A DNA stretch of 45,612 nt, filler included, from Jimgerdemannia flammicorona (Eukaryota): the NCBI GenBank assembly GCA_003990765.1. It is 2 parts of 2 records of this genome, joined end to end, with 100 filler letters (N's around TTAATTAATTAA, not from the genome) between each part and the next. Parts side by side here need not be neighbours in the genome. Positions count along the whole stretch, not along the records: positions 1 to 22,766 come from RBNJ01001208.1; 1 more part is not named here. The stretch is one strand, 5' to 3'. Shown here piece after piece: positions 1-45,612 of this stretch. The notes beneath the pieces are model-generated. The model was not told where the DNA came from. It worked only from the letters and a program-made list of their open reading frames with translations, and did no database searches. The stretch's first letter is position 1, and each line of letters begins with the position of its first letter. The position numbers were made by a program, and so were the translations under genes.

Positions 1-171
1 CAAACAATCTAAGAGATAACAAGATAGTTAAAGATAAGAAGTTTGAGGACTATAAGACCTTGGGAAGGCACTCCAATAAGAACTTGCTTATAACAAACTT
101 GAGTTAGTCTAAGAGATATACCTTGAAGAGAATCTGGCATATTTGAAGGACTCAGCGACCACTATGTGACA
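1..171 (+). repeat. 3' part of the 5' LTR of family A
   Basis: Matches 7188-7358; similarity stops after TGACA at 171. Confidence 0.93.
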
Positions 172-174
172 ACT

Positions 175-190
175 TAGTGCCCATTGGCTG
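175..190 (+). promoter_or_regulatory. Putative degenerate primer-binding site of family A
   Basis: TAGTGCCCATTGG 3 nt after the LTR end, probably TGG with G>A. Same ACT spacer as before family B's TGGTAGCAG. tRNA not identified. Confidence 0.45.
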
Positions 191-291
191 GTGATTCAAG
201 ACGAATCCCTCACTTTCAAGCTGAAAAACGAACAATCCCCATAACAACTACTCTGACTACAAGAGTCACTCCTGCAAGAATTCAAGATAAG

Positions 292-1660
292 ATGGAAATG
301 CATTCCCCTACATTCTATGGATATACTACTGAAGAGTCAATCCTGACCTTCATTGAAGACTTTGAACAATTTGCCGCCATGTGAGCCCTTGGTGTGGATG
401 CTCAATTGGCCCTTCTACCAGTCAGCCTCAGAGGACCTGGACCTGCCAGAAACAAGTTTAATGTAGCCACTTGCTGGTGCAGATGCAGTCAAACTTGCCA
501 ACATGAAGACCTTCCTCAGAACAACATATTATACTGAAGAGATCAAGCAAGCTCTCAAGGATCAACTCAATACTATCTGCCAGAGACTTAGTGAAGATCC
601 CAACTCATTCTATACCTGAATCTGCCACCAGATTGTCTTGGCTGGCTATGATGATGCCCTTAAGGAACAAATAGCGAATTCAACCTTCCTCAAAGGAGTT
701 TACCCTAAAATTGCCCTAGCAATCTGGTCTACCCCAGCTGTACTGACCCTTGATCAGAAAGTGGTCTTTGCACAGAGATATTGGACTGCCAGACACCCTG
801 TTGAATACTCAATGGAGAAAATAACTGGCATAAAGATGGAGCCATCAAAGCCAACTAGTATCTTACCTGCTACAGTTGTAAACAGACAACCAACCCCACC
901 TACCCCCAAGACAGCCAAAGCTGACCCAGTAAAAGAACTTACCAAGCAGTTTGCCAAGATGACTGCACACCTTGGTGATGTTGTTAGAGAAGTCCAAAGT
1001 GCCAACAGGAGACCAGTACAGAGATTTGCAGCTGCTACAGAAGAATGCAATACCACATGCTTCAGATGTGGAGAAGAAGGCCACTATGCAAAGAGCTACA
1101 TGACCAAAACAAGACACAAAGCCCAACCAAGTAATGCTAGCAGAACCAGAGAACAAACCAATGCAGTAGTCATTGAGGAGATCGGTGATACTGATAATAA
1201 AGAATACTACAAGGAGCTCGAATTCTACCCTGCTACTGAAGGTACCAGAACTCAGTCCAAGCCCTATGACAAGAAGAGCAACAGCAAGCCAGTTGGAAGA
1301 CCAAAAAAGACACCAGCTGTCACTATTCAAAGCAAGATCCAACCCAAGGAGATTGATCAAGACATGGAGTTAGATGAAGCTACCCGCCAAATTATCAAAG
1401 GCACTACTCCAGTCTCAGGAGAAAGTGAGAGCAAGAAGAAACAGAAGCTGTGTAAGACCAAGATCCACTAGTATGACATCTACAAGGACTTCAAGGAACA
1501 GAAGGTCAATGCCACTTTTGGACAGCTAGCTGAAGTTCCTGCCTTCAGACAGCAGTTGAGAGTAGGACTTGTAACTACTATCAAGAATCAAGAGTACAAG
1601 ATTGTAGAAGCTCACAATGTACAAAAAGAATCTGAGAACTTAGGTGAAGAATCTGAAGAC
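292..1660 (+). pseudogene. gag: Gypsy gag (family A), interrupted by stops/frameshift
   Basis: PTFYGYTTEESILTFIEDFE N-terminus; zinc knuckle CFRCGEEGHYAKSY with the last Cys mutated. End approximate. Confidence 0.8.
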
Positions 1661-4600
1661 CAGCATAAGACATCAGCCTATACCCCCTGCCAGATCTAAG
1701 ACTGTATCTTTGATATCATCATTGATACTAGTGCTGGAGGATGCCTCATGAGCAAGAAGGCAATTGACCACTTAGGTTGGAACATTGAAGAGTCCACCAA
1801 GATAGTCTATGTCACAGCAGACAGTACACGAGCTACCCCCCTTGGCAAAATCCGAGAAGTTCCCATCAAGATAGGAGGAGCTACCATCCCAGTAGACATG
1901 ATTGTTACAAGCACCACCAACTATGACATCCTCATTGGCAACCAATGGCTTCACAAGGCCAAGGCCATCATTGACCTCAATGCCCAGAAGATGCAGATCA
2001 ACTACAGAGGAAGAAAGGTACGAGTTTCTATCAATGTCCACAAAGGAGTCCTGCCAGACATGGAGGAAGGAGATGAAGAAGACACAGAGGTCTTCATGCA
2101 CTCAGTAAACAAGAACAAGAACAAGACACCCAAGCTTATAGATGAGCAGTGGTATAACAAGATCATCAATAGGTATGCCCCTTAAGGAAGATGCCCCCAT
2201 GGTACTAGAATGTACTGCTCCAAACACCTGAATGACTACTGGTCCTGTATCAGCGAAGTCAGGAAAATCCGTCAACAGAAACATCTACCGAAGCAAAAAG
2301 GAAAGCTGAAGAAGATGACCAGCCCCCAGAGCTTCAAGCTGACAGTAATGATGAGGAGGAATAAGAATCAGACATCACCCTCAAGATCAAGAAGTTTCAC
2401 CCTGAAGCCAAGATCCCAGAATACAAGACTGAAGGAGCCATAGGAATAGACCTTGCCAGCATCCAAGATGCTACTCTCGAACTACAGACCACCATCCTAC
2501 TTGGCACTGGAATTGGAGTCAAGCTGCTAGAAAACCATACCAGAATTATCAAGACCAGAAGCAGTCTGACCAAAAGTGAAATCTCAGTTGAAGGAGGAGT
2601 AATTGACCCTGATTACACTGGTGAGATTTTTCTCATAGTTAGAAATCACAACTACACCACTCCCTTCGAAGTCAAGAAGTATGACAGGATTGGCCAGATG
2701 CTGATCCACGAAATCAAGAAGCCTAAGATCATAGAGGCCACTGAACTTATCAAGACCAAGAGAGGAGAACAAGGCTTTGGATCTACTGGAAGAGGAGCCT
2801 ATGCCACCACCAAGATTACTGAACTTAAGCACAAGAAAGACAAGGACCAGAATAAGCACACATATACCATTGGAGAAAACTTTCCCCTGGAGGAACAACT
2901 TCTCAAGATCCTGCACCAGAATAAAGGAGTACTCGCTACAGACTTTAGGAATATCTACAATCAAGAACCCAAGTACTACCACAAAGTTGACACTGGTGAT
3001 ACCAAGCCTATCTACCAGAAATCCAGACCCATACCACCTGCCTACAGAGAGTGGCTGCAAGCCGAACTCAAGGAAATGGAAGAAGCTGGAATCATCAAGC
3101 AAGCTATCAGCCCCTGGGCCTCACCCATTATCCTTGCTCTGAAAAAAGGAAGCAAGCCTGGAGAGTTTGCACCAAGACTCTATATTGACTATAGGAAACT
3201 CAATACCATTACTAAGAAGGATAGGCAGCCCTTACCGAATATTCAAGAAATCCTTACCACCCTTGGAAGTGAAGCCAAATACTACACCACCTTGGATCTA
3301 TTCTCAGGCTTCCATCAGATCGGTCTCACTCAAGATGCTAGTGAGAAATCAGCCTACATCACACCTGATGCTATCTATATCTATCTGTGAATGCCATTTG
3401 GAATGTGCAATACCCCAGCAAGTTTCTAGTGAATGATGAACAGAGTCTTCAGCAACGAGATTGGAAAATGGCTCTTTATCTATGTTGATGATGTGATCAT
3501 CTTCAGTAATACTGTACGGGAATATATCAATTACATACAGCTAGCCCTCAAGAGGCTCAAGGAGCATAGCCTCTACATCAAGCCTAAGAAATGCAAGTTT
3601 GCAGCTCAAGAAATTGCCTACCTAGGATACCTCATCAACTAGACTGGAATCCACACAGACCCCATGAAGATCAAGGCTGTTGTAGCCTACCCAAGACCCA
3701 GAACAACCACAGAAGTCCATGCCTTCCTTGGACTGGCCAGCTACTACAGAAGATTCATCAAAGGATACTCCAATATTGCAGCACCTATCTATGAGCTACT
3801 GAAGAAGGAGACCAAATTTGAATGGACCAAGGAGTGTCAAGAAACCTTCAATGAACTCAAGACCAGGTTGACCCAAGCACCCATCCTCAGAAGACCAGAC
3901 TGGAACCTAGAATTCATCCTGCAGACAGACACAAGTACTATAGGACTTGGAGCAGTCCTAGCTCAGAAGAAAGATGGACACGAATATGTCATCTCCTATG
4001 CAAGCCGAGGTACCTGTGGAGTGGAACAGAACTACAAGTCATGTAAGCTTGAATACTTAGCGGTAGTTTGAGCAGTAGACAAGTTCCACTACTACTTAGC
4101 TGGAAAACACTTCACCATTCAAACAGACTATTCTGCTCTTGTCTGGCTATTCCACACTCTGAACCCCAAAGGAATATATGCCAGATGGATCTACAGGCTG
4201 CAAGAGTATGACTGTACTATCAAGTACTGCCCAGGAAAGACCAATACCAATGCTGATGCACTCTCAAGGACACCCCGAAACATTCCCATCAAGACTATTC
4301 AACATGAATAAGGAGCTATACTATAGATTAATCAACTATCTTGGGCAGCAGAAGATGCCCAACCACCTTGAACCTTGGACAATCACCATTATCAACCAGA
4401 CTTAGAAACAGTTTGAATTAGACAACACTATACTCAGAAAAGGAGGAAAGCTAGTAATACCTGAACACAAGAAGTATCAAATAATGAAGGAAGTACATGA
4501 GCAAGGACACTTAGGAGGAACCAACACATATGACAAGATAAGAAGAACCATGTGGTGATCAAAGATGGAAGAAGACCTGTGCCAATTTGTCAAAGGATAT

Positions 4601-5550
4601 GACAAGTGCCAAAAACAGAAATAAGATCAGCAAGACCAGGTACCCAGATCATCAAGAATTGAGCCTATCCCCTTCCACCACATTGCAATGGATATCATTG
4701 GACCACTACCAGTAACACTATCAGGAAACTGCTATATTATAGTTATTGTAGACCTCTTTACCAAATGGATAGAGGCAGGAGTATTACAAGAAGCCAATGC
4801 CCTCTCTATAGCTGATTTCCTATACCAAGAAATCATCTGTCACTACAAGACACCAAAGCAAATCACAACAGACTGCAGCACAGAATTTGTCAATGGATTC
4901 CACGAGATAATGTACCAGAAATACAAGATCTAGTACATCAAGACCATCACATACTACTCTTAAGGAAATGGACAGACAGAGAGAACCAACAAGACCCTCA
5001 AGAACATCCTAGCAAAGATCTCAGAGACATATGAGAATTGGGATAACTATCTCCCAACTGCCCTCTCTGTTCTATGAGATATATGGTCACAGAGCACACA
5101 TTTTACCCCAAAAGAGCTGCTCTTCAGAGAAGAAGATTCTAATGAAACCTCAGCCACAAATCTAGACCTAACTTGGAGACGAGTTGATGCAGAAATCCAG
5201 AGACTACACCAAATCAGGAAGAAGACTGAAGATTACATCACCAAGTCACAAGTACTGATAAGGAAGAATGCAGAAAAGAATCACAAGGCCCTAGAACCCA
5301 TCCGAATTAGAGAAAAGGTTCTACTGTATCGAAATATAGTAGAAGCCTCATGGTCATGAAAACTGGAGCCCAAATGGGAAGGACCCTTCTATGTGCAAGA
5401 TATCAAGGAAACTACCTTCTGGCTTAGAGAAATCTCAGAGACCATACTGCCTACCATGGTACATAGGAACAGACTCAAGAAGTACCACAAATCTATACAA
5501 GAGAAGCAAAACATGATGACCATCCATGAGGTTCTAGTCCACAAATCATA
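1660..5550 (+). pseudogene. pol: Gypsy pol (family A): protease, CxH/CxxC module, dUTPase, RT, RNase H, integrase
   Basis: IIDTSAG and DILIGNQWL (PR); LDLFSGFHQI, MPFGMCN, YVDD (RT); LQTDTSTIGLGAVL (RH); HEQGH, MDIIGPLP, TDCSTEF, GQTERTN, WEGPF (IN). Many premature stops. Confidence 0.93.
2371..2790 (+). other. dut: Trimeric dUTPase domain in family A pol, between protease and RT
   Basis: Five motifs in frame with RT: GAIGIDL, KTRSS, GVIDPDYTGEI, DRIGQMLI, RGEQGFGSTG. Confidence 0.93.
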
Positions 5551-6106
5551 ACAGTATGTCCCGTGACCAGCAGGCTATCTGTCTGGACTATTCTCTAAGG
5601 GATACAGCACTGGCAACTACTCATCTGTGAGACTTTTGCAGTCAGAGGAGTTCAAACCATCAACTGATTGGTCAAGATCAGAATCAGGCCCTTGCTCTAT
5701 ATGAAGGGAGTGACCCTTCACCATCACACCAAAATACAAAGAGAAGACGCTAGCCCATAAATACCAGTTTTCGACCCCTTGCCAGAGGTTATGGGATCAG
5801 CAAATTTTTCAGGACTGGACCAATGAATAAGGATGCTCAGGAAGATCCTTATTCAGGAGGAAGATGTAACAGTGATCCCAGAATGATGACATCAGCATAG
5901 GAGACAGCCTTTTCTTATAAGCCACCAGATCAGAGTACAAGAAGATCATATAGTATATGAGATGAGCAATGATGACCAACTGTGAGTCATTGTGACCACA
6001 GTACAAGCATCCTGAAGAATATAAAAGAAGGATCAAGGAACTGCAGTAGCAGCAACCAACAAGAACTACCAATCCCAAAATAGCTCAAAGACTTACTACA
6101 AACAAA

Positions 6107-6910
6107 ATGCCTGCTGCCCACCAAACCTCAAGGTCAAGGAATTACCAAGGTATCTCAGTCAAGGAAAGAATGTTCCAAGACATCAGAAGAGCCATGAGGA
6201 CCTGCTCAAGAAGGACTCCTAGTATCAACCTGGATACTACAGACCCTTATCACTTTATCCTCTACTACTGTGAAATGGAAACAAGGATCACCATTGCTAC
6301 TGAATGCCTCCAAATGTGGCAGGAGTATGAAATAGGAAACCTCCTCTGCCAGGAGTTCCCACAGGCCAGCACCCAAGAGCTACAAGATGCCACTCTCATA
6401 GATATACATGAAACAAGGACAGCTAAGAAGATTCATCAGATCTTCAGGCATATACCATGGTCAATCCCCAACTTGGAGTATATTAGAGTCTCAGATTTCA
6501 GAGACCTATTATCCTGCTGTATCAATATACTAGAAGCCAGGGTGGCTACAGAAGCCCAGTCCACTATCACTCTCAACAGCGAAAAAGTAGAAGACTTCTG
6601 GTACCCTATCCTCCAGGACAACCCAGATCAATTCCTGCAAGAATTGATCTCAGTATTCCAAGGCCCAAGCATCCAGGTTAGATCTCCCCAAGACCCCACA
6701 TTTGTTCTTTATTTTGTGGAAGAGAACCTCATAGACTGGAGAGCTCCAGACCTTGTCCCTAATTTCCCTGCCACAGCCAAATATGATGACATCATTGATG
6801 ACGTCATCTCGTGTGACGTCGAAGCATACGAAAACAACGAATTCGCGGATCTCATCTCCTTCAGTGATGATGATGATGAAGCCCCCATAATCCTGAACTT
6901 TCTGCTCTAA
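6107..6910 (+). CDS. Accessory ORF (267 aa, unknown function) of family A, inside the predicted U3
   Basis: Open ATG..TAA frame with A-rich start context, between the PPT/TGT and the TATA box; acidic C-terminus. Confidence 0.7.
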   Translation: MPAAHQTSRSRNYQGISVKERMFQDIRRAMRTCSRRTPSINLDTTDPYHFILYYCEMETRITIATECLQMWQEYEIGNLLCQEFPQASTQELQDATLIDIHETRTAKKIHQIFRHIPWSIPNLEYIRVSDFRDLLSCCINILEARVATEAQSTITLNSEKVEDFWYPILQDNPDQFLQELISVFQGPSIQVRSPQDPTFVLYFVEENLIDWRAPDLVPNFPATAKYDDIIDDVISCDVEAYENNEFADLISFSDDDDEAPIILNFLL

Positions 6911-6916
6911 GTTCTT

Positions 6917-7045
6917 TGTTACACTAGATAATGCCAGCACCAGTATTCTCATGTAACACTGAATAATGCCAGCACTGGTATTCTGAGGTGATGCGAAATT
7001 GTTCCAGCACTGGTATTTTGATGTGACACTAAATAATACCAGCCC
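6917..7045 (+). repeat. About 4 imperfect ~35-bp tandem repeats in U3 (enhancer-like)
   Basis: Units like TGTAACACTGAATAATGCCAGCACTGGTATTCT at 6917, 6952, ~6989 and ~7022. Confidence 0.7.
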
Positions 7046-7358
7046 TGAAACTTAGTAGTTTTAGTTATTGGAATTTATATTTAGCTTTATATCTTAGCAA
7101 CCATTGAATTATATTTTGTATAAATACCCCTCTTATTTCCTCTGAAATAAAGTCAGTTCCTCTCAGTACAATATACACACTTCCTTGCAAGCAATCTAAG
7201 AGATAACAAGACAGTTAAAGATAAGAAGTTTGAGGACTATAAGACCTTGGGAAGGTACTCCAATAAGAACTTACTTATAACAAACTTGAGTTAGTCTAAG
7301 AGATATACCTTGAAGAGAATCTGGCATATTTGAAGAACTCAGCGACCACTACATGACA

Positions 7359-9787
7359 GTACTCTGAGATATTTGTACAGCTATATCAGTTTTTATTATT
7401 TGAGATTTTTCTGGTAGTATTATCTATAAGACAATATTATAGAAATTATATCTTACATCTGTTGGATAAGTCTTAGTAAGAATGATTACTTTATAATAAA
7501 GCTTTTTAAATCTAATAACTTTTTCTATCTCAGGAATAATGTCAATAACTGAGATAGTTGAAGATCTTGAAAGAATATTTTTAATTTTCTCTAAACAGAT
7601 ATTAGACATATGTTCTGTCTTTTTGTAATAAAAACATTTACCTTCTTTTCTAAGCCTATCTCTTTCTTCTGAAGAAAGTTTTTGAAAAGTGGGTTTCTTA
7701 GATATTGAAGTTTCTCTGTTTCAATTTCTTTTTCTAAAGTCTTGATAGAGTTTACTTGAAGCTTGCTCAGAGTTTCTTATGCTATTCTATTCTTTAGATT
7801 TGTAGTAGTAGATACTACTAAAACCATTCTTACTCTAGTTACTGCTTGTCTGAAGCACTATTGATCATGAGGATAGTCTATAGAAATTCTCATTTTCTTA
7901 ACTCTTTTGACTAACTATAGAGAAATACTTTAGAAAAAGTAATTTGCTCTGGTTCTATTAGAGGCATTATTATCAGGATTATAAGAGAGTCTTAATATAT
8001 TCAAAGAGGCTTTCATTCTTGCTGCAAAGGCTTCTAGATTTTCTTTGCTATTTTTATCCTATTTCATGGCTTTTAATTGTACTCTTATATCTGCAAAAAG
8101 AGAAGGGCTTAGAAAATATCTTTTTAGAAGATATTTAAGTCCTCTTGCTTTAGAGATTTGTAGATATCCTGATTGATCTCCTATGGCATCTTGTTCAGTA
8201 ACTCTAATTCTATCTTTCTAAGTAAGAGATTTAGAATTTAAATTATAATACCAGAGAGTAGCTAAATCTCAAAAATAAGCTACTATTTTAGCAGTTTGAG
8301 CTTGGGCTTTTGCAAAGACTTCTTCTATAGTATATAATACATTCTTTACTAAGATAGAGTCTGAAGTTCTTTGGTCATTCCAACTGTTGCACTTATATCT
8401 ATTATCTACTGTACTTATAAATCCTGATAGATCTGTAGATATTCCTTTAAAAGTGGAAATTGATAGTGCTTTAACTAATTGATTCATAATTGCTATTTAT
8501 TCTACTAGGTTAGCTAATGCTGCCAGTTATCTTATTAATGCATCAGTAGTCATTATTGAGGTTACTGGTTCAAGTATAAACTCTGGTCCCCATGCTCCTT
8601 TCTCTGCTACCTTACTGGTCACAAGGTTTGGTAGGCAACCTTCCGAGTCCCCTTTCCCCTAATATTACCCCCTCTACCTCGGGTTGGTTTGCTGTGCCTG
8701 CAGGGGCATGGTGGGAGGAGGGCAATGGTGATGAGTTGCCCCTTTATCGGTATCAGATCGGTGCTTCCTCCACTTTTTCGCGGATTCTGGTGCCTTTGGC
8801 TGTATCTGGAGTGTACTCGTTTTGGTGCGGCGCCTTCTTCCTTTTGCCGTCACCAACAAGGAGTTGTCTCGGTATGTCTCGGGCTATGTAGGGAGTCGGC
8901 CGACCTTGGGCATCAAGTGCTTAGTGTAGGTTACCTGCAGGTCCTCGGTGCCTGTGGTGGGGCCCTCTGGCTTTGGCGAGCTTCCCGGTGAGTGCAGTTC
9001 TGGCGTAGGTGACTGCTTTTCGGGTGTTGTCAGGATGGGAGGGGAGATGGCTATCACAGATAGGCGGAAGGGTGATTATGGTAAACCAGTAGGGTGCCAG
9101 GCTGTGGGCGGTCATCGGGGCTGGGGTAGATACTGCTTCGGTGGGGCCTTTTGATTGGTGTGGCGTGGTTAGGTGGTAGGTATCACTATCGGCTTCTTTT
9201 GGCGGTCAGCGGGGTTGGGCCCCAGTCGTCAGGGGGGGTCAGGAGGCCCGAGGCTACCCATTTCAGGTGTCTTGGCTGCACTCAACTGGAACTGGGAGCT
9301 GACACGGCAACGTGATCGAGGCCCACAGGCTTGAGTAGTGAGGTATTGGAGGTTTCCTCCCACCTCACGTATAAGTCCTTTACTCATCTCAACTGGGAGA
9401 ACCAGGCCCTACCCACCATATTGTGCTTTGATGAGGGTTTTTTCTTTGCCTGTCATTCTCTTTGGAGTAGTAGAGGCTATTCTATTCAGCTCGGGCATGG
9501 CCTTGTACATACGTTGGGTTCTCAGGCATGTGCTTTCAGTCATTGGCATATGGTTGGGTTTCCCCTGGTGGTAGGGAGAGCATGGTGCGCAGAATGAGGT
9601 GCAGGCTTATCAGCCCTACTATGCCTGGCATGGTCGAGCTGCTGGACAATAGCTAGCCTAGGTTAATGGGGAGGCAGTGCTTGGTGGGTAGTGGGGGAGG
9701 GTTTTGGCCTATATAGTCTAGGTTCCCTTCCAATAAAAATCCGTGGGACATGAGTCTGTTAAACAAAAAAAAAACCGGGGGAAAAAG

Positions 9788-9821
<34 letters not shown>

Positions 9822-11466
9822 AATATAAACTCTGGTCCCCTAAAAGTTTATCTAAGTCTTCAGAGCTTTCTTCAAAAAGTCTTTCAAGGTCTTCTTCTTC
9901 TAAGGGGTCTATTACTTTTTTCTTTTCTTTAGATAATATGTCTGATAGTCTTTCTGTTTCAGAAAGGTCTTCTACTAATAGTTTAGATTTAGAATCTGAA
10001 TGTCTATCTTCTGGTTCAGGTTTTAGTTCTGAGTGAGAAATAGGTACTGAATGTAAAGATGTATAAATTCCTAAAGTAAGAATTTTAAGTAATTCTCTGG
10101 CTTCTAGTAAATTTACACTAGGTTCTGGACTTGTTAATTCTGGAGGTTGTCTTTTTACTGGTATCTATTGTCCAGCAGATAAATATTTTATTTGGTCTCT
10201 TTCTGAACTAAATACAGAAGAGGTGTCTGGTTCTTTTTGGATGTCAAAATAGATTGTATTGAATTTCTTGAGTAGTTACCTTAAGAGTTTCTAGTCTTTG
10301 TAGTTCTTATATATGATTGACCTTATGACTTAAATATCTAAAGTAAAGATGACTCTTTCTTTTAATAGAGTAATAGTAAGGAGAATTAATCTACTAAAGA
10401 ACAGTAGTTCTTATTTCAATAGAGATTAATTCAAAAAATTATTCTGTTGCTTAAGTAACTAATTTAGGTATTTCTGCTCTGTTTTGGATTATCATATAAG
10501 TCTATAAAACTTTTTCTAAAGGTCTGTATTCCTTCTTACTGCTGGATATTTATGGAATTCTGAATATAAATTTTGAGCAGAATGTTCAATAAGTTCTTAT
10601 TATTATTCTTTATGTTGACTTTCTCAGTCAACAATAGTTTTTATATTCTGTTTTTCTCTTATTTGAGGGTCTAGGATATCTAGTTACTTTCTAAATGATA
10701 TGTTCAGTGATAGCTTATAGACTGTTTAATAATCCTTTATTTGTCTTTTGCCAGATTGGCTGATAGATTCTGTCACTACTAATTATAATAGTATATCTTT
10801 ACTATTATTATAATTATACTCTTTAATTTAATAATCCTTAATATTAATGACTTAAAGATACTTATGTCAGGTGTCTTTAGCTTGAGGAAGTAGCTGTTTT
10901 AATGTCTAAGTACTATCTGTTGTACTTCTAATTAATCTAGTCTCCTTCTAGTAGACTTAGATAATAATTTAGCAATTATAGACTTTAATTCTTTAAAGTT
11001 TAAGTCTTTTAGTATATTCTTTTTAGATATAGTCTAGTTCTAAGAATTATATTTAGATAATTCAGAGTTCAAGTATTTATAGAGTTCAGGGTATCTAATT
11101 TTAGATATAGTCTTTCTATTTGGAGATTATTCTGAGACTTATCTATATATTATAGACTTTAAGTCTTAATTGTTCTTCTTTTTGAATTAAATGTTCTGTG
11201 AATGTTCTGTCTTTTATTGAGTCACTTACTTGGAAGTATTTATGTATTTTTGAGAACTTTATATATTGACTGACTATTGGCTAAAAGATATAAGACAGAG
11301 AGTTACTAGAAATAATATAAAAGTTATACTATAATAGTATCATTATAAAGTCATAATGATGCTATTTAATGATATTATTTTTATATATATACTATTTATA
11401 AAGTAATGTTCTAGATTTTTGACTAAGACTTTGTGATGTAATATATTATATTATGAGATAGTAACA
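7359..11466 (-). mobile_element. Heavily mutated Gypsy element 'D' (candidate 5' LTR, leader, gag, start of protease); host of family A and of the poly(A) insertion
   Basis: Minus strand: KLSSEEKDRLRKEGKCFYYKKTEHMSNIC knuckle (~7600-7690), then IVLIDNTT, a decayed DSG protease motif (~7410-7435). Candidate LTR 10771-11466 bounded by TGTCACTA..TAGTAACA (LTR call weak). Confidence 0.65.
8592..9823 (+). mobile_element. Poly(A)-tailed non-LTR retroposon insertion with 17-bp TSD
   Basis: TATAAACTCTGGTCCCC at 8575-8591 and 9824-9840; AATAAA at ~9732; A-tract 9794-9820; GC-rich against an AT-rich host; no RT motif seen. Confidence 0.85.
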
Positions 11467-13021
11467 AACTTATCTAAAAGGAGACAAGACTTCTTTTAGA
11501 GTTTTGGACCTAGATGATATAATACTAGACTCATCAAAATTTAGTTCTGATCTGGTAATCACAGATGATGATATAGATACTGGTGAGGCTAGTCTTACAT
11601 TGAATAGTATAGAAATTCTCTATAACTAGATATTCATAGATATCTAAAGACTTCATTTATATATAGTTATATATCATTATTATAATACTCTTATAGATTA
11701 AAGTCATTTATAAAATCTAACTCAATTTGACTTATTAATTAATCACTAAGACTATTGATTTCTGCAGGAGTTATTTCTCTTATATTACTAATAGCATAGG
11801 GTATTTTATAGAGTAATTGGTAGATATAAACTAAAATATACTATCTAAAAATAAAGATATTATATTTATCTATAATTTCTGATAGAGTCAAGCCACTGTT
11901 TATTAGGAGTTTACCAGCTTGGTAATTCCTTAGTATTTGGAAGTGTCTTATGATTGATTATATCTTATAGCAATCTTATTAGTAGCTTGTAAAAATTACT
12001 CTATATCATAAGTATCAAGATCAATATATTTCCAGTTATACTAATATTGGTGATCAAAGATTGCTTCTCAAAGAACTTAATAGATATATTCAGAAGATAT
12101 GGACATAATTTGTTTATATTTTAGTTTTTGTTTTGGAGAATATCTGTATATTTGTATAGTAATTATTTAGATGAATATTTTCTAGAGCCAATTTGTAAGG
12201 TATTTATTTATTTATCAAATAAACTATTTTAGTATATAGCAACTATGATTTCATAGCTTATCATGGTCTAGTTTAGCTCATGAAGTTGTTGATTTTAAAG
12301 ATCTTACTAACTTCTAATATCAGAGAGCTGATAATATCAATAGCTAATTTTGATATACTCTAGTTTCTATGATATTGTAAGCACACAACCTCCAAGCCAC
12401 CAAAATCACATAGCATTCTCAGAACTAATTCAGAAACTATATGCGAGACTACAAAACAAGAGATCATCTGGTTACACAAAATATGCTAGCAAGCACAAGA
12501 ACCCACCACCAAGATATAAGAATACTAGAAGAAGTACTACAACCATAAGACTGACTCTGAACCACTATAACTAGTTTGGTATACTATACTATTACAAAAG
12601 GAAACTGAAAGTACCAAACTCAAATTGAGACAAGAAGAACCCTATCTCATCTACCAAAAGGTTCACAAACTGCACTTATCAACTCAAGACCAGGATACAC
12701 TGCAGCTATACAAGACCTCATTACTTAGTAGAAGCAAAACGCATTTGAATAACTCCATTGGCTCTATCTGTGTCACCTCCGTTAGAGAGTGACAGACATT
12801 TTATCTGAACTCAAGAAAGCCGACAACGTCGAAACCAATCTCAAGCCATCCACGTGACAGATATTATTAAAATATATAGGTTACAACTCAATATATGGTG
12901 GCACAGCCTTCCTTGACTATGTCATCATGTAAATGTCACTAATTGTGACGCGTAAAAGTGCATAAGAATTAGCAATAAACAGTTTGCTTGCTCCCTCCAT
13001 TCCAAGTATTCCACAACAAAA

Positions 13022-13033
13022 GGTTATGAGCCC
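13022..13033 (+). promoter_or_regulatory. Copia PBS of the half-tRNA-iMet type
   Basis: GGTTATGAGCCC 3 nt after the LTR; complementary to the iMet anticodon arm as in Drosophila copia and Ty5. Confidence 0.85.
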
Positions 13034-13084
13034 TGCTTAGTAGCTATACACCCCTCTTACACATACGCTACACTATGCTATACA

Positions 13085-16000
13085 ATGGCTACTAGTCTAA
13101 GCAGTGCTAGCAGCATGCTGCCAAGTTCTGGTAACACAAACACAAACACAGCCGGAATGGGTTTCACTTCCATGACAATGAACATTCTGGCAGTGGCATC
13201 AATATCAATGGTAAAGAGGATGATTCCTGTCTTTGACGATAAGGACTACACCATATGGACATACTATATGAAGAATCTCCTAGAAGAATGTGGTTTGGAG
13301 GACTACTGGAAGCCACAGGCACAAGTAATGACATACAATGCCACGAAAGATCGCAAAGTACTAAGGGAGATTATGTTCACTCTTTCGAATGTGCAAATGA
13401 AGCTGGTAATCAATGCTATGACAGCGAATGAAGTCTGGGAGATTTTACACAATCACCATCAATAGGCATCTACGTCAAACAGATTCCACTTAAAGGCACA
13501 ACTATTTAATCTTCGAATTAAGTCCAAGGAGAGCATCCGGGACTATGCCAATCGAGTCGATAAGCTGGCGAATCAAGTGAATTCCCTTACATTTATGCTG
13601 GCAGACACCATCAAGGATGAAGACAAGGTCCTGGCTCTTATATGAGGCCTTTCCAAAGTATACAATGTGGTTGTTGCTGCTATGAGAGAATCCGGTAGAT
13701 TATCAGATTATAAGCATATCATTACAAGCCTTTTAAATGAGGAAATAAGGCTAGGCAGCAACAATGCCAATGAGGAATACGACGAGAAAGCATTCTATGG
13801 CAGAGCATGTGGACGAGGCAAAGGCAAGCCGAATAAAGGTCGAGGCCAGCAATGTGAGAAATTCAATGGTAAATGCTTTTACTATAATAAGTGTGGACAT
13901 CATGAGCAGGACTGCAACTGCAAGAAGAAGGAAAAGGGTGGCCAACAGCAAGAACAATGGCAGGCAAACATGGTGGATGCCAACAATGAAAACAGCGGTG
14001 GTGGAGGTCTATTCTTTGCAGAAGCAGCGACCTATCCATATGCAGAAACCATTAAAATAGGAGGAAATTCAGAACCAACTGCCAGTTCCACCAATACCAG
14101 TTGCAGATGCAATTCCACCAGTTCGACATCTACAAATCCTGATCGACAAAACACTTTTCAGACAGTGAAAAATGGTGACATCAACGTCGGCACCAGTGCA
14201 AATGTAAGCTATATGCCGAACAGCACTTATGCATGCAGCGAAGAGGTCTGGCTCATGGATTCAGGTGCAACACAGTATGACAGCTCACCGGGAGTGGTTC
14301 TCTACATACGAGAAGTTTGAGCATCCCATACCTATCAAGCTAGGTGACAATAATGTCATTTACGCTCAAGGGAAAGACAATGTAGGCATACATCTATATG
14401 GAAACATTGATGAACCTTCAGGCACCTTCATGGACATACTATACACTCCAGATATAGGCAAGAACCTCTTCTCGATAGGCCGGATGATGGCTTGCAGGGA
14501 CAGAGGAGTAAATATACGCCCGAATGGTGTAATGGTAATCAATCTGAAGAACAATAAGGAGTTAATGTATACATCGAAAAAGGGGAATCTATACACAATC
14601 AATGACATGCCAAGTGGCACATCATTCACATATTCTGCAACTATGACTAGAGAGGATCTCTGGCATATATGGCATGAATGCTTAGGACATATCAGCAAGA
14701 TGAGTCTGGAACGGATGATAAGGAGCAAGTCCGTATATGGTTTACTAGACTATATGCCACCGGATTTCTTTTGTGATGGATGCATGGCAAACAAGGCTTC
14801 CTGGCAACCTTTTCAGGAATGAACGAAGTAAGCAGCCAGCATTCTCGATTTGATTCATATGGATATTTGTGGCCCCATGCGAATGGCATCACACTCCAGA
14901 AAGAAGTATTTTATTACATTCATTAATGATTATATATACAAAGTTTATGTATATTTCATTGCAGGGAAAAACAAGGCATTCGACAAATTCTGAGAATTCA
15001 AGGCAGCCATGGAGAATGAGACAGGACATAGAATACGAACCCTATGCTCAGATAATGGCAAAGAATACATCAACAAAGGTTTCAGACACTTCTTGAAGAA
15101 GAATGGTATATAGTACTCTACAACAGCCCCTTATACACCTCAGCAAAATGGTATGGCGGAATGATTCAATCAAACGGTAGTGGAAATAGCTAGAACAATA
15201 ATGAATACGGCCAGCTTACCGAAGTCCTTTTGGGTGGAAGCAGTGAATACAACGGCATATATTCGAAATTGTTGTTTCTCTTGAGCTCTAAGCAAGGATC
15301 CCGGCAAGCAATCCAGGAATGATAGCAATCTTACCCCTGAGGAATTATGGAATAGATCCAAGCCTGACATTTCACACTTATGCATATTCAGAAGCGAGGC
15401 ATACGTTCTGGACAAAGGTGGCAACCAAGGCAAGTTCAAACCTAAGGCAGATAAGCATATATTCCTTGGATACAATGGAGCGGGATACAGACTTTGGAAC
15501 CCGCAGAAACAACATATGATCATTTCACGTGACATACAATTTAAAGAGACTAAGCAGGAAATTTACATGGAAATTCCTATCTCAAATCTGACGGTGAATT
15601 CGATGGTACAGCCAGCAACATCTACACCAACTGCAAAGGCTAGTGGAATAACATCTACACCTGGAACGACACCGAAGACTATGCCAAAGACATCCTTGGG
15701 ACCTATGCCAGCGAAAACGCAACCCATTCAAATGGAAATGAAGTTGCAAGAACCAAGGATAATGGAAATTACGGATGAGGATGACGAAGAGGATACCTTT
15801 CTGAAGAGTAAGAAGAAGTGCAAATCTGGGATGGATAACGAAGTCCAAGCGGATCTGGGAAATTACCAGAACCCACCCAAGTCATCTCGTCATAAACAAT
15901 ATCACATGAACTACGCCTGCGAATGCACTTACATAGCAATGACTGGTGAGCCAGCACACTATGACAAAGCCATTCATTCGAATGATAAAAAGGAGTGGAA

Positions 16001-17508
16001 AAAGGCTATAGACAAGAAGTATAACTTACTCATCGAGAATGATATGTGGGACTTGGTCCCTCTTCCGGCAAATCGACAAGCTATAGGATCCCAATGGGTG
16101 TATAAAATTAAATGTAATAACAACAGTGGCATAGAATGATACAAGGCCCGATTCATGGCAAAGGGATATTCACAAGACTTTGGAGTCAACTATGACAAAA
16201 CATTTTTCCCAGTATTTAAGCTTACTTCGCTTAGAATACTTCTTGCGATTGGAGCCAAGTATGACTATGAGATACATCAAATGGATGTTAAGACAGCCTT
16301 CCTAAATAGAGACGTAGATACCGAACTATATGTTCTTCAACCACAAGGATATGAACTCTACAACAATGAGAAGGAGTTACATAGTATGCAGACTATGCAA
16401 AGGTCTCTATGGCATAAAACAGGTGGTGAGGCTGTGGAATCGAAAGATCGATGATTATCTCATAGAAGAGAATGAGTTCAAATGATGCAAAGCAGACCCA
16501 TGCATATACACTCATCATATGTACATCCTCAGGAACGGTGTACCTGGGAATTTGGGTTGACAATATCATTCTGGTCGGGATAACAAGTGAGATCAACGAA
16601 GTAAAGGCAGCATTATGCAAGAAGTTCAAGATGACAGATATGGGTGATGCATCTTTTCTTTTGGAGATATCCATCATATGTGATAGGAGCATGCATACTA
16701 TACACCTAAGCCAAGAAGCCTACATTTAGACAATACTCAAGTGATTCGGCATGAGCAAGTGCAAGCCAGTTGGAACACTGATGGAGATGTCTGTGAGGTT
16801 AAAGAAGTCTGGAACTATGCTTGAAAATAACAACATCCCCTATCGACAAGCTGTGGGATCCCTCATGTATCTTATGCTCAGGACAAGACCTGATATATCA
16901 TTTGCAGTCAACAAAGTGGTGCAATACTTATCATACTATGATAATTCGCATTGAATGGTGGTTAAGCACATTCTTTGGTATATCAAAGGAACTACGGACT
17001 ATATGGGCAAAGCGGGAGTACTATATGCCTACTTGGTTCTTGTGACGCCGATTGGGCTGGTGACTTAGATGACAGAAGGTCTATGACTGGATACATCTTT
17101 AAAGTAAACAATGGAGTCATTTTATAGCAAATGTATAAGCAACCTTCAGTGGCAACATCCTCTATGCAAGCGGAATATCAAGCGTTGTCAACAGCAACAA
17201 AGGAGGCTATCTGGCTTCGAGAACTGTTAAAGGAGCTGGGATATAAGCAACAGCACTCTATGCTACTCCAGCAAGATAACCAATCAATGATTGCTTTGGC
17301 GAAGAACCCTATACATCACGCCAGAATGAAACACATTGACATACAGCATCATTTCATATATGAATGCGTGGAAAATGGCACTATACACCTTGAATATACT
17401 CCAACAGAATATATGATGGCGGATTCATTGACTAAAGCCCTTCCAAAGGCAAAGTTTGACTTATGCGTGCAAGGAATGGGTATTATGGGACTCTACGCTG
17501 GTAATTAA
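13085..17508 (+). pseudogene. Copia gag-pol polyprotein with stops and frameshifts
   Basis: CFYYNKCGHHEQDC, WLMDSGAT, WHECLGH, DLIHMDICGP, HQMDVKTAFLN, IWVDNII, CDADWAGDLDDRRS, KHIDIQHHF. Confidence 0.93.
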
Positions 17509-18919
17509 GAACAATTTAGGATGAGATAGGATAATAGAGTGACAGCAAGCTTCTTTAACATTGATTCCTACATTGGTGATTTCTACCAACATTGCTCATC
17601 TACAAATGTTCACATTTCTACTTTTTAACCTATTTTTCGAGTTTTAAGCAGATAATTCAGGTGTTTTTTGGTTTCTAGATAGCGGTCTGAACATTGCAGC
17701 GAGATTTGCAGTGGTTATAGCTTAGTATTGCAGTTTGGGAATTTGCATATCTCATTGAGCGGGAGTATTGAAATATGTAGGTTACAACTCGATATGGTGG
17801 CACAGCCTTCCTTGACTATGTCATCATATAAATGTCACTAATTGCGATGCGTAAAAGCGCATAAGAATTAGCAATAAACAGTTTTCTTGCTCCCTCTATT
17901 CCAAGTATTCCACAACAGATATTACTACTAAAAATTGCCTCAGATTACAGAAAATATCATTTCTGAGAGGTTCAAACCCCCAGTCGTGACATTGGGAGCC
18001 CTCGCCCTAGACGAGAATGGCCAGTTCTCACAAATACGCCAGCAGACCAAAAAAAAAGAGAACCAAGACCTGTTATCCTTGTATAACCACTGCCACCAAG
18101 GGCAGCCTTAATCTTGCAAGAGATAGAAGTAGCGACACCTTGAAACTGATAATGTCAGAAGTCAGAAAACTGCTCAGACTTTGCTAGTGATAATGTTATC
18201 AATAGTGATGTCATCAAGGACTAACCAAACAGTGCCTAAATCTATAAATAGCCTAGCAGTTATAGTATAGTTAGATTAGCCTTATATGATGTGACTGTGA
18301 ACTAACTCAGTAGTCAGATGATCTCTTGACATATCAGATCACACTTATACTATATGACTGCATTCTGACTCAGCAAGGCACTTAGTGCTACATCCATATC
18401 TAGTATAGTCTAGATAGCCCCTCACTAGTATAAATACCCCCTCCCCCAGACCTCAGAATCTGAGACTCAAATATACAAGAACATTCCTGAATACTTCCCC
18501 ACAAATATTCCTTCACACAACTACTCCTAGTATAGCAATATCATGAATAGCAAATAAATCTATTCCATAACCCATAAACCACTCTTAAGTAAATCCACTC
18601 CCTGTTAGGTCCCACTCCTAACCCCATCACGAAATTTCCTAATTGGGTATTGTCTGCAGCGATACACCAATTCAACTAAGCTGGTCTTAGTTTTTTAAAC
18701 TTCCTAAAATACAGAAAATCCTGAACATCCAGAACTAGTCCGAAAAAGGACTTTGGTTGAGACATCAACCCAAACTTGAAATCAATAAGTGTAGAGGATG
18801 TACTCTATATGAAATTGATCTTGACCATAAGAAAACAGTCTTCCAGAATATCCAGAACTTCCAGAAAACCCTTCCAGAACTACATAATAGTTACCCTAAA
18901 AAGCAACCCTCTTACAACT

Positions 18920-18931
18920 TGGTAGCAGCAG
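18920..18931 (+). promoter_or_regulatory. PBS of family B (variant copy)
   Basis: TGGTAGCAGCAG after LTR end + ACT; same position as TGGTAGCAGCGG at 45072. Compatible with a tRNA-iMet (or Leu) 3' end. Confidence 0.7.
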
Positions 18932-20494
18932 TTTACAATCCAATTCCACTTCAAGACACTTCCTCATCCTGCTACAAACCCTTCTGAGAATTCCTATAAG
19001 TTGGTATAAAGCCCAATCTCTGAATTGGAATTTATCCTGAACCATCTGACAATCTGGAGAGAATTGAATCTGACATACAAGGACAATTTGATCTCCACAC
19101 CTGCAACAAGTGAGACAAACTTCATTCAAAGAAAGAAGTACTCAGGTTAAACCAGCAAATAGGCAAAACCCTATTCACCGAACTCCTTGTACTACACCCA
19201 GCAAGTCAGGATGAAGAAGGTCTTATTGAAGCCTTCTTTACTCTTCTCAATAAGAGTTTTGTCAGCTCCACAAATCCAAGCGACCTAGGATAACCAGCAG
19301 CAGTCTTTCTAGCCTTAGTTCCTCATGAAGCCCAAGCCTCTGTAAGGATTTGCCACTTGAAGTACTGGAGCAGTTATCAAGACATTCTTTAATACTTGAA
19401 AGGTGGTATCTTGCTCAGGTCTCTAATTTATAAGATTGTTGAAGTCTTTTTCTTGTTTCATAGTTCAGGGCTGTTCTTCTTTCTTGCTATATTTGGTCAT
19501 TTGGATAAGGGTAGTAGCAATCTTGGCAAAGTTGGCAACAAATCATCTATAATAGTTTACTAATCCCAGGAATGACTGGAGATCTTTCAGCTTCTTGGGT
19601 CTGGGCCATTTCTTGATTGCAGAAATTTTGCTGGAGTCTACTTTGATTCCATTCAGCATAATAATGTGTCTAAAGAATTGAATTTCTTTCAGGAGAAATT
19701 TGCATTTACTAAGTTTTGTAAAGAGTTGGTTTTTTTGGAGTTTCAGTAGTACTAGTTCAAGGTGTTCAAGATGTTCCTCCAGAGTTTTGCTGAAGACTAG
19801 TATGTTATTAATGTAAACAATAACAAATTTATCTAGATATGGGTACAGAATAGTATTCATCAGGGTCTGGAAGATTGCAGGAGTATTAGTTAAGCTGAAA
19901 GGCATAATCAAGAACTCAAAGTGTCTATAGTAAGTTCAGAAGGCTGTCTTGTAGATGTCTTCTTCTTTTATGGCAATTTGTCAGTAACCATTTCATAGGT
20001 CAAAAGAGCTTATAAATTGCAAGTTGGTAAGTCTATCAAATATTTCATTAATTCTGAGTAGTGGGCAATAATTCTTGATGGTCTGTTTATTGAGGTCACA
20101 GTAATCAATACACATTTATAGGTCTTCTTCTTTCTTCACAACAAAGAGAACTAGTGCACCATAGGATGATATACTGGGTCTGATGAATTCTTGTTCTAGA
20201 AGTTTATCAATTTCTTTCTTGAGTGCATCAATTTCTCTTAGAGACATGTGGTATATTGACTTGAAGACTGGTTTGGCATCTGAGATGATCTTGATGGCAT
20301 AGTCTACTGCTTATTTAGGAGGTAGGCCTTTTGGGAGTTTTTTCAGAAATATGTCTTGAAATTTCTGGAGTAGAGGTCTAACATGGCTGTCTACTTTGGA
20401 AATGTCTTCTTCAGAATTCTTAGGTTCTCCTTTGGATGGGTGGATAGAGATGACAAAGAGAGAGCACTTCTTGGCCAATTTCTTGAGCTATAGC

Positions 20495-20765
20495 TAGTGC
20501 TCCCAAATGAGTCAAATCAATTTGAATCGAATCAAATTGAGGGTCTGATTTGAACCCTAATTTTCAAAATGCAATAACTCAGCGTAAACTCATCCAAATA
20601 TAACGTCCCTTAGCTTGTTAGAATCACATTAATATGGTGAATCTAACAAGCTAAAATACATTAAATTTAGATGAATTTTCGTCGAGTTATTACATTTTGA
20701 AAATTAAGGTTCGAATCAAACTTCAAATTAAATTGGACCTTTGATTCGATTCATTGGAAGCACTA
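20495..20765. mobile_element. Fold-back hAT-type MITE (271 bp) with 8-bp TSD
   Basis: Ends TAGTGCTCCCAAATGA..TCATTGGAAGCACTA; TSD GCTATAGC/GCTGTAGC; palindromic along its length (e.g. TAGCTTGTTAGA..TCTAACAAGCTA). Confidence 0.88.
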
Positions 20766-21417
20766 GCTGTAGCTTGCTGATATAGGTAATCTTTAGTCTA
20801 GGGTTACTAGAGCTGAGTGAGTCCTTTTCACCTTGCAGTTTGAAGTTGTGGTATCCTTTCTTAATGATCAGAGAATGGTTTATCCAATCAACCATAGAGT
20901 TCTCTTATTTCAATCATGGGGTTCCAAGAATGATTTCATTGTCAGAAAATAGTATAATCTGGAGAGTAACATATACTCAATAGTCACCAATTCAGAAGGG
21001 CAGATTGCAGACTTCCTTGCTAATAACATGAGAGGTTCTATCAGCTGTAGTAACTACTTGAGTTTGTTGTACTGGAGATATCAGGGCCTTGAGTCTGTTG
21101 GCTGTTTCTTTATTAACAAAGTTGTCTGAGACACTACTATCTATCAAAATCTTGACAAGTGCTCAGTTGACAAAATCTTGAAGTGTAAGCAGTTTGTCTG
21201 ATCTAATAGTAGTGATTTTGGTTATAAGAGTTTTCCTTCTGTTGGTTCTTCTTTGAGCTAGTTCATTGACACAAGAGAAGCAATCATCAATTATTTGGGA
21301 AGAGTACATTCCAATGCCATGGAGACATTGGCCACTTGGTATATATCTATTTTTGATTTTCTTGTAGAATTGTTCTTCTTTATTCATAGTAGGTTGGGCT
21401 GGGGCCTTGTTTGATAA

Positions 21418-21820
21418 GCCAAATCCTTTGGATCCTCAGATGGTGGGTAGTAGTTCAGAGACTTCCTTGACTGTCAGGGTTGACTTGATTTTTTCAAATA
21501 GGATCTGGGTAATACAGAAACCAATGGAGATCTTGAAGAGTATCCAACTATGGTTTCAGATGAGAACAATAATTTCACCTGTATAATCTTCATCAATGAC
21601 TCCTCCTTCTACTGAGAGTTCTTTCAATGCTAAGCTGCTGTAACAGCATATTCTTCCAACATATTCTTCAGGGATTTGGTTGCTAATTCCTGTATAGACT
21701 TGCTTGACTTCTAGGTTGGAAACTATAGCTTCTTTAGCTGTATAAAGGTCATATCCAGCTACCTTTTGACTTTCTTTAGTTGGGGCCTTAGCAGTTTGCC
21801 TTAACTTAATAAAGTCCAGT
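21418..21820 (-). pseudogene. dut: dUTPase domain in element C, upstream of the protease
   Basis: AGYDL, GRICCYSS, GVIDEDYTGEI, ITQILFE, *GSKGFG; two TGA stops (likely from CGA); in frame with the protease. Confidence 0.88.
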
Positions 21821-22766
21821 GTTCTGGTAGTCAGATTATTAAAGTGATGCAGGGTAGTAACAGTTGCTTGTAATGCTGTTCAGAGTTTTTAGTTAGGGCA
21901 GGCACTGGCCATATATCCTGTCTTTCAGCAATAGAAGTATACTCTGCTTCTTTGAAGTTCATTTCTTTCTCCTTTAGTGAGTTTCTTGAAGGTACTTGGC
22001 TGGGTGGGTTTATGATTTCTGAGTATCTATGAGGTGGATGTTGAGGAAGCTTAGGATGCTTCATGCTTGGATTCTTCTTTCTTGATCTAAGTCTTTTTCT
22101 TGTTGTTGAATTGTCTTTGGAGCAGAATTGGTCCAGCTGTTAGAATTCATTTAACTATAGTTTAAATTTTTGCCAGGCACTATTATTGATAATCACAACC
22201 AACTGGGTATCCTTGTTCTCAGTTTTTCCTTATAAGCCATTCAGGTAGTACATCAAATAAATGGTCTGCTCTTATACTATTTCATGCTTCATCATTGATA
22301 ATGTATCCTAGGCCAATAGTGTTCAGAAGTAACTCAAGTTTTGTATAGAAGATTTCAAATTCTTCCTTACTATATATATTGAATTTGAGGTTGTAGAGTT
22401 TTACTCAAGATTCAGTAATCATGATTTTACTACAGTATTGAGCAATTATGAGCTATTTCAGTTCAGAGGCTGCAGGATGAGCTCCATATTCTGAGGTATT
22501 TTTTGCTGCATTTTGGGCAACAACTGCAGGTCAGGTGTCCTATATGAGGGGTTTTTTTAGAAAGAGTTTACTACTATTCTTCAGCAAGTCCTCAAAAGAA
22601 TATAACAACTCAGCAGATATAGACTGTAGTAGTAGTAAAGAGTTGTTTTAGAGTATAGTCTTGATTGTTTGTTAGAAGACAGTTAGCAACTCACTCATTG
22701 GTCTATTGATTGGCTTCAAAGTTGGTGTCAACTATACTAATGAAGCTTTGAACTTTTTTTTTTTTT

Positions 22767-22866
22767 NNNNNNNNNNNNNNNNNNNNNNNNNNNNNNNNNN
22801 NNNNNNNNNNTTAATTAATTAANNNNNNNNNNNNNNNNNNNNNNNNNNNNNNNNNNNNNNNNNNNN
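22767..22866. other. Artificial contig/scaffold spacer
   Basis: 44 N + TTAATTAATTAA (stops in all six frames) + 44 N. The two sides may not be adjacent in the genome. Confidence 0.95.
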
Positions 22867-22944
22867 GGGGGGGAGGGGGGTTAGATCGGATACGTCAAGG
22901 AAAAAGGAAGGGAAGAAAGGAAAAGAAAGAGAGGGATTACGTAC

Positions 22945-23774
22945 GGCGTTGCAGACCTTGCCGGCCGGGCCGGTCTGCTTGGTGAAGAGCTTGTGACCCA
23001 GCATCTGCTCGGCGAACATCTTGGCCTCGGTGGGACTACAAGAGTCCGCGTTTTGGAAAGGGAGCCAGTTAGCGCTCGGAACCCAATCTTTGAGCCAGCA
23101 TAGCATTGCACAAAGAAAGGACACTCACGAGAAGATGGTCCTCACGCCGCCCTTGAGACCACTGTCGAAATGACCCTTGCCGCGACCGCCAGCTAGAACC
23201 TGAGCCTTGATGACCATGTCCTCGGTACCTGTTGTGGGTCCGTGAGGGTATTTGTAGGAGGTAGAGGCAGGTGGTGAACAATGATGGTTTGGTGGATCGG
23301 CGTCCCATGGCGTCAATGTTTATCGGCGCGTTCACGTTGCGGCCTTCGGCCGCAATCCCGGCGGATCGGAGGACAAGGACAGATCGAGCGACTCCTCGCA
23401 ACTGATTTGCAAGTTTTCTCTCTCTGCATTTCCAGCACAGTCTTCTGCTCCCGATCCTTCCCCACCCACGAGATCGCAAACCACGCCTCTTTCCCACGCT
23501 CGAATCGAACGTATAACCAGTCCCGTTTTCTACAGCATCCGCCTCTCACCCTTTCGAAACGCTCCCCCTTGCGACGCTTACCGAGCTTGGAGGCGATCTC
23601 GAAGGCCTCATTGGGTGTCTTTGCGACGGCGCCGCGCGGGGTGTTGACGCCGTATTTGCGGAGCAGATCGACGGAGAGGTACTCGTGGATGGAGAGGTGG
23701 CGTTTCTGCTGGCGAATGGCGGGACGGGCAGCCCTTGCGTAGAGGGCGGAGGCGGTCCTGAGGGACGAGAACAT
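22945..23774 (-). CDS. LSC2: Mitochondrial succinyl-CoA ligase beta subunit, 5' exons 23774-23582, 23228-23129, 23035-22945; rest lost at the contig end
   Basis: Presequence + [35 protein letters not shown] introns (GTAAGC, GTGAGT, GTACGT donors) splice in frame. Confidence 0.93.
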
Positions 23775-24685
23775 TATGGCTTCTGGTAGAGGGAGGAGTG
23801 GCAGAACGGTGGTTGGTGAGGGAAATGTTGAGGGCCATGCTAATTCCCGACGCGCGTGATTGGCCACAAGCATTTTGAAACATGGGTGTGACCTCATTAG
23901 CCATTGTCCCCTCACGACTTTCAATAGACCACTCCTTCCGACTCCTCCCTCCCCTGCCCTTCGATCCGAACCATGATAACACGCCAACCCAGCATCCGAG
24001 AATAACCGAGAAAGGGGTCATACGATTGCTCCCGAATTCGTGGCGATAACCTTGTTTCTATTCTGGAACCCAGCAGGTGTATACGAGCATCATACATGAT
24101 CCCATCATAGTCTCGTCCGGTATGCATGGACAGGGCTTTTCGGTAATAAAGAAGGCTGCTGCTGCGCACATGGTGAACATGGGGTTCAGCGGAATGTGGA
24201 AGTAGACACTTGAGTATTTATGGAGAAACTGGATGGAAGGCCTTGTCTCACTGCGTCATGAACTAGTGAAGCCCGAAATAAATACTTGGTATTATTAAAA
24301 CATGACGACGGTGGCGTCACCAGATGATGGCGATCGTGCACAGCGTGGAGGAATTATGGTGTGTAGTGCCGTGAACAACATGATGGTTTGTGATCCAGAT
24401 CAGAACCACCACGCGCCACGTTCATCATAAATGACTATGTATGGGCAAAGCTCTATATAATTAAATATCGAACCATCCTCGCCTTGCTCAGCATAATCTA
24501 CAAGTCCGAACCTCGTAACCACTGGGTCCCACACGTCGTCCTCCGACGTGGTCGTGAGGAAGAATGGCCGGTGATGGAGAGGAAAACGAACGGAGGAATG
24601 GTTTAAGAGGTACGGGGTGATCAGCCGTGACTACAGTTGTAATGACCTCGGTCAGGATCGTGGAGAACGGGTGCAATATGAATCG

Positions 24686-26182
24686 CTATATCATCCCACC
24701 CCTTGCCCCACCCTCTTCTCTCTTCCTCTCTGCGACCATCTTATTCCCCGTCAACCATCTCTCATCCCCACTCCACCCTGTCCCCCCACTACTCACACAC
24801 ACACACGCACCACTACCTCTCTTCGTCACCATCCTCCCCTCCCTCGCCCATCCCTCTACCTCCATAGCAAGACCTTCCAATGCATCTTCGTCCCAGCCGG
24901 GTCCCGGTCCGAGCTCCCTGAGGCGCGGCATCTCGAGCAAGAAGCGGCGCGCGAAAGAGGGTGAGAGATGGGAGGTAGCAAGTACGAGGGTTTCGAGCGT
25001 TGTGGTTCGGCTGGAGGCGTCGAGGAGCGGGTGGAGGGCGGTGTCGATGTGGAGGGGCGTGGTTGAGATGCGGAGCTCGCGGAGGTGGCGGCAGTGGGTG
25101 GTGATTTGCTGAAGATGAGTAGGGTGATAATGAATATACGGTTGCGAAAAGAATCTGTATATATATATGAAACATAATGAACGAAGCGATTCTTCCGCAC
25201 TCACCGTTAAACACTCCACCTCGATATGATCCGTCTCAAACACCTCAAGGTTCGTACAATACCTCGCCAACGCCCCCTTCCTACACCTCACATCCCCCAA
25301 CAACCTCACGCACCTCAAATTCGATCCACACCTCTGCGCCAACAACTCGACATGCCCATCACTCAAATCCCACCAGTCTCTCACATACAGCCTGACGAGT
25401 GACGCGACGGCGCGCGATCCACAAAATGCCGTCAGGCTCTGGGCATGGGATGCCCATTTGCCGTATTGGGCGTTGAACCTGATCTCCTCGAGCCCATCGC
25501 ACCTCGCAAGTGCGAGCATGATGGTGTCGTAGGCCCAGGAGAGTTCGACGCTTCGGAGGGATCGACTGTGCTGTTTGATCAGGTCGATGGTTGTGTCTGG
25601 GTATCCGCGGTAGGGGGCACAGTAGGTTTTGAGGCGATCACGCGGGATGGTGAGGAGGAGCTCTGCAAAGTCCTCTGTGACAGGGAAAGAGTGGACGAGT
25701 TCTGTGAGGGAGTTTCGGGAAGCTTGGAAGAGCGGTGTGAATGACTTTAGGGGGACGTTGGAGATGAGGAGGCGGATGCGGACGAGGTGCGGGAAGCGGA
25801 ATGGGGAGAAGAGGGAGACGCAGAGGGGCTGGTATTCCGGGAGGATGAGACGGCAGTCGAAGGCGTGGACGAGGTCGTGGTAGTCGAGGGTGGTGGTGGC
25901 GGCGGGTTGCGAGAGGGTGCGGGCGAGGAGTTGGGCGGTCTGTTCGGTGGTAATAGTCAGAGTGTGCCAGAGGAAACGGGCGGCAGGCGGAAAGAGGGTC
26001 TTGCAGGTCAGAGCGAGGTGATAGAAGTCCGAGTCTGAGGCGTGGGCGCAGAAGAGATCGGCGAGCTCGGGGAGGAGGAAGGGGTGGCGTGGCGGTGCAG
26101 TACGAAGTTGGTTGGGTGGAGGAGGATCGGTAGGCTTGCAAGCTTCCGTGTCCGTGATGGCGGGAGGATCCTGATGCTGCAT
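24686..26182 (-). CDS. F-box / RNI-like leucine-rich-repeat protein; probable in-frame 96-nt intron 25204-25109 and possibly another near the 3' end
   Basis: LLPELADLFC..LALTCKTLF..A..LW F-box pattern; repeated LxxxCxxLxxL. Splicing GTGAGT..TTCAG gives ECLT-QITTHCRHLREL. Confidence 0.75.
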   Translation of the reverse strand: MQHQDPPAITDTEACKPTDPPPPNQLRTAPPRHPFLLPELADLFCAHASDSDFYHLALTCKTLFPPAARFLWHTLTITTEQTAQLLARTLSQPAATTTLDYHDLVHAFDCRLILPEYQPLCVSLFSPFRFPHLVRIRLLISNVPLKSFTPLFQASRNSLTELVHSFPVTEDFAELLLTIPRDRLKTYCAPYRGYPDTTIDLIKQHSRSLRSVELSWAYDTIMLALARCDGLEEIRFNAQYGKWASHAQSLTAFCGSRAVASLVRLYVRDWWDLSDGHVELLAQRCGSNLRCVRLLGDVRCRKGALARYCTNLEVFETDHIEVECLTVSAEESLRSLCFIYIYRFFSQPYIHYHPTHLQQITTHCRHLRELRISTTPLHIDTALHPLLDASSRTTTLETLVLATSHLSPSFARRFLLEMPRLRELGPGPGWDEDALEGLAMEVEGWAREGRMVTKRGSGACVCVSSGGTGWSGDERWLTGNKMVAERKREEGGARGGMI

Positions 26183-26970
26183 CAGGGTAGGAATGCGGCT
26201 CTATGTCAGAAGGGATTTCGAGGTATTCTCGGCTCCTCCTCCTCAGGCTATGCGAGACGGAGGGCAGGAAGGCTGAGACATGGGCAGAATTCGAGCGTAG
26301 ATGGCGTTGTGGTCGATTTAGGTCCATCTGCCACGCGCGTGGCTGTCCCCACAAAGCGTCACACCAACCAGCCTTGCCTTATCATCCGATGGTTTTGATA
26401 CATAATGAACTGACTTTTCTCGTCCGTACGAGTCTCCGTCGATCGATCGATCGATCGGAGATAACCTTCGCATCTGTTCAAGCTGAGGATGAGAAAAGTG
26501 TAAAGCTAAAGAACAGATCGGGAAATAGGCACCGGCCAGCCAGACGACGCAGGCAAAGAAATCGGTCGGAACTTGTGGAGAATGCTTTCGATCAATGGTT
26601 CTGTAGATGGCAATATAAATGGCGAACGGACTACAGGGAGCCAGCCGTCGCGCCTACGCTCAATCAAATCGTGCGAAATATCCAAGAGAAAGACCTTTGG
26701 CGATCTCAAAGTACAGGCTTCACGATCGATAGACTGGGTTTCGTAAACGGCGCTTCAAGGATTGGTGCTCATCGTAAAGGTTGCGATAAAACAAACTGCT
26801 CCCGCACAACTGATCGTGATCTGCAAAGATTTATTACTTGATTCGCATGGCAAAATGAAACGAATCACCAGAACTCTATCACATCAGTGAAACTTGTGCA
26901 TTTGATTGCACGATAATTTCTAGCTACATTTAACTGCAAAATGGCACAAGTGCACCTCATGCTACCAACT

Positions 26971-28482
26971 TTAATACAACCTCCCCGGGCCAACCCCTAC
27001 AATATCCGCCATGGCGTTCACCAGATCCGCCGAATTCCCCGTCAAACCAGCCAGGTACTCCCTCATCCACTCCGTCACCACCACGAACTCTTGGTTCGGA
27101 TACGCTTGATCCACCGCCCTCTTCGCCCTGATCCTATCCTCCAACCTTATCAGCCACTCCTGTTCTCTCCTCACCATCTCCACCAAGGCGGCCTGTCTCA
27201 CGCATAGCTCGGTCGCGATGCTCCTCACCATCTCCTCGCTTCTCCCGGCGAACACGGCTTCGGTACCCCTCCGCGCGCCCTCGATCGTGACGGCCCACCA
27301 CCCGTCCTCGGTCTCGTACAAGTTGAACGTGGGGAGCATACGCTCGATCAGTGCGTCCGACGGGCCGTCAATCATCGCTTGCGCCTGTGGGTATTCCCGC
27401 ACACTCGGCCGGATCCAATCGGCTCGGAAGGCGCCCGAGCCGCGTGGGTCAAGTAGGCGCCCGTTGTCGGTGAGGTTGAGAACGAGATGCGCGCGCGACA
27501 TGAACCCAGCTGGGACGGCAAGTTGCGAGGGCTCGTGGCCGAGGCGTTCGGGGGCCTGGATCGGGGAGCGGGCGCGCAGTTGGCGGGCGCCGAGGAAGGC
27601 GAGGCTGGCGAATATGTTCTCGTGGGCGTTGCAGGTCTGAAGGGTGAGGGCGTCGATGGTAAGCTTGCGGAGGGATTGGATGAGGGCAGCAGGGTCACCG
27701 ACGTGGCAGAGGAGCATGAATGTCTTGGAGATGTCGTGCTCGCGGAACTGATAGTCTTCGTAGTTGTCAGCCGTTATGGTCACCAGGCGCGGCTGCATAA
27801 CTTGTTTCTTTCCTAGCAAGTGCGTGACGGATTTGGTGACCGTGTCGAAGTTCAGCTCTGGATCGAAGTCGCGCATCACCTGCTCGTCGATCATCCTCCA
27901 GATGTCTGTCTTGGTCTGCGCGACGAAGGCATCATTCTCCAGGTCATGTATCAAGCTCCTTGCCAGCTCCTCGCCATCCAACCTCCACTTGCCCAACATT
28001 TCATCGATTTCTGCTGCCGCCCTCCGCTGCTGCTCCTCCGCCTGCACTTGGCTATTCAACCCGAGCCCCGTCGTCACCAGGACGTCCAGCACCCGATGCA
28101 GCTGGTAATGCAACTTCAAAATCGGCCCCCAGGAATTCATCGCTGCGTCCCGCAACTGCATGGGGTTCTGCTCCGCCAGGACTTGGTCCACCCACTGCGA
28201 GTCGGCGAACGCACTGTTCTCCACCAGGTCGCGCCATCCGACCACCAGCTGTCCCTGGCAGAAACCCCAGACTTCGGCATCCTCGCGGTCGCCCGTCGCG
28301 AGGAGGAGGCTCTCGAGTTCATCTTGCACGCGTTTGAGGTCGCCCGCGGCCTGGCTCACGCGCCCGTAGTCCCGGTAGAAATTGTCCATGTGGAAGGCGA
28401 CAGCAGTCTTGTATGTTTGGATGGCATCGCGCGAGCCGGAGGCGGGGCCGGTGGGGTTGTATTCGGTTGCTGAGGCAGACAT
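26971..28482 (-). CDS. Intronless 503-aa hypothetical protein, possible papain-fold (arylamine N-acetyltransferase/transglutaminase-like) enzyme
   Basis: Long GC-rich ORF; QTCNAHENIFASLAFLG..AHLVLNLTDNGRLLDPRGSG suggests a C284-H332-D345 triad. ORF is solid; function tentative. Confidence 0.7.
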   Translation of the reverse strand: MSASATEYNPTGPASGSRDAIQTYKTAVAFHMDNFYRDYGRVSQAAGDLKRVQDELESLLLATGDREDAEVWGFCQGQLVVGWRDLVENSAFADSQWVDQVLAEQNPMQLRDAAMNSWGPILKLHYQLHRVLDVLVTTGLGLNSQVQAEEQQRRAAAEIDEMLGKWRLDGEELARSLIHDLENDAFVAQTKTDIWRMIDEQVMRDFDPELNFDTVTKSVTHLLGKKQVMQPRLVTITADNYEDYQFREHDISKTFMLLCHVGDPAALIQSLRKLTIDALTLQTCNAHENIFASLAFLGARQLRARSPIQAPERLGHEPSQLAVPAGFMSRAHLVLNLTDNGRLLDPRGSGAFRADWIRPSVREYPQAQAMIDGPSDALIERMLPTFNLYETEDGWWAVTIEGARRGTEAVFAGRSEEMVRSIATELCVRQAALVEMVRREQEWLIRLEDRIRAKRAVDQAYPNQEFVVVTEWMREYLAGLTGNSADLVNAMADIVGVGPGRLY

Positions 28483-29416
28483 TGATGGGTGTGTTTAAGA
28501 TGTTTTCATTGAGAAAAATTCGCCACTTATTTAAACATATTTAAACGTTGTTGGCATTTGTTGTCCAATTTCAAGAGTGGATGGCATTTGTTAATGGTGA
28601 CTGTCAAAGAAGGCAAAGAAGGCAAAGAAGGGCAGGAAGGTTTCCATGTGGCGTCTTGGAGACGAAGCCAGGAATCTGCTGCATGCGGAGATTCCCAGAT
28701 ATTATTGTATACATTACAAAGTCATCGTCCCTCAAAGGAATGGGCTCGTTCAACCACGTATATAGCCATAGCCACAGTTGATGTGTTTTACAAATGTGCG
28801 CTCATGATATGGCAATGTGATATAAAGACATGGTGTTCTTGACCATGGGCATCTTCCAAAGCCCCAGTCGTTTCCCACCTCCACACCTTCAGCATCTCTA
28901 GCTTTCTCGTCGTCATCCTGTGACCTCGAGGTGTTCAGCGCGCACGGCTACATCATACCAAAGATGTTCTCCGAGTTATGGGGGCACCGGACCATTCCGC
29001 GGTGGATAGACGAGCTCCAAAGCTTGGCCAACGGGAAGATCGAGGGCAGACATGTGGAGCTTGACATGCACTGCTGTCCCCCCAAACTGGTGTGGGCCAG
29101 GGGGGATCGCTACCGGCATGGTGCGATGGATGTGGACTGTCGTCTCCAACAGTGGAATCGAATCAGACCCCCAGTTAAACCAACTTATTGAATTGAATTG
29201 ATTTCAAGTTGAATAAAATGCGGAGTAATTAGTTTTCTAACCGTCATCGTGAATGGCAAATCTTTATACAAAAGGGTGTAATCAAACTATTTTTCAATGG
29301 ATGGTCGACCTTACACTATTTTCATTTTAAAAAACATTTATTGTGCATGCTATCGTCACCAGAACACTATTGTGCAAACTATCGTCACCAGAAATTGGCG
29401 TTATATATTCGCCATC

Positions 29417-30198
29417 TCATTTCCGTGTCAACACAATGGGCGTTTCGCGAGGTACGACTCCAATCCCAAACGGTATGTCCACTCCAATCGGCGCGCCCTC
29501 CAACGTCGACACTTTGAACCTCCTGACGATCTCACCTACGGCTGCCTGAATCTCCGTGGCCGCGAAGAACCTACCGGGACAGATGTGCTTATTCATGCCG
29601 AAGGTGAGGTAGCTCTTGCCGGCGCTGGTGACCGACAGCCGCTTCTTGCCCTCCTCAGTCACGTACCTCTATGGGTTGAAGTTGTTACCCTCAGGGCCTT
29701 CGTCCGTCGCGACGGACTGCTGATGGATATTGGAGGCGAGAACCGTCAGAAACCGGCCCTCGGAAATGACAATGCCGTTGTCGAACCTAATGTCTTGCAT
29801 CGCGCGGTGCGTGAGCCCGAATGGGAGAAACTCTAAGGTAGCGGAGGCACTCGAAGGATTGAGTTGGAGTGGTCCATCGTCCCAAGCTTTTCGACCGTGA
29901 GCGGTTCGTCGCCGCGTTCCTTCTCCAGCGTCTCGCGGATATCGTCACTGCTCGCGATGTGGTTCATCACTAGGGCGAAGTAGGAACCGGTAGAATGAAC
30001 AGACCCCATCGATATGGCGCGAATGAGCACTTCAATCTCCGAATTGTCCCACAGTGGCCATGTATCCGTCTCTTCATTGCGGGCCTCCATGAATGACTGA
30101 AGGAGATCGTCGGGTCTGGGACCCGGGCCGATCCAGTTACCTTCGTTGTCCATCTGTGCCCGCTGGCCGCAAAGATGGCTGCAGAAGTATAAGTAATC
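29417..30198 (-). pseudogene. Cytochrome P450 pseudogene, 3' half; 5' part replaced by repeat DNA
   Basis: GSVHST I-helix, ECLR (frameshifts on both sides), FNP*RY, heme motif FGMNKHICPGRFFA. Confidence 0.9.
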
Positions 30199-30199
30199 T

Positions 30200-31177
30200 G
30201 AGGACAAGAAACAACTGATGAAGAAGTTCCCAAACCAGAAGAACTCCCTGAACTAATTTCCTGAGATGACTTTCACTGGACACTACCAGAAGATGATGAT
30301 CTCTAGAACACTAAAGAGGGACCAAGTATAGTTGCCATTGTTCCAAGACAAGAAACAAACCAGGAAAGAGCTTTTTGGCTAGAAAGATGCTAGCATCAAA
30401 TAGTGTTCCACTCTCTCTAAGACTACTGCTATCAGTGCCACTTATTAGATCAGCAAGAAAGACAAAGACACCCTGAACCAGCATCTCCAGTAATTATTAT
30501 ACAGATAACTATATTTCAAAAAACAACCACCATACTGACAAAATGATCTTATAGACACTATACCTGTACAGAGGTACAGCTCTTAGCTACTCTTCCCCCT
30601 ATCTATGATAGGGAAAATTACTGATTTTCAAGATAATAAGAAGTTAACAACTAAAAGCAGCACCTCTAAGCAATGAGATACTGTTATTATGGAAAACACT
30701 CAAGCTGCTGAATCTATCAGCATAAGAAGATATATCTCAGTTAAGATATCATGATATATATACTCAAGAGAGAAGATGATAAAGCTAAGATTCAAAAAAA
30801 AACTAAGTCAAGAAATCTACAAAAAGAACTCTCAAAATCTATGATCTAAGAGATAATATCTTAGCTCTTATTAAATATATAATCTACTAAGGATAGATAA
30901 ATAATACTACCTAACTAGAAGAAGAGAAATTAACTATCTCTAAGACCCCTCTACTAGAGTCAGATAACTGTATCTTAATATTGAAGTATAGAGATTTATA
31001 ACTATAGAAGTCTCAGCCTAAGGATAACCTATACTTAGCAAAAATATTGTACAATATATCTTACTATACTTTAAAGCCAGACCTTCAACAAAAGCTCATA
31101 AGAAAGATATAAAGTATAATCTTTACAGTCTCTAAGATAAAACTATCAGTTCTAAAAGTATAGTACTTCTTAGTATA
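30200..31177 (+). mobile_element. Degenerate retroelement-like fragment abutting the P450
   Basis: Abrupt shift to A-rich, CpG-poor composition like the LTR elements; stop-riddled frame; no diagnostic motif. Confidence 0.4.
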
Positions 31178-31328
31178 TATAAGTATACAACCTCTAAGCC
31201 ACCAAAATCACACATCACTATCAGAATAAATCTAGAAATTATATATAAGATTATAAAGCTAAGTTAAACTGAAGTTACAAATTACAAAGCTGAGTTAACT
31301 CAAAGTCACAGAATACAAAATATATAGA

Positions 31329-31905
31329 TTGTGCTCTAAATAAGCTGATCCAGATCAGATTCAAATCCTATCTGAATTAACTTAGATGAAAAAATGAGCT
31401 AATCTAGATTAATTCAAATCAATCATTATTTTGATTTCCAAATTAGATAATTAAATATTTATATCAATAACTTGATAAATAATTATTCAATTTTGATGAT
31501 CTTAATGTTATTTGAAAGTTCTTAATAAGGTCTTTCAAATGATATCAATAATATTGAAATTGGATTATATATTGCTGAGTTATCAAGAAAAACATCTAAC
31601 TTGCTAATTTTGGAAATTTTTTAAAAGAATGTTTTTCTTAATAGCTTAGTAATACATAATCCAATTTTAATATTCTTAAAAGGCCTTATTAAGGGCTTTC
31701 AAATAATATTAAGATTATCAAAATTGGATAATTATTTATTAAGTTATTGATATAAACATTTAATTATCTAATTTGGAAATCAAAACAATAGTCAATTCAA
31801 ATTGATCCAGATCAACTTGTTTTTCATTCAAGTTGATCCAGATGAAATTCAATCTAAATCTAATCTGAATCTAATCTAAATTAAATTAACTCATTTGAAG
31901 CACTA
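31329..31905. mobile_element. Fold-back hAT-type MITE (577 bp) with 8-bp TSD TATATAGA
   Basis: TTGTGCTCTAAATAAG..CTCATTTGAAGCACTA; TSD 31321-31328 and 31906-31913; long internal inverted arms. Confidence 0.85.
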
Positions 31906-32021
31906 TATATAGAAATGGAATCTTATCTATCAGGACTAAAAGTATATATATCAAATATATAGTATATCAAAATGAAGAACCACAATAAACTGAAACCATA
32001 TCTAGACATGATCACTGAAGT

Positions 32022-34090
32022 TATAAGCACATAACCTCCAAGCTACTAAAATCACATATCACCCTCTGAACAAGTCACCAAAATCACACGTGAGCTCCAA
32101 ACAAATCTGGAAATTACCTGCTCAATCATGAAGCTGAGTCAAACTGAAGTCACAGTACACAAAGCTGAGTCAATACAAAGTCATGGAACACAAGACTTAT
32201 ATAAACAGGATCTTACCAATCAGGACCAAATATATATATACCGAGCACTGAGATGTATTGAAACAGAGAACCAAAACAAACAATAACCACAACTTTCAAA
32301 ATACACAAACATGACCACTGAGATCTATAACCACATCTGTACTGACATTTGGAATACTATTGTCAACTGAGCTATACCCCCTCTACCCCTTATGAATATC
32401 CATAGTCTAGCACCCCTTTACTTTGTGGAAGCCTGATGGAATGCTCTGAACATACTTAATGAGGTCTACCAAATTGGACAAATTTCAAGCTACTATCAGA
32501 TCAGCCACCTCTTGGAAGACATGGTCAAACACCACTATGATACAGATATTACTCAGATGTCTCAATACCAGAAGCTCATCACCTGCAAACATCAAGAACT
32601 CTTCTATGAATACAGTACCTTTATTTCCCACCTCTGAATTACTACTGCTGAAATGGTTACTATCCTGTCCTATGGTCAAATTGATGACATGATACAAGAA
32701 CTCAACCACAAGTATCTTGAGTACATACATTGAAACCACAGACAGAACCTTCCTACACCCTGATGATCATATCTTACAAATATCTCAAGTCAGATATACT
32801 ATGAAGAATGTCTATGACATAATCCAATTTGATGAAGATGAAGTAGAAGATAATGATCCCTCTGATACTGATATGACCTCAAGCCAAGGATCTCTGCCAA
32901 CCCTGATCATACCGCCAACCTTGCCAATGAACTTACAATAGTTTATAACCACATATGAGACTTATTGGAACAATGACTACTAGTACAAATACTAATCTGC
33001 ATTTACCCCTAATTACTTCAACTATAATGAAGAGACTGGAGAATACAACCTATATCTTCAGACAACTCTCGAAATCGAACCAACCACTCCACCACCTGAG
33101 TATGAGTGACATGAACCACAGCTACCAGTATACTATAACTCTGTAACTCATAGTACTGTGACTTATAGAAGGTATGCAGACAGTGAATCTGATAAAAGTG
33201 AAAATGATATACTACTCCTTTGCCTACCAATATCTTATCCAGCATACAAGACAGAAAATACTATCCTGTGGAACAGTGACAAAGTCCCAATGTATTACTA
33301 TCTCAGCCAATAAGGAGAAGTAATCCATGAACCACTCTTTCTGAATAACTACTTCATCAGAGATGATACAATCGATAGTAATGTTATCGAAGACTACCCA
33401 GACAGCATCTAAACTTATAAATAGCCTAGCAGTCATAGTATAGTTAGATTAGTCTTGTATGACATAACTGTGAACTGACTCAGCAGTCAGATGATCTCTT
33501 GACATATCAGATCACACTTATACTATATGACTGCATTCTAACTCAGCAAAGCACTTAGTGCTACATCTATATTTAGCATAGTCCAGATAGCCCCTTACTA
33601 GTATAAATACTCTCTTCTCCAGACCTCAGAATCTCAGACTCGAACAATCTGAATACAACTCCTGAGCACTTCCCCACAATATCCCTTTATACAACTACTC
33701 CTAGTATAGCAATATCATAAATAGCAAATAAATCTATTTAATAATCCACAAACCACTCTTAAGTAAATCTGCTCCCCATTAGGTCCCACTCCTAACCCCA
33801 TTATGAAATTTCCTAATTTGGTATTGTCTGTAGCGATACACCAATTCAACTAAGCTGGTCTTAGTTTTTTGAACTTCCTGAAATACAGAAAATCCTGAAC
33901 ATCCAGAACTAGTCCAAAAAGGGACTTTGGTTGAGACATCAATCTGATCTTGAAATCAATAAGCGTAGAGGATGTACTCCATATGAAATTGATCTTGACC
34001 TTAAGAAAACAGTCTTCCAGAATATCCAGAACCTCTAGAAAACCCTTCCAGAACTCTGTAATGATTACTCTAAAAGGCAACCCTCTTATA
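32022..34090 (+). repeat. Solo LTR of family B (2069 bp) with 5-bp TSD GAAGT
   Basis: Colinear with 43005-45068; termini TATAAG..CTTATA (mutated TGTAAG..CTTACA); GAAGT at 32017-32021 and 34091-34095. Confidence 0.93.
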
Positions 34091-34134
34091 GAAGTCTACA
34101 ACTATATCTGTATTAATATTTAGAATACTATTAT

Positions 34135-34736
34135 TAGTACTTCTAATGAGTCAATTTAATCTGGATTGGATTCAGATTGATTCAGATTGAATCTCATCCA
34201 GATCAACTTGGATGGGATTCAAATTCCATCCAGATGGATTCAAATCAACCATTGTTTTGATTTTCAAATTAGACAATTAAATGTTTATATCAATAACTTA
34301 ATGAATAATCATCCAAATTTGATGATGTTGGTATCATTTGAAAGCCCTTAATATGGCTTATCTAATGATACTAAGAATATTGAAATCAGATTATATGTTG
34401 CTGAGTTATAAAGGAAAACATCTAAATCACTGATTTTGGAAATTGTTTGATTTGCTGATTTTGGAAATTTTGTCAAATGAAATGGTTTTCTTAATATCTC
34501 AGCAATGTATAATCCAATTTTAATATACTTGATATCATTAGAAAGACCTTATTAAGGGCTTTCAAATGATATCAAGATTATCAAATTTGGATAATTATTA
34601 ATCAAGTTATTGATGTAAACATTTAATTGTCTAATTTGGAAATCAAAATTGAATTCATCTGGATGGGATTTGAATCTCATCTGAGTTGATCTAGATGGAA
34701 TTTGAATCTCATCCAAATTCCATCCAGATTGACTCA
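34135..34736. mobile_element. Fold-back MITE related to 31329-31905; right terminus deleted
   Basis: Starts TAGTACTTCTAATGAGTCAA; shares inner arms with the 31.3 kb MITE; ends TTGACTCA, then host LTR resumes. Confidence 0.78.
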
Positions 34737-36179
34737 ACTGAGCCATAGCACTCCTACCTCTTATGAATATCTATAACCTAGTACTTCTCTATTTTATAGA
34801 AGTCTATTGAAATACTCTGAACATACTTAGTGAGATCTACCAAATCAGACAAATCTCAAACTACTACTAGATTAGCTATCTTCTGAAAGATATAGTTAAT
34901 CACTACTATAATATAGATACATATTACTGAAATATCTCAATACTAGAAACTCATTACCCATAAATACTGAGAACTCTTTTATGAGTATAATATCTTTATT
35001 TCCTACCTCTAAGTTACTACTACTAAAATGATTATTACTCTAATCTATGGTCAAATTAATAATATAGTATAAGAACTCAATGATAAATATATTGAGTATG
35101 TCTAAATTACAGACAAACCCTTCCTATATTTAGATAACCATATTCTACAAATACTCTAAGTTAAATATATCATGAAGGATATCTATAATATAATCTAATT
35201 TAATAATAATAAAGTAGAAGATAATGATTTCTCTGATACAAAAATAACCTCCAGTCAAGGATCTCTATCAACTCTGATTATTCTACTAATATTACTGATG
35301 AACTTATAATCGTTTATAACTATTATAAGACCTATTAGAATAATGACCACTAATATGTACTAACCTATATTTATATCTGACTACTTTAACTATAATAAAG
35401 AGACTAGAGAATACAATCTGTATCTCTAGACAATCCTTGAGATAGAATTAACAACTCTATTTCTTGAATATAAGTAATATAAAGAATAGCTATCAGCTTA
35501 CTATAACTCTACAATATATAGTACTATAATCTATCAAAGGTATGTTGATAGTAAATCTAATAAAAGCAAAGATGATACATCCCTTCTCTACCTACTAATA
35601 CCATACTTAGCATATGAGACAGATAATGACATTCTGTGAGATAATAACCTAGTTCCAATATATTACTATATAAATAAATAGAGAGATATAATCTAAGAAC
35701 TATTCTTTCTAAATAACTACTTTATCAGAGATAATATCATTAATATTAATCTTATTAATAAGTATTCAGATAGTGTTTAAACCTATAAATAGCTTAGCAG
35801 TCATTAGTATAGTTAGATTAGTATTATACTATATTACTATATATTGACTCAGCAGTTAGTCAATCTCTTAATATATCAGTTTATATTTATACTATATAAC
35901 TACATTCTGACTTATCAAGTACTAAAGTACTATATCTATATTTAGTATAGTTTAAATAGTATCTCATTAGTATAAATACTCTCTCTTAACATTCTTATCT
36001 ATTGATCTTTTAGATGTAAAAATTCTCACCATTCTACAGTTACAGTTATCTACACATATAGCTATTAAAAATTTTAGTAAATTTTAATTAAATAAAGACT
36101 AAATTTATATATCCAAAAAATATGTAATATATAATAATAATAGTGTGGCTCAAGGGTTTTTACTATTTATATATAGAAT

Positions 36180-39100
36180 ACTAACTAATAATATTATACT
36201 CAACTATCTTATTCATAGTAATACTTTATCTAAATATATATTCCCTATCAAGATTGCAAAATCTAAGACTATTAGTGATTTTAAAAAGCTGATAAAAGCA
36301 GAACTAATATTATATTTTGATCATATCATTGTCAATGATCTCTAACTATAGAAGATAGATATATCTATCTTTATATATATCAAATAATATGCTGACCATA
36401 TTACAAACCAACTCTAAGTCTGCTATCATTGATATATTGAGTGACAATAAACTATTAGCATTGTTAGAAGTTAGTGAATATTATACTCTTATGCTAAACT
36501 GAAAATATATTTATATTATTATATAACAATCAGTTGAGATGTCTATTCCATTATATATTAATAAGATGTGCATTATTTATCTTTTTTAATTTATAGTCTT
36601 ATATATTAAATAAGAGTTATAGTTTGGTAGAGTAAATATAATAAGAGACTTACATTATATTTTTTACTTAGGTATATCCAGACATATGGTTTTATATAGC
36701 TCTTTTAAACCATAAAGTTATAAAACTTATGAATTTTCAAAGAAATAATATTGATGACCTTTATAAGATGATTAAGGTAGAAAATTTGATATATATTATA
36801 TATGATCATTCTATATTAGAACTTCATATATTTCATTATAGTTCAGTAATAAATAAGATATTGAATAGTATACTATTTAAAGATTATGGTAACTTTTCTT
36901 CTATTATTTGACATTTCAAAATTGATGAATTGAATCTCATCAAGATTAAATTGCCAGATATATAAATATATACTATTGTCTTTTCTTGATCATATATTGA
37001 GATATGTCTATTATATATTTATAATTATTTAAATCATTACACTTATAAATATAATCATTCACCAAAGTACAATGCTATCAGCATCAATAGATATCTAGTT
37101 TTACATTATAATTGTATATTACTATATCACCAGAATACAAGATTACAATAGAATATATATTAATGATCTGACTATTATAGTCATAAAAGCAAAACCAAAG
37201 GACATCAACTGTAATCTTGATTGATTAATATTTCACATGATATACTTCAAAACTGATAATATATTTGTATTAGATTAAGATCTACTAGAAATGCATAATG
37301 GTTTTAATAATATTATACAATTTTATAATATTTGAATTAAAAAATCCAATATAAGTCAAATTGCCAAATATATATATATTATATATATAAACTGATGATT
37401 TATATCTAATAAATATAATCAAAATATTATATCATGATTGTTATAGAAATAGATAAAAATTGCCACAACATCAGCTTCAAAAGTATGATATATTCTATAT
37501 TGAAATCTAAATTGAAGTATATAAAGAGTATAGATAAAAATCTTTAATAATAAGTTTTTAAAGTATATAATTAAATTTCTCAAGAATGACAATGATAAAT
37601 CAAAGAAGTAAGCATATAAGGATATACCTCCTGGACTATTTATTTATAGATAATAATTATAAATATTTATATAATATAATACTAATAAATGAAAAATATT
37701 ATATATTTATTTTTTTTATAAGATTCTAAGAATCAAAGACCTTACTCTATAGAAGGTGGACATATCTTTCTATACATTGAACAATATGCTCACTGTATTA
37801 TAAGTTAACCTTAACTCTACTATTACTGAAGTATTGGGTAGTGAAAAGCTACTAGTATTATTTAAGATTAGAGAATATTTTATACTCAAGCCAAATAAGA
37901 AGAATATTTATATTATTATTAGATATACTGAATCTATTGTCAGATTGACTGCACAAGTACTTATAGGTAAGAGTTGGTTATTGTTATCAAGTTATTATTA
38001 AGTTATTATTATATATTATATTCTGATATCATTCATTATTATACTGGTAGATATTCTACTTTAATCTTCATTATTTAGTATATTAAATAGCACTATTAAA
38101 GATATGTTAGTACTCTGAGAGATATAGTATAGACCTTGGAGCATTGGCTTGAAGAGTGTGAGGTTCTAGGAGATTTCTGAGGAGCTATTGAGAACTGACT
38201 GGAGTTATAACCTTTGAGGAGAGGAGATGAGAGATGAGGTGATCTCCAGTATAGGTTGGTGGAAGAAGTTGGAGATGAGTGATTGACCTTAGGGTAGGCT
38301 CTAGCTATTTGGGTTGGGCTTGCTAGACATTGGCTCTATATATTTAAAAATGGTCAATGATTAGTAGTTGGGATGAGAGTTGTATAATAGGAGTAGCTTC
38401 TGTTGGATATCTTGAATAGTTGGTGGTGGAAGTAGAGTCTAGGAGGGGAAATATGTAGGAGGCTTATAGAATATATTTGTATAAAGAGTAGGGGAAGAGT
38501 TGGAGTTATTGGGGGGTTAGTGACTCTCTGGAGAGATGGAGAGGATGGGGGAGAGAGGGGTCTATATAGAATTAGATAAAGAGTGAGTCTGTTTCTTGTA
38601 TTGATATAATATAAATTAGATGATAATTAGTAATAAAAGTGAGAGTCTAACTATAAAAGATATACTAGTACTCTTGCAAAAAAAGACTTTGAATATTCAA
38701 AAAAAGGTAGAACAGTAATAGTCTCTAGAGGATAACTTTGATTGTAAATATTATATAAATGCATAGGGGTAAGAGGATAATATTACTAATATAATAAGAT
38801 TTGAAATATTCTTATAGTTGAAAAACCAGATAACTATAGTATAATGTATATTTTAATAACTATATATTTCTGTAAATAGTATATATAATTTTAGAAATAT
38901 ATATATATAATGGATAATTAAAAATAACTAAATATTATGATTCAAAAAATCTTATATATTATTTTTATACTACAATAGAAATACCAGACATACTATTATC
39001 AATAGTATTGACTGATACATAAAACTGATATATTATTTAAAATAATATTAAACTGAGTAAATGTCTAATGGTATGAATAGTGATGAAAATTCAAATTAGT

Positions 39101-40700
39101 AATTACTGAAGACTTCTTATTGCAGCTATATCAGACAGATAATCACTCATATTCTATATATATTAACAATGCTAAAATATCTATGATAAATAGTAGAAAA
39201 TTATCTTTATTGATATTATATTTACTACTAAAGGGCAAAGATGACTTAGGATTTATTGGTTGGGATAAGCTTAATAATTTGTATAATTGAATATTAATGC
39301 AAGTATAGCTTATGATAATTGGAATATCTGGGTCAGTATTTTTTTTTTTTCAAAATATATGTAAAAATACTATATATTTTATTTCTGATTATTTTTCATT
39401 TTTATTTTTAAACAAATAGAGCTGAAAAATATACAGTATCTATGAACTATTCTACTAGATATTTAGCATATATATCATACTCAATACTAGTAGAGTTGAT
39501 GCAAATCTGGGTTTGGAAGATCTGGACAAAGCCTCTATCTTACTATAGCTATAGAGTGACTAACTAGAAAGTAACAACACTAAAGTACTCATAAAAATCC
39601 ATGTAGTATTAGTAGTGTATCTCTATATTCTAGAGAAACTTATCTAGATATAATTATCCAAATTTATACCAAAGATATAACTTCTGATATAGTTGCTATC
39701 AAACAGTATTGGTATTAATTCTCTCAACTTCTAAATCAATCTTTGTAAAGTTTTCACAAGCTTAGATTCTGAAAATATTCAAACCTATATTCTTAAGACT
39801 ACTGATACAATTCTAGAATACACTAAAGCTATGAAGATATCAGTTACAATAGATGAAGTATAGATTACTATTATCAAGTAGTAGGACATATATCTGTCCA
39901 CCATATTATTGATGAAAAAACACTTATACTTCATAATACTTCTATATACTATAATGAAAATTATTAGCAGATATAGTGTTATATACCATACTTATAGAGA
40001 TAGAACTATATATAAACTATCTTATAGATACTATAGAGAGTATAATTGGAAAGATATTAATTGATAAGACCTATTTTGTCAGTATTATATATGAGTTTGA
40101 TGATATTGCAGAGATGTGACTATTTATTGAGTAGTTTCTCAGACTACTTACTAATAACTAGATTGAGTCTGTCTTTGACCATCTCTATGGTCATTATCAG
40201 TTTACCATCTGATTTCTGAAAAATGATATCTTGGGCTTAGTAGTAAAAGCAGATATAATCACAAACACAACTATATGATTCTGGCAGAACAGCATGGTAG
40301 ATCTCCTGATCACTCAGCTAGAGAGCTATCTTTTACTGATACAGAAACAATTAAAAATATGACTGGTCATTAAAGAGATAGTAGTCAACTATTATATATT
40401 CTTAGAGAATATTATTATACTAAAGAAAGAAATACTTACAAGAATATGGATTTGTATAGCTTATCTATATTGATGATAGTATTGCTAATATAGTGATAGT
40501 AGTAGCTAATCTATTAAAGACACTTATACTAATGGAATATTTTTGCCTCATTTATGATAGACCTAATGGTAATAGTATTGTATATAAATATTTAACCATT
40601 AGTCAAATAGTACTTAAAATAATGAGACAGAACTACTGAGTGCTATAATATCTGGGAGATTTGTTTGAATAATATCTGTCTAAGCCTCTCTTCAATCTGT
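36180..40700 (+). pseudogene. Crinkler (CRN)-type gene relic: ubiquitin-like CRN N-terminus plus downstream P-loop NTPase remnants
   Basis: IILNYLIHSNTLSKYIFPIKIAKSKTISDFKKLIKAELILYFDHIIVNDL*L*KID and YIYIII (CRN header, HIIV motif); IIGISGS ~39315 (Walker A-like); TIDEV* ~39845 (Walker B-like). That both parts belong to one gene is inferred. Confidence 0.6.
38117..38655 (+). mobile_element. 5'-truncated L1/Tx1-type LINE 3' fragment with ~19-bp TSD
   Basis: TLEHWLEECEVL..LG*ALAIWV matches the C-terminus of the LINE at 41 kb; TSD AAAGATATGTTAGTACTCT (38098-38116) / AAAGATATACTAGTACTCT (38656-38674). Confidence 0.8.
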
Positions 40701-40753
40701 TTGATAATATATAAAATATGAAACTCTGCATAGATGTCCAACCTCTATTTGTC

Positions 40754-43004
40754 TTTTTTTTTTTTTTTTTTTTTTATTGTCATTTAGTCTCTGCTTTTTT
40801 TTTTTTTATAGTCACTTAGACTCTGCCATTTATTTCCATTTATTAATGATTTTACAGTTTTACCCTCTCACTACCTGATCCCCATAGGAGAACCACTTTG
40901 CCTATTCATACATACAAACAAAAACTACTTTCGCACCCACAACCCCAACCCTCCCCCCACTCTGCCTACAGATTTATTCTACTAAATGATGTCTTCAACC
41001 CCCTTTCAACCCCCAACCCAGCCACCAGCCCATCAAGGTGTCTTCCATAAGGCTACACCACCTCATCAGCCTAACCTTGGAGCCAAGTTTCCTCCTATTC
41101 TCAAATACAAATAGCCAGTAACTGGTCAGCTCCACCCAAATGGCCAAAGCCCACCCTAGCATCAGCCATTCCTTCCCCACTCCCCCCTCTAGTCTATCCC
41201 TTAAGTCCTCTCATCACCCCTGTACCTCAGCTCTCCTGTGCACTATTCCCAGATGATCCCCAATGTTCTGCCAAAAGGAATGAAGTACCTCACACTCTCC
41301 TAGCCAATATTCAGGTGTCTGTATATATCCCTCTTCCTGCCCTACATTATAACACTCCTTACAGTTGAAGTAGCCCCCCTCAATAAGGTGACCAGAGCAG
41401 AAGTTGAGCATGACATTTTGCCTCAGCACACACCACCAGACCACCCAGTACTTCAGCAGCAACCATCTCCATACCTTGGTACTCCAGGCCTATATGCTAT
41501 GCTAGTCTCACTCCTCACTGATTCCTACACCCTGCCAACTACTAGGCCACAGATCCTGGCCTGGTCTCCATTGGCATTTGACCCCATCACCAATGTCAAA
41601 CTCAAGTAAGAGAATGCTACCTAGTAACACTCAGTCCTATCTCCACATCACTGAATCCCAAGCCTCCTCCCCTTCATTTCCCTACCACCTAATCCCAATG
41701 CAGCATACCCCCTCTGCCACTCCCCACCAGAAGCCTTTGTACCATAGTTGCCCAGAGTTCTGAAGGCCCACAAGTGCTAGGAGATCACCCATCAAACCTC
41801 TCAGAGAGGACCTCATCTCTCAGACTTTCTGCAGTAGTGGAACCCAACCACCTCCTCTCAACTCCAATACTCTCTTCAGCCACCAAGCTCTCAAGCAGTA
41901 CAGCCTCTTAGAAAAGTTGATCAGCCTAAGTCCCCCACTCGCCACCAGTAAGGACAAGATCTTCCAGTTGATCTGACTCTGCCTTCCAGCCCAGATCCAC
42001 CCCTTGGCCAGCTTCATCAATCGCTTCACCACCCAAGCTAGGAAGTTCAGATGATAAGCCAGATACCACACCTTCAGCAGCCAATAGACATTCAGAATCG
42101 AAATACAGCCCACCAGAGACAAATGACGGCCCCCCCAACTCCTCAGGGCCTCCTCCCAAATGCCAATCCACTGCTTCCACCAAAGTCTGGGCAGAACTGA
42201 CCCATACACTGACAGATAAATACCCAAGTACCACACTGCCTCACCAGCAGAGACAATCATACCAATAATCTCCCTGCCCACTAGACCATTGCCTAATACC
42301 ATTGTTTCACACTTATGCCAATTAAGCCTAGCTCCAGAGTTCATCTCATACCACTTTACTGTCTCTTTGAGCTCCTCAATATCCACAACTGATCCCAGAC
42401 TAACCACCATATTATCTGCAAATACCCCTACTTTCCACCTGATGTCAAAGATAGAAAGCCCCACTATCTTCCACCATATTCTGTCCATGAAGGGCTCTAG
42501 AGATAAAGTATACAAAATGGGGGACAGTGGGTCCCCCTGGGGCACCCCCCTACCCAGGAGAAATGCTACCCCTCTATGTCTATTACACATAAGTGCTGCC
42601 CTACTTCCTTCCAGTAGACTGACCATGACAGTCCTGAACTGTCACGGGACCCCAATCCTATCCAAAACTTTTGCCAACCAGACCCATCACACCTGGTTAT
42701 AGGCCTTCTCCTGGTCCAAAAAGACCAGACACCCATCCAGTCTACTGGCTCGCACCCCTTCAATAACTTCATGTACCCATGCTGTACTATCCCTGATGAG
42801 CTGGCCTCCAACAAAGCCCCACTGCTCCTCACTCAAGACTTGTTAGGCCACCTTTTGCAATCTTGTGATCACCACTTTGGTAACCAACTTTCTGTCCATA
42901 TCCAGTAGCATAATCAGCCTCCAGTTCTTCCAGTCCTCTTAGCTTCCTTTGTTCTTATAAAGCAATGTCACCAACCCTAGATCCTGTTCTCCCACCCATC
43001 TCCC
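40754..43004 (-). mobile_element. L1/Tx1-clade LINE, ORF2 RT and C-terminal region with poly(A); cut by the family B LTR
   Basis: NWRLIMLLDMD, DQEKAY, GVPQGDPLSPILY, FADN, SGARLNWHKC, YLGI, CKEC..YWLGEC; T-tract 40754-40775. Confidence 0.92.
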
Positions 43005-45068
43005 TGTAAGCGCACAACCTCTAAGCCACTGAAATTACACATCACTCTCTGAACAAGCCACTGAAATCATACGTGACCTCTAAACAAATCTGGAAATCAC
43101 CTGCTCGATCACAAAGCTGAGTCAAACCAAAGTCACAGTACACAAAGCTGAGTCAATATAAAGTTATGGAACACAAGATTTACACAAACAGAATCTTACC
43201 AATCAGGACTAAATGCATATATACCGAGCACCGAGACGCATCGAATCAGAGAACCAAAACAAATAACAACCACAACTTCCAAACACACAAACATGACCAC
43301 TGAGGTCTATAACCATATCCGTGCTGACATTTGGAATGCCATTGTCAACTGAGCCACACCCCCTCTGCCCCTCATGAATATCCATAGCCTGGTACCCCTC
43401 TACTTCGTGGAAGCCCGATGGAATGCTCTGAACATGCTTAGCAAGGCCCACTGAATTGGACAAATCTCAAGCTACTACTGGATCGGCCACCTCCTGGAAG
43501 ATATGGTCGAACACCACTATGATACAGACATTACCCAGATATCTCAACACCAGAAGCTCATCACCTGCAAATATCGAGAACTCTTCTATGAGTACAGTAC
43601 CTTTATTCCCTGCCTCCGAGTCACTACCAGTGAAATGGTTGCTACCCTGTCCTATGACCAAATCGACGACATGATACAAGAACTCAACCACAAGTACCTT
43701 GAGTACGTCGAAACCACAGACAGAGCCTTCCCACACCCCAATGACCATATTCTGCAAATGCCCCAAGTTGGATATGCCATGAAGAACATCTACGATATAA
43801 TCCACTTCGATGAAGATGAAGCAGAAGACAATGATCCCTCTGATGCCGACATGACCTCTAGCCAAGGATCTCTGCCAACCCTGATCACACCGCCAAACTT
43901 GCTGATGAACTTGCAACAGTTCATAACTACATACGAGACTTATTGGGACAATGACCACTGGCACGAATATCAACCAGCTTTCACCCCCAATTACTTCAAC
44001 TACAATGAAGAGACTGGAGAACACAACCTGTACCTCCAGACAATCCTAGAGATCGAACCAACAACTCCACCACCTGAGTACGAGTGATATGAACCACAGC
44101 TGCCAGCTTACTACAACCTCATGACTCATAGTGCTGTAACCTATAGAAGGTATGCAGACAGCGAATTTGATGAAAGCGAAGACAATATACCCATTCTTCG
44201 TCTACCAACACCTTATCCAGTATACAAAACAGACAATGCTATCCTGTGGGATGGAGATGAAGTCCCAATGTATTACTACCTCAGCCAATAAGGAGAAGTA
44301 ATCCGCGAACCACTCTTCCTAGACAACTACTTCATCAGAGATGATGTAATCGATGGTGATGTCATCGAGGACTACTAAGACAGCGCCTAAACCCATAAAT
44401 AGCCTAGTAGTCATAGTATAGTTAGATTAGCATTGTACAACATGACTGTGAACTGACTCAGCAGTTAGACGATCTCTTGATATGTCAGATCATACTTGTA
44501 CTATGTGACTGCATTCCAACTCAGCAAGGCACTTAGTGCTATATCCATATTCAGCATAGTCCAGATAGCCCCTCACTAGTATAAATACCCCCTCCCCCAG
44601 ACCTCAGAATCTCAGACTTGAACAATCCAAATACAACTCCTGAATACTTCTCCACAATATCCCTTCACACAAATACTCCTAGTATAGCAATATCATGAAT
44701 AGCAAATAAATCTATTCCATAACCCACAAACCACTCTTAAGTAAATCCACTCCCTGTTAGATCCTACTCCTAACCCCATTACGAAATTTCCTAATTGGGT
44801 ATTGTCTGCAGCGATACGCCAATTCAACTAAGCTGGTCTTAGTTTCTTAAACTTCCTGAAATACGGAAAATCCTAAACATCCAGAACTAGTCCAAAAAAG
44901 AACTTTGGTTGAGATATCAACCCAATCTTGAAATCAATAAGCATAGAGGATGTACTCTATATGAAATTGATCTTGACCATAAGAAAACAGTCTTCCAGAA
45001 CATCCAGAATATCTAGAAAACCTTTCCAGAACTACATAACAGTTACCCTAAAAAGCAACCCTCTTACA
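43005..45068 (+). repeat. 5' LTR of family B (2064 bp), best-preserved copy
   Basis: TGTAAG..CTTACA termini; TATAAATACCCC at 44580; followed by PBS; same extent as the TSD-flanked solo LTR. Confidence 0.93.
43293..44390 (+). pseudogene. U3-encoded ORF of family B (~365 codons, unknown function)
   Basis: One frame from MTTEVYNHIRADIW to DDVIDGDVIEDY with no frameshift, five internal stops (3 TGA, 2 TAA); includes the tracked ORF 43503-44087. Confidence 0.75.
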
Positions 45069-45071
45069 ACT

Positions 45072-45083
45072 TGGTAGCAGCGG
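45072..45083 (+). promoter_or_regulatory. PBS of family B
   Basis: TGGTAGCAGCGG 3 nt after the LTR end. Confidence 0.75.
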
Positions 45084-45403
45084 TTTACAATCCAATTCCG
45101 CTTCAAGATGCTTCCTCACCCCACTACAAACCCCTCTGCAAATTCCTACAAGTTGGTATAAAGCCCAACCTCTGAACTGGAATTTATCCTGAACTATCTG
45201 ACAATCTGAAGAGAATTGAACCTGACGTACAAGGACAATTTGACCTCCACACCTGCAACAAGTGGGATAAACTTCATTCAAAAAAAGAAGTACTCAAGTT
45301 AAACCAGCAAATAGGCGAAACCACCTTTCACCGGTAACATTCAGGTGACACAAGATTTGGACAACACTTTCTGCGAAGTTTTTGGTAAAAAGCTACTATC
45401 AAC

Positions 45404-45612
45404 ATGGCGAGCAACGAGCATTCTGGTGGGCATGGCGGCCAGGGGGGCAGCAGTGCCTTCGGCTGGCAGCAGGTCGGGAGGAAACGAGGAGATGGTCTGG
45501 GGATGCCAGGGCCGTCGGTGGTTGGAGGTGGCGCTGGGGGTGGGGGAAGAGGCGGACTGAGGCAGAGAGGTGGGGGGAGGACGACCTTTGCTGACAAGGT
45601 CAGGATGGGGAA
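45404..45612 (+). CDS. N-terminus of a probable LINE ORF1 (open to window end); element probably starts ~45323
   Basis: MASNEHSGGHGG..WQQVGRKR..TTFADKVRMG (WxxV-basic and FADKV motifs typical of LINE ORF1); G-rich sense strand like the other LINEs; family B leader similarity ends ~45322. Confidence 0.55.
   Translation, partial: MASNEHSGGHGGQGGSSAFGWQQVGRKRGDGLGMPGPSVVGGGAGGGGRGGLRQRGGGRTTFADKVRMG

What the first reader, a model, noticed from the sequence alone, without database searches (positions are those of the whole stretch)
5865..6910. A second, unrelated Gypsy LTR also encodes a U3 protein that resembles family B's
Seen: PPT+TGTAAC at 5865 places the 267-aa ORF within the 3' LTR. Families A and B show no extended DNA similarity, yet the proteins share ordered motifs: YEIGNLL vs YWIGHLL, then 21-24 aa later an ungapped block TAKKIHQIFRHIPWSIPNLEYIRVSDFRDLLSCCI vs ITCKYRELFYEYSTFIPCLRVTTSEMVATLSYDQI (K, F, IP, L, L, I identical), and both end in acidic tails. 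Inference: an old helical accessory-protein family kept in the LTRs of several lineages.
Basis: partly seen in the sequence, partly recalled or inferred. Interest (0 to 1): 0.78.

Follow-up and report, generated by a model that had tools for sequence, protein, structure and literature searches.

The report
Protein gene inside a retrotransposon LTR
A Gypsy-type jumping gene carries a real, conserved protein gene of unknown function wholly inside its terminal repeat, a layout otherwise known mainly from a few retroviruses, and a second repeat family in the same window may carry a distant cousin of it.

Summary
A purine tract followed by TGTAAC at 5865 opens a 1494-bp 3' LTR (5865-7358). Its last 171 bases recur at window 1-171. 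Contigs from other samples break at exactly these two edges. The intact 267-aa ORF (6107-6910) lies wholly inside this LTR and reads in the same direction as a decayed gag-PR-dUTPase-RT-RNaseH-IN Ty3/Gypsy element. The ORF is not a chance frame (0 of 4000 shuffles). It belongs to a small protein family without a Pfam match. Nine database members fall to 27% identity yet keep the same start, core blocks and C-terminal motifs. The ORF sits upstream of 35-bp tandem repeats, a TATAAATA box and the LTR's only AATAAA, so it is probably in U3. It also has its own TATA-like box 87 nt upstream. Kinship with family B is only weakly supported. BLASTP shows nothing and hhalign gives 6-14% probability. The reciprocal search and both fold models were uninformative. 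Family B's frame is really about 365 aa, broken in all window copies, but evolved under constraint (dN/dS 0.15-0.27). Function unknown.

The parts
1..171 (+). Tail of the 5' LTR of the family A element; the rest lies left of the window
   Evidence: 96% identical to 7188-7358. Ends ...TGACA at 171.
172..190 (+). Primer-binding region. The window reads ACTTAGTGCCCATTGG; other copies read ACTTGGTGCCCATTGG, which is a TGG-type site 3 nt after the LTR.
   Evidence: Loose ends behind 7358 in 3 contigs of X1 and 1 of X2.
172..5854 (+). Decayed internal region in the order gag (CCHC), protease, dUTPase, RT, RNase H, integrase. It is broken by many stops and frame changes.
   Evidence: Stop-to-stop frames. 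Pfam: zf-CCHC 2.4e-4, RVP_2 1.8e-8, dUTPase 4e-25, RVT_1 1.3e-6, RT_RNaseH_2 1.2e-26, rve 1.2e-9.
5855..5864 (+). Polypurine tract AGGAGGAAGA
   Evidence: Read directly.
5865..7358 (+). 3' LTR of family A, 1494 bp, TGTAAC...TGACA
   Evidence: Contigs of other runs go loose at 5865/5872 and at 7358.
6020..6027 (+). First TATA-like box (AATATAAAAG), 87 nt before the ATG. Candidate promoter of the ORF's own mRNA.
   Evidence: A like box (AATATAAAG) lies 136 nt before the family B ATG. Its function is inferred.
6107..6910 (+). LTR-borne ORF, 267 aa (P0001): a basic N-end, a helical core, a conserved block at 142-215 and an acidic tail with DLISF and LNFLL motifs
6752..6879 (+). Hypervariable part of the ORF (the acidic tail), including a (TGA)5 run at 6865-6879
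   Evidence: In-frame length changes among the proteins. One X9 contig replaces 86 nt with 128 nt, a net +42. TGA and TGATGA insertions occur at 6864. TRF.
6917..7043 (+). 35-bp tandem repeat, 3.6 copies, just after the stop codon. Enhancer-like position upstream of the core TATA.
   Evidence: TRF. One X4 contig skips 35 nt at 6968-7004. Function inferred.
7118..7130 (+). GTATAAATACCCC, the likely core promoter of the LTR. The same 13-mer occurs in family B LTRs.
   Evidence: 3 matches in the window: 7118, 18428 and 44579. Expected 0.08; 0 of 100 shuffles reach 3. The pattern was chosen after seeing both LTRs.
7146..7151 (+). The only AATAAA in the LTR
7359..7363 (+). GTACT, candidate right-hand target-site duplication
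   Evidence: The left copy lies outside the window and cannot be tested.
43005..45335 (+). Family B repeat, copy B3 (starts TGTAAG). Further copies: 32021-34088 (B2, cut short), 18186-19182 (B1, right part) and 34734-35985 (a 72% relative).
   Evidence: No Pfam domain in its right part in any of the frames tried. That it is the LTR of a Gypsy element was not verified here.
43293..44390 (+). Family B frame, about 365 aa, with 5 internal stops in this copy
   Evidence: Relatives P0008 (N part, 85%) and P0007 (C part, 62%). dN/dS against B2 is 0.27 and 0.15.
11637..11966 (-). Decayed relic of a third relative of the A protein, in AT-rich DNA
   Evidence: Family A HMM: 16.8 bits, i-E 8.3e-5 among 456 six-frame segments, HMM positions 59-144.

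Best explanation
The 267-aa ORF is a genuine accessory gene of a dUTPase-bearing Ty3/Gypsy lineage. It lies wholly inside the LTR, in the same direction as gag-pol.

Most likely it sits in U3. The order along the LTR is: LTR edge (5865), a TATA-like box (6020), the ORF (6107-6910), 35-bp tandem repeats, the core TATAAATA (7119), AATAAA (7146), LTR end (7358).

On this reading each LTR is a small gene cassette. The upstream TATA-like box would start an mRNA of about 1.1 kb that ends at the LTR's own poly(A) signal. The 3' copy is also carried at the end of the genomic RNA and is copied to both ends at reverse transcription. Solo LTRs would be cassettes too.

The protein has a basic N-end, a helical core, a strongly conserved block and an acidic, length-variable tail with short conserved motifs. 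My best guess is a trans-acting regulator or adaptor for the element, for example an acidic transactivator of the LTR or an adaptor that recruits a host factor.

Shown: position in the LTR, reality of the ORF, and conservation of the family.
Inferred: U3 location, own promoter, and mode of action.

Family B's LTR protein is possibly a distant relative (about even odds).
For: LTR edges and sense orientation.

Not a chance frame: 0 of 2000 and 0 of 2000 shuffles reach 267 aa, maximum 180. Base use by codon position resembles that of gag and pol: G-rich at position 1, G-poor at position 2, C-rich at position 3.

A family exists.
- 5 relatives at 63-84% BLASTP identity (60-87% in alignment A1), among 164 candidates.
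- The profile search found 6 proteins at E<=1e-3 in 1.84 billion. I keep 5 of them. P0015 is a repeat protein matched in 4 short stretches, and I dropped it.
- P0003 (271 aa, 75% identity in alignment A2; 70% by BLASTP) and P0013 (342 aa, 37%) keep the MP... start, the core blocks and the ...LNF end.

Keeping the frame open is not expected under neutrality. In a neutral substitution model the frame stays open in 34 of 3000 runs at 69% aa identity. It stays open in 0 of 3000 at 47% and 0 of 3000 at 34%.

Indels respect the frame. Of 12 listed rows, the 2 inside the ORF are +3 and +6. Nine of the 10 outside are single bases. A replacement in the tail nets +42 nt.

Layout. TATA-like boxes occur only at 6020 and 7119, and AATAAA only at 7146. 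The tandem repeat is at 6917-7043. Family B shows the same order with the same 13-mer core.
Against: No RNA evidence of any kind. The start site, the poly(A) site and the expression of the ORF are untested.

The 5' LTR is not in the window, so the ORF's presence there is inferred from the repeat edges seen in other copies.

No DNA of other family A copies could be fetched. No dN/dS exists for family A, and the protein relatives were found because they are open frames (ascertainment).

This copy itself is probably dead. Gag-pol is broken. The ORF carries private changes relative to other copies. At about 2% decay per LTR, an intact 804-nt frame is unremarkable.

The 21 listed variant sites inside the ORF fall 8, 6 and 7 on codon positions 1, 2 and 3 (my count). 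This shows no third-position excess, though most are private to this copy.

No fold, family or motif match supports any function. The model is of low confidence.
Confidence: 0.6

Rival explanations
1. A and B are unrelated proteins. Two Gypsy lineages each acquired or evolved their own LTR gene, and the shared motifs, acidic tails and layout are convergence or chance.
For: BLASTP E 1.2. hhalign probability only 6-14%. The family A profile reached no B protein in 1.84 billion representatives.

The B N-terminal HMM does not list the A frame among its 16 best six-frame hits. It scores P0013 at 3.7 bits (E 1.2) and P0001 at 0.4 bits.

Close-only and distant-only subsets of family A are not significant: 15 of 60 and 9 of 60 shuffles reach them. 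The C-terminal match is reached by 8 of 100 shuffles. No DNA similarity.
Against: hhalign score 27.7 against shuffles of mean 13.8 and maximum 21.7 (0 of 150). The reversed controls gave 14.9 and 14.5.

N-terminal parts only: 27.0, reached by 0 of 100 shuffles. With the relic added the score rises to 31.1, reached by 0 of 100.

Both family A subsets pick pieces of that register.

The family A HMM ranks the B frame first among unrelated six-frame segments of the window (7.1 bits, E 0.07, HMM 8-144).

The LTR layout is the same and the 13-mer core promoter is shared.
Confidence: 0.45
2. The ORF is in R/U5, not U3. The TATA-like box at 6020 would be the LTR promoter, so the genomic RNA would start near 6050 and carry the ORF as its first cistron ahead of gag. 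R would then be unusually long.
For: A TATA-like box lies 87 nt before the ATG, and a like box precedes the B frame. No transcript data exclude it.
Against: It needs an R of about 1.1 kb and read-through of the only AATAAA in the 5' LTR.

Tandem repeats, TATAAATA and AATAAA lie in the classical order downstream of the ORF. The core 13-mer is shared with family B.

That known R regions are far shorter is recalled, not tested here.
Confidence: 0.2
3. The ORF region is foreign to the LTR: a captured host gene, or another small element nested in the LTR of one sublineage.
For: Additional ORFs of LTR elements are often captured genes (PMC5408684, abstract and passages read). The origin of the protein is unknown.
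Against: No relative outside this small family in 5.8 billion and 1.84 billion proteins. No Pfam family.

None of the 24 shown loose ends falls at the ORF's edges. The only one inside it besides the variable tail is 6457.

Relatives down to 27% identity keep the same frame ends. Codon-position composition resembles that of gag and pol.
Confidence: 0.1
4. The ORF is a meaningless open frame that happens to persist.
For: This copy is decayed. No expression data. The ESM Atlas recognition value is low (1771).
Against: and the indel pattern.
Confidence: 0.04

Closest known systems
MMTV sag, the superantigen ORF in the U3 of the mouse mammary tumor virus LTR (position recalled; the literature listing shows 'LTR ORF' used almost only for MMTV)
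   Same: A protein gene wholly inside the LTR, in sense, upstream of the LTR core promoter. It is therefore present at both ends of the provirus.
   Different: No sequence relation: no Pfam hit of any kind at E<=0.05-0.1. The host and element type differ (a Ty3/Gypsy retrotransposon without env). Sag is a membrane glycoprotein (recalled). I saw no hydrophobic stretch in this acidic protein on reading it, but I did not test for one.
Retroviral 3' accessory genes that overlap U3: nef of HIV/SIV, and bel2/bet with the tas internal promoter of foamy viruses (recalled)
   Same: 3'-terminal accessory gene. A possible internal promoter. An acidic region with short motifs that could bind host factors.
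   Different: Those genes only overlap U3, whereas this one is entirely inside the LTR. No sequence or fold match in BFVD or PDB.
Additional ORFs (ORF3) of LTR retrotransposons: bdelloid Juno/Vesta ORF3s (PMC5408684, passages read); 'add. ORF' of fungal chromoviruses (PMC2864245, figure legend passage); brtn of Boty-like elements in Botrytis (PMC8365987, passages and reference title); CERV of Cer1 (PMC10309623, listing and abstract start only)
   Same: A lineage-specific extra gene of unknown or regulatory function, carried by a Gypsy-type element. dUTPase between PR and RT is also on record for basidiomycete elements.
   Different: Those ORFs are described between pol and the 3' LTR, upstream of gag, or antisense (brtn). 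In the passages I read, none is described as lying inside the LTR.
Family B LTR protein of this window (43293-44390; P0007, P0008)
   Same: Same layout: TGTAA[CG] edge, a TATA-like box, the ORF starting 242 or 288 nt into the LTR, then GTATAAATACCCC and AATAAA. Helical N part, acidic rest. A collinear 125-column profile match exceeds all shuffles.
   Different: About 100 aa longer. No pairwise or DNA similarity. Homology not established (hhalign probability 6-14%). All window copies are broken.

Membership tests
Ty3/Gypsy LTR retrotransposon (the carrier element) | Domain order PR-RT-RNase H-IN, with integrase after RT | tested here: met
   RVP_2 (1700-2185), dUTPase and RVT_1 (2365-3390), RT_RNaseH_2 / RT_RNaseH (3643-4311) and rve (4625-4933), all on the + strand in this order.
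Ty3/Gypsy LTR retrotransposon (the carrier element) | Direct terminal repeats TG...CA, with a polypurine tract before the 3' LTR and a primer-binding site after the 5' LTR | tested here: met
   Only 171 bp of the 5' LTR are in the window. The TGG-type primer site is seen in other copies; the window copy has one change.
Ty3/Gypsy LTR retrotransposon (the carrier element) | Target-site duplication flanking both LTRs | not testable with these tools
   GTACT follows the 3' LTR. The left flank is outside the window and no genome is held.
LTR/U3-embedded gene (sag-like arrangement) | ORF wholly between the 5' edge of the LTR and its end | tested here: met
   LTR 5865-7358, ORF 6107-6910.
LTR/U3-embedded gene (sag-like arrangement) | ORF upstream of the transcription start of the LTR (that is, in U3) | not testable with these tools
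   Only motif positions are available. No RNA holder is listed.
MMTV superantigen family | Sequence match to the family profile | tested here: not met
   No Pfam family at E<=0.1 for P0001 other than DUF3517 (12.1 bits, cut-off 25). None at E<=0.05 for P0003, P0012, P0013 or P0014. That Pfam holds a Sag model is recalled.
One protein family uniting A and B | Significant profile-profile or profile-sequence match | tested here: inconclusive
   hhalign E 0.002-0.006 and probability 6-14%, above all 350 shuffles. HMMER A to B gives E 0.07. B to A finds nothing. BLASTP finds nothing.
One protein family uniting A and B | Same fold | tested here: inconclusive
   Model of A has mean pLDDT 49.4. Model of B has 29.3. 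Both N parts are predicted helical, which says little.
Family A LTR protein (P0001-P0006, P0011-P0014) | Shared blocks W.EYEI, AKKIHQ.FRH.P, ILQDNPDQ.LQ and F.GP.I, with an acidic tail ending DLISF...LNF | tested here: met
   Alignments A1 and A2. E 7.7e-120 to 5.4e-12 in the profile search.

The most novel reading that the evidence does not exclude
An old gene family lives inside the LTRs of several diverged Gypsy lineages (A, B and the relic). Every LTR, solo LTRs included, would be an autonomous gene with its own promoter that borrows the LTR's poly(A) signal. The protein would be a retrovirus-style accessory factor, a transactivator or a counter-silencing adaptor. These retrotransposons would then be 'complex' elements in the sense of complex retroviruses. 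Solo LTRs would become a dispersed reservoir of a trans-acting element protein.
Probability: 0.3. Interest if true: 0.8.

Novelty: new variant of a known kind. Interest (0 to 1): 0.62.

Why it matters
LTRs are annotated as non-coding by default, so genes inside them are masked with the repeat and never reach proteomes. A conserved, selected protein gene wholly inside an LTR raises three points:
- This retrotransposon clade has retrovirus-like accessory functions.
- Solo LTRs can be coding.
- TE masking hides a class of genes.

It also gives a concrete and cheap test: map the transcript ends, then express the protein.

Four full-text searches turned up no description of an LTR-embedded protein gene in a fungal or other LTR retrotransposon. 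'LTR ORF' was used almost only for MMTV. The library lacks most subscription journals, so this is not proof of absence from print.

Tried and rejected
No genome. No whole genome is held, so the window could not be extended leftwards.

No DNA of other copies.
- Metagenome contigs with alignment A1: 279 pattern matches, none a relative.
- Metagenome contigs with a 22-mer of the LTR: 0.
- Viral contigs: 21 pattern matches, none a relative.
- Genome contigs: 19 pattern matches, none a relative.

Earlier findings were not open.

Sequencing runs. No RNA holder is listed. X9 and X11 are only guessed to be RNA, so I drew nothing on expression. I did not use contig depths, as the tool warns against ranking by them. 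The low cover at 6752-6879 is reported only because one contig bridges it with other letters.

Function and fold searches.
- ESM Atlas: no usable hit for P0001, and only unrelated rows for P0008.
- Foldseek on PDB: 0 at E<=1e-3.
- BFVD: 0 at E<=1e-3.
- VIA wide: best Z 4.1 and none at Z 5 or above, among 48,161 chains.
- PDB sequences with the A2 profile: 0 at E<=10.

Kinship tests that gave nothing.
- The model of B is unusable.
- The C-terminal A-B match (PTF..YF..EN.IDW against PTPYP.YK.DN.ILW) scored 13.5 and was reached by 8 of 100 shuffles.
- An RDDVIDD heptad shared by P0002 and P0007 was seen by eye only, in low-complexity acidic tails, and was not tested.
- The relic alone against B: 35 of 100 shuffles reach it.

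Other leads dropped.
- Tf1-type self-priming: no 8-mer or longer of the LTR is complementary to 166-215.
- No tRNA gene in the window.
- Whether the relic lies in an LTR: a TGTAAC at about 12473 (minus strand) is contradicted by a B-type LTR start at 12376 on the + strand. Unresolved.
- Whether B is the LTR of a sense Gypsy element: no polypurine tract before B3 or B2, and neighbouring RT and RNase H fragments are on the minus strand. Unresolved.
- PMC12037069 uses 'LTR ORF' for polyprotein ORFs and is irrelevant.
Full report
**The observation**

The window (45,612 bases, 39.7% G+C, 88 N) starts inside an LTR retrotransposon. Window 1-171 equals 7188-7358 at 96%. Both copies end ...TGACA.

In the 5' copy the repeat is followed by ACTTAGTGCCCATTGG. 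In the 3' copy it is followed by GTACT and unrelated DNA.

Upstream, the purine run AGGAGGAAGA (5855-5864) abuts TGTAAC at 5865. The 3' LTR is therefore 5865-7358, 1494 bp.

The 5' LTR is cut by the window and no genome is held, so I tested the left edge indirectly. I laid contigs of four public runs on 5600-7500 at 85% likeness (2316, 482, 279 and 44 records laid).
- At 5865, three contigs of X2 leave the reference with flanks unlike one another (agreement 0.58).
- One X9 contig leaves at 5865 and one at 5872, each with 255 unrelated letters.
- Behind 7358, three contigs of X1 and one of X2 continue into ACTTGGTGCCCATTGG. This is the primer-binding region of a 5' LTR, in the TGG form.
- One X9 contig continues into unrelated DNA behind 7362.
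- Only 24 loose-end rows were shown; 136 were not.

The repeat unit therefore begins at 5865 and ends at 7358 in other genomic places too.

**The carrier element**

Between the LTRs lie the following, all on the + strand and in this order:
- a CCHC gag
- an aspartic protease (RVP_2, 1.8e-8)
- a dUTPase (4e-25)
- RT
- RNase H (1.2e-26)
- an integrase core (1.2e-9)

The reading frame is broken many times. This is a decayed Ty3/Gypsy element with dUTPase between PR and RT. That placement is on record for basidiomycete elements (PMC2864245, passages read).

**The ORF is real**

ORF 6107-6910 (267 aa, P0001) lies 242 nt inside the LTR, in sense.

It is not a chance frame. The longest ORF in 2000 mononucleotide shuffles and 2000 Markov shuffles of the LTR was 180 aa, and none reached 267. 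Its base use by codon position resembles that of gag and pol.

It matches no Pfam family, no PDB sequence, and nothing in the ESM Atlas. But it has relatives:
- Five proteins at 63-84% BLASTP identity (60-87% in alignment A1), among 164 candidates.
- A profile search of 1.84 billion representatives gave six proteins at E<=1e-3. I dropped P0015, a repeat protein matched in four short stretches.
- That search added P0011 to P0014 (P0002 was already known). Their identities in alignment A2 are 69%, 42%, 37% and 27%.

P0003 (271 aa) and P0013 (342 aa) keep the same MP... start. They also keep the blocks W.EYEI, AKKIHQ.FRH.P, ILQDNPDQ.LQ and F.GP.I, and the tail motifs DLI[ST]F and LNF.

I simulated neutral substitutions on the ORF, without indels. 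The frame stayed open in 34 of 3000 runs at 69% protein identity. It stayed open in 0 of 3000 at 47% and 0 of 3000 at 34%.

Indels among copies respect the frame. Of 12 listed rows (3 more not shown), the two inside the ORF add 3 and 6 bases. Nine of the ten outside are single bases. One contig replaces 86 bases of the tail by 128, a net +42.

Limits on this evidence:
- I could get no DNA of other copies, so family A has no dN/dS.
- The relatives were found because they are open frames.
- This particular copy is probably dead. Its intact ORF is unremarkable at the 4% divergence of its LTRs.
- The 21 listed variant sites in the ORF fall 8, 6 and 7 on codon positions 1, 2 and 3 (my count).

**Where in the LTR**

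TATA-like boxes occur only at 6020 and 7119. AATAAA occurs only at 7146.

Directly after the stop codon lies a 35-bp tandem repeat (6917-7043, 3.6 copies). Its copy number varies: one X4 contig skips 35 bases.

The order is ORF, tandem repeats, TATAAATA, AATAAA, LTR end. This is the classical order of U3 enhancer, promoter and R, which puts the ORF in U3.

The box at 6020 (AATATAAAAG) lies 87 nt before the ATG. It could drive an mRNA of about 1.1 kb that ends at the LTR's own poly(A) signal.

None of this is shown by RNA. A rival reading takes 6020 as the LTR promoter and puts the ORF in a very long R. I give that 0.2.

**The protein**

The first 60 residues are basic (net +4 over residues 1-30, 0 over 31-60 in P0001; +4 and +4 in P0003). 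The rest is acidic (net -23).

The AlphaFold model is weak: mean pLDDT 49.4, and 60-76 over about residues 60-160. It shows helices from 18 to 149 and a small hairpin at 200-212.

The best conserved block (142-215) is not confidently folded. The tail is length-variable, with conserved short motifs.

Fold searches gave nothing:
- Foldseek PDB and BFVD: 0 at E<=1e-3.
- VIA wide: best Z 4.1.

My mechanistic guess is a trans-acting regulator or adaptor with an acidic effector tail. This is inference only.

**Family B**

The B repeat starts TGTAAG at 43005 and at 32021, and runs to about 45335 and 19182. Copy B2 is cut at 34088. Its right part has no Pfam domain in any of the frames tried.

It runs about 365 aa (43293-44390). 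This follows from P0008 (N part, 85%) and P0007 (C part, 62%).

All window copies are broken:
- B3 has 5 internal stops.
- B2 has 8 stops and a frame change (my count).
- The 72% relative at 34680-35800 has 26 stops.

Even so, B3 against B2 gives dN/dS of 0.27 for the N part and 0.15 for the C part. The two other frames give 0.55-1.26. B was therefore a selected gene as well.

B has the same layout as A:
- A TATA-like AATATAAAG lies 136 nt before the ATG.
- After the frame comes GTATAAATACCCC (44579), then AATAAA (44705).

That 13-mer occurs three times in the window: in A's LTR and in two B LTRs. The expectation is 0.08. I chose the pattern after seeing both, so this counts as modest support only.

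I could not verify that B is the LTR of a sense Gypsy element. No purine tract precedes B3 or B2. The nearby RT and RNase H fragments are on the minus strand.

**Is A related to B?**

Against:
- BLASTP E 1.2.
- No DNA similarity.
- The family A profile reached no B protein in the representative library.
- hhalign's own probability is 6% (E 0.0062).
- The B N-terminal HMM does not list the A frame among its 16 best six-frame hits. It scores P0013 at only 3.7 bits.
- Close-only and distant-only subsets of family A score 16.5 and 17.4. These are reached by 15 of 60 and 9 of 60 shuffles.
- The C-terminal match is reached by 8 of 100 shuffles.

For:
- Its score of 27.7 exceeds all 150 column shuffles of B (mean 13.8, sd 2.2, maximum 21.7) and both reversed controls (14.9, 14.5).
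- Restricted to the N parts it scores 27.0, reached by 0 of 100 shuffles.
- Both family A subsets pick pieces of the same register.
- A HMMER search with the family A profile over 456 six-frame segments of the window ranks the B frame next after A itself and a new relic (7.1 bits, E 0.07, HMM 8-144).

The relic lies at 11637-11966 on the minus strand (16.8 bits, i-E 8.3e-5). Adding it to the family A alignment raises the score against B to 31.1 (probability 14%; 0 of 100 shuffles, maximum 25.2).

I put homology at about even odds.

**Comparison with what is known**

Extra ORFs in LTR retrotransposons are well known (PMC5408684, abstract and passages; PMC2864245, legend). One example is an antisense gene in Botrytis Boty elements (PMC8365987, passages). 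Another is an RNA-export protein in Cer1 (PMC10309623, abstract start only).

In what I read, these lie outside the LTRs.

A gene wholly inside the LTR is the arrangement of MMTV sag. Nef and bet overlap U3. These placements are recalled; the listing shows 'LTR ORF' used almost only for MMTV.

Four full-text searches found no LTR-embedded gene described for a retrotransposon. The library lacks most subscription journals, and I read no supplements.

I therefore rate this a new variant of a known kind.

**Verdict**

It remains open on 'U3', on function, and on the link to B.

Noticed in passing
window 34500-40500, including 34680-35800: A very AT-rich block (21-27% G+C). It holds a 72% relative of the B repeat whose frame carries 26 stops. 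The changes look like heavy C-to-T / G-to-A mutation (RIP-like or methylation-driven).
   Followed up: partly
window 5600-7500 against other copies: Differences between this copy and contigs of four runs are almost all transitions. In X1: A>G 36, C>T 41, G>A 25, T>C 49, and at most 2 for each transversion. Several are T in the window where others have C at CpG-like sites.
   Followed up: partly
window 12865-17917: A Ty1/Copia element (Pol_BBD, gag_pre-integrs, SH3_retrovirus, RVT_2) with short LTRs, 12865-13018 and 17766-17917, about 95% alike. It appears to be inserted into a B-type repeat.
   Followed up: partly
window 12376-12455 and 31180-31257: Short fragments like the first 50-80 bases of the B repeat (78-84% identity), on the + strand. 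One lies just right of the family A-like relic, the other 840 bp before copy B2.
   Followed up: partly
window 19357-21879, minus strand: Fragment of a second dUTPase-bearing Gypsy element (dUTPase, RT, RNase H). It is 32-34% identical to element A's pol (34% over dUTPase-RT, 32% over RNase H) and abuts the right end of B1. The integrase is missing.
   Followed up: partly
window 41823-42641, minus strand: An RT fragment (RVT_1, 1.4e-9) about 360 bp left of the start of B3, on the opposite strand to the B frame.
   Followed up: no
window 22500-30000: A G+C-rich block (49-61%) with long ORFs on both strands (504 and 507 aa on the minus strand) that have no Pfam match. Also an ATP-grasp_2 fragment at 23316-24017 (minus strand), and two N runs at 22767-22810 and 22823-22866.
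   Followed up: no
P0001 residues 197-211 against the B frame, about residues 306-320: A second collinear look-alike, PTF..YF..EN.IDW against PTPYP.YK.DN.ILW. An RDDVIDD heptad is also shared by P0002 and P0007 in the acidic tails. Neither is significant (8 of 100 shuffles for the first; the second was not tested).
   Followed up: partly

Follow-up and report, generated by a model that had tools for sequence, protein, structure and literature searches.

A probable sense-strand accessory gene in the distal U3 of a fungal LTR retrotransposon

The locus and its repeats

The window, by which we mean the whole stretch of 45,612 nucleotides of Jimgerdemannia flammicorona DNA (GCA_003990765.1) that was analysed, contains four copies (A to D) of one family of long terminal repeats (LTRs), and a long sense open reading frame (ORF) is found in three of them, A, B and C, but not in D (Table 1). 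Copy A begins with TGTAAG (43005-43010) and ends with CTTACA (45063-45068), i.e., with terminal TG..CA, and can be called a 5′ LTR because the primer-binding site (PBS) comes after it. This PBS-like sequence has a single further match at up to one mismatch in the window, at 18920 (one mismatch), behind the 3′ end of copy D. One PBS and one 266-nt leader stand behind two independent LTR copies, whose sequences diverge past about 45333. In outside contigs, the LTR start is directly preceded by a polypurine tract, which ends in AAAAAGGGGAGAGT before TGTAAG in four contigs of run X3 (at 43005) and in GAAGGGGAGAGT in one contig of run X2; this evidence comes from outside samples only, and no 3′ LTR of the family is present in the window. 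The window stops 544 nt past copy A, and the gag-pol region and the paired LTRs lie outside it. On the internal side, a 69-aa open-ended ORF at 45404 had no match among longer proteins, and scans of the window for tRNA genes and for Rfam families gave no gene and no match, respectively. The first ~80 nt of copy A resemble the LTR start at 12376, which belongs to copy D and not to the copia element nested in it.

Table 1. Coordinates of the LTR copies, their modules and associated signals in the window
Feature	Position	Strand	Remarks
Copy A	43005..45068	+	full 2064-nt LTR; ends TGTAAG..CTTACA; PBS downstream
5′-terminal segment	43005..43087	+	common to all LTR variants; matches the start at 12376 with 74% identity (86 aligned columns)
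Swappable distal-U3 module	43088..44336	+	promoter-like motifs and ORF codons 1-348; absent from copy D
Two TGAGTCA	43118 and 43149 (43118..43155)	+	within a tandem duplication of roughly 30 nt; could be upstream activating sites for the ORF
TATATA	43218..43223	+	70 nt upstream of the ORF ATG; candidate core promoter
365-codon ORF	43293..44390	+	inside copy A; 5 internal stops
Proximal U3 + R + U5	44337..45068	+	shared with copy D at 90%
TATAAATA	44580..44587	+	candidate genomic-RNA promoter; in copies A, B, C and D
AATAAA	44705..44710	+	sole one in the LTR; candidate polyadenylation signal
Leader	45069..45333	+	common to the copy D 5′ LTR at 18915-19180, inside the 90% match
Primer-binding site TGGTAGCAGCGG	45072..45083	+	3 nt past the end of copy A
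Copy B, solo LTR	32022..34090	+	TSD GAAGT 32017-32021 / 34091-34095
Copy C	31178..35985	+	LTR pieces 31178-32021 and 34091-35985; heavily RIP-type-mutated
Copy D, left part	12376..12864	+	starts TGTAAGCAC; ORF-less LTR variant
Copy D, right part	17923..18914	+	PBS next, at 18920

Copy B is colinear with copy A (86% identity over 2065 nt), has ends altered in a RIP-type manner (TATAAG..CTTATA) and was inserted in copy C between ORF codons 5 and 6, the ORF start of copy C being restored when the flanks of copy B are rejoined. Copy C, which is also broken by two foldback elements, loses its similarity to the family just past its TATAAATA. Copy D is split by a copia insertion (TSD GATAT at 12860-12864 and 17918-17922) and measures 1481 nt once this insertion is removed; from 18186 onwards, it matches A 44337-45068 at 90% identity and retains a vestige of the last ~17 ORF codons.

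The first-pass annotation had set the limits of the repeat by TGTAAG..CTTACA, the PBS and a colinear solo copy with TSD. These limits hold, with the polypurine tract of the outside contigs as an additional element, and 43005-45068 is to be regarded as a genuine LTR of an LTR retrotransposon. Its ORF had also been said to be recognisable in the copies at 32 and 35 kb, and tblastn bears this out, with 76-77% aa identity for the former, where the match is distributed between two frames, and 52-53% for the latter. As for the proposal that the ORF outlasts the formation of solo LTRs, its DNA is indeed retained in copy B, but the frame there has 8 stops and a 4-nt insertion. The ORF of copy C, for its part, has 20 stops and 3 frame-breaking indels.

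The open frame and its decay

RIP is a genome defence of the Pezizomycotina type, for whose indices thresholds exist. Within the ORF, copies A and B differ by 157 transitions and only 14 transversions, and, in the aligned LTR, there are 73 C/T differences before A and 34 G/A differences after T. In copy C (GC 26%), TpA/ApT is 1.20 and (CpA+TpG)/(ApC+GpT) is 0.74. The decay is thus dominated by transitions at CpA/TpG and accompanied by a raised TpA/ApT, as in RIP, and all three ORF-bearing copies of the window are dead relics of it. This type of mutation would, by itself, suggest a fungal and probably ascomycete genome; a 506-aa host ORF nearby had no match in the Atlas.

In copy A, the frame is interrupted by TGA at 43350, 43452 and 44085 and by TAA at 44289 and 44376, before the terminal TAA at 44388. 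It had been claimed that all of these stops could be explained by C>T changes. This is true of four of the five, which are repaired by a single C>T or G>A change, but the TAA at 44376 needs a C>A transversion as well, since the codon is CCA in B and D, TCA in C and Pro in the outside protein P0002. At 44289, nearly all other contigs have C, giving CAA (depth 483.5/514.4 in run X1, 25.6/25.6 in X3 and 21.4/21.4 in X2). The stop at codon 20 (43350 TGA) is common to A, B and C, and two further stop positions are shared; either these are parallel RIP-type hits or they were inherited from a still-mobile master with a broken 5′ end, in which case the ORF start would be a later Met. A full-length intact ORF was found nowhere, neither in the three window copies nor outside, where the two known proteins are incomplete. 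Relative to these proteins (P0002 and P0003), copy A has no frameshift.

Over the ORF stretch, the coding frame has 6 stops (the terminal one included), while the other two plus-strand frames have 17 and 27. In general, the other frames have 17-27 stops, with the exception of the codon-aligned antisense frame, which has 4. The composition of the stretch predicts about 17.5 stops, and a plus-strand frame with 6 or fewer appeared in 0.35% of 20000 mononucleotide shuffles. An A occupies position -3 relative to the ATG, and the frame ends, as the first-pass annotation had stated approximately, 190 nt upstream of the TATA-type TATAAATA.

Evidence that the frame codes for a protein

The main argument for a gene comes from the transversions that separate the copies, which are synonymous far more often than the 14% expected: 8/13 between A and B (p=1e-4) and 20/49 between A and C (p=4e-6). 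This excess is observed in this frame alone of the six, the antisense frame that shares its wobble positions giving a weak echo. The codon-aligned antisense frame, although equally open, has 0/13 (A/B) and 6/49 (A/C) synonymous transversions. The same tendency is seen at third positions, where transversions fall on 8 of 134 four-fold codons versus 2 of 231 others between A and B (p=0.006), and on 18 of 128 versus 9 of 223 between A and C (p=0.0009), i.e., four-fold third positions have rates 3.5- to 7-fold above those of other third positions. By contrast with the ORF, the remaining parts of the LTR lack three-base periodicity. An antisense gene resembling brtn (a 185-aa ORF at 43467-44024, in the antisense frame with 4 stops) was also considered and rejected as a shadow frame, as it has no synonymous excess.

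These comparisons among A, B and C support the view that the ORF was formerly under purifying selection while the family spread and, because of that, that it would be an accessory gene of the element rather than noise. The suggestion of a protein-coding gene at 43293-44390 is therefore sustained, as a formerly selected one, and the LTR very probably contains a real coding gene.

The protein and its relatives

The predicted protein is a soluble orphan, acidic (pI about 4.3) and tyrosine-rich, and it has no transmembrane segment (the maximal 19-residue Kyte-Doolittle mean is 0.98 for P0001 and 0.97 for P0002). An exhaustive phmmer search of 1.84 billion representative proteins gave 4 matches at E<=1e-3, of which 2 are real relatives, P0002 and P0003; P0004 and P0005 are internally repetitive, match over short stretches and were discarded as spurious. 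P0003 (128 aa) shares 85% identity, spans residues 1-128 without a stop and has Arg at both early TGA stops, while P0002 (247 aa) shares 63% identity, covers residues 115-361 without a stop, finishes at the terminal TAA (44388) and aligns with two gaps only, of two residues each. Both are public predicted proteins, each known from one short contig. Word-indexed searches of 5.8 billion proteins gave one match at near length and one among shorter proteins, and two protein-pattern scans of metagenome contigs yielded 231 and 590 pattern matches, none of which was confirmed by tblastn.

No Pfam family matched at its curated cut-off, either at E<=0.01 or at E<=1. RAMP, with 17.6 bits on the 194-aa open stretch and 15.8 on the X-read ORF against a cut-off of 27, is considered noise. 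A profile search of the PDB found no match (best E 0.15). In the AlphaFold model, no residue reaches a pLDDT of 50 and the mean is 30.3; for P0002, the Atlas model has a pLDDT of 0.39, with no feature match and a best TM of 0.30. These models give a folded domain no support, and the protein is without a confident fold. A fragment of gag or pol was likewise rejected as an origin for the ORF, considering that there is no Pfam match at cut-off, no likeness to the other transposable-element genes of the window and only 2 relatives.

Probable placement in U3, promoter-like signals and a proposed mechanism

When copy A was compared by blastn with the reconstructed copy D, only A 1-83 and A 1333-2062 matched, the latter to copy D 753-1481 at 90.15% identity, and unrelated sequence fills the place of the ORF module in copy D. 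As the gene is missing there, it must sit in a swappable distal-U3 module, and its replacement by unrelated sequence shows that this type of element can exist without it, so that it is dispensable for transposition as such. Segment 43005..43087 would be the probable integrase-recognition end. Since copy D shares with A the 245 nt upstream of TATAAATA and everything downstream, the ORF is likely to lie upstream of the start of the genomic RNA, i.e., in true U3.

The promoter motifs in Table 1 are consensus matches read by eye. The TGAGTCA pair, which would be putative sites of the AP-1/Gcn4 type, is also present in copy B (32135 and 32166) and absent from copy D. Among 20 outside runs from 14 studies (best word share 0.24), none of which is listed as RNA, four were compared, all as contig sets. 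Contigs of run X10, whose RNA origin is a guess, pile up at 44629-44992, and one of them has adapter sequence against 44633, although contigs cannot show starts or levels of transcription.

With these elements, a mechanism may be proposed. The ORF module would supply its own promoter, formed by the two TGAGTCA and TATATA, 175-70 nt before the ATG; that the ORF has such a promoter is quite possible, if slightly short of probable. The mRNA would read through the TATAAATA promoter at 44580 and end at the AATAAA at 44705, and each LTR, whatever its position in the element and even as a solo copy, would form a transcription unit of its own. The protein might then serve the element in trans, with transcription or chromatin as the most plausible target of its acidic, aromatic C-terminal half, although a putative role as transactivator or anti-silencing factor is a speculative proposal to which we give a low probability. 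It is unlikely that the whole chain holds, with every LTR, solo ones included, acting as a cassette for a trans-acting acidic protein that boosts transcription of the family or blunts repeat silencing.

Alternative explanations

One could also read the 2-kb unit as a small, self-standing mobile element merely adjoining pieces of retrotransposons, and hence not as an LTR, but this can practically be discarded. It is true that the window shows no pair of 2-kb repeats around gag-pol, but the same PBS and 266-nt leader behind two independent copies, the polypurine tract before the unit in outside contigs, the 5-bp TSD and the TG..CA ends all argue for an LTR. It is also very unlikely that there is no gene, which would require the openness to result from a T- and G-poor strand and the outside "proteins" to be artefacts of gene callers on a repeat. 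The synonymous excess specific to one frame, the 3.5- to 7-fold richer transversions at four-fold sites, the lack of periodicity in the non-ORF parts of the LTR, the alignment with P0002 (all gaps in-frame over 247 residues at 63% identity) and the rarity of such openness (just 0.35% of shuffles) weigh against this explanation, even if the equally open codon-aligned antisense frame (4 stops), the protein without fold or family and the finding of just two database proteins, each on one short contig, would fit it.

More attention is deserved by the position and the origin of the gene. If TATATA at 43218 were the sole promoter, with the genomic RNA starting near 43250, the gene would be in R or in the 5′ leader. 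The genomic RNA would then have the ORF as its first cistron and carry it at both ends, and the ORF would be comparable to the upstream additional ORFs (aORFs) of some plant elements. The position of TATATA and the two TGAGTCA, 70-175 nt upstream of an ATG with A at -3, is compatible with this arrangement, which we nevertheless judge quite improbable: R+U5 would measure about 1.8 kb, far from the usual LTR architecture, and copy D, without the TATATA/TGAGTCA region, has the same PBS and leader and is 90% identical around TATAAATA. The promoter common to both variants would therefore be the downstream one. Regarding its origin, the ORF could be a passive passenger, i.e., a gene of the host or of some other mobile element, gained in U3 by template switching in the course of reverse transcription and of no use to the retrotransposon. 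U3 is indeed modular, the ORF module being swapped for unrelated sequence in copy D, recombining U3 halves have been reported for the fungal crapaud elements (PMC10787394), and LTR elements are known to transduce genes (PMC7264820). However, the searches of 1.84 billion representative and 5.8 billion word-indexed proteins brought up no homologue beyond the LTR family, passive cargo is expected to decay at the neutral rate, and the copies with the synonymous excess are all LTRs, which indicates that selection acted inside the LTR; a passenger is, consequently, an improbable explanation. We consider it likely that the distal U3 of this LTR retrotransposon carries a sense 365-codon accessory gene, which would code for an acidic orphan protein, was formerly selected and lies in a swappable module, and for which the cassette mechanism is proposed.

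Comparison with known systems

LTRs are usually viewed as non-coding control regions and masked ahead of gene prediction, and genes within them are systematically missed as a result. LTR-borne protein genes have so far been described mainly for a few vertebrate retroviruses, and our search through the main texts of open-licence papers met with no fungal retrotransposon whose LTR is described as containing a protein-coding ORF.

Among retrotransposons, the aORFs of the plant elements Grande, RIRE2 and Retand and of Boty from Botrytis (brtn) are portrayed as family-specific, with no assigned function and no outside homologues, conserved like the genes of the element, and confined to its internal region, in most cases after pol and before the 3′ LTR, brtn being antisense (PMC7264820). 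The window ORF is also conserved across copies and without homologue outside the elements, but it is in sense orientation, lies inside the LTR limits 43005-45068 and in a solo LTR, and the antisense frames here have no selection signal. Crapaud of Podospora, as far as the consulted part of its description goes, is a fungal LTR family under RIP in which the U3-side half varies by subfamily while the 3′ half is common, the variable half being treated as promoter/enhancer and the ORFs mentioned there being gag and pol only (PMC10787394). The modular pattern is like that of A, B and C versus D, whereas one of the modules here would be a 1.1-kb coding gene.

LTRs with a 5S-like sequence are found in the Cassandra TRIMs. 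Retrozymes have LTRs with hammerhead ribozymes (PMC9695139). In all these cases, the LTR contains a functional unit beyond promoter and terminator, although the cargo is RNA in retrozymes and Cassandra and apparently a protein gene here, where no Rfam match exists in the window.

If the gene is real, an orphan selected by a selfish element under RIP becomes a candidate regulator or counter-defence factor encoded by the transposon, and the swapping of U3 modules, known in fungal elements as promoter variation, can move whole genes. In MMTV, the U3 of the LTR holds sag, a sense ORF of >300 codons that precedes the genomic promoter and therefore occurs twice per provirus; it is kept in solo LTRs, accessory and not needed for reverse transcription. 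The window ORF is similarly long, in sense orientation, within the LTR and retained in a solo LTR. By contrast, Sag is a type II membrane glycoprotein of a vertebrate betaretrovirus, while the protein described here has no hydrophobic segment (maximal 19-residue mean 0.98), does not belong to its family by sequence (in Pfam, only RAMP appears, below cut-off) and comes from an intracellular, probably fungal, retrotransposon. The genes tas/bet of foamy viruses and nef of HIV/SIV are 3′-terminal accessory genes that start in the internal region and extend into U3 with only part of their length, whereas the window ORF and its candidate promoter lie wholly in the LTR, and no homology to tas/bet or nef was detected. 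Tas, with an acidic activation domain and an internal promoter to itself, would be, by analogy, the closest parallel to the mechanism proposed here.

A real gene at this locus would mean that LTR retrotransposons beyond vertebrate retroviruses can harbour accessory genes in U3, where such a gene is present twice per element and outlives it in the form of solo LTRs. Should the mechanism also be true, it would be a convergent fungal counterpart of the accessory genes found in retroviral U3, and its dosage would rise with each insertion and outlast gag-pol.

Identity and copies of the LTR

The stretch called copy A is an LTR, a status assigned from its TG..CA ends (TGTAAG at the 5′ end, CTTACA at the 3′ end), a 5-bp duplication (around copy B), a primer-binding site (PBS) and a polypurine tract (PPT), the window stopping 544 nt past it, before any gag-pol and partner LTR. 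The PBS-like TGGTAGCAGCGG lies 3 nt past its 3′ end (45072) and, with at most one mismatch, is found at two sites in the window (45072 and 18920), both immediately behind the 3′ end of a family LTR. Additionally, a PPT (..AAAAAGGGGAGAGT) precedes the LTR start in outside public contigs (four from sequencing run X3 and one from run X2). Copy B is colinear with copy A, with 86% identity over 2065 nt. The limits proposed in the first-pass annotation from the terminal motifs, the PBS and a colinear solo LTR with its target-site duplication (TSD) were all recovered.

Self-comparison of the window, plus follow-up, gave four LTRs of this type. When copy B is excised in silico, its flanks restore the first codons of the ORF, mutated in the manner of RIP (the fungal defence that mutates repeats through C>T and G>A changes); since the flanks rejoin as an ORF start, solo LTR B was inserted in a third, older copy (C), whose similarity to the family ends just past its own TATAAATA.

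Copy D, of which only the final 730 nt (18186-18914) had been noticed in the first pass, starts with TGTAAGCAC and has the same PBS and leader behind its 3′ end as copy A. Matches between the two are limited to positions 1-83 (74%) and 1333-2062 (90%) of copy A; the middle ~670 nt of copy D are unrelated to it and, translated in the three plus frames, hold no stop-free run longer than ~75 codons. A vestige of the ORF, its last ~17 codons, is present in copy D. The match pattern and this vestige argue that the distal U3 of the family is modular and that the ORF belongs to one module.

Features of the window, with positions and remarks
Feature	Position	Remarks
Copy A	43005-45068	5′ LTR
ORF of copy A	43293-44390	365-codon sense frame
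Antisense ORF	43467-44024	minus strand; 185 aa; mirrors the sense ORF
Copy B	32022-34090	solo LTR; GAAGT on both sides (32017-32021, 34091-34095)
Copy C	31178-32021 + 34091-35985	very AT-rich; split by copy B and two foldback elements
Foldback elements (two, ~550 nt) in copy C	31353-31905; 34135-34713	opposite orientations; 76-78% identity; long internal inverted repeats, arms 130-176 nt; look like a MITE-type element
Copy D	12376-12864 + 17923-18914	1481-nt LTR after copia removal; GATAT at both copia borders
Copia-type element nested in copy D	12865-17917	TSD GATAT (12860-12864, 17918-17922); LTRs of ~153 nt (12865-13018, 17766-17917), 93% identity; Pfam: Retrotran_gag_2, Pol_BBD, gag_pre-integrs, SH3_retrovirus, RVT_2
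Gypsy-type element	1-7358	dUTPase domain between protease and RT; LTRs 1-171 and 7188-7358, 96% identity; window begins within the left LTR
Gypsy relative after copy D leader	19543-22139	minus strand, reverse orientation; RIP-type mutated; RT-like and dUTPase-like stretches
N runs	22767-22810; 22823-22866	between repeat-rich block and GC-rich gene block
Gene block	23000-30200	ATP-grasp_2 exon; two ~505-codon ORFs without Pfam family
Reverse-transcriptase fragment	41820-42836	minus strand; directly upstream of copy A; RVT_1 E=1.4e-9; LINE-like motifs by eye; GC ~49%; little RIP-type decay

Upstream of copy A, outside contig matches end at 42938-42939. Downstream of ~45333, copy A no longer matches the sequence that follows copy D; its flank (45334-45612) is GC-rich and contains an open-ended Gly/Arg-rich ORF from 45404, and outside contigs at 45322 agree with the D version (two from run X1 and one from X2). 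One possibility is that elements with the ORF and those lacking it have different internal regions; another is that copy A was rearranged after ~45333.

Coding status of the ORF

In copy A the frame has no frameshift and five internal stops (43350, 43452, 44085, 44289 and 44376), compared with 17 and 27 in the other two plus frames and ~17.5 predicted by composition; only 0.35% of 20000 shuffles had a plus frame with six stops or fewer. Contigs from four runs of four studies were aligned at ≥80% identity (3976, 452, 315 and 441 matches); at 44289 nearly all have C, giving CAA. Four of the five stops thus come down to one C>T or G>A substitution each, so that the original explanation of the stops as C>T holds in this form for those four, while 44376 requires a transversion as well. 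Three stop positions are common to A, B and C, and may reflect recurrent hits or inheritance. The decay of the copies is RIP-like: A and B differ within the ORF by 157 transitions and 14 transversions, transitions between copies are concentrated at CpA/TpG, and copy C has a TpA/ApT ratio of 1.20 and 26% GC.

Openness does not settle the strand, as the codon-aligned antisense frame is equally open (four stops). Selection was assessed on transversions, which RIP does not make. In the ORF frame, 8 of 13 (A/B) and 20 of 49 (A/C) were synonymous, versus 14% expected, whereas the codon-aligned antisense frame gave 0/13 and 6/49; of the five frames besides that of the ORF, the wobble-sharing antisense one showed a weak echo and the remainder no excess. 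A merely positional mutation bias is ruled out by third-position transversions, which are 3.5 to 7 times commoner at four-fold degenerate codons than at others (8/134 versus 2/231 for A/B; 18/128 versus 9/223 for A/C). Three-base periodicity was absent from the LTR parts outside the ORF. On these comparisons, the question of strand is settled by the substitution pattern in the sense frame, and the antisense ORF is discarded as a gene, being a shadow frame without selection signal. As the compared copies are all LTR copies, this selection took place during the gene's residence in the LTR. The reading of the single frame described in the first pass as a real accessory gene in the LTR is well supported by the selection tests.

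The predicted protein

An exhaustive phmmer search against 1.84 billion representative proteins returned four proteins, of which two are real relatives; the remaining two, repetitive in sequence, were set aside as spurious. P0003 (128 aa, 85% identity) is open from the ORF's own Met and has Arg at both early TGA positions of copy A. P0002 (247 aa, 63% identity) is open across residues 115-361, with two alignment gaps of two residues each; where copy A has the TAA of 44376 it has Pro, and its end coincides with the TAA of 44388. Both come from single short contigs, 998 and 1180 nt in length; an intact full-length copy is therefore not documented.

Read with X at stops (357 residues counted), the protein is acidic (pI 4.28; 60 Asp+Glu versus 16 Lys+Arg) and contains 32 Tyr but no hydrophobic segment; residues 141-362 are its most acidic, aromatic and proline-rich part. 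The idea of an ordinary gag/pol fragment found no support, as the protein showed no similarity to the gag/pol genes of the window's other elements and no Pfam family at threshold. A PDB profile search gave a best E-value of 0.15. The protein is an orphan, and it is possibly largely disordered (pLDDT 30.3 throughout in its AlphaFold model; 0.39 in the Atlas model of P0002).

Probable position in U3 and proposed expression

The ORF ends 190 nt before the TATAAATA TATA box at 44580. Copies A and D have in common the 245 nt upstream of this box, everything downstream, the PBS and the leader, and before those 245 nt only the terminal 83 nt. This pattern fits a genomic-RNA start past 44580 in both variants, from which we infer that the ORF is located in U3. 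A second TATAAATA lies immediately past the ORF stop codon in copies B (33416) and D (18243), with the conserved one 186 nt further downstream; at the corresponding site copy A has CATAAATA (44394).

The ORF module carries a promoter-like set of its own: TGAGTCA occurs twice (43118 and 43149, both retained in copy B), and there is a TATATA at 43218, 70 nt upstream of the ATG, which has A at -3. AATAAA occurs once in the LTR (44705). Given this set and the single poly(A) signal, we propose that each LTR would form a compact unit from which the ORF is transcribed, with a transcript predicted to terminate at the LTR's poly(A) signal.

Comparison with known systems

The observation made in the first-pass annotation is confirmed and extended. 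ORFs lying wholly or partly in U3 occur in MMTV (sag), foamy viruses and lentiviruses. Full-text searches of open-licence papers, confined to their main texts, returned no description of a fungal LTR with a protein-coding ORF within it. The additional ORFs described for LTR retrotransposons are placed in the internal region (PMC7264820), and brtn of Boty, from Botrytis, is antisense and located between pol and the 3′ LTR (PMC7264820, PMC8365987, PMC4227169). The fungal element crapaud also has modular U3 halves, which are treated as promoter variation in its description (PMC10787394).
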